Below, one piece after another: positions 1 to 64,000 of a stretch of 64,000 nucleotides of DNA. The stretch covers positions 1-64,000 of the IMG/VR virus record IMGVR_UViG_3300025093_000011, one strand, 5' to 3'. The translations under genes and the position numbers were made by a program. The notes beneath the pieces were generated by a model. It did no database searches. It was given only the letters and a program-made list of their open reading frames with translations, and had not been told where the DNA came from. Origin of the DNA: a virus. Each line of letters opens with the position of its first letter. Position 1 is the first letter of the stretch.

Positions 1-138
1 AAGGATATGGTATAAGTAGTACACTCTTATAAAAACTAACACATACATACAAGTGTTTCCCGTAAAAAATTAAAATAATCAAACATTTAAATACACTTTC
101 TCCTGTAAAAGAGTTTACATTGGTGCTACCGTAGATAA

Positions 139-196
139 TAAGGTATCAATGTAGTAAATGCTAAGGTATCAATGCCCAAGTACTAAGGTGTCAATG
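139..196 (+). repeat. Three direct repeats TAAGGTRTCAATG (iteron-like)
   Basis: Copies at 139-151, 162-174 and 184-196, spaced 23 and 22 bp. Copies 2 and 3 extend with CCCAA. Confidence 0.8.
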
Positions 197-213
197 CCCA
201 AATAAGTATGAGA

Positions 214-252
214 TAAATAAAAGAACCTCTCACATTGCTGTGAAAGGCTCTT
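214..252 (-). terminator. Rho-independent terminator after ORF 266-703
   Basis: Minus strand reads AAGAGCCTTTCACA-GCAA-TGTGAGAGGTTCTTTTT, a hairpin followed by a U tract. Confidence 0.8.
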
Positions 253-265
253 ATTAGTACATACC

Positions 266-703
266 TTATGCCTCAAGACTCTCAAATGAAAGACCTAATG
301 CATCTTCAGTGGTAACATCCTCTCTATTGAAGATAGTGTTATAGCTACGAGACTTGAAGTCAGGATATAACTCTCCATCTGCATCTAAGATTCTAAGCTC
401 TACTTGCCCTGCATAAGAATTACCTACCTCTAAAGGCATTTCATCATATGAAGACTTGTGCAATCTTGCAGGAACTTTAGCACCTGTTCTGACAATAGTT
501 GCCTGAACATAGCAAGATTCTTTATCAGAAGAACCCTCTTTTTGCCATTTGATTCCTGAGTCAGGTTTACCTTTCTCATTGTAGGTGAAATCTCTAAGCT
601 CCATAAGTTCAGATTTAGCATAGAATGTATCATTAGTATTCGGATTAACTTTAGCAGTAAACCCCTCAGATTCTAAATAAGCAATAATTTTTTCTTTTTG
701 CAT
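266..703 (-). CDS. Early hypothetical protein, possibly ssDNA-binding (beta-rich, acidic C-terminal tail)
   Basis: 145-aa ORF with its own promoter motif and terminator, ending TTEDALGLSFESLEA. The function is a guess. Confidence 0.7.
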   Translation of the reverse strand: MQKEKIIAYLESEGFTAKVNPNTNDTFYAKSELMELRDFTYNEKGKPDSGIKWQKEGSSDKESCYVQATIVRTGAKVPARLHKSSYDEMPLEVGNSYAGQVELRILDADGELYPDFKSRSYNTIFNREDVTTEDALGLSFESLEA

Positions 704-732
704 TGTAATTTAAATTTATAAGATTAATAATA

Positions 733-756
733 ATTTCATCTATAGCATGTGTTATT
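733..756 (-). promoter_or_regulatory. Putative early phage promoter, copy 1 (AATAACACATGCTATAGATGAAAT)
   Basis: The same 24-mer consensus lies upstream of three consecutive minus-strand genes. Confidence 0.7.
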
Positions 757-850
757 AACAGGCCGTTGTGAGGCACGAACAACCCTTTTCATCAGTCAAC
801 TACTCAGTTATTATTAAAAAGCCGTTTTAACTTGTTAAAACCCTTTTCCA

Positions 851-863
851 TAACTTATTGATT
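851..863 (-). promoter_or_regulatory. IHF-type binding site
   Basis: Minus strand AATCAATAAGTTA matches WATCAANNNNTTR. It is intergenic, and the phage encodes HU/IHF-like proteins. Confidence 0.45.
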
Positions 864-905
864 ATCAAGCACTGAGTCTCATTTCTGTATATATAAGTAA
901 GACAT

Positions 906-933
906 CAAAAAAAAGGGGCTTTTACACCCCCTT
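906..933 (-). terminator. Rho-independent terminator after ORF 938-1186
   Basis: Minus strand reads AAGGGGGTGTAAAAGCCCCTTTTTTTT. Confidence 0.85.
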
Positions 934-937
934 AATA

Positions 938-1186
938 TTAATTTAATTCAGGAAAATCTTCCTTAGTAAGCCACTCTCCATACATGATTTCTGTGATGAG
1001 ACTAACCCTATGTGGATAGGATTTATTTCTATCAAAGTTTTGAATAGGCTCAATGTCCTGTATTCTCTCAAGAACATGTTGCCCTATCTCTAGTTGCTTA
1101 TTACCTGTCTTGTGTAAATCTACATATACAAGTTTACCATTGTTGTGCAAGTCAACATGCTTGCCATAGTTTATTAAATGCTTCAT
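938..1186 (-). CDS. Early hypothetical protein, 82 aa (MKHLINYGKH...)
   Basis: The start was moved to ATG 1186, 15 nt downstream of the CTATAG of promoter copy 2. The longer ORF call 938-1447 would run through a terminator. Confidence 0.7.
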   Translation of the reverse strand: MKHLINYGKHVDLHNNGKLVYVDLHKTGNKQLEIGQHVLERIQDIEPIQNFDRNKSYPHRVSLITEIMYGEWLTKEDFPELN

Positions 1187-1193
1187 AATATAT

Positions 1194-1217
1194 ATTTTAT
1201 CTATAGTGAGTGTTATT
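1194..1217 (-). promoter_or_regulatory. Putative early phage promoter, copy 2 (AATAACACTCACTATAGATAAAAT)
   Basis: Repeated motif sitting between a terminator and an ATG. Confidence 0.7.
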
Positions 1218-1233
1218 CCCTTTTCATTACTTA

Positions 1234-1263
1234 ATAAAAAAAGAACCTCATTTCTGAGGCTCT
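1234..1263 (-). terminator. Rho-independent terminator overlapping the stop of ORF 1248-1424
   Basis: Minus strand reads GAGCCTCA-GAAA-TGAGGTTC-TTTTTTT, with a GNRA loop. Confidence 0.85.
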
Positions 1264-1424
1264 TTCCATAAGCAGATGTTAAAGATGACATACTCACCTG
1301 TGGTGTGCATCTCATATTTACGAAGCACTTTAGTAGTGATCCACTGGTTAATCTTTTGCTGAACCTGTGTGAGAGCTTTCTCATCACTAGCAGGAACAGA
1401 AATAATTTTGACTTTCTTTTCCAT
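1248..1424 (-). CDS. Small early hypothetical protein, 58 aa (not in ORF track)
   Basis: Translates as MEKKVKIISVPASDEKALTQVQQKINQWITTKVLRKYEMHTTGEYVIFNICLWKEPQK. It has a promoter upstream at the same spacing as copy 2 and a terminator at its stop. Confidence 0.7.
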   Translation of the reverse strand: MEKKVKIISVPASDEKALTQVQQKINQWITTKVLRKYEMHTTGEYVIFNICLWKEPQK

Positions 1425-1431
1425 AGCATTA

Positions 1432-1455
1432 ATTTTATATATAGCAAGTGTTATT
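1432..1455 (-). promoter_or_regulatory. Putative early phage promoter, copy 3 (AATAACACTTGCTATATATAAAAT)
   Basis: Repeated motif with the same spacing to the ATG as copy 2. Confidence 0.7.
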
Positions 1456-1509
1456 AATTCCTTTTATATTACATTACATATCTTACTTACTTAACATATA
1501 TATACTAGA

Positions 1510-1730
1510 TTCTGTGTGTTGGCTGTGGTCTGGCTTGTGTGAGTGAAGGATTGTGTGATGGAGGCAGTGTACCTAGTCAACTTACTCACATGTGCTAGAA
1601 CTTTCCCTGTAGGAATTCTTTTTGCTTTTTAAATTCTAGAAATTTCTTTGATGTTTTAAAATTAGTAGGGGGTACACACCAAGGGTGGGTGGCAGGGGGG
1701 TCTTTTAGCATAGGATCCTACACTATGTCT
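1510..1730. other. Non-coding strand-switch region with G-runs (candidate terminus/pac/ori)
   Basis: GT-rich tract, GGGGG-N10-GGG-T-GGG-N5-GGGGGG, and palindrome TAGGATCCTA. Genes diverge on either side. Confidence 0.45.
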
Positions 1731-1783
1731 AATATGGTAAACTTCATTCACCGTAAGTTTATTACTTGGGCATGTCCTGGATA

Positions 1784-1795
1784 TTTAGTATATTA
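1784..1795 (+). promoter_or_regulatory. Putative late promoter TTTAGTATATTA
   Basis: One of nine copies lying just upstream of late genes. Confidence 0.65.
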
Positions 1796-1800
1796 AGTAC

Positions 1801-1968
1801 ATGACTAATCAAGAAATTAAAGATAAGATAGCTCTACTAGAGAAAGAGCTTACAGGTGAAATGTTCCAGGATATGGATATCAAGGATCAGATACATGTTC
1901 TCCAGATGAAACTTACCGGCACTAAGCCAGAAGATTCTCATTTTGAGTGCGAGGGTTGTGGTTCTTAA
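1801..1968 (+). CDS. Small protein, 55 aa, with C-terminal CxxCGS (not in ORF track)
   Basis: Translates as MTNQEIKDKIALLEKELTGEMFQDMDIKDQIHVLQMKLTGTKPEDSHFECEGCGS. Confidence 0.75.
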   Translation: MTNQEIKDKIALLEKELTGEMFQDMDIKDQIHVLQMKLTGTKPEDSHFECEGCGS

Positions 1969-1977
1969 ATTTTTTTT

Positions 1978-1985
1978 TATATTTG
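1978..1985 (+). promoter_or_regulatory. Bacteroidota sigma-A -7 element TAnnTTTG (TATATTTG)
   Basis: Matches the host housekeeping consensus, upstream of groES. Also found at 9669-9676 and 31816-31823. Confidence 0.55.
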
Positions 1986-2007
1986 TGTAAATTAAAACCA
2001 ACACAAT

Positions 2008-2301
2008 ATGAAATTTAAACTAAGGGGCAATAGAGTTCTTCTAGATAAGCCTGCCAAACCAGAGCCTAAAACAGATCTTATCCTAAATGAGGATGTAGAG
2101 AAAGAACAAGAAAAAGAGATGATGAAGAAATGGACTCATCTAAATGTTTTTGCTGTAGGGGAAGATGTTAAGGATATCACTATAGGTGATAAAGTATATG
2201 TGCGTACTCAAGCATTGCACAATGCAGAGATCATTGAGTTTGGAGAAGACATCAAGATGTCAGTTAAGGATTTTGATATTGCTATAGTATGGGAGCAATA
2301 A
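2008..2301 (+). CDS. groES: Co-chaperonin GroES-like (Cpn10)
   Basis: Contains LRGNRVLL, a mobile loop, V.AVG...I.IGDKV and a terminal DIAIV. Confidence 0.85.
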   Translation: MKFKLRGNRVLLDKPAKPEPKTDLILNEDVEKEQEKEMMKKWTHLNVFAVGEDVKDITIGDKVYVRTQALHNAEIIEFGEDIKMSVKDFDIAIVWEQ

Positions 2302-2639
2302 AGAGTAAAGACTGGTACAGCAATATGAAAGATTTTAAAAAAAGACAATCTCCTTATGGAGGAATGAGTGATGGAGTATATAAGTCTACTCCAAGTAGAG
2401 AACTTCCTGTTGATAGAATAGTAACACTTCCTGATGACTATGTTCCGAAGAATAAACATAAGCAGTTGCCTAAATCGGAGTTGTTTCCTATATTGGATAA
2501 ACTTAATTTGTCAGATGATTTTTGTTTAGGGAATGTAGTTAAGTATGTATCTAGGTCTAGAGGTAGGAATAAGGATAAGGAAAAAGAAGATCTTAGAAAA
2601 GCATTGATTTATTTACAGAGAAAAATTGAAACGTTATGA
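2289..2639 (+). CDS. DUF3310-like protein
   Basis: Motif FCLGNVVKYVSR...EDLRKALIYL. Confidence 0.75.
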   Translation: MGAIKSKDWYSNMKDFKKRQSPYGGMSDGVYKSTPSRELPVDRIVTLPDDYVPKNKHKQLPKSELFPILDKLNLSDDFCLGNVVKYVSRSRGRNKDKEKEDLRKALIYLQRKIETL

Positions 2640-2839
2640 GCCTGAAGAATAATAGAGATTGGTTAAAAGCCCTTGATATGTTACAAATACTTTTTGCTTT
2701 AGTAATGACTATAGCATACATATATATGATTACTCAAACTAATTATCTTAATAACTGGTATCTTAAGATTGCAGTGGGGGTAGCTTGTTTTGGAGCATTG
2801 ATAGGGGGTATTTTACATTTTAAAAATTCTAAGAAATGA
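2636..2839 (+). CDS. Small membrane protein (2 TM)
   Basis: Two hydrophobic helices, with overlapping start and stop codons. Confidence 0.7.
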   Translation: MSLKNNRDWLKALDMLQILFALVMTIAYIYMITQTNYLNNWYLKIAVGVACFGALIGGILHFKNSKK

Positions 2840-3204
2840 TGTATATATTGTTATTTGCATTATCAGGTATAAGTGAAGCTGTCATGGATACATTACAATT
2901 TCATTATGGTAAAAGCATGTTTAAGAACTTTAATAAGTTATTTTGGGATCCTTCTGTGTCTTGGAAGAATAAATATAAGAACGGTGAGCCTGGTGCAGGT
3001 CCTAAATTTTGGGGAAGCACTACGTTTTTTGTAGGAATAACTGATGCTTGGCATTTATTTAAGCTTCTCAGGAATCTATTTCTTTTCATAGGGATATTCT
3101 TTTTATGTTATAACTACTGTGGTTTTTGGCCAGTGTTATTACATGTTATTATATCTAGAGTAATATATGGAGCTTCATTTACTTTATTATATAAAACTTT
3201 TTAA
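2836..3204 (+). CDS. Multi-TM membrane protein
   Basis: Hydrophobic helices around SWKNKY...TDAWHLFK. Confidence 0.7.
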   Translation: MMYILLFALSGISEAVMDTLQFHYGKSMFKNFNKLFWDPSVSWKNKYKNGEPGAGPKFWGSTTFFVGITDAWHLFKLLRNLFLFIGIFFLCYNYCGFWPVLLHVIISRVIYGASFTLLYKTF

Positions 3205-3206
3205 AT

Positions 3207-3404
3207 ATGTTTCTTAAAGTACTATTCTGTTCATTTTTAATTTTTATGATTTTATTTTTATTAGTCATTGGCAGAATACTATGTAAGGATATAGAAGATC
3301 CAGTCAGCATGGAGGTTCATAAAGATGAAGAAGGTAGAATGTTTGGGTATTCATTATATGTTCTAGCTTTAATGTGCTTCTGTGTGCTTTGGTGGTATCT
3401 TTAA
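3207..3404 (+). CDS. Small membrane protein (2 TM)
   Basis: Two hydrophobic segments. Confidence 0.65.
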   Translation: MFLKVLFCSFLIFMILFLLVIGRILCKDIEDPVSMEVHKDEEGRMFGYSLYVLALMCFCVLWWYL

Positions 3405-3426
3405 TTGTGTATATAATATAAAGCAG

Positions 3427-3457
3427 AGCCTCTGGTTTTTAGCCAGGGGCTTTTTTT
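3427..3457 (+). terminator. Rho-independent terminator
   Basis: AGCCTCTGG...CCAGGGGC-TTTTTTT. Confidence 0.85.
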
Positions 3458-3468
3458 ATTCAATATTT

Positions 3469-3480
3469 TTTAGTATATTA
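3469..3480 (+). promoter_or_regulatory. Putative late promoter TTTAGTATATTA
   Basis: Repeated motif between a terminator and the structural operon. Confidence 0.7.
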
Positions 3481-3510
3481 TAGTATTATATATAATAAAA
3501 TTTAAACAAA

Positions 3511-3840
3511 ATGGCACTAAAGAAAATATTTAAAGGCAGAAAAGTAGCAACGGTCCGTCCTACTGACTTTTCACAAACATTATTAGCAGCAGGAGATTGG
3601 AATTACAATCTTATGGAGCAAATTGAAGCAGAGCTTAAATTAAAAGCTCCTATTGATAATGCAGGTTTAACTGGAACTACTACTGTTAAAACTCTAGTTG
3701 TAAATAGTACAGCTACATTTGATATACCAAGTACTGTTACTATGAATAGTTTAGTAATTGTAATGGGTAGTCTTCCATTAGCTGATCCAGGAAATCCAGG
3801 ACAACTTTGGAATGATGGTGGTACTGTAAAAGTTAGCTAA
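3511..3840 (+). CDS. Putative head fibre / capsid decoration protein
   Basis: C-terminal LP.ADP..PGQLWNDGGTVKVS, typical of small phage structural fibres. Confidence 0.55.
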   Translation: MALKKIFKGRKVATVRPTDFSQTLLAAGDWNYNLMEQIEAELKLKAPIDNAGLTGTTTVKTLVVNSTATFDIPSTVTMNSLVIVMGSLPLADPGNPGQLWNDGGTVKVS

Positions 3841-3845
3841 TAGTA

Positions 3846-4055
3846 ATGCCTAAGAAATTCAAAAATGTTTCTCCAGATCCTTACCTTAAAACAGGTGAGG
3901 ATATGGGGTTAGCTAAATTCGGTCATTTAAATTTCCTACTAGGTCAGTTAAATGATAATGTCCATGCTGATAATGCAGCAGCTAAAACAGCAGGTTTAAA
4001 AGCTGGTGATTTTTATAGAACAGCTACAGGACAAGTACATATTGTTTATGATTAA
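3846..4055 (+). CDS. Putative small capsid decoration protein
   Basis: Motif ADNAAAK.AGL..GDFYRT, seen in phage structural proteins. Confidence 0.5.
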   Translation: MPKKFKNVSPDPYLKTGEDMGLAKFGHLNFLLGQLNDNVHADNAAAKTAGLKAGDFYRTATGQVHIVYD

Positions 4056-4067
4056 AAAAATTAAAAA

Positions 4068-4757
4068 ATGTCAATAGGAAATTTAAAAACACAAGGAGGT
4101 AAAGGTACTAATTGGCCTTGGCAATATAGAATGCTCCTTGGTCTAGATAAGATTGCAGCGGCAGTTGCTACTGGTGGAAAAGATTATGAATCAGATTTAA
4201 TTAGTATTAAGTGTGGAGCAAGTCCTGCAATAACTAGATTAGAAGTAAGAATATATGATCCATCAGTTCCAAGTTGGACTATTAAACTGTATCCTCCAGG
4301 AAGTACAACTGAAGATACTACTGATTATTCAGCTTGTACAATAACTTATTTAGATGCAGGCGATGCTTCAGAAGCTACATTAGAATTATGTAGACAATTA
4401 CTTGCAACTATTGATACTGATACTGGCAATATTGCTACATCAACTGCAACTACAGCTACTAATACTACAGCTATAGAGCTTGATACTCGTTCTCTTAATG
4501 ATACTACGGCAATGCCTGCAATGTTAAGAGCAACTGCTTCAGGTTTAGTAACAATTGCAGCTTCTATGAAGTCTGTATCTTTTTATAACGCAGCTGCAGT
4601 AGATGCAAATGTTTTAGGAATAGTTCTTAAAGCAGGAGAAACTGTAAATTTTGATGCAGGTGGTAATATGAATAAGTTTGCTGCAAGCACCTTTGATTAT
4701 GATCCAGATCCAGCAGGTGGAAATGCAGGAGATCTTTTGGTAATTTATGTAGCATAA
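4068..4757 (+). CDS. Putative head fibre / structural protein
   Basis: Ala/Thr-rich with a short coiled segment and a beta-rich C domain, inside the structural operon. Confidence 0.5.
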   Translation: MSIGNLKTQGGKGTNWPWQYRMLLGLDKIAAAVATGGKDYESDLISIKCGASPAITRLEVRIYDPSVPSWTIKLYPPGSTTEDTTDYSACTITYLDAGDASEATLELCRQLLATIDTDTGNIATSTATTATNTTAIELDTRSLNDTTAMPAMLRATASGLVTIAASMKSVSFYNAAAVDANVLGIVLKAGETVNFDAGGNMNKFAASTFDYDPDPAGGNAGDLLVIYVA

Positions 4758-4760
4758 GTC

Positions 4761-6539
4761 ATGGGTGTTTCTATTAACACAACCAAGTCTCTAGGAAGAA
4801 GTGTAGGAACTAGAATTTCTCCTCCACAAAATACTGTGGATACTGAGTCAATGATTTTTACTATTACTACAACTGCACCTAATGAAGATTTTGTTATAAG
4901 GAGTCAAACTCCAAGTGTAAATAATTATGATGTAGATTGGGGAGATAGTAATTCAGAATCAGGAGTTACTGATGTTAATAAAACTCATACATATGCTGTA
5001 GCAGGAACTTATGAAATTAAGATTACTGGAGACATTTATATAAGAAATAGTGATACTACAACTGCTGCACAGTATACTGAATTTAAGCAATGGGGTACAA
5101 ATACAACTATAAGAGGGTTAAGGGAGTGGTTTACTGAATGTATTAATATGACATACACAGCTACAGATGCTCCTAATTTTAATATGACTGTAGGTGCTTC
5201 ATATAAAGGCCCATATCAATTATTTAAAGGGTGTGACTCTATAATATCTTTAGACTTATCTAACTGGAATACTTCAGCTTTTGCTGGTACTACTTCTCAG
5301 AATGCTTTTATTCAAATGGCTAACGTTACTTCTATAAATATTACAGGATGGGATGTTAGTACTGTTACAAATGCTTCAAGTTGGTTTAGTCAATCAGGAA
5401 ATAGTGGTGCAGGATTAGCTGTTATTGCTCCTAATTTAAATTGGGCGGCCTGTTCAAATATGAGTTCAATGTTTAACGATGCTAATTTAACATCAGCTAC
5501 TGATATAACAGGTTGGACATTAAGAGCAGCAGGTACTACAACAACTCAAATGTTTAGAAAAATTGGTTATACACCAGGAGCAACAGGAGGTTGTAATTTA
5601 GATTTAACAGGTTGGAACAATACCTCAGTTTTCACATCAGGAGCTAATTTATTTTTACAGTCTTATGGTTTGAGTACTGTTAACCTTACTAATTGGGATA
5701 TAAGTAATATAACTAGTTTTTCAGGTATGTTTAGTACCTGTACTTATCTTACTGATATAGTAGGATTAAATACTTTAAGAGCTGACTCTGCCACTAACAT
5801 GACTAATGCTTTTTATCTCACTTATAGATTAAAATTTGATACACATAACTTTCATGATGACTTTGGTGCAAATTGGTCTGTTACTACTTTTAGTGGTACT
5901 TTTAATAAAAATGGATACTCTCTTACAGCAGGAAGCAGAGGTGTAATACCTAATGTAACTAATTGGGATATGTCTACTGCAACAACTGTTTATCAAATGT
6001 TCAGAGATGCTAGATTTGAAGACAGTAATCAAACACTTGCTCCTTCAAGCTCTTGGGATTTAAGTAACTGTAGTGGTAATGTTATGAAATTGCTTTTCTA
6101 TGATACAACAGGTATTCAAACTTTAGATTTTTCTAATGTAACTATACCTAGTGCTATAACTGATCTAAGTAATTTTATAACATATAACACTGCTGCTCCT
6201 AAAACATTAACAACAGTAATTTTTGGAGCTAATTGTAATTTTAGTGGAGTTACTACATGGTCTGGTGCTTTTAATAACCAAACTCTACTTACTACATTAA
6301 CTTTTGATAGTTCTGTAAGTTTTGCAGGAACAACAAATATGGGAAGCATGTTGACAAGCTCACCTTTAAATGTAACATCATATGATAATCTTTTAATTAG
6401 AGCAGCTGCAACAAACACTAATACTGTAACATTATCTGCAAATCAATCCCAATATAGTTGTGCTCCATCTTCAGGAGCTACTGCAAGAGCAACATTAATT
6501 ACAGCAGGATGGACTATAACAGATTCAGGATGTACATAA
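4761..6539 (+). CDS. PKD domain plus DUF285/BspA-type leucine-rich repeat surface protein
   Basis: VDWGD...HTYAVAGTYEIKI (PKD) followed by repeated WD.S..T....MF units. Confidence 0.8.
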   Translation: MGVSINTTKSLGRSVGTRISPPQNTVDTESMIFTITTTAPNEDFVIRSQTPSVNNYDVDWGDSNSESGVTDVNKTHTYAVAGTYEIKITGDIYIRNSDTTTAAQYTEFKQWGTNTTIRGLREWFTECINMTYTATDAPNFNMTVGASYKGPYQLFKGCDSIISLDLSNWNTSAFAGTTSQNAFIQMANVTSINITGWDVSTVTNASSWFSQSGNSGAGLAVIAPNLNWAACSNMSSMFNDANLTSATDITGWTLRAAGTTTTQMFRKIGYTPGATGGCNLDLTGWNNTSVFTSGANLFLQSYGLSTVNLTNWDISNITSFSGMFSTCTYLTDIVGLNTLRADSATNMTNAFYLTYRLKFDTHNFHDDFGANWSVTTFSGTFNKNGYSLTAGSRGVIPNVTNWDMSTATTVYQMFRDARFEDSNQTLAPSSSWDLSNCSGNVMKLLFYDTTGIQTLDFSNVTIPSAITDLSNFITYNTAAPKTLTTVIFGANCNFSGVTTWSGAFNNQTLLTTLTFDSSVSFAGTTNMGSMLTSSPLNVTSYDNLLIRAAATNTNTVTLSANQSQYSCAPSSGATARATLITAGWTITDSGCT

Positions 6540-6552
6540 AATATAAAATATA

Positions 6553-6846
6553 ATGGCACAGTTTAGTATAAATGAAATAACAAAAAATAACCCTAATAGA
6601 TGGTTCTATGTAATGAACAGTCAAGGAGAAACTGGTCTTGTTGTATTTGGTTATGCTGGTGACCAAGGAGTTACAGAAGTTGTAACAGGTCAACCCACTA
6701 TAAATGCTTTTTTAACTGAAGATGAGTTAGAATCATTTGTAAATGAAGATGTGGGTATTGATAATTATTATAAAAATTCAGTAGAAAGTAACTCTGATAA
6801 ATTTCAAGGACCTTCAGGTAAGTATATTCCTACTCCACCTGAATAG
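6553..6846 (+). CDS. Hypothetical protein (possible partner or chaperone of the DUF285 protein)
   Basis: 97-aa ORF in the operon. Confidence 0.6.
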   Translation: MAQFSINEITKNNPNRWFYVMNSQGETGLVVFGYAGDQGVTEVVTGQPTINAFLTEDELESFVNEDVGIDNYYKNSVESNSDKFQGPSGKYIPTPPE

Positions 6847-6868
6847 AAGAAATTAAAAAAAAAGAAAT

Positions 6869-7762
6869 ATGAAAATAAAAGCACATGCTGCTAATATCCA
6901 TGAGATTAAACTTGAGGGTACAAAGGCTAGGATTGCCATGTTGTCAGATATACACTGGGATAACCCAAAGTGTGACTGGGATACATTAAAAAGAGATTTA
7001 AATTACTGTGTAAAAGAATCTATTCCTATTATGATAAATGGAGACATGTTTTGTCTCATGCAAGGAAGAGGAGATAATAGAAAAAATAAATCTGATATAA
7101 GACCAGAACATAACAATGCAAAATATTTAGATAGTGTTGTAGAAACTGCTGTTAAATGGTGGTCACCATACTCTCACTTACTTACTGTTATAGGATATGG
7201 TAATCATGAAACAGGTATTATTAAATGGCAAGAAACAGATATACTTGCTAGATTTGTTAAAATGCTTAATCATGAAAATAATACTAATGTGCAAGTAGGT
7301 GGCTATGGTGGCTGGATACTTGTAAATCAAATTCTCAGAGGTACTAGAAGAGACAGAGGTGGTGTAGTAAGAACTATGAAGATAAGATACTTTCACGGAT
7401 CTGGTGGAGGAGGTATTGTAACTAAAGGAGCCTTGAATCTTACTAGAGCTTTAGAAATGTATGAAGACTTTGATGTGTTTACAATGGGGCATATACATGA
7501 GAATGCAGCTAGAAATGATGTAAGAGATAAATTAATACAAGGTAGAGATAACTATAGACAAGAGCAAAGACAAATTCACATGATGCTTACAGGTACATAT
7601 AAAGAAGAATATGGTGATGGATCCAAAGGGTGGCATGTAGAAAGAGGAGCTCCTATTAAACCTGTAGGAGGTAGAATCTTAAACATTAGATATAGAAGAG
7701 ATACTAAAGGAGGTGTTGATATATACCACAGAGGTATAGATTCACACAAGTTCCCTGTGTAA
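6869..7762 (+). CDS. Calcineurin-like metallophosphoesterase
   Basis: Motifs SDIHW, NGD, GNHE, FHG and MGHIH in canonical order. Confidence 0.85.
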   Translation: MKIKAHAANIHEIKLEGTKARIAMLSDIHWDNPKCDWDTLKRDLNYCVKESIPIMINGDMFCLMQGRGDNRKNKSDIRPEHNNAKYLDSVVETAVKWWSPYSHLLTVIGYGNHETGIIKWQETDILARFVKMLNHENNTNVQVGGYGGWILVNQILRGTRRDRGGVVRTMKIRYFHGSGGGGIVTKGALNLTRALEMYEDFDVFTMGHIHENAARNDVRDKLIQGRDNYRQEQRQIHMMLTGTYKEEYGDGSKGWHVERGAPIKPVGGRILNIRYRRDTKGGVDIYHRGIDSHKFPV

Positions 7763-7782
7763 ATTTTCATAATTTAAATAAT

Positions 7783-7794
7783 TTTCGTATATTA
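7783..7794 (+). promoter_or_regulatory. Putative late promoter TTTCGTATATTA (lysis cassette)
   Basis: Repeated motif. The extended GTATATTATAATAAGTAT is identical to the copy at 28787. Confidence 0.7.
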
Positions 7795-7828
7795 TAATAA
7801 GTATTATTTATGTATAAAATATTGAAGA

Positions 7829-8122
7829 ATGGAAATTTCAAGTATGCAGGTGGGTTTTGATGCTCTGCTATCAATCCTATCAGCTTTAGTGGGAGCATTA
7901 ACAGTTTGGTTTACACTGAAAAATAAAGTAGCAATACAACAAATGATTTTAGATAACTTAAGTAAAGATGTTGATGTGGTTCATAAAAGAATAGATGACG
8001 TGAAAGATAAGGTTGAAATAAATAGAGAAAAGCAAGAAAAATCTATAGCTGACTTGAGAGATGATATGGCTAAAATGAAGATAGAAATCATTGAAGCTAT
8101 TCATGCAATTAAAACTAAATGA
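7829..8122 (+). CDS. Holin-like protein (one TM plus coiled coil)
   Basis: N-terminal TM helix and a coiled coil. First gene of the lysis cassette. Confidence 0.5.
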   Translation: MEISSMQVGFDALLSILSALVGALTVWFTLKNKVAIQQMILDNLSKDVDVVHKRIDDVKDKVEINREKQEKSIADLRDDMAKMKIEIIEAIHAIKTK

Positions 8123-8574
8123 TAAGAATTTTCTTTATATCCCTACTACTAGCATTAGTTGCTTGTAGTCCAAAAGCTAGATTCACCAGACTGGTAGAAA
8201 AGCATCCCTATTTACTTACTATAGACAGTGTAGAAGTATTAGATACTGTAAGACTTACTGTAGAAAAGGTAGAACATGATACAGTATTCTCTCAACATTT
8301 CTGGACTGAGATTAGAAAAGATACTTTAGTTATAGAAAAAGAAAGACTAAGAATTGAAATATATCATGATACCATACATGATTCTGTATATATTAGTGGT
8401 AAATGCGATACTGTAACTGTAGAAAAAATTATAGAAAGAAAGATACCTGTAAAGTATTATGAAAAAACTCCTAAGTGGAAACAACTTATAAACAAAGGAG
8501 TGTATCTTTCTTTAATATTGTTAATCTTATACGGCATATATAGACTGTGTAAATTTTTAAAAACTAAATTATGA
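8119..8574 (+). CDS. Spanin-like lipoprotein (lipobox plus C-terminal TM)
   Basis: LLLALVA-C lipobox, beta-rich DT repeats and a C-terminal hydrophobic helix. Confidence 0.6.
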   Translation: MIRIFFISLLLALVACSPKARFTRLVEKHPYLLTIDSVEVLDTVRLTVEKVEHDTVFSQHFWTEIRKDTLVIEKERLRIEIYHDTIHDSVYISGKCDTVTVEKIIERKIPVKYYEKTPKWKQLINKGVYLSLILLILYGIYRLCKFLKTKL

Positions 8575-8804
8575 AAACATTTTTTAAAGAATTATTGAGT
8601 GATGAGACAGGTGCTTATTCATCTAAGAGATTGTCTGGATTATTATGTATATTTGCTCTAGTAGCTTGTTTAATTGCTAATACATTTAGTCCTGAAGAGA
8701 TTAGACCAGCTGAATACTTAGTTGATGCTGTGGCTTTATTTGCATTTGGTGCATTAGGTCTTACATCAATGGACAAGTATAGCAAATTAAAAGGTGATAA
8801 ATAA
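8571..8804 (+). CDS. Holin (2 TM)
   Basis: SSKR motif and two TM helices, directly upstream of the endolysin. Confidence 0.65.
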   Translation: MKTFFKELLSDETGAYSSKRLSGLLCIFALVACLIANTFSPEEIRPAEYLVDAVALFAFGALGLTSMDKYSKLKGDK

Positions 8805-9487
8805 TGGAAGCAACAATATGTCCACATTGCGGTAAAGATATTAACCTTGGTTCTGTCCAAGAGTCAAACTATATATGGTTATTTGATAATGGACATGGTG
8901 GAATCATAGATGGTAAATACCAAACATCAGGTAAAAGATCACCTAGATGGGATGATGGCAGCATTCTTTATGAAGGAGAGTTTAATAGAGCTATAGTAAA
9001 TAGATTAGTAAAGCTTTGTAAAGATAATGGTATTGATTATGTCAATCTTGTTGATACTCAAAAGGATGTAAGCTTAGGAGAAAGAGTTAGATCTGCTAAT
9101 AAGATAGCTAAGTCAGCAAAAAAGAAGTGTATATACATCAGTATACATGCTAATGGTTTTGATAAAGAGTCTGCTAATGGATGGTCAGTATATACTACTC
9201 CAGGTACAACTAAATCAGATAAGATTGCTACAACACTGTATGAGAAAGCAGCAGCTGAGTTTCCAGGAGAAAAGATGAGAAGAGATACAAGAGATGGAGA
9301 TCCTGATAAAGAAGCTAACTTTTATGTGATTAAGCATACATCTATGCCAGCAATACTATCAGAAAACTTCTTTATGACTAACTATAGTAACTGTCATAAG
9401 TACTTATTACCTGAAGAAGGTAGAGATAGAATAGCTAAGATACACTTTCAAATGATTCAAGAAATAGAAGAAAAAAATGAAATTTAG
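8804..9487 (+). CDS. Endolysin, N-acetylmuramoyl-L-alanine amidase (Amidase_3)
   Basis: Zn-binding and catalytic motifs DNGHGG, E.EFN, SIHAN and AILSENFFMTN. Confidence 0.9.
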   Translation: MEATICPHCGKDINLGSVQESNYIWLFDNGHGGIIDGKYQTSGKRSPRWDDGSILYEGEFNRAIVNRLVKLCKDNGIDYVNLVDTQKDVSLGERVRSANKIAKSAKKKCIYISIHANGFDKESANGWSVYTTPGTTKSDKIATTLYEKAAAEFPGEKMRRDTRDGDPDKEANFYVIKHTSMPAILSENFFMTNYSNCHKYLLPEEGRDRIAKIHFQMIQEIEEKNEI

Positions 9488-9635
9488 AAATAACTGGAAT
9501 AATCCAAATAAGCAGTGGGATAAAGTAATGATCCGTCTAAGAATATCTTCATTAGATATTTTTAATTTAGAAGTAGATATATCTAGAAAATTTTATCTTA
9601 TTACAATCTTAAATTTTACTTTAAAAAATAGATAG
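9477..9635 (+). CDS. Small hypothetical protein, 52 aa (not in ORF track)
   Basis: Translates as MKFRNNWNNPNKQWDKVMIRLRISSLDIFNLEVDISRKFYLITILNFTLKNR and fills the intergenic gap. Confidence 0.55.
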   Translation: MKFRNNWNNPNKQWDKVMIRLRISSLDIFNLEVDISRKFYLITILNFTLKNR

Positions 9636-9697
9636 AGGTTTAAACTATAAACATTTAAACTTTTTTTGTATATTTGCTTAAATCTAAATATACAATT

Positions 9698-9994
9698 ATG
9701 AACAATCCAAACCAACATGAAGATTTATCTCCAGAAGAATTGGAAGATAAAAAAGAAGAGATGTTAGAGTTCTATGAGAATTCTTTAAGATATCTCAAAG
9801 CTCAATTTGAATATGAAAAAGTATTATCTGACTTAGATGAAGTTAGATTTAAGAGAGCTCAGATTCAAATGCAATATGCAATGATGATGGCTCCCCCTGA
9901 AGAGGAAGAGGAATTACCTCAACAAAGTCCTAAACCAAAACCAGCTGCTAAACCAAAATCAGCTAAAAAAAGAGTACTTAAAACAGAAGCATAA
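9698..9994 (+). CDS. Hypothetical coiled-coil protein
   Basis: The start was moved to ATG 9698, downstream of the TATATTTG promoter. Confidence 0.7.
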   Translation: MNNPNQHEDLSPEELEDKKEEMLEFYENSLRYLKAQFEYEKVLSDLDEVRFKRAQIQMQYAMMMAPPEEEEELPQQSPKPKPAAKPKSAKKRVLKTEA

Positions 9995-10353
9995 TGGCTT
10001 TAGTTAACCAGGTACAAAAGAAGGTTATGATGTCTAAAAAGCACATCATAAAATTCCAGATATTAACTCACTGTTATATAAATGGTATAACGGTGAGTAA
10101 TTCTGATTTAGATTGTTTAACCTTATTAAGTTCACTTGGTCCAATAGAATTAACTCATTTTTGTTATGATGCTGCTGAAGAGCATAAAATTTTTAAATCT
10201 CAGCAAACTGTTAGAAACTGTATAAACAAATGTGAAAAGAATGGACTTGTAAAAAAAGATCTAAAGAATAAGAAGGTTATATCTATAAATGACAATATTA
10301 AAATTCAAACTGAAGGTACTATTTTGTTAGATTATAAATTCTTAGGAAAATGA
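9994..10353 (+). CDS. Winged-helix DNA-binding protein
   Basis: S.QTVRNCINKCEKNGLV followed by a beta wing. Confidence 0.6.
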   Translation: MALVNQVQKKVMMSKKHIIKFQILTHCYINGITVSNSDLDCLTLLSSLGPIELTHFCYDAAEEHKIFKSQQTVRNCINKCEKNGLVKKDLKNKKVISINDNIKIQTEGTILLDYKFLGK

Positions 10354-10739
10354 ATCCCAAAAAATGTAATTTAATTTATACTGAGGTTTCCGAAGATTTA
10401 GATATTTCAAAAAATTTAGTAGAAAATTTAGTAGAGTTTTATTATAAAAATGTTAGAACGTTGTTAAGTGATTTATATCATCCTAGAATTAATATAACAG
10501 GTCTAGGTGTATTTAAAGCTAAAGGGTATGTAGTAGAAAAATCAATACCTAGATTAAAAAAATATTTAGTAAATCATGACACTTCTACATTTGCAGCATA
10601 CTATAATAAAAAAATGTTAGAAGAAAAGATATCAATGCTAGAAAGCTTAGATGTACAAATTAAAAAAGAAAAAGAAAGAAAAGAAGAATTTTTAAAAAAT
10701 AAAAACAATGCTAAGTCTAAAGAAAATTTGGGAGAATAG
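10350..10739 (+). CDS. HU/IHF-like DNA-binding protein
   Basis: EVSEDLDISKNLVENLV...RINITGLGVF. Conserved upstream of TerL in crAss-like phages. Confidence 0.65.
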   Translation: MNPKKCNLIYTEVSEDLDISKNLVENLVEFYYKNVRTLLSDLYHPRINITGLGVFKAKGYVVEKSIPRLKKYLVNHDTSTFAAYYNKKMLEEKISMLESLDVQIKKEKERKEEFLKNKNNAKSKENLGE

Positions 10740-11007
10740 AAAACAAATTTATGAAGGTATTAAGAACTCAGTAATGAGAGATGAGTTTGTAGAAGAAGTG
10801 GCTGCTAAAAGAATGAATATTTGTACAGAGTGTGTTGAAATAGATCTTAAAGGATCTAAGTGTGAAATGCCGGGTACACAACCTTGTTGTGGAAACTGCG
10901 GTTGTTCTTTAGCTTTTAAGACAAGATCATTATCTTCAAATTGTCCTATAGGAGAATGGCCTGCATTAATGACATTAGAAGAAGAAGATAAATTAGGAGA
11001 ATTATGA
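10708..11007 (+). CDS. Cys-rich, probably zinc-binding protein
   Basis: CTEC...CCGNCGC...K......CPIGEW. Confidence 0.6.
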   Translation: MLSLKKIWENRKQIYEGIKNSVMRDEFVEEVAAKRMNICTECVEIDLKGSKCEMPGTQPCCGNCGCSLAFKTRSLSSNCPIGEWPALMTLEEEDKLGEL

Positions 11008-11837
11008 GTATTATATTTAAGGAATCAGATCATAGCTATGTAAGTTCTAATGAAGATAATATACATTGGATTAGTGTAACTACATTAACATCTCATTTTA
11101 AAGAACCTTTTGATGCCGCAAAGGTTGCTAAGAAAGTAGCTAAAAGAAAAAACTCTAAATGGTATGGAATGAAACCAAAAGAGATTGAAGCTGTTTGGAA
11201 AAAAGAATCTGAAAGAGCAATGAAGCTCGGAACATTTTATCATAACCAAAGAGAGGATGACTTATGCTCATTAGCTTCAATTGAAAGAGATGGAACAACT
11301 GTTCCAGTTTTTGCTCCAATTGTTAAAGAAAATGGTTTAAAATATGCACCTAGTCAAAAGCTTGATCCTGGTGTATATCCTGAACATATGGTGTATTTAA
11401 AATCTGCAGGCATATGTGGACAATCTGATTTAGTTGAAGTAGTTAATGGAAAAGTTACAGTTATTGACTATAAAACAAATAAAGAAATTAAAATGAATTC
11501 TTATAAAGATTGGGAAGGTATTTCTCAAAAAATGCAGTTTCCTTTATCTCATATAGAAGATTGTAATTTTAATCATTATGCCTTACAACTCAGTATTTAT
11601 ATGTATATTATAATAAAACATAATCCTAAATTAAGACCTGGTAATATGTTTATACATCATGTTCAGTTTGAAGAAGAAGGTAAAGATGAGTATGGTTATC
11701 CTATTCATAAATATACACCGGAAGGTGATCCTGTTTTAAAAGAACTAGTTCAAATTCCAGTTCCTTATTTAAAGGATGAGGTGATATCTTTAATACACTA
11801 TTTACATGATAATAGAAATAAAATAAAAAAGAAATGA
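11004..11837 (+). CDS. PD-(D/E)xK family exonuclease
   Basis: SVTT, GTFYH, GQSDLV, IDYKTNK and Y.LQLSIY. Confidence 0.85.
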   Translation: MSIIFKESDHSYVSSNEDNIHWISVTTLTSHFKEPFDAAKVAKKVAKRKNSKWYGMKPKEIEAVWKKESERAMKLGTFYHNQREDDLCSLASIERDGTTVPVFAPIVKENGLKYAPSQKLDPGVYPEHMVYLKSAGICGQSDLVEVVNGKVTVIDYKTNKEIKMNSYKDWEGISQKMQFPLSHIEDCNFNHYALQLSIYMYIIIKHNPKLRPGNMFIHHVQFEEEGKDEYGYPIHKYTPEGDPVLKELVQIPVPYLKDEVISLIHYLHDNRNKIKKK

Positions 11838-12349
11838 TAGCTAAACTCTTTGACATAGAAAACGGAACAGTAATTCCTACAGAACACTGTTATACTTTAA
11901 AATCTTTAAAACATATTATGGATACTTATCCTGATGATTATTTAAAGATATACCAATATTTATTTTACATGACTTGTCCTAATCCTGATATGAACCCTTT
12001 CTTTCATACACCAGAGCATGAAAAAGAAGAAATAATATTAGCAGAAGTAGATGCAGAGTTTTCTACAGAAGATGATGATATACATAATGCATTAAAGTTT
12101 TGTCAAAAAATGTATGAGACTCCAACATCTAGAGCATATAAAGGTATTGCAGCTATGTTAGATAGATTAGGTAGATATATGCAAACTACACCAATTGAAC
12201 ATGGTAGAGATGGTAACATAAACTCACTAGTTAATGCTGCAGCTAAATACCAACAAATTAGAGAGTCTTTTAAAGGTGCCTATAAAGATCTTCAGGATGA
12301 ACAGCAGAGTAGTGTTAGAGGAGGTATTGGTTTAGGATATGATCAATAA
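11834..12349 (+). CDS. Conserved crAss-like protein upstream of TerL (candidate small terminase)
   Basis: Helical protein overlapping the TerL start. The call rests on synteny. Confidence 0.5.
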   Translation: MIAKLFDIENGTVIPTEHCYTLKSLKHIMDTYPDDYLKIYQYLFYMTCPNPDMNPFFHTPEHEKEEIILAEVDAEFSTEDDDIHNALKFCQKMYETPTSRAYKGIAAMLDRLGRYMQTTPIEHGRDGNINSLVNAAAKYQQIRESFKGAYKDLQDEQQSSVRGGIGLGYDQ

Positions 12350-14555
12350 AACAGAAATATATCAAGATATACCAACGTGGAATAATGGAACTTGGGAAAC
12401 TACAGATTTTGAATCTAGAGAAGAGTTTGCCACATTTGTAAGAGATATATTTAAAGAACCTGGTCAATATGAATTTGATGAAACTAGTAAAGAATTTAAT
12501 AAGCAAGCAACAAAATTTACTGAAACAAATGTTTATTGTGTAGCTCCATTTAAATCTAGAGATTTTATAGCATACTGGGAAGGTGAGAAAAAGAAATGTA
12601 GAAAAGGAGTAATATTTAAATCAGGAGATAAAACTTGGTATATAGCCAGAGACTACTATATGTGGCTAAACTTCCTACCAATATTTAATAAAGAAATACA
12701 GCAGTTTGGTTTTGCAGATATTAGAGATGCTCAATATCATATGGCACTATATGAAATGCTAGCAGAACTAAACTATAAACATGTAGCTATTCTAAAGAAA
12801 AGACAGATAGCCTCATCATACTATCATATGGCAAAGCTCATTAATCAGCAATGGTTTGAAGCCGGGGTAACTCTAAAGATAGGAGCAAGTCTTAAAGATT
12901 ATATAAATGAAAAAGGATCTTGGAAGTTCCTAGATGAATATGCTGCATTCTTAAATGAACATACTGCATGGTATAGACCAATGAACCCTAGTAAGGTAAT
13001 GATGTGGCAGCAAAAGATTGAAGTTAGGAAAGGTAACAGAAAAACTGAAGTAGGTCTTAAAGGAACTATACAAGGTATGTCATTTGAGAAAGATCCTACA
13101 AATGGAGTAGGAGGTCCAGTTAAATACTTTTTTCATGAGGAGGCTGGTATTGCACCTAAGATGGACAAGACATATGAGTATATGAGACCAGCAATGAGAT
13201 CAGGACTTACTACTACAGGACTATTTATTGCTGCAGGATCAGTAGGAGATTTATCACAGTGTAATCCTTTAAAGGATATGATACTTAATCCAACTTCAAA
13301 AGATGTCTATGCTGTAGAAACTAATTTGATTGATCATAAGGGTACTGAAGGTATGTCAGGTTTATTCATTCCTGAACAATGGTCAATGCCTCCGCACATA
13401 GACCAGTATGGTAATTCTAAAGTAAAAGAAGCTACTGAAGCTTTACAAAAACAATTTGATGACTGGAAAAGAGAACTGGCTCCAGAAGATTACCAGTTAA
13501 GAATATCTCAGCATCCAAGAAATATAAAAGAAGCTTTTGATAATAGATCTGTTTCTGTATTTCCTACACATCTTCTTTCTGCACAAGCTAGAAGAATAGA
13601 AGAAAAAGAATATGGTTATGAGTTTCTAGATATATCTACAGATGCTAATGGTAAACCTACAGTAAAGAAAAGTAATAAACAACCAATAAAGCAGTTTCCT
13701 ATAAATAAAAAGACAGAAGACAAAACAGGGTGTTTAGTAGTATGGGAAAGACCTAATAAAGAAAAACCAGACTTTGGAACTTATTATGCTTCTATTGACC
13801 CTGTATCAGAAGGTAAGACTACAACATCAGACTCTCTCTGTTCTATTTATGTAATGAAGGCTTCTGTAGAAGTAACTAAAGTTACTGGAGTTGAAACAGA
13901 AACGTATGTTGAACAAAGTAAAATTGTAGCTGCCTGGTGTGGAAGATTTGATGATATAAAACAAACACATCAAAGACTAGAGCTTATAATAGAATGGTAT
14001 AATGCCTGGACAGTAATAGAGAATAACATTTCTTTATTTATCCAGTATATGATATCTAGAAAAAAACAAAAATATTTAGTACCTAAGAGTCAAATCATGT
14101 TCTTAAAAGATCTTGCTGCAAATAAGAATGTTTATCAAGAATATGGTTGGAAGAATACAGGAACATTATTCAAGGCACATTTGTTATCATATGCAATTGA
14201 GTTTGTAAGAGAAGAGCTTGATCAAGAAACAAAAGAAGATGGTACTGTTGTTAAAACCACTTATGGAATAGAAAGAATTCCAGATCCTATGCTGATAAAA
14301 GAAATGCAAGAATATGCAGATGGAGTTAACGTGGATAGATTAGTATCTTTTGCAGCACTTGTATCTTTTATGAAAATACAAGAATCTAATAGAGGTTACA
14401 CTAAGCAAGTTATTAGAGATGATGTAGCTAAAAAGTTGCAAAAGTCAGAAAATTTGTTTAAATTAAATAAGAGTCCGTTCAGACATTTGGGCACTAAAAG
14501 AAGAAAAAATAAAGGAAAAGGTTTTAAAAGATCTGCTTTCAGAAATATTAAATAA
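12339..14555 (+). CDS. terL: Terminase large subunit
   Basis: Walker A-like KKRQIASSY, Walker B FFHEEAG, nuclease ASIDPV and C-terminal NVDRLV. Confidence 0.92.
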   Translation: MINKTEIYQDIPTWNNGTWETTDFESREEFATFVRDIFKEPGQYEFDETSKEFNKQATKFTETNVYCVAPFKSRDFIAYWEGEKKKCRKGVIFKSGDKTWYIARDYYMWLNFLPIFNKEIQQFGFADIRDAQYHMALYEMLAELNYKHVAILKKRQIASSYYHMAKLINQQWFEAGVTLKIGASLKDYINEKGSWKFLDEYAAFLNEHTAWYRPMNPSKVMMWQQKIEVRKGNRKTEVGLKGTIQGMSFEKDPTNGVGGPVKYFFHEEAGIAPKMDKTYEYMRPAMRSGLTTTGLFIAAGSVGDLSQCNPLKDMILNPTSKDVYAVETNLIDHKGTEGMSGLFIPEQWSMPPHIDQYGNSKVKEATEALQKQFDDWKRELAPEDYQLRISQHPRNIKEAFDNRSVSVFPTHLLSAQARRIEEKEYGYEFLDISTDANGKPTVKKSNKQPIKQFPINKKTEDKTGCLVVWERPNKEKPDFGTYYASIDPVSEGKTTTSDSLCSIYVMKASVEVTKVTGVETETYVEQSKIVAAWCGRFDDIKQTHQRLELIIEWYNAWTVIENNISLFIQYMISRKKQKYLVPKSQIMFLKDLAANKNVYQEYGWKNTGTLFKAHLLSYAIEFVREELDQETKEDGTVVKTTYGIERIPDPMLIKEMQEYADGVNVDRLVSFAALVSFMKIQESNRGYTKQVIRDDVAKKLQKSENLFKLNKSPFRHLGTKRRKNKGKGFKRSAFRNIK

Positions 14556-14560
14556 TAACT

Positions 14561-17305
14561 ATGCAAGTATTTAACGCACTTCAGTTAAAAAATGGAGCTA
14601 AGGTAGAACAGAATAGATTAGGTACAATAACACAACCTTTACAGTTTTTGCCTAAAAAGAAAAAAGATGCTGAATGGGCAGCATGGAATATAGATTGGTT
14701 AGAGTGGAATGGTCTAAAACAACTTCAAAGAACTTCAAGAAAATTATTAAAGAATTACAAGCTTGCAAAGGGTCATATAGATAGAACAGATTATGTTGTA
14801 GAAGAAGATAATGAAAGTAGGGATCTTGTAGAACTTCTTACTCAAGATGAAGATGCTGCATTAGAATTAAAGTTTTATCCAATTATTCCAAATGTTATTA
14901 ATGTTCTAGTAGCTGAATTTGCAAAAAGAACTACTAAACTAACATATAGAGCTGTTGATGAATTTTCATATAATGAAATGCTTGAACAAAAAAGATTAGC
15001 TGTAGAACAAGTTCTTGTTAAACAAGCTAAAACTAAAGTTGAAGCAGCTATGATTGAACAAGGTTTAGATGTAAACTCTGATGAAGCTAGACAACAAACC
15101 AGTACAGAAAATTTAAAAACTTTACCTGAAATAGAAATGTACTTTAAAAAGAGTTACAGATCTATGATAGAAGAATGGGCAACACATCAGCATAAAGTTG
15201 ATGTTGAAAAATTTAGACTTGAAGAACTTGAAGAAAGAGCTTTCCGTGATATGCTTATTACAGACAGAGAGTTTTGGCATATGAAAATGATGGAAGATGA
15301 TTATGAGGTAGAGTTATGGAATCCAGTTCTTACATTTTACCATAAATCTCCTGATGCAAGATATATATCTGATTGTAACTGGGTAGGTAAAACAGATATG
15401 CTTACACCATCTGATGTTATTGATAAGTATGGTTATTTAATGTCAGAAGATCAATTAGAAGCATTAGAAGCTATTTATCCTATAAGAGCAGCAGGATATA
15501 ATATTGGAGGTTATCAAAATGATGGAACTTTTTATGATCCAACTCAAAGTCATGAATGGAATACTCAAATGCCATCATTAGCAATGAGACAATATACTAC
15601 TGCAATGTCAGGAAGTGTATTTGATGGTAATGATGTAGTAAATGAAATTCTTGGACAAGGTGAAGATTTTTCAGATGATGGTCCAGCTTATTTATTAAGA
15701 GTAACAACAACTTATTGGAAATCTCAAAGAAAATTAGGACATCTTACTAAGATATCAGAAACTGGTGAAGTTATAAATGAAATAATTACTGAGCAATATA
15801 AAGTTACTGATAAACCTATTTATGATACTAGACTCTTCAAAAATAAAAATAAAGATAATTTAGTTTTTGGAGAGCATATAGAATGGATATGGATTAATGA
15901 AGTATGGGGTGGTATTAAAATAGGACCAAATATTCCTAGTTACTGGGGTATGAATAATCCTTCTGGTTTATCTCCAATATATATTGGTATAGATAGAAAA
16001 ACTCCAGGACCTCTTAAGTTTCAATTTAAAGGTGATAATAATCTTTATGGTTGTAAACTTCCTGTAGAGGGTGCTGTATTCTCAGATAGAAATACTAAGT
16101 CTACTGCTTTAGTTGATTTAATGAAACCATTTCAAATTGGTTATAACATTGTTAATAATCAAATGGCTGATATATTAGTTGATGAACTTGGTACTGTAAT
16201 AATGTTAGATCAAAATACTCTTCCTAAACATTCATTAGGAGAAGATTGGGGTAAAGGTAATTTAGCTAAAGCTTATGTAGCTATGAAAGATTTCCAGATG
16301 CTTCCTCTTGATACATCTATTACAAATACAGAGAATGCATTAAACTTCCAACATTTCCAAAAACTTGATTTAGATCAGACTAATAGACTTATGTCTAGAA
16401 TCCAGTTATCTAATTATTTTAAACAACAAGCATATGAAGTGATAGGTGTTAATCCACAAAGAATGGGTCAGCAGATATCTCAACAAACTGCTACAGGTGT
16501 AGAGCAAGCTGTTAATGCATCATATGCTCAAACAGAAACTTACTTTATACAACACTGTGATTACTTGATGCCAAGAGTTCATCAGATGAGAACAGACTTA
16601 GCTCAATTCTATAATTCAACTAAACCATCTGCTAGACTAACATATATTACATCTGCAGATGAAAAAGTTAATTTTGAAATAAATGGTACAGACCTTTTAA
16701 TGAGAGATCTTAACATCTTTACATCAACTACTGCAAATCATAGAGCTATTCTTGAACAATTAAAACAAATGGCAATGACTAATAATACTACAGGAGCTAG
16801 TATATATGATCTTGGTAAAATTGTTCAATCAGATTCTATTGCTGAACTAAATGCTGCAATGAAAGATTCTGAACAAAAACAACAACAGCAGAAACAACAA
16901 GAGATGCAGCAACAGCAGCAAATGCAAGAACAGCAAATTCAAGCTCAACAACAACAAGAGCAAATGAGAATGACTGCAGAAGCTGCAGAAAAAGAAAAAG
17001 ACAGACAAAAAGATATTCTTATTGCTGAAATTAAATCTGCTGGTTATGGATCAATGGTAGATATTAATAAGAATGAGCAAAGTGATTATAAAGATGCTAT
17101 GGATGACATTAGAAAGACTCAGCAGTATCAAGCACAAACTTCAATGCAAAGAGAAAAGCAAGCTAATGATATGACTAAGCATAATCAAAAAATGTCTATT
17201 GAAGAGCAGAAGATTCAAGCTCAAATGGCAATTGCTGATAAACAACTTCAAATTGCTAGAGAGAATAAGAATAAATATGATGTTAAAAAACCTAAGAAGA
17301 GTTAA
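14561..17305 (+). CDS. Portal protein (crAss-like)
   Basis: 914 aa, directly after TerL. Contains FYPIIPNVINVL, G..PQR.G....QTATGVEQAV and a Gln-rich C-terminal coiled barrel. Confidence 0.9.
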   Translation: MQVFNALQLKNGAKVEQNRLGTITQPLQFLPKKKKDAEWAAWNIDWLEWNGLKQLQRTSRKLLKNYKLAKGHIDRTDYVVEEDNESRDLVELLTQDEDAALELKFYPIIPNVINVLVAEFAKRTTKLTYRAVDEFSYNEMLEQKRLAVEQVLVKQAKTKVEAAMIEQGLDVNSDEARQQTSTENLKTLPEIEMYFKKSYRSMIEEWATHQHKVDVEKFRLEELEERAFRDMLITDREFWHMKMMEDDYEVELWNPVLTFYHKSPDARYISDCNWVGKTDMLTPSDVIDKYGYLMSEDQLEALEAIYPIRAAGYNIGGYQNDGTFYDPTQSHEWNTQMPSLAMRQYTTAMSGSVFDGNDVVNEILGQGEDFSDDGPAYLLRVTTTYWKSQRKLGHLTKISETGEVINEIITEQYKVTDKPIYDTRLFKNKNKDNLVFGEHIEWIWINEVWGGIKIGPNIPSYWGMNNPSGLSPIYIGIDRKTPGPLKFQFKGDNNLYGCKLPVEGAVFSDRNTKSTALVDLMKPFQIGYNIVNNQMADILVDELGTVIMLDQNTLPKHSLGEDWGKGNLAKAYVAMKDFQMLPLDTSITNTENALNFQHFQKLDLDQTNRLMSRIQLSNYFKQQAYEVIGVNPQRMGQQISQQTATGVEQAVNASYAQTETYFIQHCDYLMPRVHQMRTDLAQFYNSTKPSARLTYITSADEKVNFEINGTDLLMRDLNIFTSTTANHRAILEQLKQMAMTNNTTGASIYDLGKIVQSDSIAELNAAMKDSEQKQQQQKQQEMQQQQQMQEQQIQAQQQQEQMRMTAEAAEKEKDRQKDILIAEIKSAGYGSMVDINKNEQSDYKDAMDDIRKTQQYQAQTSMQREKQANDMTKHNQKMSIEEQKIQAQMAIADKQLQIARENKNKYDVKKPKKS

Positions 17306-17577
17306 TGGAATTTTTTGATATACTTACACAGTACGGAGTTCTTGGTGTTTGGGTAGTATATGCTATTACTAGAGAAAGGTGGCTGCTTAGAAAGATTGAA
17401 GAAATATCTGCTAGATCAACTAAAGAAAGAGAAGTATGGCATAAAGAACGTGAGCAGTTTATGAATCAGTGTCATATGGAAAGAGAAAACTTTATAAAAG
17501 AGATTGCTTTAGTAAGATCGGAAGAAAGAAATTTTTATATAAAACAACTTGAAAAATTAACCAAAAAAATTAGTTAG
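17305..17577 (+). CDS. Small membrane protein (holin-like N-terminal TM plus coiled coil)
   Basis: ILTQYGVLGVWVVYAI followed by a charged coiled coil. Confidence 0.55.
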   Translation: MEFFDILTQYGVLGVWVVYAITRERWLLRKIEEISARSTKEREVWHKEREQFMNQCHMERENFIKEIALVRSEERNFYIKQLEKLTKKIS

Positions 17578-17619
17578 CTATATAATGTAAAATTTTAATT
17601 AATTTTTTTTTAATAATTT

Positions 17620-17636
17620 TAAATCTTTAAGATTTA
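17620..17636. promoter_or_regulatory. Palindromic operator-like site TAAATCTT-T-AAGATTTA
   Basis: Perfect 8-1-8 inverted repeat abutting a late promoter. Related sites at 50692, 58196 and 9641. Confidence 0.55.
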
Positions 17637-17637
17637 T

Positions 17638-17649
17638 TTTAGTATATTA
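17638..17649 (+). promoter_or_regulatory. Putative late promoter TTTAGTATATTA (scaffold-MCP operon)
   Basis: Repeated motif. Confidence 0.7.
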
Positions 17650-17674
17650 AAGTATAACCAACAAAAAACAAAAA

Positions 17675-18958
17675 ATGGCAGAAGAAAAGAATGAGGAAAC
17701 TCAAGTGCAAGATTCTACAACGGTAGAACAAGTAGATGTAAATATTGATGAGATTTTTTCAAATTTAGGAGCAGATAATATAATGGTTCCTGAAGAAGAA
17801 GAAAAGCCTGCAGGAAATGTTCTAAAGGCAGAAGAAGAATTTGATACTACGTTCATTGACAAGACTGAAGAAAAAGTTGAAACTGTAACAGAAGAACCTG
17901 TAGCAACGGAATCAACTCCAGAACAAGATAAAGCTTTAGTAGATGAAGCTCTTTCTGAACTGGATGATATGATTTCTGATGCTGAAGAAACAGAGTCTAA
18001 ACCTGGAAGACGTAAAACTGATAAAAGTGGTTTAGCTGAATTAGCATCTAAAATGATAGAGGAAGGTACTCTATTTGGTTTTGATGATGATAAAGCTTTA
18101 GAAGATTATACTACTAAAGATTTTAGAGAACTGTTTGAAGCTAACTTTCAAGAAAGAGAAGCTAAGATTAGACAAGATACTCCTAAAGAGTTTTTTAATT
18201 CTCTTCCTGAAGAACTTCAAGTAGCTGCTAAATATGTAGCTGATGGTGGTACAGATCTAAAAGGATTATTTAGAACTCTTTCACATGTTGAAGAGGTAAT
18301 GGATTTAGATCCTAGTAATGAACAACATCAAGCAGAAATTGCAAGACAATATTTAACTGCTACTAGATTCGGAACTCCTGAAGAAATTCAAGAGGAAATT
18401 GAAACTTGGTATGATAGTGATAGATTAGAAAAGAAAGCTAATCAGTTTAAACCTAAGTTAGATAGAATGCAAGAAAAAATTGTTCAGCAAAAGTTAGCAG
18501 AACAAGAGCAGTTAAAAGCACAACAGGAAGATGCAGCAAAAGCTTATATGGATAATGTATATAATACTTTAGCTGATGGTAAATTAGGAGATGTAAAGCT
18601 AGATAGAAAAACTCAAAATGCTTTATATTCAGGATTAGTTCAACCTAACTATCCTTCTATTTCAGGAAAGCCTACAAACTTATTAGGACATCTTCTTGAA
18701 AAGTATCAATTTGTAGAACCAAGGCATGATTTAATTGCAGAAGCATTATGGTTACTTTCAGATCCAGATGGATATAAAAGTAAACTTAAAAATCAAGGTT
18801 CTCAAGATGCAGTTAAAAAAACAGTAAGACAACTAAAAACTGCTCAGTCTAATAAAATATCTTCTTCTGGTGTAACACCGAAAGCTGATACAAACAGAAG
18901 AAAGCAACCAACAAAAAGAACAGTACAAAGAAAGAACACTATGTTCAAAAGATTTTAA
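17675..18958 (+). CDS. Capsid scaffolding-like protein
   Basis: Acidic N half, helical, basic tail. Lies between portal and MCP as in crAss-like phages. Confidence 0.7.
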   Translation: MAEEKNEETQVQDSTTVEQVDVNIDEIFSNLGADNIMVPEEEEKPAGNVLKAEEEFDTTFIDKTEEKVETVTEEPVATESTPEQDKALVDEALSELDDMISDAEETESKPGRRKTDKSGLAELASKMIEEGTLFGFDDDKALEDYTTKDFRELFEANFQEREAKIRQDTPKEFFNSLPEELQVAAKYVADGGTDLKGLFRTLSHVEEVMDLDPSNEQHQAEIARQYLTATRFGTPEEIQEEIETWYDSDRLEKKANQFKPKLDRMQEKIVQQKLAEQEQLKAQQEDAAKAYMDNVYNTLADGKLGDVKLDRKTQNALYSGLVQPNYPSISGKPTNLLGHLLEKYQFVEPRHDLIAEALWLLSDPDGYKSKLKNQGSQDAVKKTVRQLKTAQSNKISSSGVTPKADTNRRKQPTKRTVQRKNTMFKRF

Positions 18959-18987
18959 ATTAGTAAACAATAAAAACAAAATAAAAA

Positions 18988-20601
18988 ATGGCAACTCCAG
19001 TTTTAAACAATGGTATCTTTCTACGGGATACAGCCTATGAGGCAAGTTCACACGTAGACTCATACCACTTGGTTAACATGTTGAAAGATGCAGAACCAAT
19101 GGACTTAGGTCCAGTAGACCTTTGGGCTATGGCTCAGAAAGTTGAAATGCCTCTTTATCAAATGTCTAGCTTTGGTGGTAAAAATGTAATAATGGTTGAC
19201 AATGCTCGTGGTGAGTACAAATGGCAAACTCCTGTTTCCAAAGACTTACCATACATCATTGAAAACATTGAAGAAGCAGACCCTCTAGGGGTAGATGGAA
19301 ACACTTTCCGTATTAAGTTAAGTGATAGAGAATTTGGACATGGTGATATCATCACTTATGACAAATACAATGGAGCTGAACTTTACATTACTGATGAAGA
19401 TATTCTTCCAGTAGGTGATGGATATGTTTACACAGTTCAATTAGTTAATAACAATACTAATGCTTCATTTAACACTGCTTACTTAGCAAATGGAACTAAG
19501 TACTTCAGAAAAGGTTCTGCAAGAGGTGAGTACGGAGAAAGATTCTCTGACATCAAAACTGCTACTGGTTTCCGTGAATTCTACAACTATGTAGGAGGAG
19601 CTGAGGCTCATGTACATTATTCAGTTTCTTCTAGAGCTGATCTTATGATCAAAGGAGGAATGAATGCTGATGGTACTGTTCCAGTAACTGAAATCTGGAA
19701 AACTAGTGGTGATGCTAAAAATCCTTCTGTAGCTTCATTAGAAGATATGGTAAAAGTAATGGGTAAAGATAAAGTTAAGAAAGCATTTGATAATGGTGAC
19801 TTATCTAGATCTTTCCTTACTAACATGGAAGCTGCTCACTTAACTAAAGTAGCAAATGACATCGAGTCTTACCTAATGTGGGGACAAGGTGGTAGAGTTA
19901 GACAAGACGGTCCAGATGATTTAAGATTATCTGTTGGTCTTTGGCAACAACTTGATAACTCTTTCAAAAGAGTATACAACAAGAATAACTTCAACCTTGA
20001 TTTATTCCGTTCTGAGATTTATAACTTCTTTAATGGAAAAGTTGAATTCCAAGGTCCAGATCCAAAGAGACAACTTATTGTTCAAACTGGTATGGGTGGA
20101 ATGAGAATGGTTAATGAAGCTATCAAGAGAGAAGCAGTTGCTTCAGGTCTTGTAATTCAAGCTGCTGACATAGGTGCAATCACTGGTCAAGGAATGGATC
20201 TTAACTTTGGTTTTGCTTACACTTCTTATGTGATTCCTTTCTTAGCTAACGTTAAGTTTGTACTTAACCCAGCATTTGATAATGTTAATACTAATGATAT
20301 TGAGAACCCAATCATTGATGGATTCCCATTATCTTCTTATTCATTCATTATCTTTGACATCACTGATAACACTAATGATAATATCTTCTTATTGAAGTTA
20401 TCTTGGGATAATCAACTTAAGTGGTGGTATCAAAATGGTACAATGGACTACATGGGACGTAGCCAAGGATTCCAGTCTTCTGGTCAATTCAATGGATACA
20501 GAGTCATGATGTCTCAAACAATGCCAGCTGTATGGGTAAAAGACCCAACTAAGGTATTGAAGATTGTTATGAGAAACCCAGTTACTGGAGGATCATTCTA
20601 A
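18988..20601 (+). CDS. Major capsid protein (crAss-like, HK97 fold)
   Basis: 537 aa with strongly biased (high-expression) codons, E.YLMWG.GG and G.GG motifs, matching synteny, and a downstream terminator. Confidence 0.88.
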   Translation: MATPVLNNGIFLRDTAYEASSHVDSYHLVNMLKDAEPMDLGPVDLWAMAQKVEMPLYQMSSFGGKNVIMVDNARGEYKWQTPVSKDLPYIIENIEEADPLGVDGNTFRIKLSDREFGHGDIITYDKYNGAELYITDEDILPVGDGYVYTVQLVNNNTNASFNTAYLANGTKYFRKGSARGEYGERFSDIKTATGFREFYNYVGGAEAHVHYSVSSRADLMIKGGMNADGTVPVTEIWKTSGDAKNPSVASLEDMVKVMGKDKVKKAFDNGDLSRSFLTNMEAAHLTKVANDIESYLMWGQGGRVRQDGPDDLRLSVGLWQQLDNSFKRVYNKNNFNLDLFRSEIYNFFNGKVEFQGPDPKRQLIVQTGMGGMRMVNEAIKREAVASGLVIQAADIGAITGQGMDLNFGFAYTSYVIPFLANVKFVLNPAFDNVNTNDIENPIIDGFPLSSYSFIIFDITDNTNDNIFLLKLSWDNQLKWWYQNGTMDYMGRSQGFQSSGQFNGYRVMMSQTMPAVWVKDPTKVLKIVMRNPVTGGSF

Positions 20602-20620
20602 TCTAACAATAGATTCTTAT

Positions 20621-20655
20621 AAAAGGGGGAGGGAAAGTCCTCTCCCTTTTTTTTT
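20621..20655 (+). terminator. Rho-independent terminator after MCP
   Basis: GGGGGAGGG-AAAG-TCCTCTCCC-TTTTTTTTT. Confidence 0.9.
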
Positions 20656-20681
20656 AATAACCAACAAAAAAATCAACAAAA

Positions 20682-21701
20682 ATGAAAAGTAATAATTTTA
20701 CAATGGTGCAAACACCAACCTCTTCTACATCCTCAAAGATTTCTATCAGACCTTATTTTGATAGCAGAACTGAAAATATGGGATTAGAAAATTATGGATT
20801 AAGTTTATTTGATGGAGTTACACATCAAGAACAATTAGCTTGTTTAGAAATCAATGGTATTGTTAGATACCTTACTGGTTTAAATGAATTTGCTCCAGAA
20901 TTAAAAACTCTACCATCTGAACTTAAAGATGCTAGAATTAAAAATATTAGAACAGCAGTTTCTGACTTAGAAAAAGAATTAGCTGCAAATGTCATTGATC
21001 CAGAAGACAAAGACTTTTGGAACAAAGTAAAATTACTAAAACCTGATAATCAAGAGTTTTGGAATAAAATTGAATTAACCGTAGGGAATCAGCCTATACA
21101 TTTAAATGTAAATGATCCTTATGACAGAATAAAATTATTTGCAATAGAAGCTGGAGGTTTTTCTCTTGTAGCAAAGAGTTATGATGATGCAAGATCAAGA
21201 CCAACTCCACCTAAGTTCTATTTAGATAAAGAAGAGCAAACAGTGTCTACAAGAACTGAGTATAAGAAAATGCGAAATAAAGCACTTTCAGAATTGCAAA
21301 AGTTATTTGATAAGAATAGTACTAAGTTATTTTATGTTGCTAAAGTTGTAGATGTAAATAGTCCACAATATAAAAAGTCAACTCCTTTAGATGTTATCTA
21401 TGAAAATATGGATAACCATATAAATGGAGAAGGTATGGAAAGTAACTTAGAAAGAGCTGTAAACACTTTCTTAAAGACAGTAGAGATGGATATGGAAACA
21501 TTAAAAATTAAATCAATTGTTAAGGATTCTGTATTCTTCAAACATGTTGTAACTAAAAGTGATGGTCATATATATCATGCTAAGAAAAATGCTATACTAG
21601 GAAGAAATGTTTCTGATGTAGTAGAGTTCTTAAAGAACCCTCTTAACGAAGATATACTAGATGACTTAACTAAGAAGTGTGAAAAATATTGGAAAAGTTA
21701 A
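20682..21701 (+). CDS. Conserved crAss-like protein downstream of MCP
   Basis: 339 aa with FW motifs and C-terminal LG.....V.FLKNPLNE. The call rests on synteny. Confidence 0.6.
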   Translation: MKSNNFTMVQTPTSSTSSKISIRPYFDSRTENMGLENYGLSLFDGVTHQEQLACLEINGIVRYLTGLNEFAPELKTLPSELKDARIKNIRTAVSDLEKELAANVIDPEDKDFWNKVKLLKPDNQEFWNKIELTVGNQPIHLNVNDPYDRIKLFAIEAGGFSLVAKSYDDARSRPTPPKFYLDKEEQTVSTRTEYKKMRNKALSELQKLFDKNSTKLFYVAKVVDVNSPQYKKSTPLDVIYENMDNHINGEGMESNLERAVNTFLKTVEMDMETLKIKSIVKDSVFFKHVVTKSDGHIYHAKKNAILGRNVSDVVEFLKNPLNEDILDDLTKKCEKYWKS

Positions 21702-21719
21702 ATTTAAAAAATAAAAGTT

Positions 21720-21941
21720 ATGCCAGGATATAAAACAATGTATGGAAAAGGTGGATCATCATTAGATCCAATACCTGCAGGTAATAAAGGATTACCTAAA
21801 TTATCTAAAACTGTAAGAAACAAAATGGGTTTCATGGGAAAAGGTGGATCTGCATTAGAGTCATCTATGAACAAAATGACTTATAAGCATGGAGGATCAT
21901 GCGGTAGAAGAATCCTTGGTAGAAACTTAAGAAAAAAATAG
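21720..21941 (+). CDS. Small basic protein with repeated xxGG motifs
   Basis: YGKGG, MGKGG and YKHGG. Confidence 0.65.
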   Translation: MPGYKTMYGKGGSSLDPIPAGNKGLPKLSKTVRNKMGFMGKGGSALESSMNKMTYKHGGSCGRRILGRNLRKK

Positions 21942-21946
21942 AAATT

Positions 21947-22135
21947 ATGCCTACAGTAAATGGAAAAAAATACCCTTATACAAGGGAAGGAATCAAAGCT
22001 GCCAGAGCTGCAGCTAATGATTCATATGGACCAGATGCAGTATTAAGAACTTTTTGTCCTAAATGCATGCCTAAGTATTCTAATAATCCTAGAACTATTC
22101 AGGGTAGACAATTAAGAAAAGGAGGAACTGTATAA
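21947..22135 (+). CDS. Small basic protein
   Basis: MPTVNGKKYPYT..G.KAA, a CPKC motif, and C-terminal LRKGGTV. Confidence 0.65.
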   Translation: MPTVNGKKYPYTREGIKAARAAANDSYGPDAVLRTFCPKCMPKYSNNPRTIQGRQLRKGGTV

Positions 22136-22377
22136 TGAAAATGATTAAACTTACTAATACTATGACTAAAAAAGAAATGCAAGAGTGGGAAGACCGCAGT
22201 GCAATGAATACTTTATTAGAAGCTAAAAGAATCAAAGAGAATAGTGCACTTATGAAAAGAGTGACAAATTTGGCTAAAAAAGAAGCTACTAAATTTCAAG
22301 CATTGGCTAGTGGTGGATCAGTTAAACCTAAGAAAACTCTATCTAGACCTAAAAAGAAAACTCTTAAGAGAAGATAA
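22135..22377 (+). CDS. Small basic protein
   Basis: TAATG-coupled to the previous gene. LASGG followed by a Lys/Arg tail. Confidence 0.65.
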   Translation: MKMIKLTNTMTKKEMQEWEDRSAMNTLLEAKRIKENSALMKRVTNLAKKEATKFQALASGGSVKPKKTLSRPKKKTLKRR

Positions 22378-22378
22378 G

Positions 22379-22579
22379 ATGCCTAATAAAGATGTTCAAA
22401 ATATGAAGGTTTTAGAATTCTTCAGAAAAGGAGGATCTAAAAAGAAAAAGTCTAAGGCTAAAAAGTCTAAGAAAGATGCTTGTTATCATAAAGCTAAAGC
22501 TAAGTATGCTGTATTTCCATCTGCTTATGCAAGTGGATACATTGCTAAATGTAGAAAACGTAGAGGTAAGATAAAGTAA
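22379..22579 (+). CDS. Small basic protein (DACYHK...PSAYASG)
   Basis: Start moved to ATG 22379. Lys-rich. Confidence 0.65.
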   Translation: MPNKDVQNMKVLEFFRKGGSKKKKSKAKKSKKDACYHKAKAKYAVFPSAYASGYIAKCRKRRGKIK

Positions 22580-22845
22580 TGGCAGTAAGAAAAACAGCTA
22601 AGGGTCTTGCACTGAAAAGGTGGTTCAAAGAAAAATGGAAGGACGAGAAAGGAAATCCTTGTGGTTCTTCTAAGAATAAGAAAACTAAGAAGTGTAGACC
22701 TACTAAAAAGATTTCTAAAAAGACTCCCAGAACATGGGGGTCTTTATCTAAATCTCAAAAAGCTAAAGCTGTTGCTGAAAAGAAAAGAACTGGTATGGGT
22801 AGAAGAACTAGTTCAATTAAAAAAAGAAAAACTAAAAAGAAATAG
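22579..22845 (+). CDS. Small basic protein (LKRWFKEKW...CRP)
   Basis: Extremely K/R-rich and TAATG-coupled. Confidence 0.7.
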   Translation: MAVRKTAKGLALKRWFKEKWKDEKGNPCGSSKNKKTKKCRPTKKISKKTPRTWGSLSKSQKAKAVAEKKRTGMGRRTSSIKKRKTKKK

Positions 22846-22846
22846 T

Positions 22847-23047
22847 ATGGCAAGATATGCAAAGCCAATGGCAAAAACTGCAGTTCCTAAATTAAAAAAA
22901 GGTGGTGCTAAGAAGAAGTTTAAAGCTCATATGATGTACAATCCTAAAACAGGTAAAGGTACTATGGCTAAAAAAATGGCTGATCATTTACGTATGAAAA
23001 AACTTGGTTATACACATACTAAACCTAAAGCTAAAAAGAAAGGATAA
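22847..23047 (+). CDS. Small basic protein (FKAHMMY...HLRMKKLGYTH)
   Basis: Start moved to ATG 22847. Confidence 0.65.
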   Translation: MARYAKPMAKTAVPKLKKGGAKKKFKAHMMYNPKTGKGTMAKKMADHLRMKKLGYTHTKPKAKKKG

Positions 23048-23319
23048 TGGCAACTAAGAAAAGTAGTAAGAAGAAAGGAGCTATGAAAGGCTGTACAATC
23101 AAAAATGGTTGTAAGTCTAAGAAAGGTGGTCTTACTGCTAAAGGGCGTAAAATGATTAATAGAAAAACTGGCTCTAACTTAAAAGCACCTCAACCAGGTG
23201 GTGGAGCTAGAAAGAAAAGTTATTGTGCAAGATCTCTTGGTCAGATGAAAAAGTTTCCTAAAGCTGCTAAAGATCCAAACAGCCGTTTGAGAAAAGCTAG
23301 AAGAAGATGGAAATGCTAA
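23047..23319 (+). CDS. Small basic protein (KSYCARS...DPNSRL...RWKC)
   Basis: K/R-rich and TAATG-coupled. Confidence 0.7.
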   Translation: MATKKSSKKKGAMKGCTIKNGCKSKKGGLTAKGRKMINRKTGSNLKAPQPGGGARKKSYCARSLGQMKKFPKAAKDPNSRLRKARRRWKC

Positions 23320-23324
23320 TAATT

Positions 23325-23336
23325 TTTTGTATATTA
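23325..23336 (+). promoter_or_regulatory. Putative late promoter TTTTGTATATTA
   Basis: Repeated motif. Confidence 0.65.
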
Positions 23337-23341
23337 TATAC

Positions 23342-23407
23342 ATGAATGAAACCTTTAAAGAACCAGAAGAAGAAAATGATCAAATTTTTATATACTGGGA
23401 ATATTAA
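23342..23407 (+). CDS. Possible 21-aa acidic micro-peptide
   Basis: MNETFKEPEEENDQIFIYWEY fills the gap between the promoter and the next ATG. Confidence 0.35.
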   Translation: MNETFKEPEEENDQIFIYWEY

Positions 23408-23409
23408 AA

Positions 23410-23622
23410 ATGGCACAGAAGAAGAAGTTAAATATCAAGAAGGCAATTAAAAAGCCAGGTTCTCTTACAGCTACTGCTAAAAGGCAAGGTGGTTATGATA
23501 AAAAGAATAAGAGAATTAAAAAGTCTTGGCTTAGAGAAAAAGCTAAGGGTAAAGGTAAAACTGCTCAACGTGCTAGATTTGCAATTACGTTAGGTAAACT
23601 AAGAAAGAAAAAGAAATCATGA
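23410..23622 (+). CDS. Small basic protein (IKKAIKKPGSL...RARFAITL)
   Basis: K/R-rich. Confidence 0.7.
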   Translation: MAQKKKLNIKKAIKKPGSLTATAKRQGGYDKKNKRIKKSWLREKAKGKGKTAQRARFAITLGKLRKKKKS

Positions 23623-24317
23623 CAAACTCTGCAATAGTCATAAAATTAAAACAGAGGCTTAATAAGCTTGATAGTCAAGACTATGATAATATAGAATGTT
23701 GGCAAGCTGTTGAAGCTTTTAATAAGGCTCAAGTAGAATGGTCTAGAAGACAGTTACATGGTATTAATGTAGTTCAAGAAGGTGATGAACAATCTACCAG
23801 AAGAAAAGATGACCTTCAAGTTTTACTATCTACTGATACTATTCCCATGGTTGATAAAAAGATATATGTTAAAGGAAGTGTTCCTTCTGATTATCTTCAA
23901 TGGAAAAGAGTTGATGTAAATGCATGTAAAGAATGTTGTGAAGATAGAAGAATGACAGTATACTTAGCAGAAGAAGGTAACTTAAATCAATTACTTAGAG
24001 ATGAATCTAAGAAACCTTCATTTGAATGGGCTGAGACTTTTGCTACATTAATAGGAAATAGTGTACATGTTTATACTAATAATGAGTTTGATGTTCAAGA
24101 TGCAGAACTTACTTATTATAGACAACCAAGGTACATTCAAATTCAAGGATGTGTAGATCCTTATACAGGTATAGCATCTACTACAAATGTTGAATCTGAA
24201 TTTAAAGATGATATTATAGAATTAATTATTGATGAGGCTGTTAGTATAATTGCTGGAGATATTGAATCAAACAATCAATTCTCAAGAGGTCAACAAGGGG
24301 CTGAAAGAAATAATTAA
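23619..24317 (+). CDS. Tail ring / head-tail adaptor protein
   Basis: LNKLDSQ...FNKAQ...LTYYRQP...IIDEAV, a crAss ring-protein-like pattern. Confidence 0.7.
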   Translation: MTNSAIVIKLKQRLNKLDSQDYDNIECWQAVEAFNKAQVEWSRRQLHGINVVQEGDEQSTRRKDDLQVLLSTDTIPMVDKKIYVKGSVPSDYLQWKRVDVNACKECCEDRRMTVYLAEEGNLNQLLRDESKKPSFEWAETFATLIGNSVHVYTNNEFDVQDAELTYYRQPRYIQIQGCVDPYTGIASTTNVESEFKDDIIELIIDEAVSIIAGDIESNNQFSRGQQGAERNN

Positions 24318-24341
24318 TACATGTTTGATATTTAAAAACTT

Positions 24342-24353
24342 TTTTGTATATTA
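24342..24353 (+). promoter_or_regulatory. Putative late promoter TTTTGTATATTA
   Basis: Repeated motif. Confidence 0.7.
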
Positions 24354-24414
24354 TAGTATATTTATTTATTAATTAAAAAAGTCCTCTGAATAAAATAGGA
24401 GGCAATTAAAAAAA

Positions 24415-25803
24415 ATGGCTTATTTTAACAATGCGTTCAAAAAGACAATAGTACTTTCTGACTATGTTGCTGTAGGTGCTTTAACAACTACTGCAGCTTT
24501 AACATCTGGTCAAATGGGAATGTTTAATGGACATAACTGGCAAGCAGCTACATTAGATGAGTGCTGTCAATTTATTCTTGCAACCGGTTCTCCTTATCAA
24601 AGTGATAAGATTGGTTCTCATCACGGTGGATACCAAGCAAGTATTAAAACTAAAGGAATTAATCCTAGATATGTAACTAAAATGTGGACACAGAATGCTC
24701 ACGTTGCTCAAAATGCAATTTTACATATTGGTAAAACTCCATATACACAAACTGCTGGAACAGCTGATTGCTGCCCAACTTTCTTATGTGGAGAAAACTA
24801 CCACTTAAGAATTGACATTAAAGGTTCTCCAGCATTAAGAATGTTGAACCACCAAGCATATGGTGAAGTTACTGCTTACACAGGATGTTGTGCAGATGCT
24901 ACTGTAGCTCCTGTTGCTGTTAACCCAGCAGTTGTGATGCTAGGATGGCAAGAGCAAATCTTGGATAACCCAATTCTTATGGGTGGATTAAATAATCAAG
25001 AAGATCCATATTCTGGAGCATTCATTATTCCTGTAGTAACTGTTTCTGCTGCTGGTGCAGCTGGTGTTATTGGTGATGGTGCAACTTTAGTATATCCTAC
25101 TGGAACTCCTGCTGCTGTACTTACCGCTGGTGTTACTGCAACTAATACTCACTTAGGTTTAGTTGGTCCAGCTACAGTTATTGCAACTACTGCTGATGCT
25201 TATACTCCTGCTGCTTACACTGATGAGTGTGCTGGTTTAACATTAGTTGGTGCTTTTGTAGAAACAACTTTTGGAGATTGTACTTTCCAACCTTCAGATT
25301 TCTATGGAGTTGAACCTTTAAGATTATATGCTTCTGAAGTAGACTTAAATGGTGATCCATGTGAATTTACAGGTATATGTATAGCTGATGAGTGTAAAGG
25401 TTATCAAGCAGAAGGTCTTGGTGAGACTGTTGCTAGAGACTTTATCTTATCTGAGTCTTACAGACAAATTCCATTTGCAACTGACTTAAGAATCCGTGAG
25501 ATTACTCAAGGAAATGATATGTTAGGAGCTGGAGCTGGTCAAGTAGACAGAACAGCACTATATGATCACTTATATATCTTGCATACTGTTCCAAGATTTA
25601 ACAATCCATCTGGTACATTTGATAATGATCAATATCTAATTGACATTGTTAGTTTATCAACAGTTGCTGGTAAAGCTGAAAGAGATGCTCTTTTAACTGA
25701 CTTGCAAGCTAAGATTGGAACTTGTGGACATTTAGATTGTATGGCTGAGATGACACCTCTAGGTGCATGTCCTGCTAACCCATCTATTATTGTTACTTCA
25801 TAA
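24415..25803 (+). CDS. Abundant virion structural protein (auxiliary capsid-type)
   Basis: Has its own promoter and terminator, high-expression codon bias, and Ala/Thr/Cys-rich beta composition. Confidence 0.55.
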   Translation: MAYFNNAFKKTIVLSDYVAVGALTTTAALTSGQMGMFNGHNWQAATLDECCQFILATGSPYQSDKIGSHHGGYQASIKTKGINPRYVTKMWTQNAHVAQNAILHIGKTPYTQTAGTADCCPTFLCGENYHLRIDIKGSPALRMLNHQAYGEVTAYTGCCADATVAPVAVNPAVVMLGWQEQILDNPILMGGLNNQEDPYSGAFIIPVVTVSAAGAAGVIGDGATLVYPTGTPAAVLTAGVTATNTHLGLVGPATVIATTADAYTPAAYTDECAGLTLVGAFVETTFGDCTFQPSDFYGVEPLRLYASEVDLNGDPCEFTGICIADECKGYQAEGLGETVARDFILSESYRQIPFATDLRIREITQGNDMLGAGAGQVDRTALYDHLYILHTVPRFNNPSGTFDNDQYLIDIVSLSTVAGKAERDALLTDLQAKIGTCGHLDCMAEMTPLGACPANPSIIVTS

Positions 25804-25825
25804 GAATAAACAATTATTTACTCAT

Positions 25826-25869
25826 AAAAGGGAGAGTGAGACATAAGTTTCTCCTCTCCCTTTTTTTTT
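25826..25869 (+). terminator. Rho-independent terminator
   Basis: GGGAGAG.GAGA...TCTCCTCTCCC-TTTTTTTTT. Confidence 0.85.
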
Positions 25870-25880
25870 ATTTTAAGATT

Positions 25881-26423
25881 ATGGCAAATCATGTACTAAG
25901 TTTAGAGGTACCTACTGTAGGTAACCCTTGTGTTTTAAAAATATTTGACACAAGTGTTTATTCTGCACAAGTAGCTGTATTTCAACCAAAATTATATATA
26001 ACTGTTCCAGGTTATAAAAATGCTTGTGAAGTAGCTTTTGTTCCTCAATCTTCTCCAACTTTAACTGGATGTGATTTGAACATACAAACAACTAATTGTG
26101 GCACTTCATATGTAAACTTACCTGATGGAATTTATTGTATTAAATATGTAGTAGACCCTAATCAAGTGGTCTATGTAGAATATAATCATTTGAGGATAAC
26201 ACAAGCACTGAACCTATATCAAAAGATTTTATGTGATATAGATGTAGCAGATTGTGAACCCCCAGCTAAGATCAAAGAAAAGCTTGAAGATCTTAGACTA
26301 ATTAAGATGTATCTAGAAAATGCAAAAGCAAAAGTAGAAACATGTCATGAGTCTCAAGAAGGAATGACTCTTTACAATTATGCTTTAAAGCTTTTAAAAG
26401 CTCTAGATTGTAGAAATTGTTAA
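25881..26423 (+). CDS. Tail hub/collar-type structural protein
   Basis: Start moved to ATG 25881. Contains an LPDGIY.IKY motif. Confidence 0.55.
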   Translation: MANHVLSLEVPTVGNPCVLKIFDTSVYSAQVAVFQPKLYITVPGYKNACEVAFVPQSSPTLTGCDLNIQTTNCGTSYVNLPDGIYCIKYVVDPNQVVYVEYNHLRITQALNLYQKILCDIDVADCEPPAKIKEKLEDLRLIKMYLENAKAKVETCHESQEGMTLYNYALKLLKALDCRNC

Positions 26424-26444
26424 ACCAACAAAAACCAACAAATT

Positions 26445-26603
26445 ATGGCAGCAGGATCAAAATGTAAAAATTGTGGATCTACACTCTCTTGCGGATGTCA
26501 ACAAAGAAGAGCAATTGATGGAGCTCAGACTTGTGCAAACTGTGTAAATGCATATAATAACAAATTGAAACAAGAGAAATTAAAAACTTATACTAAAAAA
26601 TAA
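26445..26603 (+). CDS. Small Cys-rich (zinc-finger-like) protein, 52 aa (not in ORF track)
   Basis: CKNC....SCGC...CANC. TAATG-coupled to the next gene. Confidence 0.7.
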   Translation: MAAGSKCKNCGSTLSCGCQQRRAIDGAQTCANCVNAYNNKLKQEKLKTYTKK

Positions 26604-28777
26604 TGTCTGGAGTTCCTTATTATAAAATAATTGATTGTTGTGATAACAGCAGATTTACTTTCATTAATCTAGTTGATGATGGTTCAGGGATATGGGTAGG
26701 TGATGGTCAATACCAATGGACACTTGCTGATACAACTTTAGCTGTATCTGGATTTTTATTAGAACAAAACAAATGTTATACTATAATATTTCAAGGATCT
26801 GTATTTAATTCTTATGATCCTTTAAATGAAGGAGACTTTCTAGCAAAAGAAGGTTGTACTGACCCAGTAGGTGTACCTTGTAAAGATTGTGGAACAACCC
26901 CAGGAGATTATTATTTAAAATTTGTAAACTGTTGTAACCCTGCAGATATTGTATTCTTTAGAGGTGTAGGTATAAATGGAACAATAAGTATTCCAGGAAA
27001 TTCATCTGGTGGAGGTATAACAGGAGTAACTCAAGTTAACATAAATAACTATTTAGGAGTAAACTTATATAACGGTAACAGTATAGATGGTTTATCTAGA
27101 GGAGTTTGTTATACAGGTACATTAGGAAGTGTAACTGATCCAGCTTCTGAAGTAGATTTAGCTACATACAATAGTTTACCATATCCTCCAATAGATGCAG
27201 ATTTTACATTTGTAGATGGAGATGATTGTGAAAAAAAGGATGCAGATGGAAATCCAATATGTCCATCTTGTTCAAAATACCCATGTTATATTCTTACAGA
27301 ATGTTCAGGTATTGAACTTTTAGTTACAGGAAATTATGCAGCATATAATAATACATATGTTGCTTTAGTAGGTTATCCAGGTCAAGTATGGTATGTACAA
27401 GAAGTAGAAGAAGGACCTTGTGATAATGCTAGCTCATCTATAGTAATAGATACGGGAACTCCAGTTGAACCATGTCCTTGCAATTGCTATGAAGTTACTA
27501 ACTATTCTGGAGCAATTAATTATATTGATTGTGATGGTAATACTCAAGTAACTTACTCACCTGCAAAGTTCTGTGCACAAGCTAGACCTCAAATACATGG
27601 TGTAGAAGGTGTTGATTACATATTGAATAATAGAGGACTCTGTATAGAAAAGCTATGCCCTGAGTTATGTTTTGTATTAACAAACTGTTCACCTGATTTA
27701 TATCCATCTCAACAAGCTATTATATACTCTACTTTACAAAGTTTATATGAATATGCTTCTAATGGTGAAGTTGTAACAATTGAAGGTTATGCTGGATGTT
27801 GGACAGTTACTATAGCTGAGGAAGCTTCACTTTGTGATGAATGTACTACAGATATAATAGTTAAAACAACTTTTGCAGACTGTGATGCTTGTGAGGGAAT
27901 AACAGCATACAAACTTCAAAACTGTGAAAAAGCATATGATGTAATTTACACTATGCAAGATTTATCTGCATATGTAGGTAAAGTCATAAAAGATGATTGC
28001 GGATGCTGGGTAGTAGAAGAGATTAATTATCAACCTCCAAGTACAACTACAATAACACCGGTTGCAGAGTTTGAAGGATGTACAGCATGTTTATCAACAT
28101 ACTATTCTTTAACAGATTGTAGTAATCCAGATAAAGTAATTTATACTACTGAAGAATTATCAGGATATACAGATGCAGTAATTAAAATTAAAGATTGTGA
28201 TTTATGTTTTACTGTAGCTAGGTTTGAACCAAGTTTAGAAACTCCTATCAAGGACATACAAAGTGTTGAAGTTGATACTAGATATGAAGATTGTGTAACA
28301 TGTTTAGATCCTACACCAAGATGTTCTAGAGTATTTAATAATACTACAGAAGATCCTAAAGAATTTGCATATATAGATCATGAAGGAAATCCTCAATCAG
28401 TATCAGTAGAATCAGGAAAGTTTTCTTTAAGACTTTGTGTAAAACAATGGACAGTAGATCCAGCAGATACATTCCCATATATCTTTGAATACTTTGGAGA
28501 TTGTAAAGATGGTTTCTGTGTTCAAGTATTTCCAAATAACAGAACAGTAAAACCAGGATATAATACACCAATATGTACAGCTGAAAAGTATGATAAGATT
28601 ACTTGTAAAGCTGCAGATATTGTTTATAAAAAAGTTCTTGAGGCAAGATATGGTATATCTAACTGTTGTCCTGAAGAAGATGAAAAATGGTTAATTAAAA
28701 AAGAATTGATAGAATTGCAAGCATTAACTGACCCATGTTATAAATGTCAAGATGCTTCAGCTTCTTGCAATTGTTAA
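26603..28777 (+). CDS. Cys-rich repeat virion protein (fibre/spike-like)
   Basis: Tandem ~65-aa units of Y.L..C...C(W/F).V...C..C. Confidence 0.6.
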   Translation: MSGVPYYKIIDCCDNSRFTFINLVDDGSGIWVGDGQYQWTLADTTLAVSGFLLEQNKCYTIIFQGSVFNSYDPLNEGDFLAKEGCTDPVGVPCKDCGTTPGDYYLKFVNCCNPADIVFFRGVGINGTISIPGNSSGGGITGVTQVNINNYLGVNLYNGNSIDGLSRGVCYTGTLGSVTDPASEVDLATYNSLPYPPIDADFTFVDGDDCEKKDADGNPICPSCSKYPCYILTECSGIELLVTGNYAAYNNTYVALVGYPGQVWYVQEVEEGPCDNASSSIVIDTGTPVEPCPCNCYEVTNYSGAINYIDCDGNTQVTYSPAKFCAQARPQIHGVEGVDYILNNRGLCIEKLCPELCFVLTNCSPDLYPSQQAIIYSTLQSLYEYASNGEVVTIEGYAGCWTVTIAEEASLCDECTTDIIVKTTFADCDACEGITAYKLQNCEKAYDVIYTMQDLSAYVGKVIKDDCGCWVVEEINYQPPSTTTITPVAEFEGCTACLSTYYSLTDCSNPDKVIYTTEELSGYTDAVIKIKDCDLCFTVARFEPSLETPIKDIQSVEVDTRYEDCVTCLDPTPRCSRVFNNTTEDPKEFAYIDHEGNPQSVSVESGKFSLRLCVKQWTVDPADTFPYIFEYFGDCKDGFCVQVFPNNRTVKPGYNTPICTAEKYDKITCKAADIVYKKVLEARYGISNCCPEEDEKWLIKKELIELQALTDPCYKCQDASASCNC

Positions 28778-28782
28778 TAATA

Positions 28783-28794
28783 ATTTGTATATTA
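28783..28794 (+). promoter_or_regulatory. Putative late promoter ATTTGTATATTA
   Basis: Repeated motif. It supports a start at ATG 28803. Confidence 0.65.
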
Positions 28795-28802
28795 TAATAA
28801 GT

Positions 28803-30431
28803 ATGAAACCTTTAAATTTAGATAATAGCCCCTGTAGTCCAATTTCTTCAAATTGTGTAGTATGGCAAGGACCAGACATTGCTTGCATAAATTTATGTAA
28901 TGGTGATAATGTCTCTGAAGTTGTTAATAAATTAGCAACTGAGCTTTGCACAATTATGGAAACACTTAAGATCAGTAATTATGATCTTACTTGTTTTAAT
29001 TTACAAGCATGTGGACCTGCAGATTTTCAAGCATTGATTCAATTATTAATTAGTAAAATTTGTGAATTAGAGGGTGTTACTCCTGATAATGCAAAAGCTA
29101 CAGAAGATGGATGTCCTGATTGTGTAGTAAGTGTTGCTGAATGTTTTGTTACTGGTACACAAACTACAATGCAATTAACTAACTATGTAACTTTAATAGG
29201 AGAAAGAATTTGTAGTATAATTAATGATATCAGTTTAATAAATACTCAAATTGCTGATATCTTAGTAAGATTAACAGCTATAGAATCAACTCCTGAACCA
29301 ACTTTTACTTTACCAAGATTTACTTTAGGTTGTACAATTGGTGCTTTAACAGGAGATCAATTTATTGATGCAGTTATTCAAGAGTTTGTAAATAATGTAT
29401 GGTGTCCTTTTTATACAGCTACTGGAACAACAGCAGAATTAACTTCTGCAGTAGGTCAAAAATGTATAGGAGATGCAGACACTCAATTAAATACTGGAAC
29501 TCCATTTAGTGCAAATCCTCTATGGGTTCAAAATGCATCATATGGTACAGTAGCAGATGCTATAAATAACTTATGGATTGCTGTTTGTGATGTATTTAAC
29601 TATAATACTTCATCATCAGGTGTAACAGTTGCTGACACAAATACTGTAGATTTAGAAATAACAGCTGGAAATGAATTATCAGCAAAAGTAAAAGATACTG
29701 GTTGGGTTGACTTAGCAGGATTTGAATTTTATTCAGGAACAGCTACTAAACCTCAAGTAAGAAGAGTAGGAAATGTTTTACATTTTAGAGGATATGTTTT
29801 TGTACCACTTGATAATGGTGCAGGAGGTATCCATGGTTTAACTAGCTTTGCTGATTATAATAGTATTGGAACATGTATTCCAGGAACTAGTGGGCCAGGA
29901 GCAGTATCAATTAGTACAGGTGGTGTAATATCATTTAATGCTGGTAGCAGTGTTATTCCTGCTGCAGTTACTGCAAGTCCATTAGATGCTGATTATAGAA
30001 TGCCTTATCCAGCAGTTTTATCAAGACCGATTATAGTTACAGGTTCTGATGGAACTGTTTTAACTGCTGCTTGTAGAATTGGTATAACAAGTGCAGGAGT
30101 TTTATACATTGGATCTTTAAGAGACCAAGAAGAAATTTCAGGTGCTACAGGATTTATTGGTGGATCTCATCTTAGATTTATTACTAGTAATGTAAGATCT
30201 GGAGAGAGTATACCTAATTATATTAATACTGCTACATATATTCATAACTTTCCAGCAGCAGGTGTTAATAACCTAGTTGGAGAAACTGATTTCAGTGGTA
30301 CTGATTATACATGGCCTTTCTCATGTGATGCAGGAGACTCTGGTAACTTAGGAGGATTCTTTGCAACCATAGAAGGACTAACCGCATTTTTAGCTTGTGA
30401 TGCAGATATAGGAGAAGCAAGCTGTTACTAA
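28803..30431 (+). CDS. Tail fibre protein
   Basis: Cys-rich N-terminal anchor, coiled coil, and a DTGWVDL...RRVGNVLHFRG receptor-type C domain. Confidence 0.7.
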   Translation: MKPLNLDNSPCSPISSNCVVWQGPDIACINLCNGDNVSEVVNKLATELCTIMETLKISNYDLTCFNLQACGPADFQALIQLLISKICELEGVTPDNAKATEDGCPDCVVSVAECFVTGTQTTMQLTNYVTLIGERICSIINDISLINTQIADILVRLTAIESTPEPTFTLPRFTLGCTIGALTGDQFIDAVIQEFVNNVWCPFYTATGTTAELTSAVGQKCIGDADTQLNTGTPFSANPLWVQNASYGTVADAINNLWIAVCDVFNYNTSSSGVTVADTNTVDLEITAGNELSAKVKDTGWVDLAGFEFYSGTATKPQVRRVGNVLHFRGYVFVPLDNGAGGIHGLTSFADYNSIGTCIPGTSGPGAVSISTGGVISFNAGSSVIPAAVTASPLDADYRMPYPAVLSRPIIVTGSDGTVLTAACRIGITSAGVLYIGSLRDQEEISGATGFIGGSHLRFITSNVRSGESIPNYINTATYIHNFPAAGVNNLVGETDFSGTDYTWPFSCDAGDSGNLGGFFATIEGLTAFLACDADIGEASCY

Positions 30432-30472
30432 ATAGAAAAATTATATATATATAAATTAAAAATAAAATAAAA

Positions 30473-31735
30473 ATGGCTTGTTCAAATTGTAATAATACCC
30501 AAAATTGTGGATGTTCAAATGGTACTTATACTGTATCAGCAACATGTCCACCTGCTTGTACTGAAGTTTTTAATGCTCAGTGCATTGTCTACACAGGAGT
30601 AGACTTAACTTGTGATGGAGACACTGTAATCTCTAGAAATGATTATTTAGACAGTGTTGTCACAAAACTTGTAAACTATGTATGTAGTAAAGTAGCTCCA
30701 CCCGCTAGTGTAGTTGCTGGTAGTGCATTTATTGATGTAGTACCTACAACAGATCCTGTTACAGATGTAACAACTTATACAGTATCTGTTGATATGGCTG
30801 CAATGGAAATCTGGGTTGCTCCTATTATTACTAATCAAATTCTAGCAAAAGTATTAGCTGGACCTGGAATTGATGTAGCACCTGATGCTGTAGCAGGAAC
30901 AGTAACTGTATCTCATGAAGATACATCTTCTGTAACTGATCTATCTAGTAATAATACAGGTAACTCCTTTATCCAATCTATCAACTTTACTTTTGATACA
31001 TACGGACACGTTACAGGTGCTTCTGCTGTACCAGGTACTGTAACAGGAACAGATAACTTTGGTCAGTTTGATATTACTGATACTGATCCAGGAACATATA
31101 CATGGGATTCTGTAGGTTCTGCAATTGCACTTAATCCATCAGATACATTTACAGTTCTTTCAGGAGAAGGAATTGATGTTGATGTTGATGTAACTGCATT
31201 AGCAATGAGAATTGCATTTACCGGAGTAACAACTGGTGCTGGACTAACTGGTGTTGGTACTGTTGCTGATCCTCTTGTAAACTCATCTCCAAATGTTGTT
31301 CAAGATGTATGGACAAAAATTATTGCTAAAGATGGTACTTCTACTACAGCAGATGATGCTGCAGATGAATTAACTATCACTGGTGGTGCTGCAATTGAAA
31401 CAACAATTGCTGGAGATGTATTAACTATCAATAATGGTGGTGTAACTGAAGCTGTTGCTGGTGATGGTATTTCAGTAAGTGCAGCTGTAGGTTCAGTAAC
31501 AATAACTGCTGATGTACAAAGAGAATTACTTTCAGCTGTTGGCTATACTGCTGGAGATCCTGCACAATCTATCACTCACACTGTTGGTGAGACTTATGTT
31601 CAAGTAAGAGCATTTGATGGTTTAAATGATGTAACAAATGTAGGTGCAGGTGCAATCATAGCTATGGTAAATTCTACAAGTTTTACAATACAACATGCTA
31701 CTAGAAATATAACTGATATATTAGTTATAGGATAA
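30473..31735 (+). CDS. Tail fibre protein
   Basis: N-terminal anchor paralogous to 28803, AG.GI.V fibre repeats and FDTYGHVTG. Confidence 0.7.
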   Translation: MACSNCNNTQNCGCSNGTYTVSATCPPACTEVFNAQCIVYTGVDLTCDGDTVISRNDYLDSVVTKLVNYVCSKVAPPASVVAGSAFIDVVPTTDPVTDVTTYTVSVDMAAMEIWVAPIITNQILAKVLAGPGIDVAPDAVAGTVTVSHEDTSSVTDLSSNNTGNSFIQSINFTFDTYGHVTGASAVPGTVTGTDNFGQFDITDTDPGTYTWDSVGSAIALNPSDTFTVLSGEGIDVDVDVTALAMRIAFTGVTTGAGLTGVGTVADPLVNSSPNVVQDVWTKIIAKDGTSTTADDAADELTITGGAAIETTIAGDVLTINNGGVTEAVAGDGISVSAAVGSVTITADVQRELLSAVGYTAGDPAQSITHTVGETYVQVRAFDGLNDVTNVGAGAIIAMVNSTSFTIQHATRNITDILVIG

Positions 31736-31740
31736 TAAAA

Positions 31741-31812
31741 CTGTCGCAGGTTTGTTGGTTTCTGTGGCTGACAACAGAAAAGGCTCTACACAAGTGGGGC
31801 TTTTTCTTTTTT
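31741..31812 (+). ncRNA. Candidate 3'-UTR small RNA: hairpin with UUUGUUGGUUU loop followed by a terminator
   Basis: Stem GTCGCAG/CTGTGGC with G-U pairs. The loop is the reverse complement of the AAACCAACAAA leader boxes. Confidence 0.5.
31776..31812 (+). terminator. Rho-independent terminator
   Basis: GCTCTAC-ACAA-GTGGGGC-TTTTTCTTTTTT. Confidence 0.8.
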
Positions 31813-31847
31813 TACTATATTTGTTATACTTGTTAATCTCATTAATT

Positions 31848-31859
31848 TTTAGTATATTA
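31848..31859 (+). promoter_or_regulatory. Putative late promoter TTTAGTATATTA
   Basis: Repeated motif. A host-type TATATTTG lies just upstream at 31816. Confidence 0.7.
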
Positions 31860-31869
31860 TTTATATAGT

Positions 31870-32454
31870 ATGGAAGCATTTAAAACACCAAACTTAAAAG
31901 CTCCGAGATTTAGAGCAGATACTTATGAAGTTCTAAATAAAGAGTTCTTTGATAGATTTAGAAAAAAACATCCTCAATATAAAAAAATAGAGGATAAAGA
32001 GTTAAGAAAAATAATTAAAACTTTTAACAAAGGTATTTTTCAAAATGTAATTGATAACAGAAATGGAGTTCAATTACCTGAATCAATTGGCTGGTTGTTC
32101 ATAGGTACATGTCAACCAAGTAAAAAGAAAAATATTGATTTTGCTAAATCTAGAAAGTATGGTGTAAAAGTTGCCAATAAGAACTGGGACAGTGATGGCA
32201 AGCTTGCAAAAATATTCTTTACTAGCCGTGCATTAAAACATAAAATGAAGAACAGAGAGTTTTGGAGTTTTAGTGCATCAAGAGAATTTAAAAGATCAGT
32301 TGCTAAATCATATCCTGAAAATTGGAATATGTATGTAGAGGTTGATCCTAGACAGCAATTGAAAGCTGCATATAAAAGCAAGGAGTCTGGAATACAACTT
32401 AATAAGAAGTATGAAAAGGAAGCCTTAAAAAACTATAATGAATTTGACTTATGA
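31870..32454 (+). CDS. crAss-type IHF/HU-like protein
   Basis: Basic, with GVQLPESIGWLFI. It precedes the ring-muzzle block as in crAss-like phages. Confidence 0.55.
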   Translation: MEAFKTPNLKAPRFRADTYEVLNKEFFDRFRKKHPQYKKIEDKELRKIIKTFNKGIFQNVIDNRNGVQLPESIGWLFIGTCQPSKKKNIDFAKSRKYGVKVANKNWDSDGKLAKIFFTSRALKHKMKNREFWSFSASREFKRSVAKSYPENWNMYVEVDPRQQLKAAYKSKESGIQLNKKYEKEALKNYNEFDL

Positions 32455-33113
32455 CTACAGTAGGGGAATCAATATCTAGAGTAAGAAATACATTAAAAGC
32501 TGTTAAAGAGGATCCCTTTTTAACTGATAGAACTATATACTCATCAATAATAAAGTACGGTCAATCTCTTATGAAGAGAGAAGATAATCAACTTAGATTG
32601 ATGAAAATTAGTAATATATTCAAAGCAATGCCTTATGTTGAACTTATAGAAGTTGATAAAGTTGATGCTGGATGCTATGGAGTTTATTCAGGTTGTTACT
32701 TTAAAAGAACAAAAGAAAAACTTCCTGAACTTCTTACAGGTATACAAGGACCTATTATACGTACAGTGTCTTCAGTAGATGGTTCTATAGAATTATTTAG
32801 AACTGATCCGGGAACATTTTCTTCAATGACAAAGAGTACAACTTTTAAATATAATAAGAAGCAGTACTTCTGGTTTTTAGATGGCTATTTATACTTTCCT
32901 AATCTAGCATGGGATGCAGTTAAGATTGAAGCAATATTTGAAAATGATGTAGAAACATGTGATTCAGATAAATGTCTTATAAAACAAGAACAAGCATTAA
33001 ATATTCCTGATTATTTATTTTCAGAAATAGAACAGTATGTAGTAAAAGAATTAACTATGTCTATACAAGTTCCTACAGATGGAGCTGATGATAGCCAAAA
33101 TACCCTTAGATAA
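32451..33113 (+). CDS. Tail ring (tubular) protein
   Basis: Y.WFLDGYLYFPN...V.IEAIFE, plus synteny. Confidence 0.7.
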   Translation: MTTVGESISRVRNTLKAVKEDPFLTDRTIYSSIIKYGQSLMKREDNQLRLMKISNIFKAMPYVELIEVDKVDAGCYGVYSGCYFKRTKEKLPELLTGIQGPIIRTVSSVDGSIELFRTDPGTFSSMTKSTTFKYNKKQYFWFLDGYLYFPNLAWDAVKIEAIFENDVETCDSDKCLIKQEQALNIPDYLFSEIEQYVVKELTMSIQVPTDGADDSQNTLR

Positions 33114-34189
33114 TGGATTTTAATTATACATTAAGATATAGAACCTTTGATCAACTTCTAGAAGATGTAACAATTGATTTAAACACATTTGCTCTAGAAA
33201 ATATGATAGAGCCTCAGCAGCTAATTAAGCTTGCTAAAAAAATAAACTATGACTTAGGATTAAGAATTAATCAACAGAAGGAAGTTATTCTTGATGTTTG
33301 TCATGGTAAAGTAAAACTACCTGATGATTTTTATACATTTAACTTTGCATACATATGTGGAGATTTTAAAACTTCAGTTGGTTATGATGGATATGCTAGT
33401 GGCACTAACATTCAAGAAGTACCTTATAATGAAGTTCCTGGAAATGTAGATCAATGTGCACCTGCTACAGTTAATTGTAATACTTGTAATGCAGATCCTT
33501 GTAATAAAACTGCAGCATGTACTTCTGCTGTAAGCAGTCCAGCATCAACACCTTGTTGTGATGATAAAGGTAATCAAGGTACATGTTTAGTACCTAATCC
33601 TCAACAACCTTATGGAGATACTTGCATTAAACCAAGAGTTTTTCTTAATTGTAAAAATGAAGCTTATGAATTAATACAAGTAATTAATCCTTCAGAAACT
33701 AGAGTTTTTACAGAACTTTTACCATTAAGAATGAAACCTAGTCAAAATATTGATTGTGGTTGTCCAAATCTTTATTATAATACTATAAATGAAGGTTGGA
33801 TTAAACATGGCTTTTTACACACTTCTTTTAAAGATGGTAAAGTGTATTTAAATTATCAAGGTCAACTTGAAGATGATGATGGAAACTTGTTAGTTCCAGA
33901 TCATGACTTAATTAATGAATATTATGAGTATGCATTAAAATCTAGAATACTTGAGAATCTTTATTTGAATGGAGAAGATGTTGCACAAAGAATGCAACTA
34001 ATAGAACAAAGATTAAAAGCTGCTAGAAACAATGCACTTAGTGTAGTTAATACACCAAATTTTGCAGAAATAAAACAAATATGGGCAGCTAATAGAAAAG
34101 CAATGTATTGGAAATATTATGATATGTTTAAATCTCATTCTCCAACAAGTGGATTTTATGCTGCTCAAAACAGAAGTAGAGTTGTATAG
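33113..34189 (+). CDS. Tail ring (tubular) protein with Cys-rich insertion
   Basis: KVKLPDDF...SFKDGKVYLNY...D.DG..LVPD, plus synteny before the muzzle gene. Confidence 0.7.
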   Translation: MDFNYTLRYRTFDQLLEDVTIDLNTFALENMIEPQQLIKLAKKINYDLGLRINQQKEVILDVCHGKVKLPDDFYTFNFAYICGDFKTSVGYDGYASGTNIQEVPYNEVPGNVDQCAPATVNCNTCNADPCNKTAACTSAVSSPASTPCCDDKGNQGTCLVPNPQQPYGDTCIKPRVFLNCKNEAYELIQVINPSETRVFTELLPLRMKPSQNIDCGCPNLYYNTINEGWIKHGFLHTSFKDGKVYLNYQGQLEDDDGNLLVPDHDLINEYYEYALKSRILENLYLNGEDVAQRMQLIEQRLKAARNNALSVVNTPNFAEIKQIWAANRKAMYWKYYDMFKSHSPTSGFYAAQNRSRVV

Positions 34190-34191
34190 TT

Positions 34192-37100
34192 ATGGCAAAG
34201 AAAAAACAAGGTCCCAATACACCTATAAATTTGGGAGATTCAAATTTAGATGCTTCTAGAACTTTTATAAAAGGTTTAAGTAAAGATACAGATCCTTCAT
34301 TTATAGAAGAGGGAATGTGGACCTATGCTAGAAATGCTGTAAATAATACTAAAGAAGGTGACATAGGTACATTATCTAATGAAGAATCAAATGCTCAATG
34401 TATAACTATTGGTCAAGATATTGGTAGACCTGTTAATCCTGTAATAGTAGGGGCCATTTCTTTATTTGAAAGTAAATGGGTTTTATACACTGCTATCTAT
34501 GATGCACAAGGAGATAACGTAATTACATCTGAGATAGGTTTATTTGAAGAAGACTTTTGTAAATACAGACCGATTGTAAGAGACAAGTGTTTAAACTTTA
34601 GTAAGTTCAATCTTGTAACAGGAGGTTCAAGAGAAAAAGGTGATTGTACATGGCAAGTCTACTGGGCTGATAACTTAAATCCTGATAGATATTTAAATAT
34701 AGGTGATCCTAAGTTATGGCCTGCAGATGACTATTCATGGTTAGGAGGATTAGATGGAAGCAGCACTATTAACTATTATTCTAATGGAGTTAATACACAG
34801 TTTTTATGGCCTGGTGTAGAGTGGCAAAAAGGTCCTAATTCTCAAACTCCAGAACCTTGTTTAGACTTTCCTAATTTAAATAAGCTTAACTGTGATGAAA
34901 TAAGATTAGCAAGCTTAGTTAGAACTCCGTGTGTAGATGTTTCTGTAAGTGATCAACCTGGTCAATTAGATAATGGTTCATATACATTTGCAGTTGCTTA
35001 TACTATAAATAATCAAAAAGCAAGTAGTTACTTTTCATTAACATATGTTCAACCTATATGGAATGAAGTTAATGGAAAAGGTGCTGTAGAAGTAACTATT
35101 GAAAACTTAGATTCAGATCATTTTGATCAATATGTTTTAGCATGTGCTTATGTAGTCAATGGTTCTGCTGTATATAAACAAATTGGTTTCTATTCTATAA
35201 GTACAGAAAAGGTTATATTAGATCAGATAAATGATAGTTTAGTAAACATATCTCCTTCACAATTATTTATACCAGATTATGTTATAGAAAAGTCTGAACA
35301 GATTGTAGAAGCAAATAGATACTTACTAAGAATAGGACCTAGCTTAAGATTTGATTTTAACTATCAACCATTAGCAAACATGATTAATACAGAATGGGTT
35401 TCTGTAGAATATCCTGAAACTTATTATAGAGATGGTGGAAAGAATGCAGGGTACTTAAGAGATGAAGTATATACATTTTTTATAAGATGGATTTATGATA
35501 CAGGAGATAAATCATCTTCTTATCATATACCAGGAAGAGCTCCTTCAACATATGTAGTAAATGGAGTTTCATATCCTGAAGATGGTTCTTACTCAGATAT
35601 TAACACCTTTCCGGGAGAAGATAAATTATTTGAAACTATAAATACTGCTACAGTAACTCCTCAACTTCCTCCTATGGATAATGGAGATGGTGGTAAAGTA
35701 GTAGCATATGGTAAAATGGGATACTGGGAATCAACAGAAATATATCCTGATAATAAACCTGAAATATGGAATTCTAGTTATCACTGCTGGACTAAAAATA
35801 ATGATCCTAACAATGATTTATGTGGTAAACCTATAAGACATCATAAGTTTCCAGATAACAGCTTACATCAAAAAGCTAATCATTTTAATGAAGATTCGGG
35901 ATTATATACTATAAGATTAATGGGTGTAAGATTTAAAAACATAATCTTACCAAAAGACAATGATGGAAATGATATACCTGGTATTGTAGGTTATGAGATA
36001 TTAAGAGGTTCTAGACAAGGTAATAGAAGTGTAGTTGCTAAAGGTATGGTAAATAACTTTAGAGATTATACATTACAAGGAACTAGTGGAGGTAATGATG
36101 CTAAAGTAGGACTTTATGCAAACTATCCTTATAACTCTATTAGACCTGCACTAAATAGTGGTAGCATGGGTGATCATAACTTTGGTTTTAATGATCCTTA
36201 TATATTAAGCAGATCTGGTGAACAACCATTGTTTGCAGGAGATGCTGATCCAAGTCATATAAATCAGACTGTTCCAAGAGATATGCTAAGTTTTCTTTCA
36301 CCTGATACATCTTTTCAGACTCCTTATCTAGGAATGCCTGAATTTAAAGTGTATGGTTACTTAACAGGTGAGGCTGAACAAAGTTTTGTAGAACCTAATG
36401 GACATCCTGAGTTTAAATTATTTAGTGATTCAATTGTTGTTATTGCTTTATTAGGTGGTTTAGTAAATGCTTTATTTCAAGCTGTAGGTACTATACATGT
36501 AAATTATCCAGCAGGATACTTTGAACCTGAGTATGTTGCTACTGGTAAAACTGCTTATCAATGGAATGTAGCAGGTGGACCACCTCTTGCAGGAGGTACA
36601 ACAGATAACATTCCGGGAGCTAAGTTAGAAGGAGAGTTCACTAATGAAACTCAAAGTCAAAATTTAAAAAATACAAGTACTGAGTTTTCTCCTAATGAAC
36701 CAGATGATATAGAAACAAATGTAAGTAAATGGAATGCATTTAATCAGATATTTTTTCCAGGTACTTCAGGTTTATATGGACATAGTGACTTCAATAAAAG
36801 ATTAGTAGATATTTCTCAAAGAACTAGAGATAAAGGTAAATTTTTAGTTAACCCAAATTATGAAAGAAAGTTTACTGCTCCTGATATGTTACCATCATAT
36901 TTACAATTTATGTATTCAACGGCTGGTGCTGCTGCTGGAGTAAATCAATTATTATTTGATTTTTTAGATGGAGCTCAAACTACTACAGACTTATTAACTT
37001 CTATTATAAGAAGTAGACAATACGCATTGGAATTAATTGGACATGGTAACTATAGTGACTTTGTATCACTTCCTTCAAACCAGACTGTAATATCTTCAAG

Positions 37101-39678
37101 ATTTAATATTGAGGATGCAATATATGTTTGGGATGATGTTCAGCAATTTCCTGAATATACGGACTCTTTTGGTAACTCTAGAACTTATATAATAAATAAT
37201 AAGCAAAGACCTAGAATGCCAGTGATGAGAGTTACAACAGCTAATGGTACTCAAGATGGTCCTTATTATATAATGGATCCTAGTACAGGTAATTTTTATG
37301 ATCAATCATTAATGACTTTAGATTATGCTTCTGAAACTTTTAGTGATGTAAATCATAACCCTGAAGGTAAATTAAAAGGATTCAATACTAAAATAGCAAG
37401 TTGGTATGGAGCATTAAAATATAACATTAGAAATCAATACGGTCAGTTAAATACTATTAGACAAATTCTTGCAACTCCTTGTGAGCAGATTATTGATTTT
37501 AATAATATAGGTGAAAATAATTATGGTAACAGTGTTCCTAACTGTACTACACCTTTAGTACATAAAGTTATTACAGAAACATCTACATTCTTTGGTGGTG
37601 ATACATATATTAATAGATTCACTGATAAAAACATAATGCCTTTCTTTGAAAACTGGCTTTACAACCAAGGAAAAGATTCAATATTTAATTACTTTCTAGT
37701 TCCAAGTGTTCCATTTCCAAAGTTCTGGGCTAATAGTGAACCGTGGGATTTTTCAGAATTTAATATAAATAATGTTGCAGATGTTATACTAGGAAACAAT
37801 CAAGGATCAGGTTTATTTCCTACAAGTTATTATAATTTAGACAATAAAAATTATAAAGCTGAAAGCAATAAAACTCCTGCAATTCCTGGGTATCCAGGAG
37901 TTCTATTCCCTAAGAATTCTTACTTCTATTTAGCAGCATGTGGTATTAGAGATTTCTTTGTAGAAAGTGATGTACTAGTTGACTTTAGAACAAGAGGAAA
38001 CTTACCAAGAGAATGGCATTATGATAAGTACAGATATACAAATCTTAAAGACTTATTTGATATTAATCCAGAGGTTTTAATTAAAGGTAACTTTTATGGA
38101 TATGATTATTCTTTATCTGTTTATAACTTTTTTATTAGTCAAATACTTAGTTTAGGTAATCTGCAAGATATCAGTTATGATCCTACTGTGGCACAACTTT
38201 GTTTTACACATTTCCCAAATGTAGTTCATTATTCTTTACCTGAAACACAAGAAAATCTTGTTGAGTCTTGGAGAACATTTTTATTATTAAATAAAGTTAC
38301 TTTTAAGAATAATATAAATTCAATAAAAAGCTTTGGTAAAACAGGTATGTTTGTAACTTTTGAAGATGCAAGTCCTTTAATATACCAAGGTGTTGATGAG
38401 AGAGAAACTTATTTAGGTGTTAGTGCAACTGTAGGTGATGGATTATTATTCTCAGCTACTCCTGTTAATGTAACTGCAGCAGATAAGAAGTATGAGTACG
38501 GTTCATCTCAAGATAGACTTGCTGTACTTTCTTCACCTGCAGGCTTATACTATATGAGTCAACAACAAGGAAAAATCTTTTCTTATTCTCAAGGTTTAAA
38601 GGAGATATCTAATATTAATATGAAATGGTGGTTTAATGAATTCTTACCATACAAACTTATAGAAGACTTTCCAAACTTTGAGCATGTAGATAATCCTGTA
38701 GCAGGTATAGGTTGTTCAATAGGTTATAACAATAATGATACAATGTTATACTTCTCTAAGAAAGATTATATGCTTAAACCTGAATATAAAGGTAAAGTAA
38801 CTTATGTTTCTGGAGATACATTTCATTACACTATTATGACAGATAGTGGTAAAGAAAGTATTACAAAAATAAAATTAGGAGATGAAAGAGTTTTTGAAGA
38901 TGCTTCTTGGACATTAAGTTATGACCCAAAAAATGGAAAATGGATTTCATTCCATGACTGGCATCCTAATTTATATTTATCAGGAAGAAACAAACATTAT
39001 ACAACTAAACTAGGAAAAGTATGGGAGCATAATGCTGGTTGTAATGATTACTGTAACTTCTACGGAAAACAATTTCCTTTTGAAGTAGGTATTCCATTTA
39101 CCACAGGACAAATAGTTACTACATTCAGAAGTGTTCAATATTTACTAGAGTGTTATAAAAGAGATGCAGAATTCTGTGTTGATCAATATCATGTTTTAGA
39201 TTACAACTTTGATCAAGCAGTTGTATACAACTCTGAACAAGTTTCAGGATATCTTAATCTTAACATGTTCCCTAAGAATAATATTACTTTAGCACAAGAG
39301 TATCCAAAGATAAATACATCTTCTATAGATATATTAGTATCAAAGGTGGAGCAAAAGTACAGATTTAATGAGTTCTGGGATATTACTAAAGATAGAGGAG
39401 AGTTTCCACAAGGAGCAGGTTCTCCTGCAACAGGACCTTTAGTACCTAACACTACAACTTTACTTGGTAATTATACTCAAGAGCAGATATGGAAAACTCA
39501 AGCAAATGGTTATATCCAAACTTTAAATCCTGCTAACTTAAATTATAATAAACCTCAAATGCAAAGAAAGAAGTTTAGACACTATACTAATTTCTTAAAA
39601 CTATCTAAACTTAATCCTCAAGATACCAACATGGTATTTAAGATTACTAAAAGCTTAGAACAAAACTCACCAAGATAA
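34192..39678 (+). CDS. Tail muzzle / stabilization protein
   Basis: 1828 aa with GYLRDEVY.F, IRHHKFPD, FGGDTYI.RF and SWTLSYDP...WISFHDW.P motifs typical of crAss muzzle proteins. Confidence 0.82.
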   Translation: MAKKKQGPNTPINLGDSNLDASRTFIKGLSKDTDPSFIEEGMWTYARNAVNNTKEGDIGTLSNEESNAQCITIGQDIGRPVNPVIVGAISLFESKWVLYTAIYDAQGDNVITSEIGLFEEDFCKYRPIVRDKCLNFSKFNLVTGGSREKGDCTWQVYWADNLNPDRYLNIGDPKLWPADDYSWLGGLDGSSTINYYSNGVNTQFLWPGVEWQKGPNSQTPEPCLDFPNLNKLNCDEIRLASLVRTPCVDVSVSDQPGQLDNGSYTFAVAYTINNQKASSYFSLTYVQPIWNEVNGKGAVEVTIENLDSDHFDQYVLACAYVVNGSAVYKQIGFYSISTEKVILDQINDSLVNISPSQLFIPDYVIEKSEQIVEANRYLLRIGPSLRFDFNYQPLANMINTEWVSVEYPETYYRDGGKNAGYLRDEVYTFFIRWIYDTGDKSSSYHIPGRAPSTYVVNGVSYPEDGSYSDINTFPGEDKLFETINTATVTPQLPPMDNGDGGKVVAYGKMGYWESTEIYPDNKPEIWNSSYHCWTKNNDPNNDLCGKPIRHHKFPDNSLHQKANHFNEDSGLYTIRLMGVRFKNIILPKDNDGNDIPGIVGYEILRGSRQGNRSVVAKGMVNNFRDYTLQGTSGGNDAKVGLYANYPYNSIRPALNSGSMGDHNFGFNDPYILSRSGEQPLFAGDADPSHINQTVPRDMLSFLSPDTSFQTPYLGMPEFKVYGYLTGEAEQSFVEPNGHPEFKLFSDSIVVIALLGGLVNALFQAVGTIHVNYPAGYFEPEYVATGKTAYQWNVAGGPPLAGGTTDNIPGAKLEGEFTNETQSQNLKNTSTEFSPNEPDDIETNVSKWNAFNQIFFPGTSGLYGHSDFNKRLVDISQRTRDKGKFLVNPNYERKFTAPDMLPSYLQFMYSTAGAAAGVNQLLFDFLDGAQTTTDLLTSIIRSRQYALELIGHGNYSDFVSLPSNQTVISSRFNIEDAIYVWDDVQQFPEYTDSFGNSRTYIINNKQRPRMPVMRVTTANGTQDGPYYIMDPSTGNFYDQSLMTLDYASETFSDVNHNPEGKLKGFNTKIASWYGALKYNIRNQYGQLNTIRQILATPCEQIIDFNNIGENNYGNSVPNCTTPLVHKVITETSTFFGGDTYINRFTDKNIMPFFENWLYNQGKDSIFNYFLVPSVPFPKFWANSEPWDFSEFNINNVADVILGNNQGSGLFPTSYYNLDNKNYKAESNKTPAIPGYPGVLFPKNSYFYLAACGIRDFFVESDVLVDFRTRGNLPREWHYDKYRYTNLKDLFDINPEVLIKGNFYGYDYSLSVYNFFISQILSLGNLQDISYDPTVAQLCFTHFPNVVHYSLPETQENLVESWRTFLLLNKVTFKNNINSIKSFGKTGMFVTFEDASPLIYQGVDERETYLGVSATVGDGLLFSATPVNVTAADKKYEYGSSQDRLAVLSSPAGLYYMSQQQGKIFSYSQGLKEISNINMKWWFNEFLPYKLIEDFPNFEHVDNPVAGIGCSIGYNNNDTMLYFSKKDYMLKPEYKGKVTYVSGDTFHYTIMTDSGKESITKIKLGDERVFEDASWTLSYDPKNGKWISFHDWHPNLYLSGRNKHYTTKLGKVWEHNAGCNDYCNFYGKQFPFEVGIPFTTGQIVTTFRSVQYLLECYKRDAEFCVDQYHVLDYNFDQAVVYNSEQVSGYLNLNMFPKNNITLAQEYPKINTSSIDILVSKVEQKYRFNEFWDITKDRGEFPQGAGSPATGPLVPNTTTLLGNYTQEQIWKTQANGYIQTLNPANLNYNKPQMQRKKFRHYTNFLKLSKLNPQDTNMVFKITKSLEQNSPR

Positions 39679-42600
39679 TGAAGTTTAAACAGAGTAAATA
39701 CGGACAGTGGGCTTATCCAGGAGAAAATACATTAATTCCAAATGTAGATGGAAAGATAACTATGCAAGGTGTAGGAGGTCCTGTATTAGGTATTGATGAT
39801 GAAGGCAATAGTATGATGATGATGCCTGGTCATGATTATCAATTTCCGGGAAACTCTGTTTATGAAATACCAATGTATGGTAATGGTGGCCCTAAAGTAA
39901 AACAAAGAAGAGGAGTTAGAAAAAACTATGATAATAAAACATGGACTCCTTCAGGTCTTCAGTTTCCTACAAGTGTATCTTCTCATTTAATGAGAGCTGA
40001 ATATATTCCAGAAAGAGGGTGGGTAGCATTTCCTTCTTTATTTCAAGATTCTAAACCTTATGCAGATGATCAGCAAAATTGGATAGATATGTCTGAAGAA
40101 GAAGATTTGATGAAAGTTTATGAAGAGGCAGAAAGAAGAGGTGAGGTATATGACTTTGGAGAAGACAAGGAAGCTGCTTTAGCATTTGGAGAAGGTTCTT
40201 GGAAAGATCAATTACCAGATGAAGTTATAGAGGTTGAATTAACAGATAAAGAAGCTGACAAATACAGAGCAGGTGGATATATACTAGAAGAGATAGATGA
40301 GGGTGGAGAACCAGGACCAGGAGGACCTATATATGTTAAAGATAAAAATGATCCTAGATATCAAGAGTATTTAAAAAGAAAAGAACTATATGAAAAGTCT
40401 AAAGAAGCTTTTTATAGAGACCAAAAAGACTATGAAAAAAAGTGGGCTACTGAACATCCTACTACGGGGAAAATTAGTAAAGTTTATTTTAGTACTAATC
40501 CTAAAAATGTAAAAGATGATTGGAGTAAACCTACTCGTACTAAATATGATGAGGCTATTAAAAATAGATATTTTTTAGCATACGGTGACTCACCATCTAA
40601 TAACCCAGGCAATTTGAATAAATGGGATATAAGTAAAAATACATTAAATAGTGATGCATCAATTTTAGATTCCTCTGATACAAAAGTTGAGTTAGATGGA
40701 AGAATGAAAAATATATATAAGTTAGCAAAGAACTATGGTATTAAACCTGATTTTCATCAAACTGAAAATGTTGGATCAATCAATGTAACAAGTAATGTAT
40801 TTTTTAAAAAACCGGAGTTTGAAGTTATTGTTGATCCAAGTAAAGTGCCTGCTGAAGAAGAACTTACATTTGAAGATATGACTATTCCACAAATGGAAAC
40901 TTTAGATCCTCAAGTGATTCCTACAAATCTACAAAATTTTGTTTATGGACCTATAGACGATAATTGGCCAGAAGAAGAAGGATATACCCGTAGAGAACTC
41001 AGACAACAAGAAAGAGAAGGTAAACAAGATGATATACAACAAAATATTAAAACTAATAGAGTCTACAATCTTTTCGGTAAAAAGAAAAAAAATAGAGATA
41101 GAAAATCATACAGAAGAAAGTGGTTTGAAGAAGGTGGATATATATTAGAAGAGTTACACGAAGGAGGTGTTCCACATCAACATCCTCACAGTACAGATCC
41201 AACACCTTCAAGAACACCTAGAGTTTATACTTATAAAGATCATAAAGACATTATAGATAGTACTGCTAATTGGGAAACTAGATCAGATGTTCCAATTAGT
41301 TCAGATTATAATGCTCAAATACAAGATAGACTTTATTCAGGAAACTATGGATTTGATTCTAAAACTGGTCAGCTTATTAAGCTTGATAAAAGAGGTAGAA
41401 CTAAAGTAAAAGATCCTTATGTAAAAGAAGTTAAAAAAGATTTAAAAGTCATGCAAGACATGACACAGGATGAGAAGTTAAATTATCAACAAGGTAAAAG
41501 AGATGATAAAGACTGGGAGTTACATAAAAAATATATAGAAGGTAAAGTACCTCATACTATATCTACTGTAGATGCTTGGAGACCTCACTTTCAATTAACA
41601 GATAAGTACGGAAATACTTTTGATGCATATGATAGACCTGGTCAAGAAGTATTCATGACTCCAGCTCAAAAGGATGCATATATAAAAGCATCAGTTGCTC
41701 ATAATGCACCTATATGGAAAGAGCAAGCAAATAATGTATTTGGAGCTGCAACAGCATTTACACCTTGGGGTGCAGGAGTATGGGGAATGTATGGTCTTGC
41801 AAACTTGGGCTTAAAATCAGCACCTGAGCTTGTAAGTGATCCGGGGTCACTTGAAAACTGGAAAAATGTAGGTTTAGATCTTGTAACTGCATCTCCTTTT
41901 GTTCCTGGATCAGTTAGAGCTATTAAAAGATCAGCACCTGCTATAAAATCTAATACAAGAAAATTAGTTACAGCTATAGATGATGCTATACCTACTCCAG
42001 CTCCAGGAAGTCAAACATTTGCTTCTGGAATTATACCAGACGTTAAAAGAAATTTAAAAGTTTTAAAAAGTAAATTAAAATCAAAACCAAAATCATCTAA
42101 ACCAGATGTTAAAGAAAAATTAAAGAAAGGAACAACTCAAGAAGAATTTGATGCATTTGAAAAATCATTAAAACCAGGAGAATATCTTGATGAATATAGA
42201 GTAAAATTTGACAATCCGGCAGAAAGTCCTATAGGATGGTCTCCTGGTATGGTTCCAGGAGCAACTACACCAAGAAAACTGCTGAGGGAGGTAAGAAATT
42301 TTTCAATGGGAAACTTTCCTCTAGTAAATAGATTACCTATAGTAAGAAGAATGTCAGGGTCACCTTCAGTAGTTCATCCTGATGTTTTAAAGTATACACC
42401 ATATAAAAGTATGTATAATGCTCCTATTCCTGTAGGACCTCAAGGTTTTGATACATTTAATAGATTTAAGGATTTATCATCAAAACTTAAATATCCAGTA
42501 GGTCCTATAACTCAAAAAGAAGTAATTGCTTTAAATACAAAGCTTGATGATATAATGGGTTCGCAAACAATTAGTAGTAGAGGTGTTAAACCTAACAAAA

Positions 42601-45600
42601 AAGGTTTTCAAAAAGCAGCAAAGCAATATAATAGAATATTTGGAAATACAAAATTTGATGTAAAACCAGGTTCAACAAATTTTAGTAGACATGAACTTAA
42701 TAAGTTTTTATACAAAGGTGATAATAAAATAGGTGATGTTATGCCTACTACTGAGAGAGTTTTCATGAATCTTGCTATGCCTACTGTTACAGGATTGAGT
42801 GGATATCTTGCATATGATAGTGATACTGGACGTGATATTAGAGACTGGCTTCAAAATAATTGGCAAGCTTATGGAAATAAGCTTAATAGAGTGACAGGAT
42901 TAAATATTGTACCTACAGATATTACTAAAGCAGGGAATATAGTAAGAAATCCTAGTAGTGGAGACACAGGTCCAACTCCATATGATACTTTAATACGTTT
43001 AGATGATAATGTTTTAGGTTATGGAAATATTGATTCTGCTCCATCAAAATATACTACTATACTAGGAGGAGACTTTGTAAATAAATCAGATCAAAACAGA
43101 TATACTAAAGACAATACTGTTAGAATGGCACAGGACTGGACAGATGCTATAGAGAATGATCCTCGACAACAGGTTGGAGATAGAAGGTCTGGTGAACGTC
43201 CATTAAGAGTAAAGGATATTAAAAGTTATTATGGTGTAGAAAATGGTAAACTTAAATTAGGAATGCCTGAAGATTTTGAACCTGGAACAACTATTATACC
43301 TAATAGATATGATAAAGGTCAAACTGTTGCAAAAGCATTAAATGTAAAAGATGAGGGAGTATTTAGAATAGTAGATTCAAAAGGAAAACCAATATATCAA
43401 AATTCATCAAACTTTGGTAAAATTATATTTACTTCAGATGAAGGAGATCCTATATTTGTATCATTTGATAGTAACCCACGTTCAAGACAAACTGCTGTTG
43501 ATCAAGTTAATCAGTATATTGAAACACATAAAAATGTTAAACCAATAGTTCTTGATACAGGAAGATTTGCTCACTGGATGCATAATCCTAAAGGGTTAGA
43601 AACGATGCAAGGAGATACTGAATCTACAGGAAATGAACTATATTGGTCTACAGGTTCTATGGGTGGATCAGATAGAGGTTATAATATTTTTATTGAAAAA
43701 CCAAGACCTGTAAGAAGACCAAGAGGTGGTGGAGGTAGTTGGAAAGAAGGTGGACAACTTCCTAAAGCTCAAATGGGTGCGATCTCTACTATTAATCCTT
43801 ACTGGGCTATTCGGGGTCATAATAATGTTATAAAAGCTGGTGAAGCTTTGGGGTTACTTGGGAAAGATAGAAACAGAGTTGGATCATGTCCAAAAGGTAA
43901 GATCTATGATCATGAAGATGATGAGTGTATTAGTTATGAAGTTTATTTTAAAAAATATCCAAGAGGAGAAAAAATTAATAAAGCTATTGTAGAAGCTAAT
44001 GAAAGTTATCCTAAAGATGTACAATGGTTTAAAGATTATATGAATTCTCCTAGGTATAAACAAATGCTTAAGGAATCAATAGAAGCTGATTACCCTAGTC
44101 CTGCATGGAATCCTAATGCAACTCACCCTTGGGCTAACAGGGCTTTTAAAACTATGTATAATGAAAGAAACTTTAATCTAGCCAGTACACCACCTCCTAT
44201 ATATTTTCATAAAGAAAATGGAAACAGCAACAGTCCTCATCCAGATGGAGACTATCTTGCTTTATCTTCCGGTGTAGATGGAAGAGTTACTCATGATCCT
44301 AAATATCTATCATTGCAAACCCCTACATTTAAAGGAGAGGATAAGCATGCTTTTATACATGAACTCAGTCATGCTACAGATAGAGCACCTGGATATCGTT
44401 ATCCTCAAAATTGGAATAAAAAGTTAAACAGATTAATTCCTGTTTCTGATGTAAAATATATGAATAAAAATGCAACTACTGAATTTGATAAAAGTAGAGT
44501 TTGGAATAACCTTAAAGCAACTTATGAAGTCGATGGACTGTTTCCTTCTCATGTAAAGACTCCTACACAAAAATTGGAATGGTATGCAAAAACTTATCCT
44601 GATGCTATAGAATTACAAACTAAAACTAGCAAATATATTGCAAATCCTACTGAAACTAGAGCAAGGTTAATGGAAATTAGAAGAGCAGGTCAAAAGGCAG
44701 GCATATATGATCCGTTTACAGAAAAAGTAGATAAGAAAATTTTTAATAAACTAAAAAGAAGAAGAAGTCATACAGACAGGGGATTGGTACCTTTAGACGA
44801 CCTTCAACAGGTATATGATGATGATGAGATACTGTGGATGTTAAACAACATATCTAAGAATGAAGCTCCTCAAGTAGAAGGAGATGACATGCAAATGGCA
44901 AAAAAAGGTGGTTCTGTAGATATAGAGCTTACTGAAAAGGAAGTTGCTGAATATTTAAAAGGTGGTTATATCCTAGAAGAACTTCAAGATGGTGGATATC
45001 CAGGTGGAATAGACAGAGAGTTATATCAATATGAAGAAGGAAGAAAAACCTTAGATCAGCTAAGTCCTAAAGCAAAAAAAATTGCAATAGCAAATAACAA
45101 AAAAAATTATAAAAACAATCCTAATCCATTTGCATTTACAAAAATGCAATTTGAGTTTGATAAAAAACAATCAGATAAGAAATTAAAAAAAATTAAAGAA
45201 CAAAGTAAAAACTTATTAAATACATCTTCATCAGGTAATAAATTTGACCTTAATGATAAATTTAAATTTAAAGGGTTTGATACTAGAAGTGAAGAACAAA
45301 AAAGAATAGATGAAGAAAATTTTCAAAAATCAGTTCAAGACTCTTCTGCTTCAACTCAAGATGGATATGGTTTACCTATAAGTTTAATAGATGGTTCTAA
45401 AGAAGATCTAGCCAACTTTATGTATGATACTCCTAGAGAGCTTACTGCTGATGAAAAATCTAAGGCTTTATCTTGGATATCTGGACAGCCTCAGAATAAA
45501 GAGTTGTCAAATGATGATATCTACCAATTAATGGAAGGTCAGGTAAAATATTTAAATATACCAAAGAAAAGTGATGAGCAAATAGTACAAGAGTATTATA

Positions 45601-47450
45601 ATCAAGTTGCAAAGAATCCTAATTATCTTAAAAGAAACCTTGGAAAACCAGGTCCTTCAATTCATATACCTTATGAAGCTATGAAAAGATTGGAAGAGAA
45701 AAAGAAAAAAGAATTAGAAGGCTATGAAGTAACAGATGCATCACCCGGACCATTTGATGACCATATAGAATTTGCTAAAGAACTAACTATAAATCCTGCA
45801 ATAAGAACATATAATAAACTAACCACTGATCCTATAGGTTTTGGAAAAGATATTGGTACTACATACTCAGATCTTGTAACATCTCCAATTACTGCAGGTA
45901 AAGAGCTTTATGATTACACTCTTGGTGATGGCAACTTTGAGTTTGATAAGATTATTGACATGAATGCATTAGGTACAACTCTTGATCTAGTTGGGTCAGT
46001 ACCTATAAGTTCTGTTTTTACAAAGGTTCTTAAACCTGTAACTAAGTTTACTAAACCTGCTATAACTAAAGGGTTCTCTAAAGCACGTAAAGCTTTTAAG
46101 AGAAAACCAAATTACTATGAAAAGGTTGCAAATAGTGAGGGTATGGTCGATTTAAACCGTAAATTATATATAACAGATGAAAGCTATAACGCATGGTTAA
46201 AAAAATTTCCAGATTATGCAAATGATGAAACTCAAGTAAGTAAAATGTTACAAAAAGTTGACTCTGGAGAAATAGGAGTGTTGCAAAAAAAGCCATCTAA
46301 ATATTCTGTTAGAGAGGATGAGTTAATATTACCTCCAGAGAAGTTTAAAATTGTAGATGAGCAAGTAAAAATTAAGTTGGATAGAATGAAAAGTGAGAAA
46401 GGTTTTAAGCTTTTAAAAGAGCAAGAAAAAGCCTATCTAAATAAAACCCTTAATAAAGATGGTAAGCTAACTGCAAAAGAACTAGATGAAATGGCTGAGA
46501 CTGCTGCTAATGCTAGAATTGATGAAGTTGAAAATCTTTATAATACTAAAAACTATTCAGCAGACATCGAAATGTCAGCTTGGCATAGAAGAAGTCCTGA
46601 ATTAGGAAATTTATATGATAAGAGTGGACAATATGTAGCCAACATAAATAAAACATTTAGTCCTACTAATAAAGAGGTAGTTTTAGGCTTTAACCCTAAT
46701 TATGTAACAAGGAAAAATCCTGCTGTAATACAGCATGAATTAGGGCATATGGCTAGTGCAGGTAGAGACATACCTATAGAAAAAGAATTAATAGAAGCTG
46801 TTGGAAAACCTAATGTTTATAAAAATATTCCAAAAGGACAAAAGTATAATGATGGAGCATGGAGAGCTCATAATTATTTTATAAAAAAAGATGAAATGGG
46901 TGAAAAACTAGTAGAAACACTTCGCAAACTAGATCCTGTAGAAAATCAAAGTCTTACAAAGAGTCAGCTTTTTGATAAATATAAACATTATAAGGATGCA
47001 AACTTTCCTTATATGGCAAGTGATATTAGAATAAATACTTTAAAAGGTGGGGAACCTATACCATTTGCTCATGAGCTTAAGGAAACTTTAATGCAACAAG
47101 GTTTACTAAAAGATTGGTTTGATCCAGTTACTAAAGATATGTTAATACAATCTCAAAAATTAAGTAAACAAACACCACGAGGTTATTTTCAAAAATCTTC
47201 TTGGCACGATGGTAAATTAGATAAGCATGGACATGTTCAATCAACAACTAGAATTTTAGATTTTACAGATCCTTCAAGATATGAACAATTAGCTAAAGTG
47301 TTAAATAAACTTGCACCTGTTGTAGCAAGTCCTGTTGTAGCAACTAGCATGCTTGATAATAAAAGAGATGGAGGTTTTATAGATACTGAACTTACAGAAG
47401 ATGAAGTATTGGATTTATTACAAAAAGGTTATAACTTAGAAGAATTATGA
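39678..47450 (+). CDS. Giant modular virion cargo protein with two zincin (HExxH) domains
   Basis: N-terminal ITM.GV..PVLGID..G....M.PG.DY.FPG domain, HELSH and HELGH, and repeated GGYILEEL linkers. Confidence 0.7.
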   Translation: MKFKQSKYGQWAYPGENTLIPNVDGKITMQGVGGPVLGIDDEGNSMMMMPGHDYQFPGNSVYEIPMYGNGGPKVKQRRGVRKNYDNKTWTPSGLQFPTSVSSHLMRAEYIPERGWVAFPSLFQDSKPYADDQQNWIDMSEEEDLMKVYEEAERRGEVYDFGEDKEAALAFGEGSWKDQLPDEVIEVELTDKEADKYRAGGYILEEIDEGGEPGPGGPIYVKDKNDPRYQEYLKRKELYEKSKEAFYRDQKDYEKKWATEHPTTGKISKVYFSTNPKNVKDDWSKPTRTKYDEAIKNRYFLAYGDSPSNNPGNLNKWDISKNTLNSDASILDSSDTKVELDGRMKNIYKLAKNYGIKPDFHQTENVGSINVTSNVFFKKPEFEVIVDPSKVPAEEELTFEDMTIPQMETLDPQVIPTNLQNFVYGPIDDNWPEEEGYTRRELRQQEREGKQDDIQQNIKTNRVYNLFGKKKKNRDRKSYRRKWFEEGGYILEELHEGGVPHQHPHSTDPTPSRTPRVYTYKDHKDIIDSTANWETRSDVPISSDYNAQIQDRLYSGNYGFDSKTGQLIKLDKRGRTKVKDPYVKEVKKDLKVMQDMTQDEKLNYQQGKRDDKDWELHKKYIEGKVPHTISTVDAWRPHFQLTDKYGNTFDAYDRPGQEVFMTPAQKDAYIKASVAHNAPIWKEQANNVFGAATAFTPWGAGVWGMYGLANLGLKSAPELVSDPGSLENWKNVGLDLVTASPFVPGSVRAIKRSAPAIKSNTRKLVTAIDDAIPTPAPGSQTFASGIIPDVKRNLKVLKSKLKSKPKSSKPDVKEKLKKGTTQEEFDAFEKSLKPGEYLDEYRVKFDNPAESPIGWSPGMVPGATTPRKLLREVRNFSMGNFPLVNRLPIVRRMSGSPSVVHPDVLKYTPYKSMYNAPIPVGPQGFDTFNRFKDLSSKLKYPVGPITQKEVIALNTKLDDIMGSQTISSRGVKPNKKGFQKAAKQYNRIFGNTKFDVKPGSTNFSRHELNKFLYKGDNKIGDVMPTTERVFMNLAMPTVTGLSGYLAYDSDTGRDIRDWLQNNWQAYGNKLNRVTGLNIVPTDITKAGNIVRNPSSGDTGPTPYDTLIRLDDNVLGYGNIDSAPSKYTTILGGDFVNKSDQNRYTKDNTVRMAQDWTDAIENDPRQQVGDRRSGERPLRVKDIKSYYGVENGKLKLGMPEDFEPGTTIIPNRYDKGQTVAKALNVKDEGVFRIVDSKGKPIYQNSSNFGKIIFTSDEGDPIFVSFDSNPRSRQTAVDQVNQYIETHKNVKPIVLDTGRFAHWMHNPKGLETMQGDTESTGNELYWSTGSMGGSDRGYNIFIEKPRPVRRPRGGGGSWKEGGQLPKAQMGAISTINPYWAIRGHNNVIKAGEALGLLGKDRNRVGSCPKGKIYDHEDDECISYEVYFKKYPRGEKINKAIVEANESYPKDVQWFKDYMNSPRYKQMLKESIEADYPSPAWNPNATHPWANRAFKTMYNERNFNLASTPPPIYFHKENGNSNSPHPDGDYLALSSGVDGRVTHDPKYLSLQTPTFKGEDKHAFIHELSHATDRAPGYRYPQNWNKKLNRLIPVSDVKYMNKNATTEFDKSRVWNNLKATYEVDGLFPSHVKTPTQKLEWYAKTYPDAIELQTKTSKYIANPTETRARLMEIRRAGQKAGIYDPFTEKVDKKIFNKLKRRRSHTDRGLVPLDDLQQVYDDDEILWMLNNISKNEAPQVEGDDMQMAKKGGSVDIELTEKEVAEYLKGGYILEELQDGGYPGGIDRELYQYEEGRKTLDQLSPKAKKIAIANNKKNYKNNPNPFAFTKMQFEFDKKQSDKKLKKIKEQSKNLLNTSSSGNKFDLNDKFKFKGFDTRSEEQKRIDEENFQKSVQDSSASTQDGYGLPISLIDGSKEDLANFMYDTPRELTADEKSKALSWISGQPQNKELSNDDIYQLMEGQVKYLNIPKKSDEQIVQEYYNQVAKNPNYLKRNLGKPGPSIHIPYEAMKRLEEKKKKELEGYEVTDASPGPFDDHIEFAKELTINPAIRTYNKLTTDPIGFGKDIGTTYSDLVTSPITAGKELYDYTLGDGNFEFDKIIDMNALGTTLDLVGSVPISSVFTKVLKPVTKFTKPAITKGFSKARKAFKRKPNYYEKVANSEGMVDLNRKLYITDESYNAWLKKFPDYANDETQVSKMLQKVDSGEIGVLQKKPSKYSVREDELILPPEKFKIVDEQVKIKLDRMKSEKGFKLLKEQEKAYLNKTLNKDGKLTAKELDEMAETAANARIDEVENLYNTKNYSADIEMSAWHRRSPELGNLYDKSGQYVANINKTFSPTNKEVVLGFNPNYVTRKNPAVIQHELGHMASAGRDIPIEKELIEAVGKPNVYKNIPKGQKYNDGAWRAHNYFIKKDEMGEKLVETLRKLDPVENQSLTKSQLFDKYKHYKDANFPYMASDIRINTLKGGEPIPFAHELKETLMQQGLLKDWFDPVTKDMLIQSQKLSKQTPRGYFQKSSWHDGKLDKHGHVQSTTRILDFTDPSRYEQLAKVLNKLAPVVASPVVATSMLDNKRDGGFIDTELTEDEVLDLLQKGYNLEEL

Positions 47451-50400
47451 AAAGATTAAAAAAATATCAAGGTATTCTTGGAGGAAGTAGTGTAGGTAAT
47501 GATGGTGGAACCTACAAGGTAAAAAAGGGTGATACCTTTTATGGTATTGCAAATGACTTTAATGTTGACTGGGATGAGCTTATTAAAAGTAATCCTAATT
47601 TAGATGAAAAAGCAAGAAATCATCTCATTCCTGGACAATCAATACTTGTTCCTGGTCTTAAAACACAATCATCTGTATTAGATCTTCCAACAATGTATGA
47701 CTTTCTTGATCAGGCAGGAGTGGTTTATGAACCTCCATCAAGACAAGCTTCTAATTCTCTACTTGATGCAGCTGCAAAAGCTGCTAAAAATAAAGCAAAA
47801 GGTACAAAAATAAATAAGGTTATAGAAGCTAAGAAAAAGAAACGAGATGATGATGCTGCTGTAATGGCTGCTTGGAAAGATGATTTAAAGATAAATGAAA
47901 ATTCAACAAAAGTAGGTTATAAAGGAGGTAGATGGTACCCACATGGAAGTTTAGAACCAGGTAATAGAACAATTGCTTATGGTCATAAACTTACAGATAA
48001 AGAAAGAGACAGCAAAGCTTTTGCAGGAGGGTTAAGTGAAAAGCAAGCAGACATGCTTTTAGATAAAGATATGGCTATTCATTTAAATGCATTTAGAAAT
48101 GAATTTAATAAAAAATTTGGACCTGGTTCTTATGATAAGTTATCTCTTAATGAAAAAGTAGTTGGAGCTGATTATCATTTTAATGGTCTTCCAGTTGAAG
48201 AATTTAAAAAATTCTTTACAGCAATGCATCAGGGTAATGTTGATAGAATGAAAAAAGAATATGTGCGAAAATACACAGACAAGAAACTTAAGAAAAAACT
48301 TCCTTTAAAACAAAGAAATACTTGGACAAGAAAAACATTAGGTTGGGAGAAGCAAGATGGGGGAATAGTTTCTGAATATGGTTGGGATTATAAAAAAGAT
48401 GGTGATAACTATTTAACTAGAAGAACTGGTAATGAAGATTGGATAACAGCTAGAGGTAATGCATTAGATGCTATTAAATCTAAAATATTTAATGAGGGTC
48501 CTCAAATGAGTCAGGAAGAAGCTGAAGTTTCTCACAGACAAGAATGGATGGATAGGGTTAGAAGATATATAAATAGAGGAATGACTTTAGATGACTTAGC
48601 TCCATTGATGGGAACCAGACGAGGTATTCTTCAATATTTTCCAGAATTAGCAAATGAAGCTGTAAATCAAAATGTAGATCAAATTGATGAAGATTTATCT
48701 ATAGAGTTAGATCTTTATGATGCTGGGGAAATGTCCCTTGATGATCTAAGTTCAGAGGCTATAGATATAATAGCTGAAAAAGAACGTAAAGCATGGAGAA
48801 AAGAAAGAGAGCAACAATTACAAGAACCTATTATTCAAGAAGAGGAAGAAGCAGTTGATTCTGATGGTGGTGGTTGGACTACAGAGGAAGAACATCAGAA
48901 AATGTTTGGTTTTAAAACAAATGAACCTATAGAAGAATCAATTGAAGAATCAATGGAAGTTGATGATGAGGGAACTTCAATAGAACTAGATTTATATAGA
49001 TCCGGTGAAATATCTATTGATGATTTAAGTCCTGAAGCTTTTGATATTATAGCTGAGGAAGAACGTAAAGACTATAGATCAAATCGAGAAAAAAAGATTG
49101 AAGAAGTTGTAGAAAGTCCGTGGAGAGATAATTTAAGACAAGAATATTTAAAGTCTAATGAAGAATTATTTACACAAGGTAATCCTTTTGATCAAGCTCC
49201 TGCAGAAAATGAAGCAGATGATTATTATCAAAATTTATTTCAAAGATTAAAAGATATAGATCAACAGAAGTCTGTTGAACCACAAACACTATATGATCCT
49301 GTAACAGGACAACCAATGTCTCAGTCATCTAATCCTGCTTCAACATTTAGAGATCTTAGAACTCCTTATGATATACAACAGCAAGAACTAAGAGATGCTG
49401 AAACTGCTGATTATGAAACTGTTACACAACCTTTTATGCAAGAAAACTTTCCCATAGTAACAGGTGTTGTTGATCAAATAGGAGATGGGGCAAAATTTAT
49501 TGCAGATGAAGTTGAAGATGTTGTTGATAAACTTCAAAAGACATCTATACTTCCAGGATATATAACAAATGATGCAGAAGCATTATATAATTTTGGATCA
49601 CATATAGTAAATAAAGACTATGAAGCTTTAATAAATAATAAATATGGTCAAAAACTTGCTTTAAAAATTCTTGATCAAAATGAGAATCCTAATAAATATA
49701 TGGGTCTTAGATTTAAAACATTAACTGATGTAGAACAACAATGGTTAAGAAGAGGTCTTGAAAAAGTAGGAGCAATTGATACTCCTGATTTTAAATTAGG
49801 TAACGTTGCAGAAGAAGTTGTAGAAGAAACTCCTGCACCTGAAACTTTTACTAGAAGAATAGGTGATGTAAAAGATTCTTATGCACCTGAATATAACTTA
49901 ATGGCTTATAGAAATCAATGGGATAATGGTGAAGGATTTGTATATAAAACAGCTCCTACTAAACAACATAGAAAAGATTCTGATGAATATGAAGGTGTAT
50001 TAGGTGTAGCTCACTTCTTATTAGATGCTAGTGTTGATTCTGAATATCCGTATAGTCATAAAAATAACGCAGCTTTTATTGAAAATGCAATTGCTAATGA
50101 TGATTGGATACCTGCTTTTGAACAACTTGAAGGTAATAGGGTTAGATTAAAATATAAAAAACCTGATGATATTCTTGAAACAGATATAGTAAACACACCA
50201 TTAAGACAATTAAATTTTTCAGATATTGATTTTAAAACAGATCAAACTCCTAAAGGTTTTAAATCTAGTGTACATGAAGTAACTACTAAAGATGGAGATG
50301 GAACTCTTTTATTATTTAAAAACAAAGATGGCTATTCTAGATTTAGTGGAGGTTCTGTAGTATTTATATTTGAAGATAAGTATGGTAACGTTATTGTTAG

Positions 50401-50701
50401 AGATTTTGCTGGTTCATTAAATAGTATTCAAAAAGAAGGAAACTCAATTACTAAACAATATAATCTTAAACCTGGACAACTTACTATTGGTTATCATGAT
50501 GTAGGTTCATTTAGTGCTAAACCAAAAGCTAATAAGAATAATGTTCTTAAAGCTAAACAATGGGAAGGTTATAATGATGCAGGGTATACAGGAGGAGCAT
50601 TGCTTATTCCAGCACCTGATGATGTTGAGCTTCTTAACCGTGAGTCTTTTAGATTCTTTGATCCTAAATATACTAATACGGGTCCTGATAATAAACCTTA
50701 A
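47447..50701 (+). CDS. Virion cargo protein with LysM and lysozyme-like domains
   Basis: YKVKKGDTFYGIA...NP.L...L.PGQ.ILVP (LysM) and EN...GNRTIAYGHKL (muramidase-like). Confidence 0.75.
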   Translation: MKRLKKYQGILGGSSVGNDGGTYKVKKGDTFYGIANDFNVDWDELIKSNPNLDEKARNHLIPGQSILVPGLKTQSSVLDLPTMYDFLDQAGVVYEPPSRQASNSLLDAAAKAAKNKAKGTKINKVIEAKKKKRDDDAAVMAAWKDDLKINENSTKVGYKGGRWYPHGSLEPGNRTIAYGHKLTDKERDSKAFAGGLSEKQADMLLDKDMAIHLNAFRNEFNKKFGPGSYDKLSLNEKVVGADYHFNGLPVEEFKKFFTAMHQGNVDRMKKEYVRKYTDKKLKKKLPLKQRNTWTRKTLGWEKQDGGIVSEYGWDYKKDGDNYLTRRTGNEDWITARGNALDAIKSKIFNEGPQMSQEEAEVSHRQEWMDRVRRYINRGMTLDDLAPLMGTRRGILQYFPELANEAVNQNVDQIDEDLSIELDLYDAGEMSLDDLSSEAIDIIAEKERKAWRKEREQQLQEPIIQEEEEAVDSDGGGWTTEEEHQKMFGFKTNEPIEESIEESMEVDDEGTSIELDLYRSGEISIDDLSPEAFDIIAEEERKDYRSNREKKIEEVVESPWRDNLRQEYLKSNEELFTQGNPFDQAPAENEADDYYQNLFQRLKDIDQQKSVEPQTLYDPVTGQPMSQSSNPASTFRDLRTPYDIQQQELRDAETADYETVTQPFMQENFPIVTGVVDQIGDGAKFIADEVEDVVDKLQKTSILPGYITNDAEALYNFGSHIVNKDYEALINNKYGQKLALKILDQNENPNKYMGLRFKTLTDVEQQWLRRGLEKVGAIDTPDFKLGNVAEEVVEETPAPETFTRRIGDVKDSYAPEYNLMAYRNQWDNGEGFVYKTAPTKQHRKDSDEYEGVLGVAHFLLDASVDSEYPYSHKNNAAFIENAIANDDWIPAFEQLEGNRVRLKYKKPDDILETDIVNTPLRQLNFSDIDFKTDQTPKGFKSSVHEVTTKDGDGTLLLFKNKDGYSRFSGGSVVFIFEDKYGNVIVRDFAGSLNSIQKEGNSITKQYNLKPGQLTIGYHDVGSFSAKPKANKNNVLKAKQWEGYNDAGYTGGALLIPAPDDVELLNRESFRFFDPKYTNTGPDNKP

Positions 50702-50708
50702 AGGTTTA
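50692..50708. promoter_or_regulatory. Palindromic operator-like site TAAACCTT-A-AAGGTTTA
   Basis: Perfect 8-1-8 inverted repeat upstream of a late promoter. Confidence 0.55.
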
Positions 50709-50723
50709 AACAATAAATTAAAA

Positions 50724-50735
50724 TTTAGTATATTA
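50724..50735 (+). promoter_or_regulatory. Putative late promoter TTTAGTATATTA
   Basis: Repeated motif. Confidence 0.7.
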
Positions 50736-50753
50736 TATATAACTATTTAAATT

Positions 50754-53700
50754 ATGGCACAGAAGAAAAAATATAGAATATATAAAGCTGGTGGTCAGCA
50801 TGGTAGAATAATAAATCCAACTGCAAAATTCTTAATGAAAGCAGAAGCTGGAATGCAACAACCTACTCCAGCTGAAATGATCATGATGCAAGAACAGCAG
50901 ATGGGTCAACAGCCTATGGGAGCACCTTCTCCTGAAGAAATGCAAATGATGCAACAAGCTCAAGGTCAACCACCTATGCAAGGAATGCCACCTCAACCAT
51001 CAGATGAAGAAAGAATGATGATGGAAGCACAGCAAGAAATGCAAGAACTGATAATGTCTGTAAAAGAAGCTTTAGAAGTTGGAACATCTGTAGAAGAAAT
51101 TATTGAAGCTTTACAAGAAGATGGTCATAGCTCTGATAAAATAAAATTTGCACTAGTAGAATCTGGAATTTCAGAAGAAGAAGCTAATGTATTAGTTTCT
51201 CCTGATGAAGTTAAAACTCCTGATGCTCCAGAATTAGATATGGAAATGAAGGAAGAAGATGTTGAGGTTGAAGAAGTTCCGGAAGAAACTGATAGAGCTT
51301 TTGTAAAAAGAAGAGTTAAAGAACTTAAGAAAGCAAAAGAAGGTTTAGAAGCAAATAAAGATACTGAAGATGGATTAGATGTAAAAAATACTTTTAGATC
51401 TAATACTTTTGATATACCAGAAGGTGGTAGAAAAGATTTAGTTTCAGGTTTTTTATCTGGTATAAATGATAGTGTTCAGACTCATCAGTTTGAGCAACAA
51501 GCTGAAAATGAATTGATGCAAGCAAAGACTGGTAGAGAAATGCGTCAAGAAATGAGAGCTAATAGACAAGCTCTAAGAGAAAGAAGAAGAGCAGGTAGAC
51601 AAGCTAGAAGATATGGATTAGATCCTTTCTTATTTGCTGAAGAAGGTACATTTCATGGAGAAAAAGGACCTCTTGGTTTAGGACTTAGAAGTTTTGATAT
51701 AACTTGGAAGAATGCTACTCCTATGCCATATCATTTTTATGACGGTATTACAAATCCTTTTTTTAATGGTAGAGGTTATTATACTAACGTTGCTAAAAAA
51801 ATAATAGCTCCTGGAGAAGAATTGATTCAATCAGAAATTCAAGCAGAAGGTGATTCTAAAAATGTTGATGAAGGAACTACATTTACTTGGGATGATGTTG
51901 AGAAAGGAAAGGCTCCTGCAAAATCAGAATCTAGTAATAAACAAACTCATACTAGAAGACAAACTAATACAACAAATTATTGGCAAAGACGTCAAAATCC
52001 AGCAAGTGCTAGTATTTCCAGTGTAAGTAATCCTTCTAATGATGATTTAAATACTTTGGGTGCATTGTTTGCAATGCAAAAAGATATACCTGGAGGAGAA
52101 AAAGATATGCTTAAATTTATGGAGTTAGCTCAGACTAATCCTAAGTATATAAACAATGTAAAGAAAACAGTAAAAGGTTGGAATGCTGTTAATAAACAAC
52201 AGGTAACCAAAACTAAAATTACTCCAACTAAAGTAGATGAACCAGGTATGCCGGCATGGATGCAAATGGGTCTGTCTGTTGCAGGAGCTACAACACTATA
52301 TAAGACTGCGGAATGGGTCTTTAGATCTGTTAAAGCTGGTAAACCTGTAAAACCTTCTATTTTAAAATGGTTACAATCAAAAGGAGTTACACCTCCTAAA
52401 CCTGGAACAACTCAATCTTTTAACTCATGGCTTGATTCAAATAAAAGTTCAATAAAAAGTAAAAGTAAGCCTGCTGCTAAACCTACTGCTAAACCTAAAG
52501 TTAAACCTACTACACCTAAACCTAAAGTTAAAGCTAAAGCACCTAGTAAGTGGAATAAGTTTTTAAAAGGTTCAAAAAAGGTTATGAAAGGAGCTGTTAA
52601 GGGTATGAAAGGGATTAATCCATTGATGAATTTAGATATGTTTATTCCCGATCCAGAGATAATGAATATGATTATGGGTCGGAGTAGTGGGAGGCCATCA
52701 GCCCAAATAGGTGGATTTGTAGATTCAACTAATCCTGACTTATATAAATTTATATATGGAGGAGATGAAGCTTACTCAGGTATTCCACAAGGAGAAGATA
52801 TAAATGATCCTTACATACCTTTTATGAAACATGGTGGTCCACATAATGATCAAATTAGAGTTGTAAAAGAAACTCTCTCAGGTCGGAGTCCATCATATTA
52901 TCATGGTTGGGATCAAATGCCTTATGCACTTAATGAAGATGGAACTCTTGCTTTTAGTGCTGAAGATGTTGCTGCAGCTAACAAAGCTTATTTTGAAGAA
53001 GGGGATGAAAGTAGATTAGGAGATGCTGCATTAAAAGCTTATCCTCATATAGGACCTCATCAACAAAGTATGAATGTAGTTTATGCAGATGCAAATAATC
53101 CAGAAGCAGCTTTTGCAGCTGGAGACAGGTTTGGAGATAAAGAGCTTACTACAATGTATATGTCACCTGCATCTGCAAGAAATCCTGTAGGTTCTTATGA
53201 TCAACAACTTCAAGCATGGTCAATGAGTCAACCAAGAACAAATGTTGTACCAGATCAAGTTTTATATGATAATAAAAGTTTAGATTATTTTCCAGGTGAA
53301 ACCAAAGGAGAATACTATGGTAGAATGGGTGGTCCTGAAACAGTTCAATACATGATAGATAAGTATGATATGAATCCTGAAGAGATGTATAATACAAATC
53401 CTCTACCTAGTAGATTTAAAGATCCTAGTGCTAACATAGATCCTAATACAGGTAAAAGAGGTCCTGAAAAATACTATGATTGGGATACTGGTACTTGGAT
53501 AGAACCTTATTTAGAACCTAGACCTGTTGAAGAATATCCTAATATAGAAAGTTATGCAACTGGTGGACAACTAGATACATATCAAGGAGATGAGGGTGGT
53601 AATCAAATACCAAGAATAAGTGATCAAGCATTAGATTATATTCTTGATTATGAAGCTGCACATGGAAGTCCTCATGGATTAGGATTATCTAACTATGGTA

Positions 53701-55721
53701 TTCAAGATAAATACAGAACACAATATCCAAACATACTTCCTGCATCAGGAGATATAAGTAGAGATCAAGCTAGACAGTTTTTACTATCTGATCAATTTAG
53801 ATATGGAGACATGCAACAGTTTCCTTTAGATGTTCAAAGAAGATTACTTGATTACAGTTTTAACACTGGTAGAAACTTTGAAGATCTTTTACTTTTAGAT
53901 GCAGGTCTTACAGATATGGCTACAGTAGATAGTTCTGATCCAGCTGACATAGCTAAATTAAAAGAACTTTATACTGAAAATCAAGCAGATATATTAGCTA
54001 AGATGGGAGAAGAAGGTTATGCATCTCATTTAGATAAAAGTAAACATGATGTTTATAAAAGTTTAAATACAAGAAGAGGTTATGGCAGTGATCCTTCTAG
54101 CTATACTTATAAAGATAGTCCTTATGCAAGAACGTGGAGTCCTAGAATTGACATGTGGCAAGACTTTAAATTAAATGAAAAAGGTGAAGTTGTAGATCAA
54201 AATACAAATGAAGTTGTTGTAGATAAAGATGGTAATCAAACTACTACAACTACTACAACTACTAAAAAAAGAATGAGACCACAAGTAAGAGGATATAGAT
54301 ATAATCCTACAGGTGGTGCATTCTTTACACAAGGTAATCCCCGATTTGATAGATATAATGCTTTTGGTAGAATAAATCCAGCCTTTGGAAAAAGACCTTC
54401 AATATTTAATACTCATACATACATGACACCTTTAAATGACTTTGCTAGAAACTTACCACCAGAAGCTCTTGCAAGTTTAATGAAGTCTGGTAAAGCTGGA
54501 GTAATAAAACGAGGCATGTTTAGAGGAAGAGATCCGGAAACAGGTCTAAGACTTCCTAAAAGAGAAGCTTATATACAGTGGGGTGATGGTGTAAATACAC
54601 CTGAGCAAACTATAAGAGATCCTAAAACTGGTGAGATTTTAAACCGTGCAGGACTTAGACAAACTATCAGAGGTATCAAAGATGGCAACTATGGTAGAAA
54701 GGCTACAAGAAAAATGATACGTGGTGAAAGAAAAGCTTTTAGAGATGCTAGAAAAGCAAGAAGAAGAGGGTTTGGTGATGATTATAATTATAATGAAGAT
54801 TATACTCCAGAAATGGAAGAAGCAGCTAATGCAGAATGGGTTGAAAAGATGAATGCAGATAGAGATCGAAGATTAAATCCTGATGCAGGAGGAGATCAAA
54901 ATGCACCATACTATGATAAAAGAGGTGAAGATATGAATCCATTAAATAGATTTACAGAAGAAGAAGCAGGAGGTTATAGTAAAGATATGGGTTCTGATAA
55001 TATGAGATACGGTGGTTTCTTTAATCATGGTGGAACTCATCCTGATCAGCAACCTAATCCATATGGTAATACACCTATGGGACAGGGACTTAATACTATG
55101 ATGAATATGTTTGGTAATAACAATAACATGCAGACTCAACTTCAATCATCTGCAAACTTTCAAGCAAATCCTCAGTTTACTCCTCAAAATACAGGAGCTA
55201 GTCCTCAGACAGGTGGTTCTAATTTCTCTTATTCAGCTGCTGCACCTCCAATGATAGATGAAAATAATAATGGAATACCTGATACTATAGAAAGACCTAG
55301 TGATGAACAACCAATGATAGGTCCTCAAAATAAACCTAAAGAAACTAAAGGAGGAAAAGCAAGATTTGCTATAGATAATGCTTATGATATTAATCTTTCA
55401 GAAACTGCTAATATGGGTAAAGATCTTTCTTATGATGTTATAAAGTTTGCTAACACTCTTGGAAGTTCTTCGGGAGAGAAAGATAGATTCAATTTAGGTT
55501 TAGATGATTCTATAAATTATGGTGAAGATTTAGGATTAAAGAAAGTTAATACTCAAGGTAAAGATCAAGTATACCAAGATAACCGTGCAGATGTACAATA
55601 TGTTTCAGCAAAGTATGGAGGTGACGTAAGTAATATGTATGAGGAAGGTGAAGAATATGATTTAACTTTAGAAGAGCTTGCTGAAATTTTAGCAAATGGA
55701 GGTAATGTAGAATTTTTATAA
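50754..55721 (+). CDS. Virion cargo protein with M/Q/P-rich segments and a GH108-like muramidase domain
   Basis: ILDYE...GLSNYGI...ISRDQARQF...FPLDVQRRLLDYSFNTG. Confidence 0.65.
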   Translation: MAQKKKYRIYKAGGQHGRIINPTAKFLMKAEAGMQQPTPAEMIMMQEQQMGQQPMGAPSPEEMQMMQQAQGQPPMQGMPPQPSDEERMMMEAQQEMQELIMSVKEALEVGTSVEEIIEALQEDGHSSDKIKFALVESGISEEEANVLVSPDEVKTPDAPELDMEMKEEDVEVEEVPEETDRAFVKRRVKELKKAKEGLEANKDTEDGLDVKNTFRSNTFDIPEGGRKDLVSGFLSGINDSVQTHQFEQQAENELMQAKTGREMRQEMRANRQALRERRRAGRQARRYGLDPFLFAEEGTFHGEKGPLGLGLRSFDITWKNATPMPYHFYDGITNPFFNGRGYYTNVAKKIIAPGEELIQSEIQAEGDSKNVDEGTTFTWDDVEKGKAPAKSESSNKQTHTRRQTNTTNYWQRRQNPASASISSVSNPSNDDLNTLGALFAMQKDIPGGEKDMLKFMELAQTNPKYINNVKKTVKGWNAVNKQQVTKTKITPTKVDEPGMPAWMQMGLSVAGATTLYKTAEWVFRSVKAGKPVKPSILKWLQSKGVTPPKPGTTQSFNSWLDSNKSSIKSKSKPAAKPTAKPKVKPTTPKPKVKAKAPSKWNKFLKGSKKVMKGAVKGMKGINPLMNLDMFIPDPEIMNMIMGRSSGRPSAQIGGFVDSTNPDLYKFIYGGDEAYSGIPQGEDINDPYIPFMKHGGPHNDQIRVVKETLSGRSPSYYHGWDQMPYALNEDGTLAFSAEDVAAANKAYFEEGDESRLGDAALKAYPHIGPHQQSMNVVYADANNPEAAFAAGDRFGDKELTTMYMSPASARNPVGSYDQQLQAWSMSQPRTNVVPDQVLYDNKSLDYFPGETKGEYYGRMGGPETVQYMIDKYDMNPEEMYNTNPLPSRFKDPSANIDPNTGKRGPEKYYDWDTGTWIEPYLEPRPVEEYPNIESYATGGQLDTYQGDEGGNQIPRISDQALDYILDYEAAHGSPHGLGLSNYGIQDKYRTQYPNILPASGDISRDQARQFLLSDQFRYGDMQQFPLDVQRRLLDYSFNTGRNFEDLLLLDAGLTDMATVDSSDPADIAKLKELYTENQADILAKMGEEGYASHLDKSKHDVYKSLNTRRGYGSDPSSYTYKDSPYARTWSPRIDMWQDFKLNEKGEVVDQNTNEVVVDKDGNQTTTTTTTTKKRMRPQVRGYRYNPTGGAFFTQGNPRFDRYNAFGRINPAFGKRPSIFNTHTYMTPLNDFARNLPPEALASLMKSGKAGVIKRGMFRGRDPETGLRLPKREAYIQWGDGVNTPEQTIRDPKTGEILNRAGLRQTIRGIKDGNYGRKATRKMIRGERKAFRDARKARRRGFGDDYNYNEDYTPEMEEAANAEWVEKMNADRDRRLNPDAGGDQNAPYYDKRGEDMNPLNRFTEEEAGGYSKDMGSDNMRYGGFFNHGGTHPDQQPNPYGNTPMGQGLNTMMNMFGNNNNMQTQLQSSANFQANPQFTPQNTGASPQTGGSNFSYSAAAPPMIDENNNGIPDTIERPSDEQPMIGPQNKPKETKGGKARFAIDNAYDINLSETANMGKDLSYDVIKFANTLGSSSGEKDRFNLGLDDSINYGEDLGLKKVNTQGKDQVYQDNRADVQYVSAKYGGDVSNMYEEGEEYDLTLEELAEILANGGNVEFL

Positions 55722-55729
55722 TATTAAAT

Positions 55730-58198
55730 ATGCGAGTTAGAATAACAAAAGTACCAAGTAAGAATAAATTAGAAAAAGCTGCATATGGTGGTCAAACTGC
55801 CACAGGTGCTTTGAATGTAAATCCTACATCTTATTTTGGTGGTGGACGTGATAAAAGTAATTTATCTCAAGCAAGAACAGGAAAAACACTTACATCAATT
55901 CCTAGAGATAAAGCTAATTTAGAAGCTGAAGGTGGAGAGACTGCATTTGGTCCTATATCAGGAGAAAGTATTCCAGATCATTATACTATAAAAGGTCCTA
56001 GACATAGTAATGGTGGAGTACCTTTAGATCTTCCGGATGATACATTTATCTTTAGTGACACTAAGTCAATGAAAATAACTGATCCAAGAATCTTAAAAAT
56101 GTTTGGGAAAAAAGCTAAGAAAGGAGGATACACTCCTGCTGAACTTGCTAAACCATATGACATAAATAAGTATAAGTCAATCTTAATGGATCCAGATTCT
56201 GATAGAAAAGAAAGAGAAACTGCTACATTAATGATCAAAAACTTTATTATAAAGCTTGGTGCTTTAGCTTTAGCTCAAGAATCTAAAAAAGGATTTCCCC
56301 AAGGTATTCCAGAAATGGCTAAACCTTACATGGAGTCAATAGGATTAAAAGAAGAAGATATATTACCACAGGAACAGGAAATGCAACCTGAACAAATGAT
56401 GGCTATGCAACAACAAGGTCCTCCTCCAGCTGCTCCTCCAGGTGCAATGGATCCTAACCAGATGGAAGAAGTATTGCAACAAGAACAGCAAATGATGCCA
56501 CCTCAGATGGAACAGCCTATGCCTATGGCTAGATATGGTGGAACACCTATGGCTGCTTATGGTATGCAACTAGGAGGATATGATATGCCTTTTATCATGG
56601 CTAATGGTGGTTATGCAGATATGTTACCATCTTATCAAGGAGACGAAGGTGGTAGTGAAGTAAGTAGTGAAGGTGGTATGTGTAGAGTTAAAATAGATTT
56701 TGGTGGTAAACAAAATCCAGATGAAGGAGGAGGAACTGCAATAAGTGATTTTGATCAAGGAACTAGAGGTTATGTAACAATGCCTTGTTCTAAAGCTCGT
56801 GAACTTAAAGCTGCTCAGAAACAATACTATGAAGAAAAACAAAAGCTTCTTGATGCAGAGTTTGATGTAAAGAAAGGTATACTAGATCCAGCTACAGGAG
56901 ATTATATTCCGTTTACTAGAAATCAAAGGAGAAGGGATCAAGCTAGAGTAACAGCAGGAGGAAAACAAACAGGTAATTATTTAGATCATGGATGGGGAGA
57001 TCCTGCAGGTAACTTAGGTAATAGTTTTTCAGTAGATCAAGTAAATGCAATTGCTCCAGATTTTTATGATAGTTTAAAATCTCTAGCTACTTTACATAAA
57101 GAATATGTTCCAGATCAAAAAATTCCTGATCTAAGAGGAGAAAGTGAAATAGCTAATGATCCAGATGGTAATACTATAACATCTTTAGAAAATGCATTTG
57201 GTCCTAGACAATTTAGTCTTAACTATGAAATGGGAGAAATTGAAGATAATGAGTGTGTTTGTAAACATCCTCAAACAGGAGAAGTGTTACATACATGGCC
57301 AAAACCTGCAGATGGAGATTGTAGTTCAGAAGGACAACCTAAATGTGTTGTACAAGAAGATGAGAATGTAGAAATATTAGAAGATGAAATACAAGAAGAA
57401 GGAGAAACACCTCAGTATTCAGATGCAGCATTAAGAAATATGATTGCTCAAAAAACATATGATACTAGTGTTGATTATATGACTTCTCAAAGAATAGATC
57501 CTAAAATGGGTAGACCTGCATTACAAGAGAGATATGATGCTGATATATTCTCAGCTCTTGCTAATCAAAACTTAGCAATAAATCAAGGTCCAGGTAGTGC
57601 ATCACAAAAATTAATTCAAAGTTTATCAATGATGGATAAAGGTTTGAATGCAACTGGTGGTAGAAATAAAGCAACTACAGATTACAATATAAATGTACTT
57701 AATACAGAAGGTGCTAGAAATAGGGCAAGGGAACAACAAGCAGCTGCTCAAAATGCACAACTGCAATTTAAAACAGATGCATATAATATAGGTCAAGGTG
57801 AAAAACAAAGAATTGCACAAAATGTAGTTAGACAAGCACAAGGTTTAGCATTAGCTGATGCAGAAAAAGAGTTAACACAAAAACTTATGTGGAATTATCA
57901 AAATCCAAATTTCCCAATAGGTTATAAAAAAGGGGATCCAGGATTTATACCATCTTATAAAGTTAACCCTTATAAAACTAAAGGTGATCAAGATATACTA
58001 AATGAATGTATGAGAACGTATGGTGCAGAAACTCAAGCATATAAAGATTGTGTAAAAATGAAAATGGATGCAAGAAATCCTAAGAATAAAAATAAAACTA
58101 CCAATACTAATACTACTACTGCTAATCAACAGCAGCCTCTTCTTAGAAATGGTGGTTATGTTTTAGCTAGTATGATGTATCCTTTTAATAACTATTAA
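55730..58198 (+). CDS. Conserved crAss-like cargo/ejection protein
   Basis: EAEGGE...GPRHSNGGV...IFSD motif and a coiled C region. Confidence 0.7.
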   Translation: MRVRITKVPSKNKLEKAAYGGQTATGALNVNPTSYFGGGRDKSNLSQARTGKTLTSIPRDKANLEAEGGETAFGPISGESIPDHYTIKGPRHSNGGVPLDLPDDTFIFSDTKSMKITDPRILKMFGKKAKKGGYTPAELAKPYDINKYKSILMDPDSDRKERETATLMIKNFIIKLGALALAQESKKGFPQGIPEMAKPYMESIGLKEEDILPQEQEMQPEQMMAMQQQGPPPAAPPGAMDPNQMEEVLQQEQQMMPPQMEQPMPMARYGGTPMAAYGMQLGGYDMPFIMANGGYADMLPSYQGDEGGSEVSSEGGMCRVKIDFGGKQNPDEGGGTAISDFDQGTRGYVTMPCSKARELKAAQKQYYEEKQKLLDAEFDVKKGILDPATGDYIPFTRNQRRRDQARVTAGGKQTGNYLDHGWGDPAGNLGNSFSVDQVNAIAPDFYDSLKSLATLHKEYVPDQKIPDLRGESEIANDPDGNTITSLENAFGPRQFSLNYEMGEIEDNECVCKHPQTGEVLHTWPKPADGDCSSEGQPKCVVQEDENVEILEDEIQEEGETPQYSDAALRNMIAQKTYDTSVDYMTSQRIDPKMGRPALQERYDADIFSALANQNLAINQGPGSASQKLIQSLSMMDKGLNATGGRNKATTDYNINVLNTEGARNRAREQQAAAQNAQLQFKTDAYNIGQGEKQRIAQNVVRQAQGLALADAEKELTQKLMWNYQNPNFPIGYKKGDPGFIPSYKVNPYKTKGDQDILNECMRTYGAETQAYKDCVKMKMDARNPKNKNKTTNTNTTTANQQQPLLRNGGYVLASMMYPFNNY

Positions 58199-58263
58199 AC
58201 TTAAAAGGTTTAATAAACTTATAAAATGTTAATATATTTATAATTTAAAAAATATTTGATAAA

Positions 58264-61200
58264 ATGGCAAGATATCCACAAGGTGTAACCTCATTTGTTC
58301 CAAGTTATCAGGCTTATGAACCTGATTTTACTACTATGGGTAAAATGTTAAGCATTAGACAAAATCAGTATGACCAAAATTGGGATAGACTAAATCAGGT
58401 ATACGGTTCATTATTATATGGAAATACTACACATGAGCAAAGTCAGAAAGTAAAAGATCAATTAAAAAATGAAATTGATTTCAACTTAAGAAGAGTTGCA
58501 GGATTAGATCTTTCTAGAGAACAAAATGTACAACAGGCATTACAAGTTTTTCAACCATTTTATGAAAATAAAAATTTAATGTATGATATGGCAGCTACTA
58601 AAAATAGAGAGACTGCTATATCTAAAGGGATGGGTTATAAGAATGCAACTGATCCAAACTTAAAAGGTTTATGGTGGGCAGGAGGATTGCAAGCTATTGA
58701 AGAAAAAACTAAAGATTTTCAAGCAACTCCATATGATCAAATTAGAGAATCTGGATTTAATAATATATCATATACTCCATGGGTAGACATTAACGGTAGA
58801 GCTGAAGAAATAGCAAAAGACTTTGGTGATAGAGTTACTCCAAGCTTTAGTGCAGATGGTAAATGGGTTATTCATACTAAAAATGGTGAGCAACTAACTG
58901 AACCCTTACAAGAGTTATTTAGACTTAGATTAGGAAGTGACCCTGCTGTACAAGAGTTATATTCTACAAAGGCTTATTTAAAAAGAAAAAACTTTATGAA
59001 TGAGAGAGCTGGAGAATATGGAGGAGATCCTAAAGCAGCTGAGAAAGAATATCTTAAAGAACGTTATGATTTTTATAAACAAAGTGTAGAGAATAGAAAT
59101 AAATCTTTAAGAGAAAGAAAGTCTTATTATGATAATAATATTAACTTATTAAATCAAAGTATTAAGAATAATACTGCAACTGCAAATTCTGCAAGCACTC
59201 TTAGAGATTTAGAATTAAACAGACAAGTTCTACAAAATTCTTTAGATGAATCTGATCATGCATTAAAAATGGTTCAGGATGGTCAAAATATATTATCAGG
59301 ATCACAAGGTCAAAATACTCCTGATTATAAACAATTAGAAACTTTTGTTGATTCATTAGAAGCTAATCAACTTCTAGGAAATGATTTAGGATTGGCAGCA
59401 AGTACTTTTGCTAAAAGAAACTATGAACAAACTATAAAACAAAATCCTTATAAGGTTCAAGAAATAGCTTTTGCTAATAGTAAGGCATTGAAAAAAATGC
59501 AGTTTGAGCATGATGAAAACCAAAGGAGGTTAAAAAATAATGATGCTTTAACACAAGCATATTATAAGAATTTGGTAGAGGTGCAAAAAACACATCAATA
59601 CTATATGGATGAAAATGGAGCTATGAGTGTTGTTCCAATAAAGGGAGTTAATGAACCTTATAGTGTACAAGATCCTAACACTACTCCTCCATCAACAGAT
59701 TTTCAAGAAGCTGCTGCTGATTATAATACTAAAAAGTTTAGAGATGCAAGTCAATCTGTAAATGAAGGTATAGGATTATTAGCACCTTTAGGTCTTACTG
59801 AAGAACAACAAAAATCTATATTAGGTGATGGTTACACTTTTGAAACTTTTGATAAGTTACTACAAGAAACTCAAAAGAAAGGTGCTTCTAATGTTTGGGA
59901 TATGAAAAGACCTAATGGTGAATCTGTTGGAGACATATCATTTTTATTAGCTGATAAGCTTGAAAGGATGAGAGTTGCAATCTTTGAAAATAAAGATTAT
60001 AATGATTTAATAAGTAACAGAGAAACACAACCACGTCTAGATGAATTTGAAATAAAGGTTCAAGAAAACTTTTTGGATTTGCAGAACATGAATTCCAACT
60101 TAACTTGGATGAATAAAACTCATGCAGCAGTAGCAGAGCATGCATCTAAATCAACTAATCCTTCTGAACAAGCTTATGCATATGCCTATGATGATTTTGG
60201 AAATAAAGTAGGTGAAGAACAGTATATACAAAACTTAATAAATAGTAAAGCTATTAGTGCAGAAGCTATGGAAAAATTTAAAGATCTGGCACGAATGAGA
60301 GGCAGGCAAGATCTTATAGATGCTACATCTGAAATAGCTTGGGAGCAGGGACAGTATGGTATGTCTGTTGCAATGAAGTTTGGAAATCTTCTTGGAATAG
60401 GTACTATAACAGAAGAGGGTCCTGTTCAATGGGGAAAAAATATATTAAGTGTAATTACAGAAAATTGGGATTACCCGTCATATGAAGATGTTATAGAAGC
60501 CGGTGATGAACTGTGGAAAAATAATAATATAATAGGTAAAGATAGACCTATCTATTACGGAACATCAGTAGGAGAGGGGGGAGCAGGAGCTGCATCAAGA
60601 ACAACTTTTATGAATGTTATGCCTAATGGTACTAATTCATCTGTTTATAAATATACATATGGAGGAAATACTGTAAAGAGATCTATTTATGACAATGTAA
60701 ATCAAATGGACTTAGGTGATTCATCAAGATTTTTAATATCTCTAAATGGTGTAGGAAGAAGTGCTGGTGATAAAGTAAATAAAGATGATGCTACTTCAGA
60801 TAGAAATGCTGGAATGAGTGCTATTTCATTAATGCTAAACAATAGAGAAATGGCAAAATATGATGAGGATGCTTTAAGAGTTGGAGTATATGGAACTATA
60901 GGCTATGAAGGTAATAAATCAGCATACACTTTTAAACCCGGTAAAGAATTTATTGATGCTTATACAACCAAAGTTGATTCAGAGGGTAATGTGACTCAAG
61001 CAGGTTTATGGAGTGCAGAGCAGGGTCAGGCAATACTTACAAATGGTGTTTCTATAATAGGTGATCAAGATATGTTTGATTCAGATGTTTATGATAAATA
61101 TTATGGTAGCAGCATTGGTACTCATTTAAATACACAACAAATGAACGATCCTACAAAACCTGCAACATTAACTTACACACATGCTCCAGGATATACACAG

Positions 61201-61506
61201 ACTTTTACAAAAGTTCCTGTTTCAGATTCTTATGAGGTATCTTATACAATGCCTGTTTTTGATATACAACAATATTTATTATCTGGAACAATGCCTTCAA
61301 GAACAACTTATAATACACAAGCTGGTCAAGGTTCTCTTGATCAACAGTTTGCACAATTTCCAAGTCAGATGAAACAGTTTCAACAGTTTAATAATCAAAA
61401 TGCACAAGCAGTAAGAGGATTTAAAGATAATGGCTTTACAGATAAACAAATTATAGAACTCTGGAATAAGTCAGGTGGTAACTTTAGTGGTGTAAATAGA
61501 TATTAA
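58264..61506 (+). CDS. Virion cargo/ejection protein
   Basis: 1080 aa and helical, with N-terminal YEPDF...RQNQYD. Synteny places it before the giant cargo gene. Confidence 0.65.
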   Translation: MARYPQGVTSFVPSYQAYEPDFTTMGKMLSIRQNQYDQNWDRLNQVYGSLLYGNTTHEQSQKVKDQLKNEIDFNLRRVAGLDLSREQNVQQALQVFQPFYENKNLMYDMAATKNRETAISKGMGYKNATDPNLKGLWWAGGLQAIEEKTKDFQATPYDQIRESGFNNISYTPWVDINGRAEEIAKDFGDRVTPSFSADGKWVIHTKNGEQLTEPLQELFRLRLGSDPAVQELYSTKAYLKRKNFMNERAGEYGGDPKAAEKEYLKERYDFYKQSVENRNKSLRERKSYYDNNINLLNQSIKNNTATANSASTLRDLELNRQVLQNSLDESDHALKMVQDGQNILSGSQGQNTPDYKQLETFVDSLEANQLLGNDLGLAASTFAKRNYEQTIKQNPYKVQEIAFANSKALKKMQFEHDENQRRLKNNDALTQAYYKNLVEVQKTHQYYMDENGAMSVVPIKGVNEPYSVQDPNTTPPSTDFQEAAADYNTKKFRDASQSVNEGIGLLAPLGLTEEQQKSILGDGYTFETFDKLLQETQKKGASNVWDMKRPNGESVGDISFLLADKLERMRVAIFENKDYNDLISNRETQPRLDEFEIKVQENFLDLQNMNSNLTWMNKTHAAVAEHASKSTNPSEQAYAYAYDDFGNKVGEEQYIQNLINSKAISAEAMEKFKDLARMRGRQDLIDATSEIAWEQGQYGMSVAMKFGNLLGIGTITEEGPVQWGKNILSVITENWDYPSYEDVIEAGDELWKNNNIIGKDRPIYYGTSVGEGGAGAASRTTFMNVMPNGTNSSVYKYTYGGNTVKRSIYDNVNQMDLGDSSRFLISLNGVGRSAGDKVNKDDATSDRNAGMSAISLMLNNREMAKYDEDALRVGVYGTIGYEGNKSAYTFKPGKEFIDAYTTKVDSEGNVTQAGLWSAEQGQAILTNGVSIIGDQDMFDSDVYDKYYGSSIGTHLNTQQMNDPTKPATLTYTHAPGYTQTFTKVPVSDSYEVSYTMPVFDIQQYLLSGTMPSRTTYNTQAGQGSLDQQFAQFPSQMKQFQQFNNQNAQAVRGFKDNGFTDKQIIELWNKSGGNFSGVNRY

Positions 61507-61513
61507 TTAAGAT

Positions 61514-64000
61514 ATGGCTGAAGAATTAGAAAATCAGAATATGCAAGATGTTGCTAATGAGCAAATGAATCAACAAATGATGTCTCAGCAAGATCAAGCA
61601 AATCAACAAGAGCAATCTGTTGAGCAAAAGGTATTTAATCTTGACAATACTCAAAACGAACCTGTAGATCCAAATGTAACATCAACACTTGGTGCAGCAC
61701 AATTAATGAATAATTTAAATACTTCATTTCCAGCTTTACCTGTAGATAATAAATTTGATATACCAGCTCCTCAAGTACAAGAAAATGTTGTAGGTCTTCC
61801 TGATCAACCTCCTGGACCTTATGCTGTTAAAACTCAAGGGGATGCTTTAGTACAGATGCTTCGTGATCAAAGTGAACGTACAAGTAGAACAGAAAACAAA
61901 GATTTTGGAATGTTCTATAATTATGACAATGGTCCTGATGGAAATGCTTTTTATAAAAGGTATGCTGCATTAGTTGGTACTTCTGATTCTTTGTTTGGAG
62001 GAAAAACTTTTGATAATAAAACATTTGATCAAATAGGGTTTTCTCCATTAAGAAATAATGAAGCTAACTTTAATGCACATACTACAGGATGGAATGACTG
62101 GGGTAGAATGTATAGACATTCATTTCCTGTTTTATTTAAAAGAGGTTTTGTAGATGGACCTAAAAGTATGATAAAAGCATTTAGTGGAGATTTTAGAGGT
62201 GCTGATCTTGCTGATGCAAAAGAGTATGAAGAAGCCGCAGCTATAGGAATGTCAAGTAAAGATGGTGTTGGCCCATGGTTTAATAATACTGTAATGAACT
62301 TTGGTTATACTGCAGGTATAATTTTGGAAGCCATAGCAGAAGAATTTGCTCTGAGTGCTATGACTCTTGGTTCTGGAGGACTAGGAGCTGGAGTACAAGC
62401 ATCAAGAACTGCTCAACTTATAAAAGGTATTGGAAAAGGTCTTGGTAAATTTGGATCTGGTGGTAAAGCTGTGAAAGATTTATTAAAAGCAACTAGTACC
62501 GTACCTGGTGCAAGAGGTTTATTTAATGGAGTTAAAAAAACTGGAAAGTTTTTCAACCCTTTAGAAAATACTACAAGTACTATATCTGCTTTATATAAAG
62601 GTTCTAATGGTGGAAAGTATGTAACAGGAATAGCAGCGATGTCAAAAACTGCAGGTGCTTTATATAGAGATATGAGAGCATTGAACATGGCTGTATCTGA
62701 GTCTAGATTAGAAGCAGGAATGGTTGAGAACAAAGTGTTTGATAAACTTTATAAAAAGCACTACAAAGATTTTGGAGTTAGACCTACTGCAAAACAGCAA
62801 GCTGATATGAGAGAGCAAGCTAAAGTAGCTTCTTTATCTACATTTAACTCTAATGCTCCTATAATATATTTAACTAATAGATTAACTTTTAGAAACGTGG
62901 TATCTCCTAAAGGAGGTTTAAGAAATTTTATAAAAAATACAAGAGAAGATATTTATAAAATTGGTGCTACTGCAGGTGAAAGAAATTTTGGAACTTTAGG
63001 TAAAGTTATTTATAACAATAGTAAAAAAGCTTTTGAGTTTGAAGCTAATAACTTAAAAGGTTTAGCTAAAAGTTGGTGGAAAAATCCAGGTTATAAAACA
63101 GCTGCTAAAACATTAGGCTATTTTAAATCTAATTTCTCAGAAGGATTTCAAGAAAACTTTCAAGAAATAGTAGCACGGTCTACTGAAAAATATTACACTG
63201 AGGCATTTGAAACAAATGTTGTTTCTTCAAGTTTGTATGCTAATGCAGTAAATGACATGACATTTAAAATACAAACAGGAAGTGTACCAACAAATGTTTA
63301 TAGAGATGAAATTAAGAATGAACTTAGTGCTGAAGGATTTAAAACCTTTGCTTCAGGTTTTGCAATGGGTATGTTCTCAGCACCTTTAAATCAAGCAATA
63401 CCTTTTTTAAGTACTCAGTATAATAGAATATATCATAAAGATGAATATGTTAAATGGAAAAGAGATAAATTAAAAATTACTAAAGAGTTAGCTAAAGACT
63501 TAAATAATATAAATACAGGAGATCTTTTAAATCAGAGATTAATGAATGTTGGCATGCAAGATATAATAGCTGACATTTATAAAAATGGTAGCAAAAAAGA
63601 AGCTCTTGATGCAGAATTAGAAGGTTTTGTTAAAACTGTTTCTGTAATGAGTAAGACAGGAACGTTTGGTGTCTTCATTGATAAGTTGGAAGAAATGAAA
63701 ACTCAAACAGATGAAGAATTAATAGATGATGTTGGTTCATCTGATATTAAAGAAGCTCCAAAGTATAGAGAAAGAATTGATAGAACTATTGCTAGGTTAA
63801 AGTCTATTGATGAAAATCTTAAAACTGCTAGAGAAAAATTAGAAAATCCTGTAACAGATGAAATGATAGAAACTGCTGCTGATAATAAAGAGAAAGAATC
63901 TCTTAAAACATTACAATCAGCTTGGAATAAATCTGTAACAAATTTTGTTTTCTTTAATGAAAGTTTTAAGGATACATTACAAAGAATGAATTCTATTCAA
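61514..64000 (+). CDS. Giant virion cargo protein, 5' part (truncated by window). Candidate component of the virion RNA polymerase block.
   Basis: Open frame from ATG 61514 to the window end, with a Gly/Ala hydrophobic stretch and SEGFQENFQE. No RNAP catalytic motif lies inside the window. Confidence 0.7.
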   Translation, partial: MAEELENQNMQDVANEQMNQQMMSQQDQANQQEQSVEQKVFNLDNTQNEPVDPNVTSTLGAAQLMNNLNTSFPALPVDNKFDIPAPQVQENVVGLPDQPPGPYAVKTQGDALVQMLRDQSERTSRTENKDFGMFYNYDNGPDGNAFYKRYAALVGTSDSLFGGKTFDNKTFDQIGFSPLRNNEANFNAHTTGWNDWGRMYRHSFPVLFKRGFVDGPKSMIKAFSGDFRGADLADAKEYEEAAAIGMSSKDGVGPWFNNTVMNFGYTAGIILEAIAEEFALSAMTLGSGGLGAGVQASRTAQLIKGIGKGLGKFGSGGKAVKDLLKATSTVPGARGLFNGVKKTGKFFNPLENTTSTISALYKGSNGGKYVTGIAAMSKTAGALYRDMRALNMAVSESRLEAGMVENKVFDKLYKKHYKDFGVRPTAKQQADMREQAKVASLSTFNSNAPIIYLTNRLTFRNVVSPKGGLRNFIKNTREDIYKIGATAGERNFGTLGKVIYNNSKKAFEFEANNLKGLAKSWWKNPGYKTAAKTLGYFKSNFSEGFQENFQEIVARSTEKYYTEAFETNVVSSSLYANAVNDMTFKIQTGSVPTNVYRDEIKNELSAEGFKTFASGFAMGMFSAPLNQAIPFLSTQYNRIYHKDEYVKWKRDKLKITKELAKDLNNINTGDLLNQRLMNVGMQDIIADIYKNGSKKEALDAELEGFVKTVSVMSKTGTFGVFIDKLEEMKTQTDEELIDDVGSSDIKEAPKYRERIDRTIARLKSIDENLKTAREKLENPVTDEMIETAADNKEKESLKTLQSAWNKSVTNFVFFNESFKDTLQRMNSIQ

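Follow-up and report, generated by a model that had tools for sequence, protein, structure and literature searches.

A 24-base motif repeated before the first three genes of the early strand in a distantly crAss-like marine phage: candidate immediate-early promoters

In the genome of an uncultured marine phage, we find a 24-base motif in three copies, each ahead of one of the three small genes with which the early strand begins and each on the strand of the gene that it precedes. Related motifs head the corresponding genes in other marine phages. The explanation that best accounts for these observations as a whole, to which we assign a probability of about 0.5, is that the copies are immediate-early promoters of bipartite architecture, read by a giant DFDxD protein that would enter the cell with the phage DNA. 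Taken on its own, a promoter function of the motif is likely, and the odds that its reader is a polymerase supplied by the phage are about even.

Under the explanation that we prefer, each copy would start a single short transcription unit, bounded by terminators, where the early (replication-module) strand begins. The upstream box of the promoter, AATAACAC, reaching into the following CT, would confer lineage specificity, and the downstream TnAAAT box, about 7 nt from the start codon in most cassettes, would be common to the clade. The most likely reader would be a polymerase activity entering with the DNA, for which the candidate is a giant protein with a crAss-type DFDxD motif, encoded at genome positions 68478-80066. 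Transcription would start at an A about 8 nt after TnAAAT and yield leaderless or near-leaderless mRNAs for the first two genes (here genes A and B). The first-pass annotation of this DNA had proposed the motif as a candidate promoter of a virion RNA polymerase (RNAP). The promoter-like part of that proposal stood up, given the position of the motif in gaps between terminator and gene, its confinement to one strand, and its retention in relatives; the assignment to a particular polymerase is one that we infer indirectly.

The motif and its genome setting

The stretch that we analyzed (here, the window) is the first 64 kb of the IMG/VR virus record IMGVR_UViG_3300025093_000011, which is 113,198 bp long and rated 98% complete. 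A simple ORF map divides the genome into three strand blocks, minus from 266 to 1429, plus from 2008 to 84401, and minus from 84512 to 113081. The plus block carries the structural genes, including those for a capsid protein (PHROG major head protein) and a homologue of the crassvirus muzzle protein (Pfam PF25731). The long minus block is the replication module, with DnaB, Toprim, a PD-(D/E)XK nuclease, a helicase, and others, as well as a weak DNA polymerase B match that falls below the Pfam cutoff. A 50-amino-acid (aa) ORF continues in frame from window position 48 across the end of the record, and a relative, G002, is collinear with the phage genome across the same end, which together suggest that the record is probably a closed or permuted genome. 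If so, the minus-strand genes at 1424-266 would be the first of the early strand, lying beside the divergent junction at 1456-1800.

Among cultured phages, the closest by capsid protein is Leptolyngbya phage Lbo-JY46, at 29% identity; the likeness to the capsid proteins of the Cellulophaga phages phi17:2/phi4:1 and of crAssE-Sib is weaker still. This distant match and the muzzle-protein hit indicate a phage that is crAss-like only distantly. Marine metagenome contigs contain strain-level relatives at 92-97% identity; CEUT01142654.1, CERU01103970.1, and Ga0115011_10423623 are contigs with such relatives. Searches of phage collections with region 1-2000 and with gene A returned no match, and Rfam searches of the window start, of two relatives, and of the genome end returned nothing significant.

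The three copies lie on the minus strand at the positions first reported for them (Table 1). They stand upstream of minus-strand genes, two with equal spacing, as had been described: the distances from the end of the motif to the ATG are 7, 7, and 29 nt. With up to three mismatches allowed, the consensus AATAACACwyrCTATAkATrAAAT matches 3 sites in the window, all on the minus strand, where shuffled sequences lead one to expect 0.02; none of 100 shuffles reached three matches. A looser pattern and a PWM scan (cut-off at 60% of the training score) over the whole 113,198-bp record brought no fourth copy. When the three copies were aligned with one from a strain-level relative, the invariant columns were AATAACAC / CTATA / T / AAAT, and the flanks were not conserved. 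An exact search of IMG/VR for the motif type of this phage gave only 4 single matches in coding-like contexts, which we take as chance.

Table 1. Positions of the motif copies, genes, and neighboring elements at the start of the early strand (window coordinates)
Feature	Position	Strand	Remarks
Motif copy 1, AATAACACTTGCTATATATAAAAT	1432-1455	-	ATG of gene A 7 nt downstream
Motif copy 2, AATAACACTCACTATAGATAAAAT	1194-1217	-	ATG of gene B 7 nt downstream; most T7-like copy (17/23)
Motif copy 3, AATAACACATGCTATAGATGAAAT	733-756	-	ATG of gene C 29 nt downstream
Gene A, 58 aa, first gene of early strand	1248-1424	-	Homologues in 36 IMG/VR loci
Gene B, 82 aa	938-1186	-	Homologues in two relatives, 62-72% identity
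Gene C, 145 aa	266-703	-	tblastx homologue in relative G001, 56% over 155 aa
Terminator-like hairpin CCTCAGAAATGAGG plus T-run, end of gene A	1236-1259	-	Read from sequence; unlisted by consensus scan
Intrinsic terminator after gene B	907-933	-	Consensus scan
Intrinsic terminator after gene C, 14-pair stem	213-252	-	Consensus scan
AAAAGG, 4 nt upstream of copy 1	1460-1465	-	
AAAAGG, 1 nt upstream of copy 2	1219-1224	-	
Upstream region of copy 3	761-847	-	AAAAGG-plus-hairpin elements 821-847 and 761-789 flank decayed motif copy 791-815
First late-strand motif, TTTAGTATATTA	1784-1795	+	5 nt before ATG at 1801; divergent partner of early cluster

Genes A, B, and C all end in a hairpin followed by a T-run, two of them recovered by a consensus scan and the third read from the sequence. 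Each of the three copies precedes a gene, and copies 2 and 3 directly follow a terminator-like hairpin, so that the units there would need a new transcription start. Gene A belongs to no Pfam or PHROG family and finds only hypothetical proteins in the ESM Atlas; genes B and C could likewise be assigned to no family in Pfam or PHROG, and a pattern search of IMG/VR with gene C found no relative. The hexamer AAAAGG occurs upstream of every copy, as the first reading of the sequence had noted, at 4, 1, and 27 nt from copies 1, 2, and 3, respectively. The minus strand of 1-1900 holds four AAAAGG in all (the two in Table 1, 784-789, and 842-847), the last of them upstream of the decayed motif copy, and the spacing to the motif is not fixed. 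A relative, L008, has an element related to the AAAAGG-plus-hairpin region upstream of copy 3.

The motif had also been called "the early promoter," with the expectation that further hits in the genome would be confined to the early strand and would precede other early genes. All three copies do lie on the minus (early) strand, where they head the first three cassettes, but none stands before the other ~48 genes of that strand. This absence counts against the name as it was given, which would hold only if restricted to an immediate-early class. With only 3 of about 50 minus-strand genes behind it, the motif does not qualify as the promoter of an early class in the phi14:2 sense; what it marks is an immediate-early subset.

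Related boxes in other marine phages

Starting from gene B, we reached two IMG/VR contigs that have homologues of all three genes, each with a related motif ahead of it, of the form AAGAACTCTTACTATA..TnAAAT in one and AACAACTCTTACTAT...TnAAAT in the other. Some of the motif copies in these two contigs are not followed within 60 nt by an ORF of 30 aa or more. A profile search of IMG/VR with gene A identified 36 loci. In almost all lineages, a T(T/n)AAA(T/C) box lies upstream of gene A, 7-10 nt from the ATG, and the box that precedes it varies lineage by lineage.

We then used each locus's own 28-mer upstream of gene A as the probe for further box copies. In most lineages tested, the box was repeated 2-9 times, on the gene strand and before neighboring small genes; at one locus, the probe recovered the seed itself only. 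Across 17 representative loci, 67 box copies lie on the same strand versus 3 on the opposite strand, all 3 of which come from one low-complexity seed. The distance from box to ATG falls within 1 nt of the gene A spacing in 39 of the 59 ORF-bearing copies at these loci, and for 8 copies in the relatives, no ORF of 30 aa or more follows within 60 nt.

Whole-genome PWM scans found 7 copies within 1.8 kb of the 109-kb genome of G004 and 4 within 1 kb of the 109-kb genome of G005, on one strand in each, and 3 within 0.7 kb of the 113 kb of the phage itself; the rest of each genome has no copy, and shuffles gave 0 in every case. Small clusters of sites where the early strand begins thus characterize the clade.

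The upstream box does not vary inside a genome but changes from one genome to the next. It reads AATAACAC here, AAGAACTC in G001, and AACAACTC in G002, with unrelated boxes further out, and the divergence thus ranges from the two positions that distinguish these three forms up to complete unrelatedness. This pattern, constancy within a genome and change between lineages, points to a trans-acting reader that co-evolves with the phage, and one that the phage supplies would fit best, ahead of one from the host. The uniformity within a genome could also stem from recent duplication or gene conversion. A case that bears on the resident box type is that of L098, a strain-level relative in which genes B and C are separated by two extra cassettes. 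One of them (909-932) is headed by AATAACACTTACTATAACTTAAAT, and its leader matches that of a G002 cassette headed by ACAACTCTTACTATAACTTAAAT; the same cassette thus carries the resident box type in each phage. The second extra cassette is without a full motif.

The relatives also bear on the site of transcription initiation, which had been predicted at or near the base after CTATA. This prediction is doubtful, as the spacer that contains CTATA differs among the relatives and the conserved element is TnAAAT, 7 nt before the ATG. In the phage's own subclade, an A likewise occupies the eighth position after the box in the cassettes that have a long leader or lack an ORF (TATTATTA, TATTTAAA, ATATAAAA, and ATTTATTA), which in AT-rich DNA is a weak hint of a start site. 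For one non-coding unit of the relatives, a structure is predicted (z = -2.7) whose closing stem extends from 8 nt after the box to the T-run. From the clade-wide TnAAAT box and its distance to the ATG, the A at the eighth position, and the stem of the non-coding unit, we infer that genes A and B are more likely transcribed from their ATG, or from just before it, than from after CTATA.

Candidate readers of the motif

The candidate polymerase is a 3862-aa ORF outside the window. Its DFDVD falls opposite GSDFDID when the ORF is aligned with the giant protein (4947 aa) of Besingivirus cr118_1, a classified crassvirus; the likeness consists of one weak tblastn alignment across DFDxD, with 22% identity over 545 aa. 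Searches of PDB sequences, Pfam, and PHROGs with the ORF gave no direct RNAP match. The assignment of the giant protein as an RNAP is thus circumstantial, drawing on the weak alignment across DFDxD and on crAss-type synteny. The giant protein is encoded in all four complete genomes (that of the phage and those of G003-G005), its homologues being 27-31% identical. GSDFDxD is kept in the giant proteins of G003 and G004, and an exact-motif scan found none in G005. Gene A is 44-67% identical in genomes with homologues of the giant protein, which suggests that the polymerase candidate would be the faster-evolving partner, as are the boxes. A sigma-70 domain was looked for in the phage genome and not found.

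An alternative is that the host RNA polymerase reads the early promoters, either through a non-canonical or alternative sigma factor or by using TnAAAT as a -10-like element with a leaderless start. We regard this as unlikely, though it survives better than any of the other alternatives considered below. TnAAAT ends about 7 nt before the ATG, where the -10 element of a leaderless mRNA would be, and in two copies of the phage's own motif it reads TAAAAT, a 5/6 match to TATAAT. Clustered strong host promoters for the first genes are common in phages, as exemplified by T7 A1-A3. A late-type motif of the phage shows a similar geometry at some genes (TATATT, 5-8 nt, ATG), but it keeps TA...T at 9 of 9 sites, whereas the second position of TnAAAT may be A, G, T, or C. 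The invariant AATAACAC would moreover sit in the spacer of a sigma-70 promoter, which is not contacted. The motif lacks -35 and -10 elements at 16-18 nt with A2 and T6 in the -10 element, and a scan of 1-2100 with the sigma-70 consensus gave 10 sites versus 9.2 in shuffles.

The late-type motif itself provides a contrast that bears on the same question. TTTwGTATATTA (TTTNGTATATTW) occurs in nine intergenic copies on the late strand of the phage; in G003 and G004 it recurs mainly on a single strand, and in G005 and G006 the recurrence is weaker. Although the late-strand motif recurs, G003-G006 have different early boxes, and in G003 and G004 the difference is strong, which argues against host polymerase as the reader of the early sites. 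The contrast is what one would expect if a conserved reader, the host polymerase, served the late-type motif and the early boxes had a reader specific to the phage. One late-type copy was also seen within the replication block, at genome positions 105642-105653 on the minus strand.

The first-pass annotation had treated TAnnTTTG as the host consensus and had reported that none of the copies matches it; this is correct, and the minus strand of 1-1800 has none. The premise of a Bacteroidota host finds no support in the sequence, however, as TAnnTTTG occurs 73 times in the window versus 92 expected, and the nearest capsid protein is that of the Leptolyngbya phage (29%). The motif likewise lacks the Bacteroidota sigma-A arrangement (TAnnTTTG at -7 and TTTG near -33), a consensus that may not be the host's.

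The upstream box could also be an operator for a phage regulator, serving shut-off or activation and overlapping a minimal TnAAAT promoter. A co-evolving repressor-operator pair would equally produce uniformity within genomes and divergence between them, and gene A, the conserved first gene of the cluster, has no known function. On the other side, the box has no dyad symmetry, genes A-C have no match to an HTH or RHH family, and a regulator made after infection cannot account for the first round of transcription. As a substitute for a promoter read by the giant protein, we consider the operator improbable; the two are compatible rather than exclusive.

Still less probable is a signal that acts at the RNA level within a longer early transcript, such as a processing site or an enhancer of translation initiation held at a fixed distance from the start codon. 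The 7 nt to the ATG resemble the spacing of a ribosome-binding element, but the motif has no complementarity to the anti-Shine-Dalgarno sequence, and its position speaks against such a role: copies 2 and 3 directly follow a terminator-like hairpin, copy 3 lies 29 nt from the ATG, and there are the 8 ORF-less copies in relatives.

That the motif is a true T7-type promoter, read by a single-subunit RNA polymerase, can be largely dismissed. Copy 2 does contain ACTCACTATAG, as does the T7 promoter read from the T7 record, and offers a contiguous look-alike of ~23 bp to the class II/III promoters of the T7 group (TAATACGACTCACTATAGGGAGA). The match of 17/23 is barely above background, however, since 16/23 is reached at four genome positions unrelated to the motif, and the remaining two copies have 15 and 14 matches. 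No T7-like RNAP gene was found in the genome: PF00940 gave no match (in a search in which the control genomes were unable to give one), tblastn with T7 RNAP had a best E of 9.8, which is not significant, and the ten largest ORFs of the early strand include no RNAP, their Pfam domains, where there are any, being those of replication or repair. The copies also lack a conserved, continuous T7 consensus from -17 to +6, in which TATA occupies -4 to -1 and G is the initiating base. The TATA positions vary in G002 (ACTGCAGT, ACTATGGG, and ACTATCAG), and the base after CTATA, which is G, G, and T in the three copies, is not conserved in relatives. With a match barely above background, no T7-like RNAP gene found, and variable TATA positions, the likeness is coincidental, as had been suspected from the outset. 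The small box differences between related phages do recall the specificity positions of T7, T3, and SP6.

Comparison with known systems and implications

The one crAss-like phage that has been studied is phi14:2, and there the early transcripts made by the virion RNAP gp66 showed no shared upstream motif; the whole replication module is early and rifampicin-resistant (10.1101/2020.03.07.982082). In vitro, gp66 transcribes only single-stranded or denatured DNA, and the middle promoters of phi14:2 are sigma-70-like (10.1101/2020.03.07.982082). The marine phage resembles phi14:2 in its divergent early (replication) and late strands, in the giant DFDxD protein, and in non-coding stretches near the start of the early strand; it differs in having a clear motif, at the first three genes only, where phi14:2 has no common early motif. 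Our own repeat search of the first 9 kb of phi14:2 brought no comparable motif family, and near the early-region starts of Leptolyngbya phage Lbo-JY46 we saw no clear family of clustered motifs. A literature search for defined early or virion RNAP promoters of crAss-like phages found none.

Another likeness is to Thermus phage P23-45, in which a conserved AT-rich motif at the pre-early genes near the left genome end has been assigned to the two-barrel, tail-tape-fused virion RNAP gp96 (PMC10770324). In both cases, a conserved motif stands before the first-expressed small genes, clustered near one genome end, and is present in relatives that carry the virion RNAP (PMC10770324) or, here, the candidate polymerase, where the motif lies immediately upstream of the first genes. 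gp96 is of the same two-barrel single-chain class as the crAss-like gp66. The starts in P23-45 were mapped by ONT-cappable-seq, with support from ChIP-seq, whereas the promoters proposed here are predicted from sequence. P23-45 has at least 14 sites versus 3 here, the sequences are unrelated, and a special conserved terminator motif there contrasts with ordinary hairpin-plus-T terminators here.

The early promoters P1-P3 of coliphage N4, which its virion RNAP reads, offer a parallel in arrangement, as three phage-specific promoters at the start of the early region (PMC4496689). The marine phage has 3 copies within 0.7 kb at the early start, and its complete relatives have 4-7 within 1-1.8 kb. 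In N4, an injected polymerase makes a first class of small-gene transcripts (PMC4496689), and we propose that the same may happen here. The N4 promoters differ in being DNA hairpins with a stem of 5-7 bp and a loop of 3 nt (PMC4496689), and no hairpin is found in our motif: folded as DNA on either strand, the three copies gave 0 to -2.8 kcal/mol, no better than shuffles, and we reject a hairpin promoter of the N4 type. The polymerases differ as well, the one of N4 being a T7-like single-subunit domain and our candidate being of the two-barrel DFDxD type.

More tentatively than the explanation with which we opened, we suggest that with these sites, and with their counterparts in at least 10 marine lineages, promoters of a crAss-type two-barrel virion RNAP may have been defined for the first time. 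The specificity box would then co-evolve with the polymerases, TnAAAT would set the start, and the products would be leaderless mRNAs together with small non-coding RNAs. If the host polymerase reads the sites instead, they would amount to an ordinary cluster of early promoters. If our suggestion is true, a small immediate-early class, made up of tiny genes and in relatives also of non-coding units, would be set apart from the rest of the replication strand, and the box variants, at 2-9 sites per phage, would provide naturally varied candidate templates for a crAss-like virion RNAP.

A second motif on the late strand

In addition to the early motif, we identified a second motif, TTTwGTATATTA, at intergenic sites on the late strand, where it lies 5 to 35 nt upstream of start codons and is often followed by TAGTAT. 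There are nine forward copies, versus one control hit. Relatives G003 and G004 also carry the motif, predominantly on one strand, and the signal is weaker in G005 and G006. TTTwGTATATTA is probably a middle/late promoter for the host polymerase, resembling an extended -10 element.

Two further observations concern a cultured relative and the candidate phage RNA polymerase. In Leptolyngbya phage Lbo-JY46 (L119), described as a cyanophage, three intergenic regions carry boxes that appear to fit the Bacteroidota consensus TAnnTTTG. The giant DFDxD protein (3862-aa open reading frame [ORF], genome 68478-80066) has a weak C-terminal match to 2OG-Fe(II) oxygenases (residues 3444-3607; E = 1.3e-4, below the Pfam cutoff).

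Positions of the motif copies and intergenic elements
Feature	Position	Strand
TTTwGTATATTA copies	window 1784-1795, 3469-3480, 7783-7794, 9664-9675, 17638-17649, 23325-23336, 24342-24353, 31848-31859, 50724-50735	+
TTTwGTATATTA copy within replication block	genome 105642-105653	-
Boxes TATCTTTG or TAACTTTG, intergenic	L119 15975-16078, 46388-46466, 47088-47185	
Two non-coding stretches, G001 and G002	L009 4643-4802, 3436-3536; L008 4649-4857, 4308-4421	
384-nt non-coding gap, early strand	genome 112162-112545 (outside window) = L023 12163-12546	-
GC-rich island (GGGGGTACACACCAAGGGTGGGTGGCAGGGGGG on + strand) plus CA-rich tract, divergent intergenic region	window 1503-1751	
CATTGAYACCTTA direct repeats (three copies, two of them longer: TTGGGCATTGAYACCTTAG)	window 139-196	-
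Two AAAAGG-plus-hairpin elements, GGGTTTTAACAAGTTAAAACGGC and GGGTTGTTCGTGCCTCACAACGGCC, upstream of early-motif copy 3	window 761-847	-

Candidate non-coding RNAs

Between relatives G001 and G002, two non-coding stretches are 97% identical, with adjacent proteins only about 62 to 72% identical, and in G002 an early-motif copy heads each stretch. For the longer one, the predicted fold (z = -2.7) includes a closing stem with a T-run; that of the shorter is not better than shuffles (z = -0.8), and neither stretch matches an Rfam family. We consider both to be candidate immediate-early small RNAs, reminiscent of the non-coding transcripts that phi14:2 produces abundantly at the early stage.

The early strand of the phage itself has a 384-nt gap with GC-rich patches (GGGCCCCC and GGAGGGGGACCC) and a hairpin plus T-run at its end, a candidate structured RNA. 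The phage's own type of early motif is absent upstream of this gap, which is preceded by AAACTTTTAAG, resembling the shared box of some relatives.

The GC-rich island and CA-rich tract of the divergent intergenic region are both kept in G001 (tblastx; visible at L008 3480-3700). Candidate roles are an origin, a packaging site, or a non-coding RNA.

Gene C, the record ends, and cassette turnover

The direct repeats lie directly downstream of the terminator of gene C. Upstream of the gene, the AAAAGG-plus-hairpin elements flank a decayed early-motif copy (791-815), and L008 has a related element; this region may serve to regulate gene C.

The two ends of the record are joined in frame by a hydrophobic ORF of 50 aa (from window 1-48, minus strand, into genome 113198), which suggests that this "linear" record represents a closed or circularly permuted genome with an arbitrary cut point.

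Finally, we compared window 847-1083 with positions 490-1218 of L098, a marine strain (contig CEUT01142654.1) that is 93 to 97% identical. In this strain the C-terminus of gene B differs, and gene B is separated from gene C by two additional small-gene cassettes. The turnover of immediate-early cassettes thus resembles that of morons, with the promoter type retained.

Follow-up and report, generated by a model that had tools for sequence, protein, structure and literature searches.

In a crAss-like phage, a hairpin behind a tail-fibre-like gene has a loop that is perfectly complementary, over 8-11 nt, to a short box (AACCAACA) at the translation starts of the scaffold gene, the gene that follows the MCP gene (the post-MCP gene), and a few others. 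A sequence-only reading of this DNA had proposed that the loop is antisense to such a box, and the match is as it described. The explanation that we prefer, with only a little more belief than doubt, is a base-pairing RNA, derived from the 3' UTR, that would mask the scaffold and post-MCP starts, and some other starts more loosely. The window (the whole 64,000-nt stretch of DNA that we analyzed) comprises the initial 64 kb of an IMG/VR record of 113,198 bp, which is 98% complete. Its layout is crAss-like, in that the + strand encodes virion proteins and giant proteins while the − strand carries the replication genes, and its MCP matches Crass_capsid from Pfam (PF23898).

Hairpin 1 is in the 3' UTR of an ORF of 420 amino acids (30473..31735, + strand), which has a weak hit to the tail-fibre connector family PHROG 677. 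The hairpin starts eight bases past the end of this gene at 31735. Its arms, GTCGCAG (31743..31749) and CTGTGGC (31762..31768), enclose the anti-box loop GTTTGTTGGTTT (31750..31761; GUUUGUUGGUUU as RNA), and within the loop, the core TTGTTGGT (31752-31759) corresponds to unchanging columns in the alignment of relatives. After a 7-nt A/C-rich spacer, TGACAAC (31769..31775), which is partly kept as AAC(AA) in relatives, there is a second hairpin with a 14-pair stem (31776-31807), an ACAA loop, and a T-run to 31813. All of these elements are on the + strand. The second hairpin (31776..31813) has the form of an intrinsic terminator, namely a G+C-rich hairpin and a U-tract; hairpin 1 (31743-31768) has no U-tract, so it is not a terminator. 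Presumably, the 3' end of the RNA is in the region of 31813. Promoter-like elements for the next operon follow at 31816..31859 (+ strand): TATATTTG, and TTGTTA-17-TATATT with TAGTATATTA. They are conserved in all relatives and appear to mark the end of the hairpin's transcription unit.

The 106-nt stretch that includes the hairpin and the terminator has a folding energy of −29.5 kcal/mol (z = −4.19 versus 200 shuffles), and the loop of hairpin 1 is unpaired with a probability above 0.9 in the ensemble. Two pairs in the stem are G.U (31744.31767 and 31746.31765). These become C.A mismatches on the − strand, so hairpin 1 is a + strand RNA, as the sequence-only reading had argued from the same pairs, and we rejected a minus-strand hairpin. 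(The positions that it gave for the hairpin, the G.U pairs, the terminator, and the copies of AACCAACA are all correct.) We also rejected an H-type pseudoknot between UUGUUG in the loop and the downstream CAACAA, because the 3' partner directly abuts the stem, which leaves no linker to cross the 7-bp helix. The suggested comparison to Rfam did not identify a family: in the whole 64-kb window, no model reached its gathering score, including the covariance model for the c4 family of P1/P7 (C4 in Rfam), and at E ≤ 10, the region 31600-31950 had just sub-threshold chance hits. A search for tRNAs and tmRNA found none.

Hairpin 1 is present in all 80 of the loci that we reached via the downstream 194-aa gene (55-74% identity), as well as in all 21 of the new loci that we inspected from a second search. 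Across 50 distinct sequences from relatives, stem 1 is 99.1% paired, while slid controls are only 35-58% paired. The pairing is maintained despite exchanges at several positions: one pair is UG, UA, or CG (23, 19, and 7 sequences), another is UA or UG (40 and 10), and a third is GU or AU (27 and 23). The covariation score is 0.298, as compared to 0.236 for shuffles, and 0 of 500 shuffles reach this score. RNAalifold, unaided, predicts both hairpins. In the same 50 sequences, the loop letters TTGTTGG..TT are invariant, and the loop core UUGUUGGU is unchanged in every relative that we inspected. In divergent subclades, the stem has been rebuilt as AGUUGAAG/CUUACAACU or as AGUUGCAG/CUUCAACU around the same core. 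The terminator stem co-varies too, with double changes at three pairs. Three genomes (L262, L274, and L299) have an unrelated terminator sequence, and they still have hairpin 1 and the tandem boxes. These results support hairpin 1 as a real and conserved + strand RNA structure with an invariant loop. In other words, the covariation of the stem and the conservation of the loop, which were both proposed as checks from the sequence alone, turned out as expected for a conserved RNA.

The gene upstream of the hairpin varies among the relatives, and conservation of the sequence begins exactly at the stem, so a promoter specific to the hairpin is not conserved. (The block of hairpin, terminator, and promoter resembles the fixed boundary of an exchangeable fibre cassette, as seen by comparing 30473-31742 to L089-L168.)

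We then considered the box. The window contains 9 copies of AACCAACA, versus 2.52 expected, a count that none of 100 shuffles attains. Of the 9, seven are in the sense orientation (+ strand), at 1996, 9710, 17656, 18906, 20659, 26423, and 26433. Relative to called starts, 5 of these 7 sense copies fall in −35..+3 (binomial p = 1.2e-6), and 6 of the 7 fall in −35..+28 (p = 3e-7). The leaders are C-poor (9% C), and among the 56 A5C3 words, only AACCAACA and its 1-2-nt shifts occur in leaders. Because words of the same composition are otherwise absent from the leaders, the signal from the box is not due to an A/C-rich leader background. Thus the enrichment of the box at starts, which the sequence-only reading had left to be checked, is genuine, with p of about 1e-6.

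The relatives show the same pattern. In 80 MCP-centred loci (1.22 Mb), the coding strand has 313 copies of AACCAACA and the opposite strand has 9, and the ATG is mostly 10-13 nt past the start of the box. Near ATGs, the exact word has 174 copies, versus at most 42 for any variant with one mismatch, and variants of the box that would be compatible with wobble pairing have no clear excess in these relatives. (The variant AACCCACA appeared to be enriched near ATGs, but we rejected it, as it belongs to conserved coding sequence in the portal gene and precedes an in-frame Met.) Since the box is found after a terminator, after promoters, and inside codons, it is an element of the start region that operates at the RNA level and is not part of a promoter. 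Overall, the data support the box as a real motif that is specific to start regions. Shine-Dalgarno-like words are present in 5 of 107 leaders; this genome lacks Shine-Dalgarno sites, which agrees with the earlier suggestion of initiation that does not depend on them. By inspection, AACCAACA has no complementarity to the anti-Shine-Dalgarno sequence CCUCC.

To what extent could the match between the loop and the box be a coincidence? In the phage's own genome, six start regions have a predicted energy of −10.5 kcal/mol or lower with the loop; in the background, 0.9% are at or below −11. TGTTGGTT has four sense copies in the 113-kb genome, and we discarded the other copies (at 63730, and at 93020 and 96520 of the genome) as chance matches in coding sequence. 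We roughly estimate that the probability of a copy of TGTTGGTT falling in the hairpin loop by chance is about 1e-2 or less. It seems unlikely that the most constrained loop would match the most constrained start-region word by chance. We did not find letter-for-letter co-variation of the loop and the box: the flanks of the box do not follow those of the loop, and two variants of the loop (GGUAUUUU and GGUGUUU) are without matching changes in the box flanks. Within the clade, both the loop and the box are invariant, so no compensatory change is visible there. At the level of clades, there is a match between the loop extension GGUUUUAA and the leader UUAAAACC, but we take it as no more than suggestive.

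Two genes, scaffold and post-MCP, would be the core targets. Upstream of scaffold (17675-18958), the leader has the box at 17656..17663 (+ strand), and the box is in 68 of 69 orthologous start regions; the duplex of the loop with this leader is predicted at −11.7 kcal/mol. The leader of the post-MCP gene (20682-21701) has the box along with a degenerate copy, AATCAACAAA (20659..20680, + strand), and the box is in 53 of 56 orthologues, often in tandem. So, within the clade that has boxes, the core target boxes are conserved along with the hairpin, which was another of the proposed checks.

Conservation is looser for the other candidate targets. For the 52-aa Cys-rich gene (26445-26603), which has tandem boxes in its leader (26423..26440, + strand), the exact box is found in 54 of 81 orthologues; the leaders that lack it keep AAACCAA and have changes at positions 7-8. 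In the gene at 9698-9994, the box is within codons 5-7 (9710..9717, + strand). The box is in 20 of its 34 orthologues, mostly at +6 from the ATG, within codons 3-5. The gene at 2008-2301 has a box in its leader (1996..2003, + strand) and is at most an occasional target: the box is found only in close relatives (of 5 relatives, one has an exact copy and one has a degenerate copy). This gene had been labelled groES, but it has no match to Cpn10 (PF00166 in Pfam) at E ≤ 0.01, and the whole genome has no match at E ≤ 10, so the label is unsupported. (Its 97-aa protein starts with MKFKLRGNRVLLDKP and is GroES-like by eye; it matches no Pfam, PHROG, or Cpn10 profile.)

The copy at 18906..18913 (+ strand) had been described as about 70 nt before the MCP start. 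It is within the 3' end of the scaffold coding sequence, 82 nt before the MCP start and outside of the start region, and it encodes a conserved K-P-T stretch, so it is probably not a target site. None of 59 MCP start regions contain the box, and in total it is absent from the start regions of more than 20 orthologous groups, including MCP, portal, fibres, and the downstream gene. The proposed set of box-bearing starts is borne out for the scaffold gene, the post-MCP gene, the Cys-rich micro-protein, and gene 9698-9994, but not for the MCP, and for gene 2008-2301 it extends just to close relatives. As judged from these orthologues, the conserved regulon would be the scaffold and post-MCP genes plus two to three looser members. 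Outside of the window, a gene in the replication arm (85035-86180, − strand) begins with ATGCCAACAAAAA (86150-86180 of the genome), which has 8 nt that are complementary to the loop (−11.1 kcal/mol). This gene could be a further target.

A sister clade, whose MCPs are 72-77% identical to the window's and which has full synteny, complicates this picture. We examined the hairpin in five genomes of this clade, and a pattern search found it in all five, behind a fibre gene and 1.3 kb further upstream of the 194-aa gene. The stem is wholly different (outer AGCG/CGCU, inner GUGGAG/CUCUAC), while the loop, of 17-19 nt, retains UUUGUUGGUUUU and is followed by a terminator. However, AACCAACA is absent from the scaffold and post-MCP starts. 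The leaders are AAAACCAAA for scaffold and UUAAAACCUUUU for post-MCP, and their matches are limited to UUGGUUUU and GGUUUUAA of the loop, or 8 nt. The AAACCAA core persists in the scaffold leaders without full complementarity. Even so, the best loop-matching groups in the sister clade are scaffold (mean of −9.8 kcal/mol) and post-MCP (−9.3 to −10.7), as compared to a background of −6.55 (sd 1.95). The hairpin and the boxes had been expected to be conserved together, which is the case in the window's clade and not in the sister clade. This result is new, and it tempers the notion of a constant pairing of hairpin and box. The sister clade has the loop but not the exact boxes, so the loop is older and more constant than its targets. 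This is what we would expect from the seed of a multi-target sRNA, and it also leaves room for another, unseen partner: the loop is constrained by more than these boxes, or else as a multi-target seed.

Two other features of the sister clade are worth describing. In all five sister genomes (L418-L422, L478-L482), the hairpin-terminator and the 194-aa gene are separated by an additional conserved gene of about 1.2 kb, whose product ends in ...GNICELTYSPD. Also, in this clade (L383-L413; for example, L389:9930-9960 and L389:11680-11705), the post-MCP leader, AAAACCTTTTAAA(ATG), and the final codons of scaffold, TTTAAAAGGTTTTAA, are reverse complements of each other. These codons encode K-R-F-stop and always use the rare AGG for Arg, while the window's clade has AGA or CGT. 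The 13 nt of complementarity between AAAACCTTTTAAA and TTTAAAAGGTTTTAA flank the MCP cistron on both sides and could represent another anti-leader pairing, distinct from the first.

At a much greater distance, the cultured Leptolyngbya phage Lbo-JY46, whose MCP has 29% identity, carries TTTGTTGGTT ahead of a terminator at the syntenic junction. The inverted repeat that flanks TTTGTTGGTT consists only of A-U pairs and does not form in the minimum-energy fold, and the start regions of Lbo-JY46 have no enriched complementarity to the loop. A profile search with a distant MCP for intermediate clades returned only the same clade.

How might the hairpin work? We propose that 31743-31813 is the 3' end of the tail-fibre message and that, whether by release or as a remnant, it becomes a stable RNA of about 70 nt, which would comprise hairpin 1, the short A/C spacer, and the terminator hairpin. 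The open loop of 10-12 nt, with the core UUGUUGGU, would act as a seed and pair with (A)AACCAACA(AA), so that the paired box would be either 2-5 nt ahead of the start codon or within the initial codons. As main targets, we predict scaffold and post-MCP; the Cys-rich micro-protein gene and the genes at 9698 and 2008 would be looser ones. As there are no Shine-Dalgarno sites, a duplex of 8-11 bp at −13..−3 would cover the region where the ribosome lands, and we would expect repression. The effect might be a delayed negative feedback on head-assembly proteins, once the distal part of the late virion block has been transcribed. The discrete RNA, the pairing, and the direction of the effect are all inferred. 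Synthesis of the RNA along with its own targets would be unusual for a repressor. None of the sequencing runs listed for the phage contains it as RNA, and when we compared contigs from two metatranscriptome runs, one possible RNA run, and one DNA run to 15000-34000, there was no usable coverage of the hairpin; such contigs do not show RNA ends and do not bear on expression.

We can also imagine a more ambitious scenario, which we regard as doubtful. The hairpin would be the master seed of a translation code that replaces Shine-Dalgarno control in a host without such sites. The box would be a positive tag that loads ribosomes onto head-assembly genes, and the anti-box RNA would be a molecular timer that switches those genes off, as it would not be made until transcription had arrived at the far end of the virion block. 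The same seed might hit start regions of the host as well, given that the loop is older than the phage's boxes.

Alternatively, the hairpin and the box could be two independent elements whose complementarity has no function. The box would be an autonomous element for translation or mRNA stability, such as a CA-rich enhancer without structure, or an operator to which an RNA-binding protein similar to RegA of T4 binds, in a few strongly expressed virion genes, and hairpin 1 would be a separate structure that binds a protein or protects the 3' end. CA-rich sequence on either side of the AUG enhances translation in E. coli, and the box is likewise found on both sides of the ATG. This explanation would also account for the sister clade, which has the hairpin's loop and not the exact boxes, and whose scaffold leaders keep AAACCAA without being fully complementary, and for the variants in the flanks of the loop that are not compensated. 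But it requires 8-11 nt of complementarity between the most constrained loop and start-region word to arise by chance (about 1e-2 or less, as estimated above); an exact A5C3 word is used, instead of CA-richness in general; and the same two genes are still the best matches to the loop in the sister clade. We consider independent elements to be unlikely. Another explanation is that the loop's primary partner is a host molecule, which could be an mRNA start region or rRNA segment with AAACCAACAAA, or a protein, and that the phage's boxes exploit this partner or evolved secondarily. The conservation of the loop is deeper than that of the boxes (it extends to the sister clade, at 72-77% MCP identity, and possibly to Lbo-JY46, at 29%), and the set of phage genes with boxes is fluid, in line with this explanation. 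Yet the seeds of multi-target sRNAs are normally more conserved than single targets, so the deep conservation of the loop does not require a host partner. Furthermore, the 18-nt pattern of the hairpin had only 27 hits in 185,579 species genomes, all by chance and none with a hairpin, and the box does not complement the anti-Shine-Dalgarno CCUCC. A host partner strikes us as quite unlikely.

If the late message is long and polycistronic, then the hairpin in its 3' UTR might fold back onto the box-bearing starts of the same molecule, so that no separate small RNA need exist. The hairpin's lack of a conserved promoter fits with this, as does the location of every target upstream and on the same strand. 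However, the targets are 5 to 30 kb upstream; terminator-like hairpins intervene, for example after the MCP gene and before the gene at 25881; and there are separate promoters before the genes at 2008 and 9698 and the scaffold gene, so most of the targets are probably on other transcripts. We consider pairing in cis to be very unlikely. Finally, the conserved element might act as DNA, either as a recombination boundary for the exchange of tail-fibre genes or as a site for a protein that binds double-stranded DNA. Although the gene before the hairpin varies and the sequence is conserved from the hairpin onward, homogenization would have kept the stem as well, and the stem varies with its pairing kept, via G.U intermediates that pair on the + strand only. 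The strand bias of the box (313 versus 9) and its fixed spacing to the ATG also point away from DNA. We disfavor this explanation and consider it extremely improbable. Masking of starts by a 3'-UTR-derived RNA is the explanation that we prefer.

The host had been suggested to be Flavobacterium, which is unsupported: the phage is found in marine and sponge metagenomes and has no close relative in culture. Among 50,697 phage records, none matched the DNA or the 194-aa protein, and the best hit for the MCP is 29% identical. The sequence TAnnTTTG, which is a Bacteroidota-type −7 element, occurs at 1978-1985, 9669-9676, and 31816-31823, or 29-30 nt before the genes at 2008 and 9698 and 54 nt before the gene at 31870. 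It also precedes many genes of Lbo-JY46 (L366/L370), which is recorded as a cyanobacterial phage; the true host of Lbo-JY46 may deserve a second look.

Another motif, T[AT]GTATATTA, is just upstream of many genes: at 1786, 3471, 17640, 23327, 24344, 28785, 31850, and 50726 of the window (+ strand), and at 105651, 97409, and 83213 of the genome (− strand). Some copies are so near the ATG that the messages would be nearly leaderless. By analogy, this is probably the type of middle/late promoter for the host's RNA polymerase that was described for the crAss-like phage phi14:2. Genes of the middle and late classes in phi14:2 are read by the host RNA polymerase from conserved tripartite promoters, according to the parts of that study that we consulted (10.1101/2020.03.07.982082), and in the window, similarly, a TAGTATATTA-type motif recurs ahead of several virion genes, one copy being just past the hairpin's terminator. 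The same parts of that study report highly transcribed intergenic regions elsewhere in phi14:2; they do not mention such a hairpin or describe a leader box (10.1101/2020.03.07.982082). In the literature on crAss-like phages that mentions sRNAs, we found no description of such an RNA.

The finding is purely computational so far. If the pairing is real, then a very large and abundant group of uncultivated crAss-like phages, from marine and freshwater environments, controls head assembly post-transcriptionally with a single 8-nt seed, and does so in hosts that do not use Shine-Dalgarno sites. This would give a simple and testable model for how start regions are recognized and masked, and a compact, portable pair of repressor and tag for engineering.

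Most of the regulatory RNAs known to be encoded by phages come from temperate coliphages, along with a few phages of Pseudomonas and Vibrio. Among bacterial RNAs, the icaR mRNA of Staphylococcus aureus has an interaction between its 5' and 3' UTRs. As in our proposal, a motif in the 3' UTR is complementary to the region where the ribosome lands, and masks it. In icaR, this takes place within one short monocistronic mRNA and via an anti-Shine-Dalgarno motif, while the phage has no Shine-Dalgarno sites, and its hairpin is 5-30 kb from its putative targets, with terminators and promoters in between. The base-pairing sRNAs that enterobacteria derive from 3' UTRs, of the CpxQ, SroC, DapZ, and MicL type, are similar to the phage element in several ways. 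The phage element is at the end of a coding message, with which it shares an intrinsic terminator. It lacks a conserved promoter, its short conserved seed of 7-11 nt is single-stranded, and it has several putative targets at or near start codons. On the other hand, the phage's seed is in the loop of a hairpin, while theirs is at the processed 5' end, and the putative phage RNA is encoded by a lytic-type phage and would be aimed at the phage's own virion genes. To our knowledge, the likely host phylum does not have Hfq.

The c4 antisense RNA of phages P1 and P7 (immI) has loops that pair with short repeated boxes overlapping the ribosome binding site, which blocks translation. c4 acts on one neighbouring operon (icd/ant), is cut from the same transcript, and maintains lysogeny, whereas the targets of the phage hairpin would be head-assembly genes that are scattered over 30 kb, and the two are not similar by sequence or by covariance model. 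Despite these differences, the arrangement that we predict is like that of c4: a small RNA, encoded by the phage, whose loop is directed against short repeated boxes at start sites.
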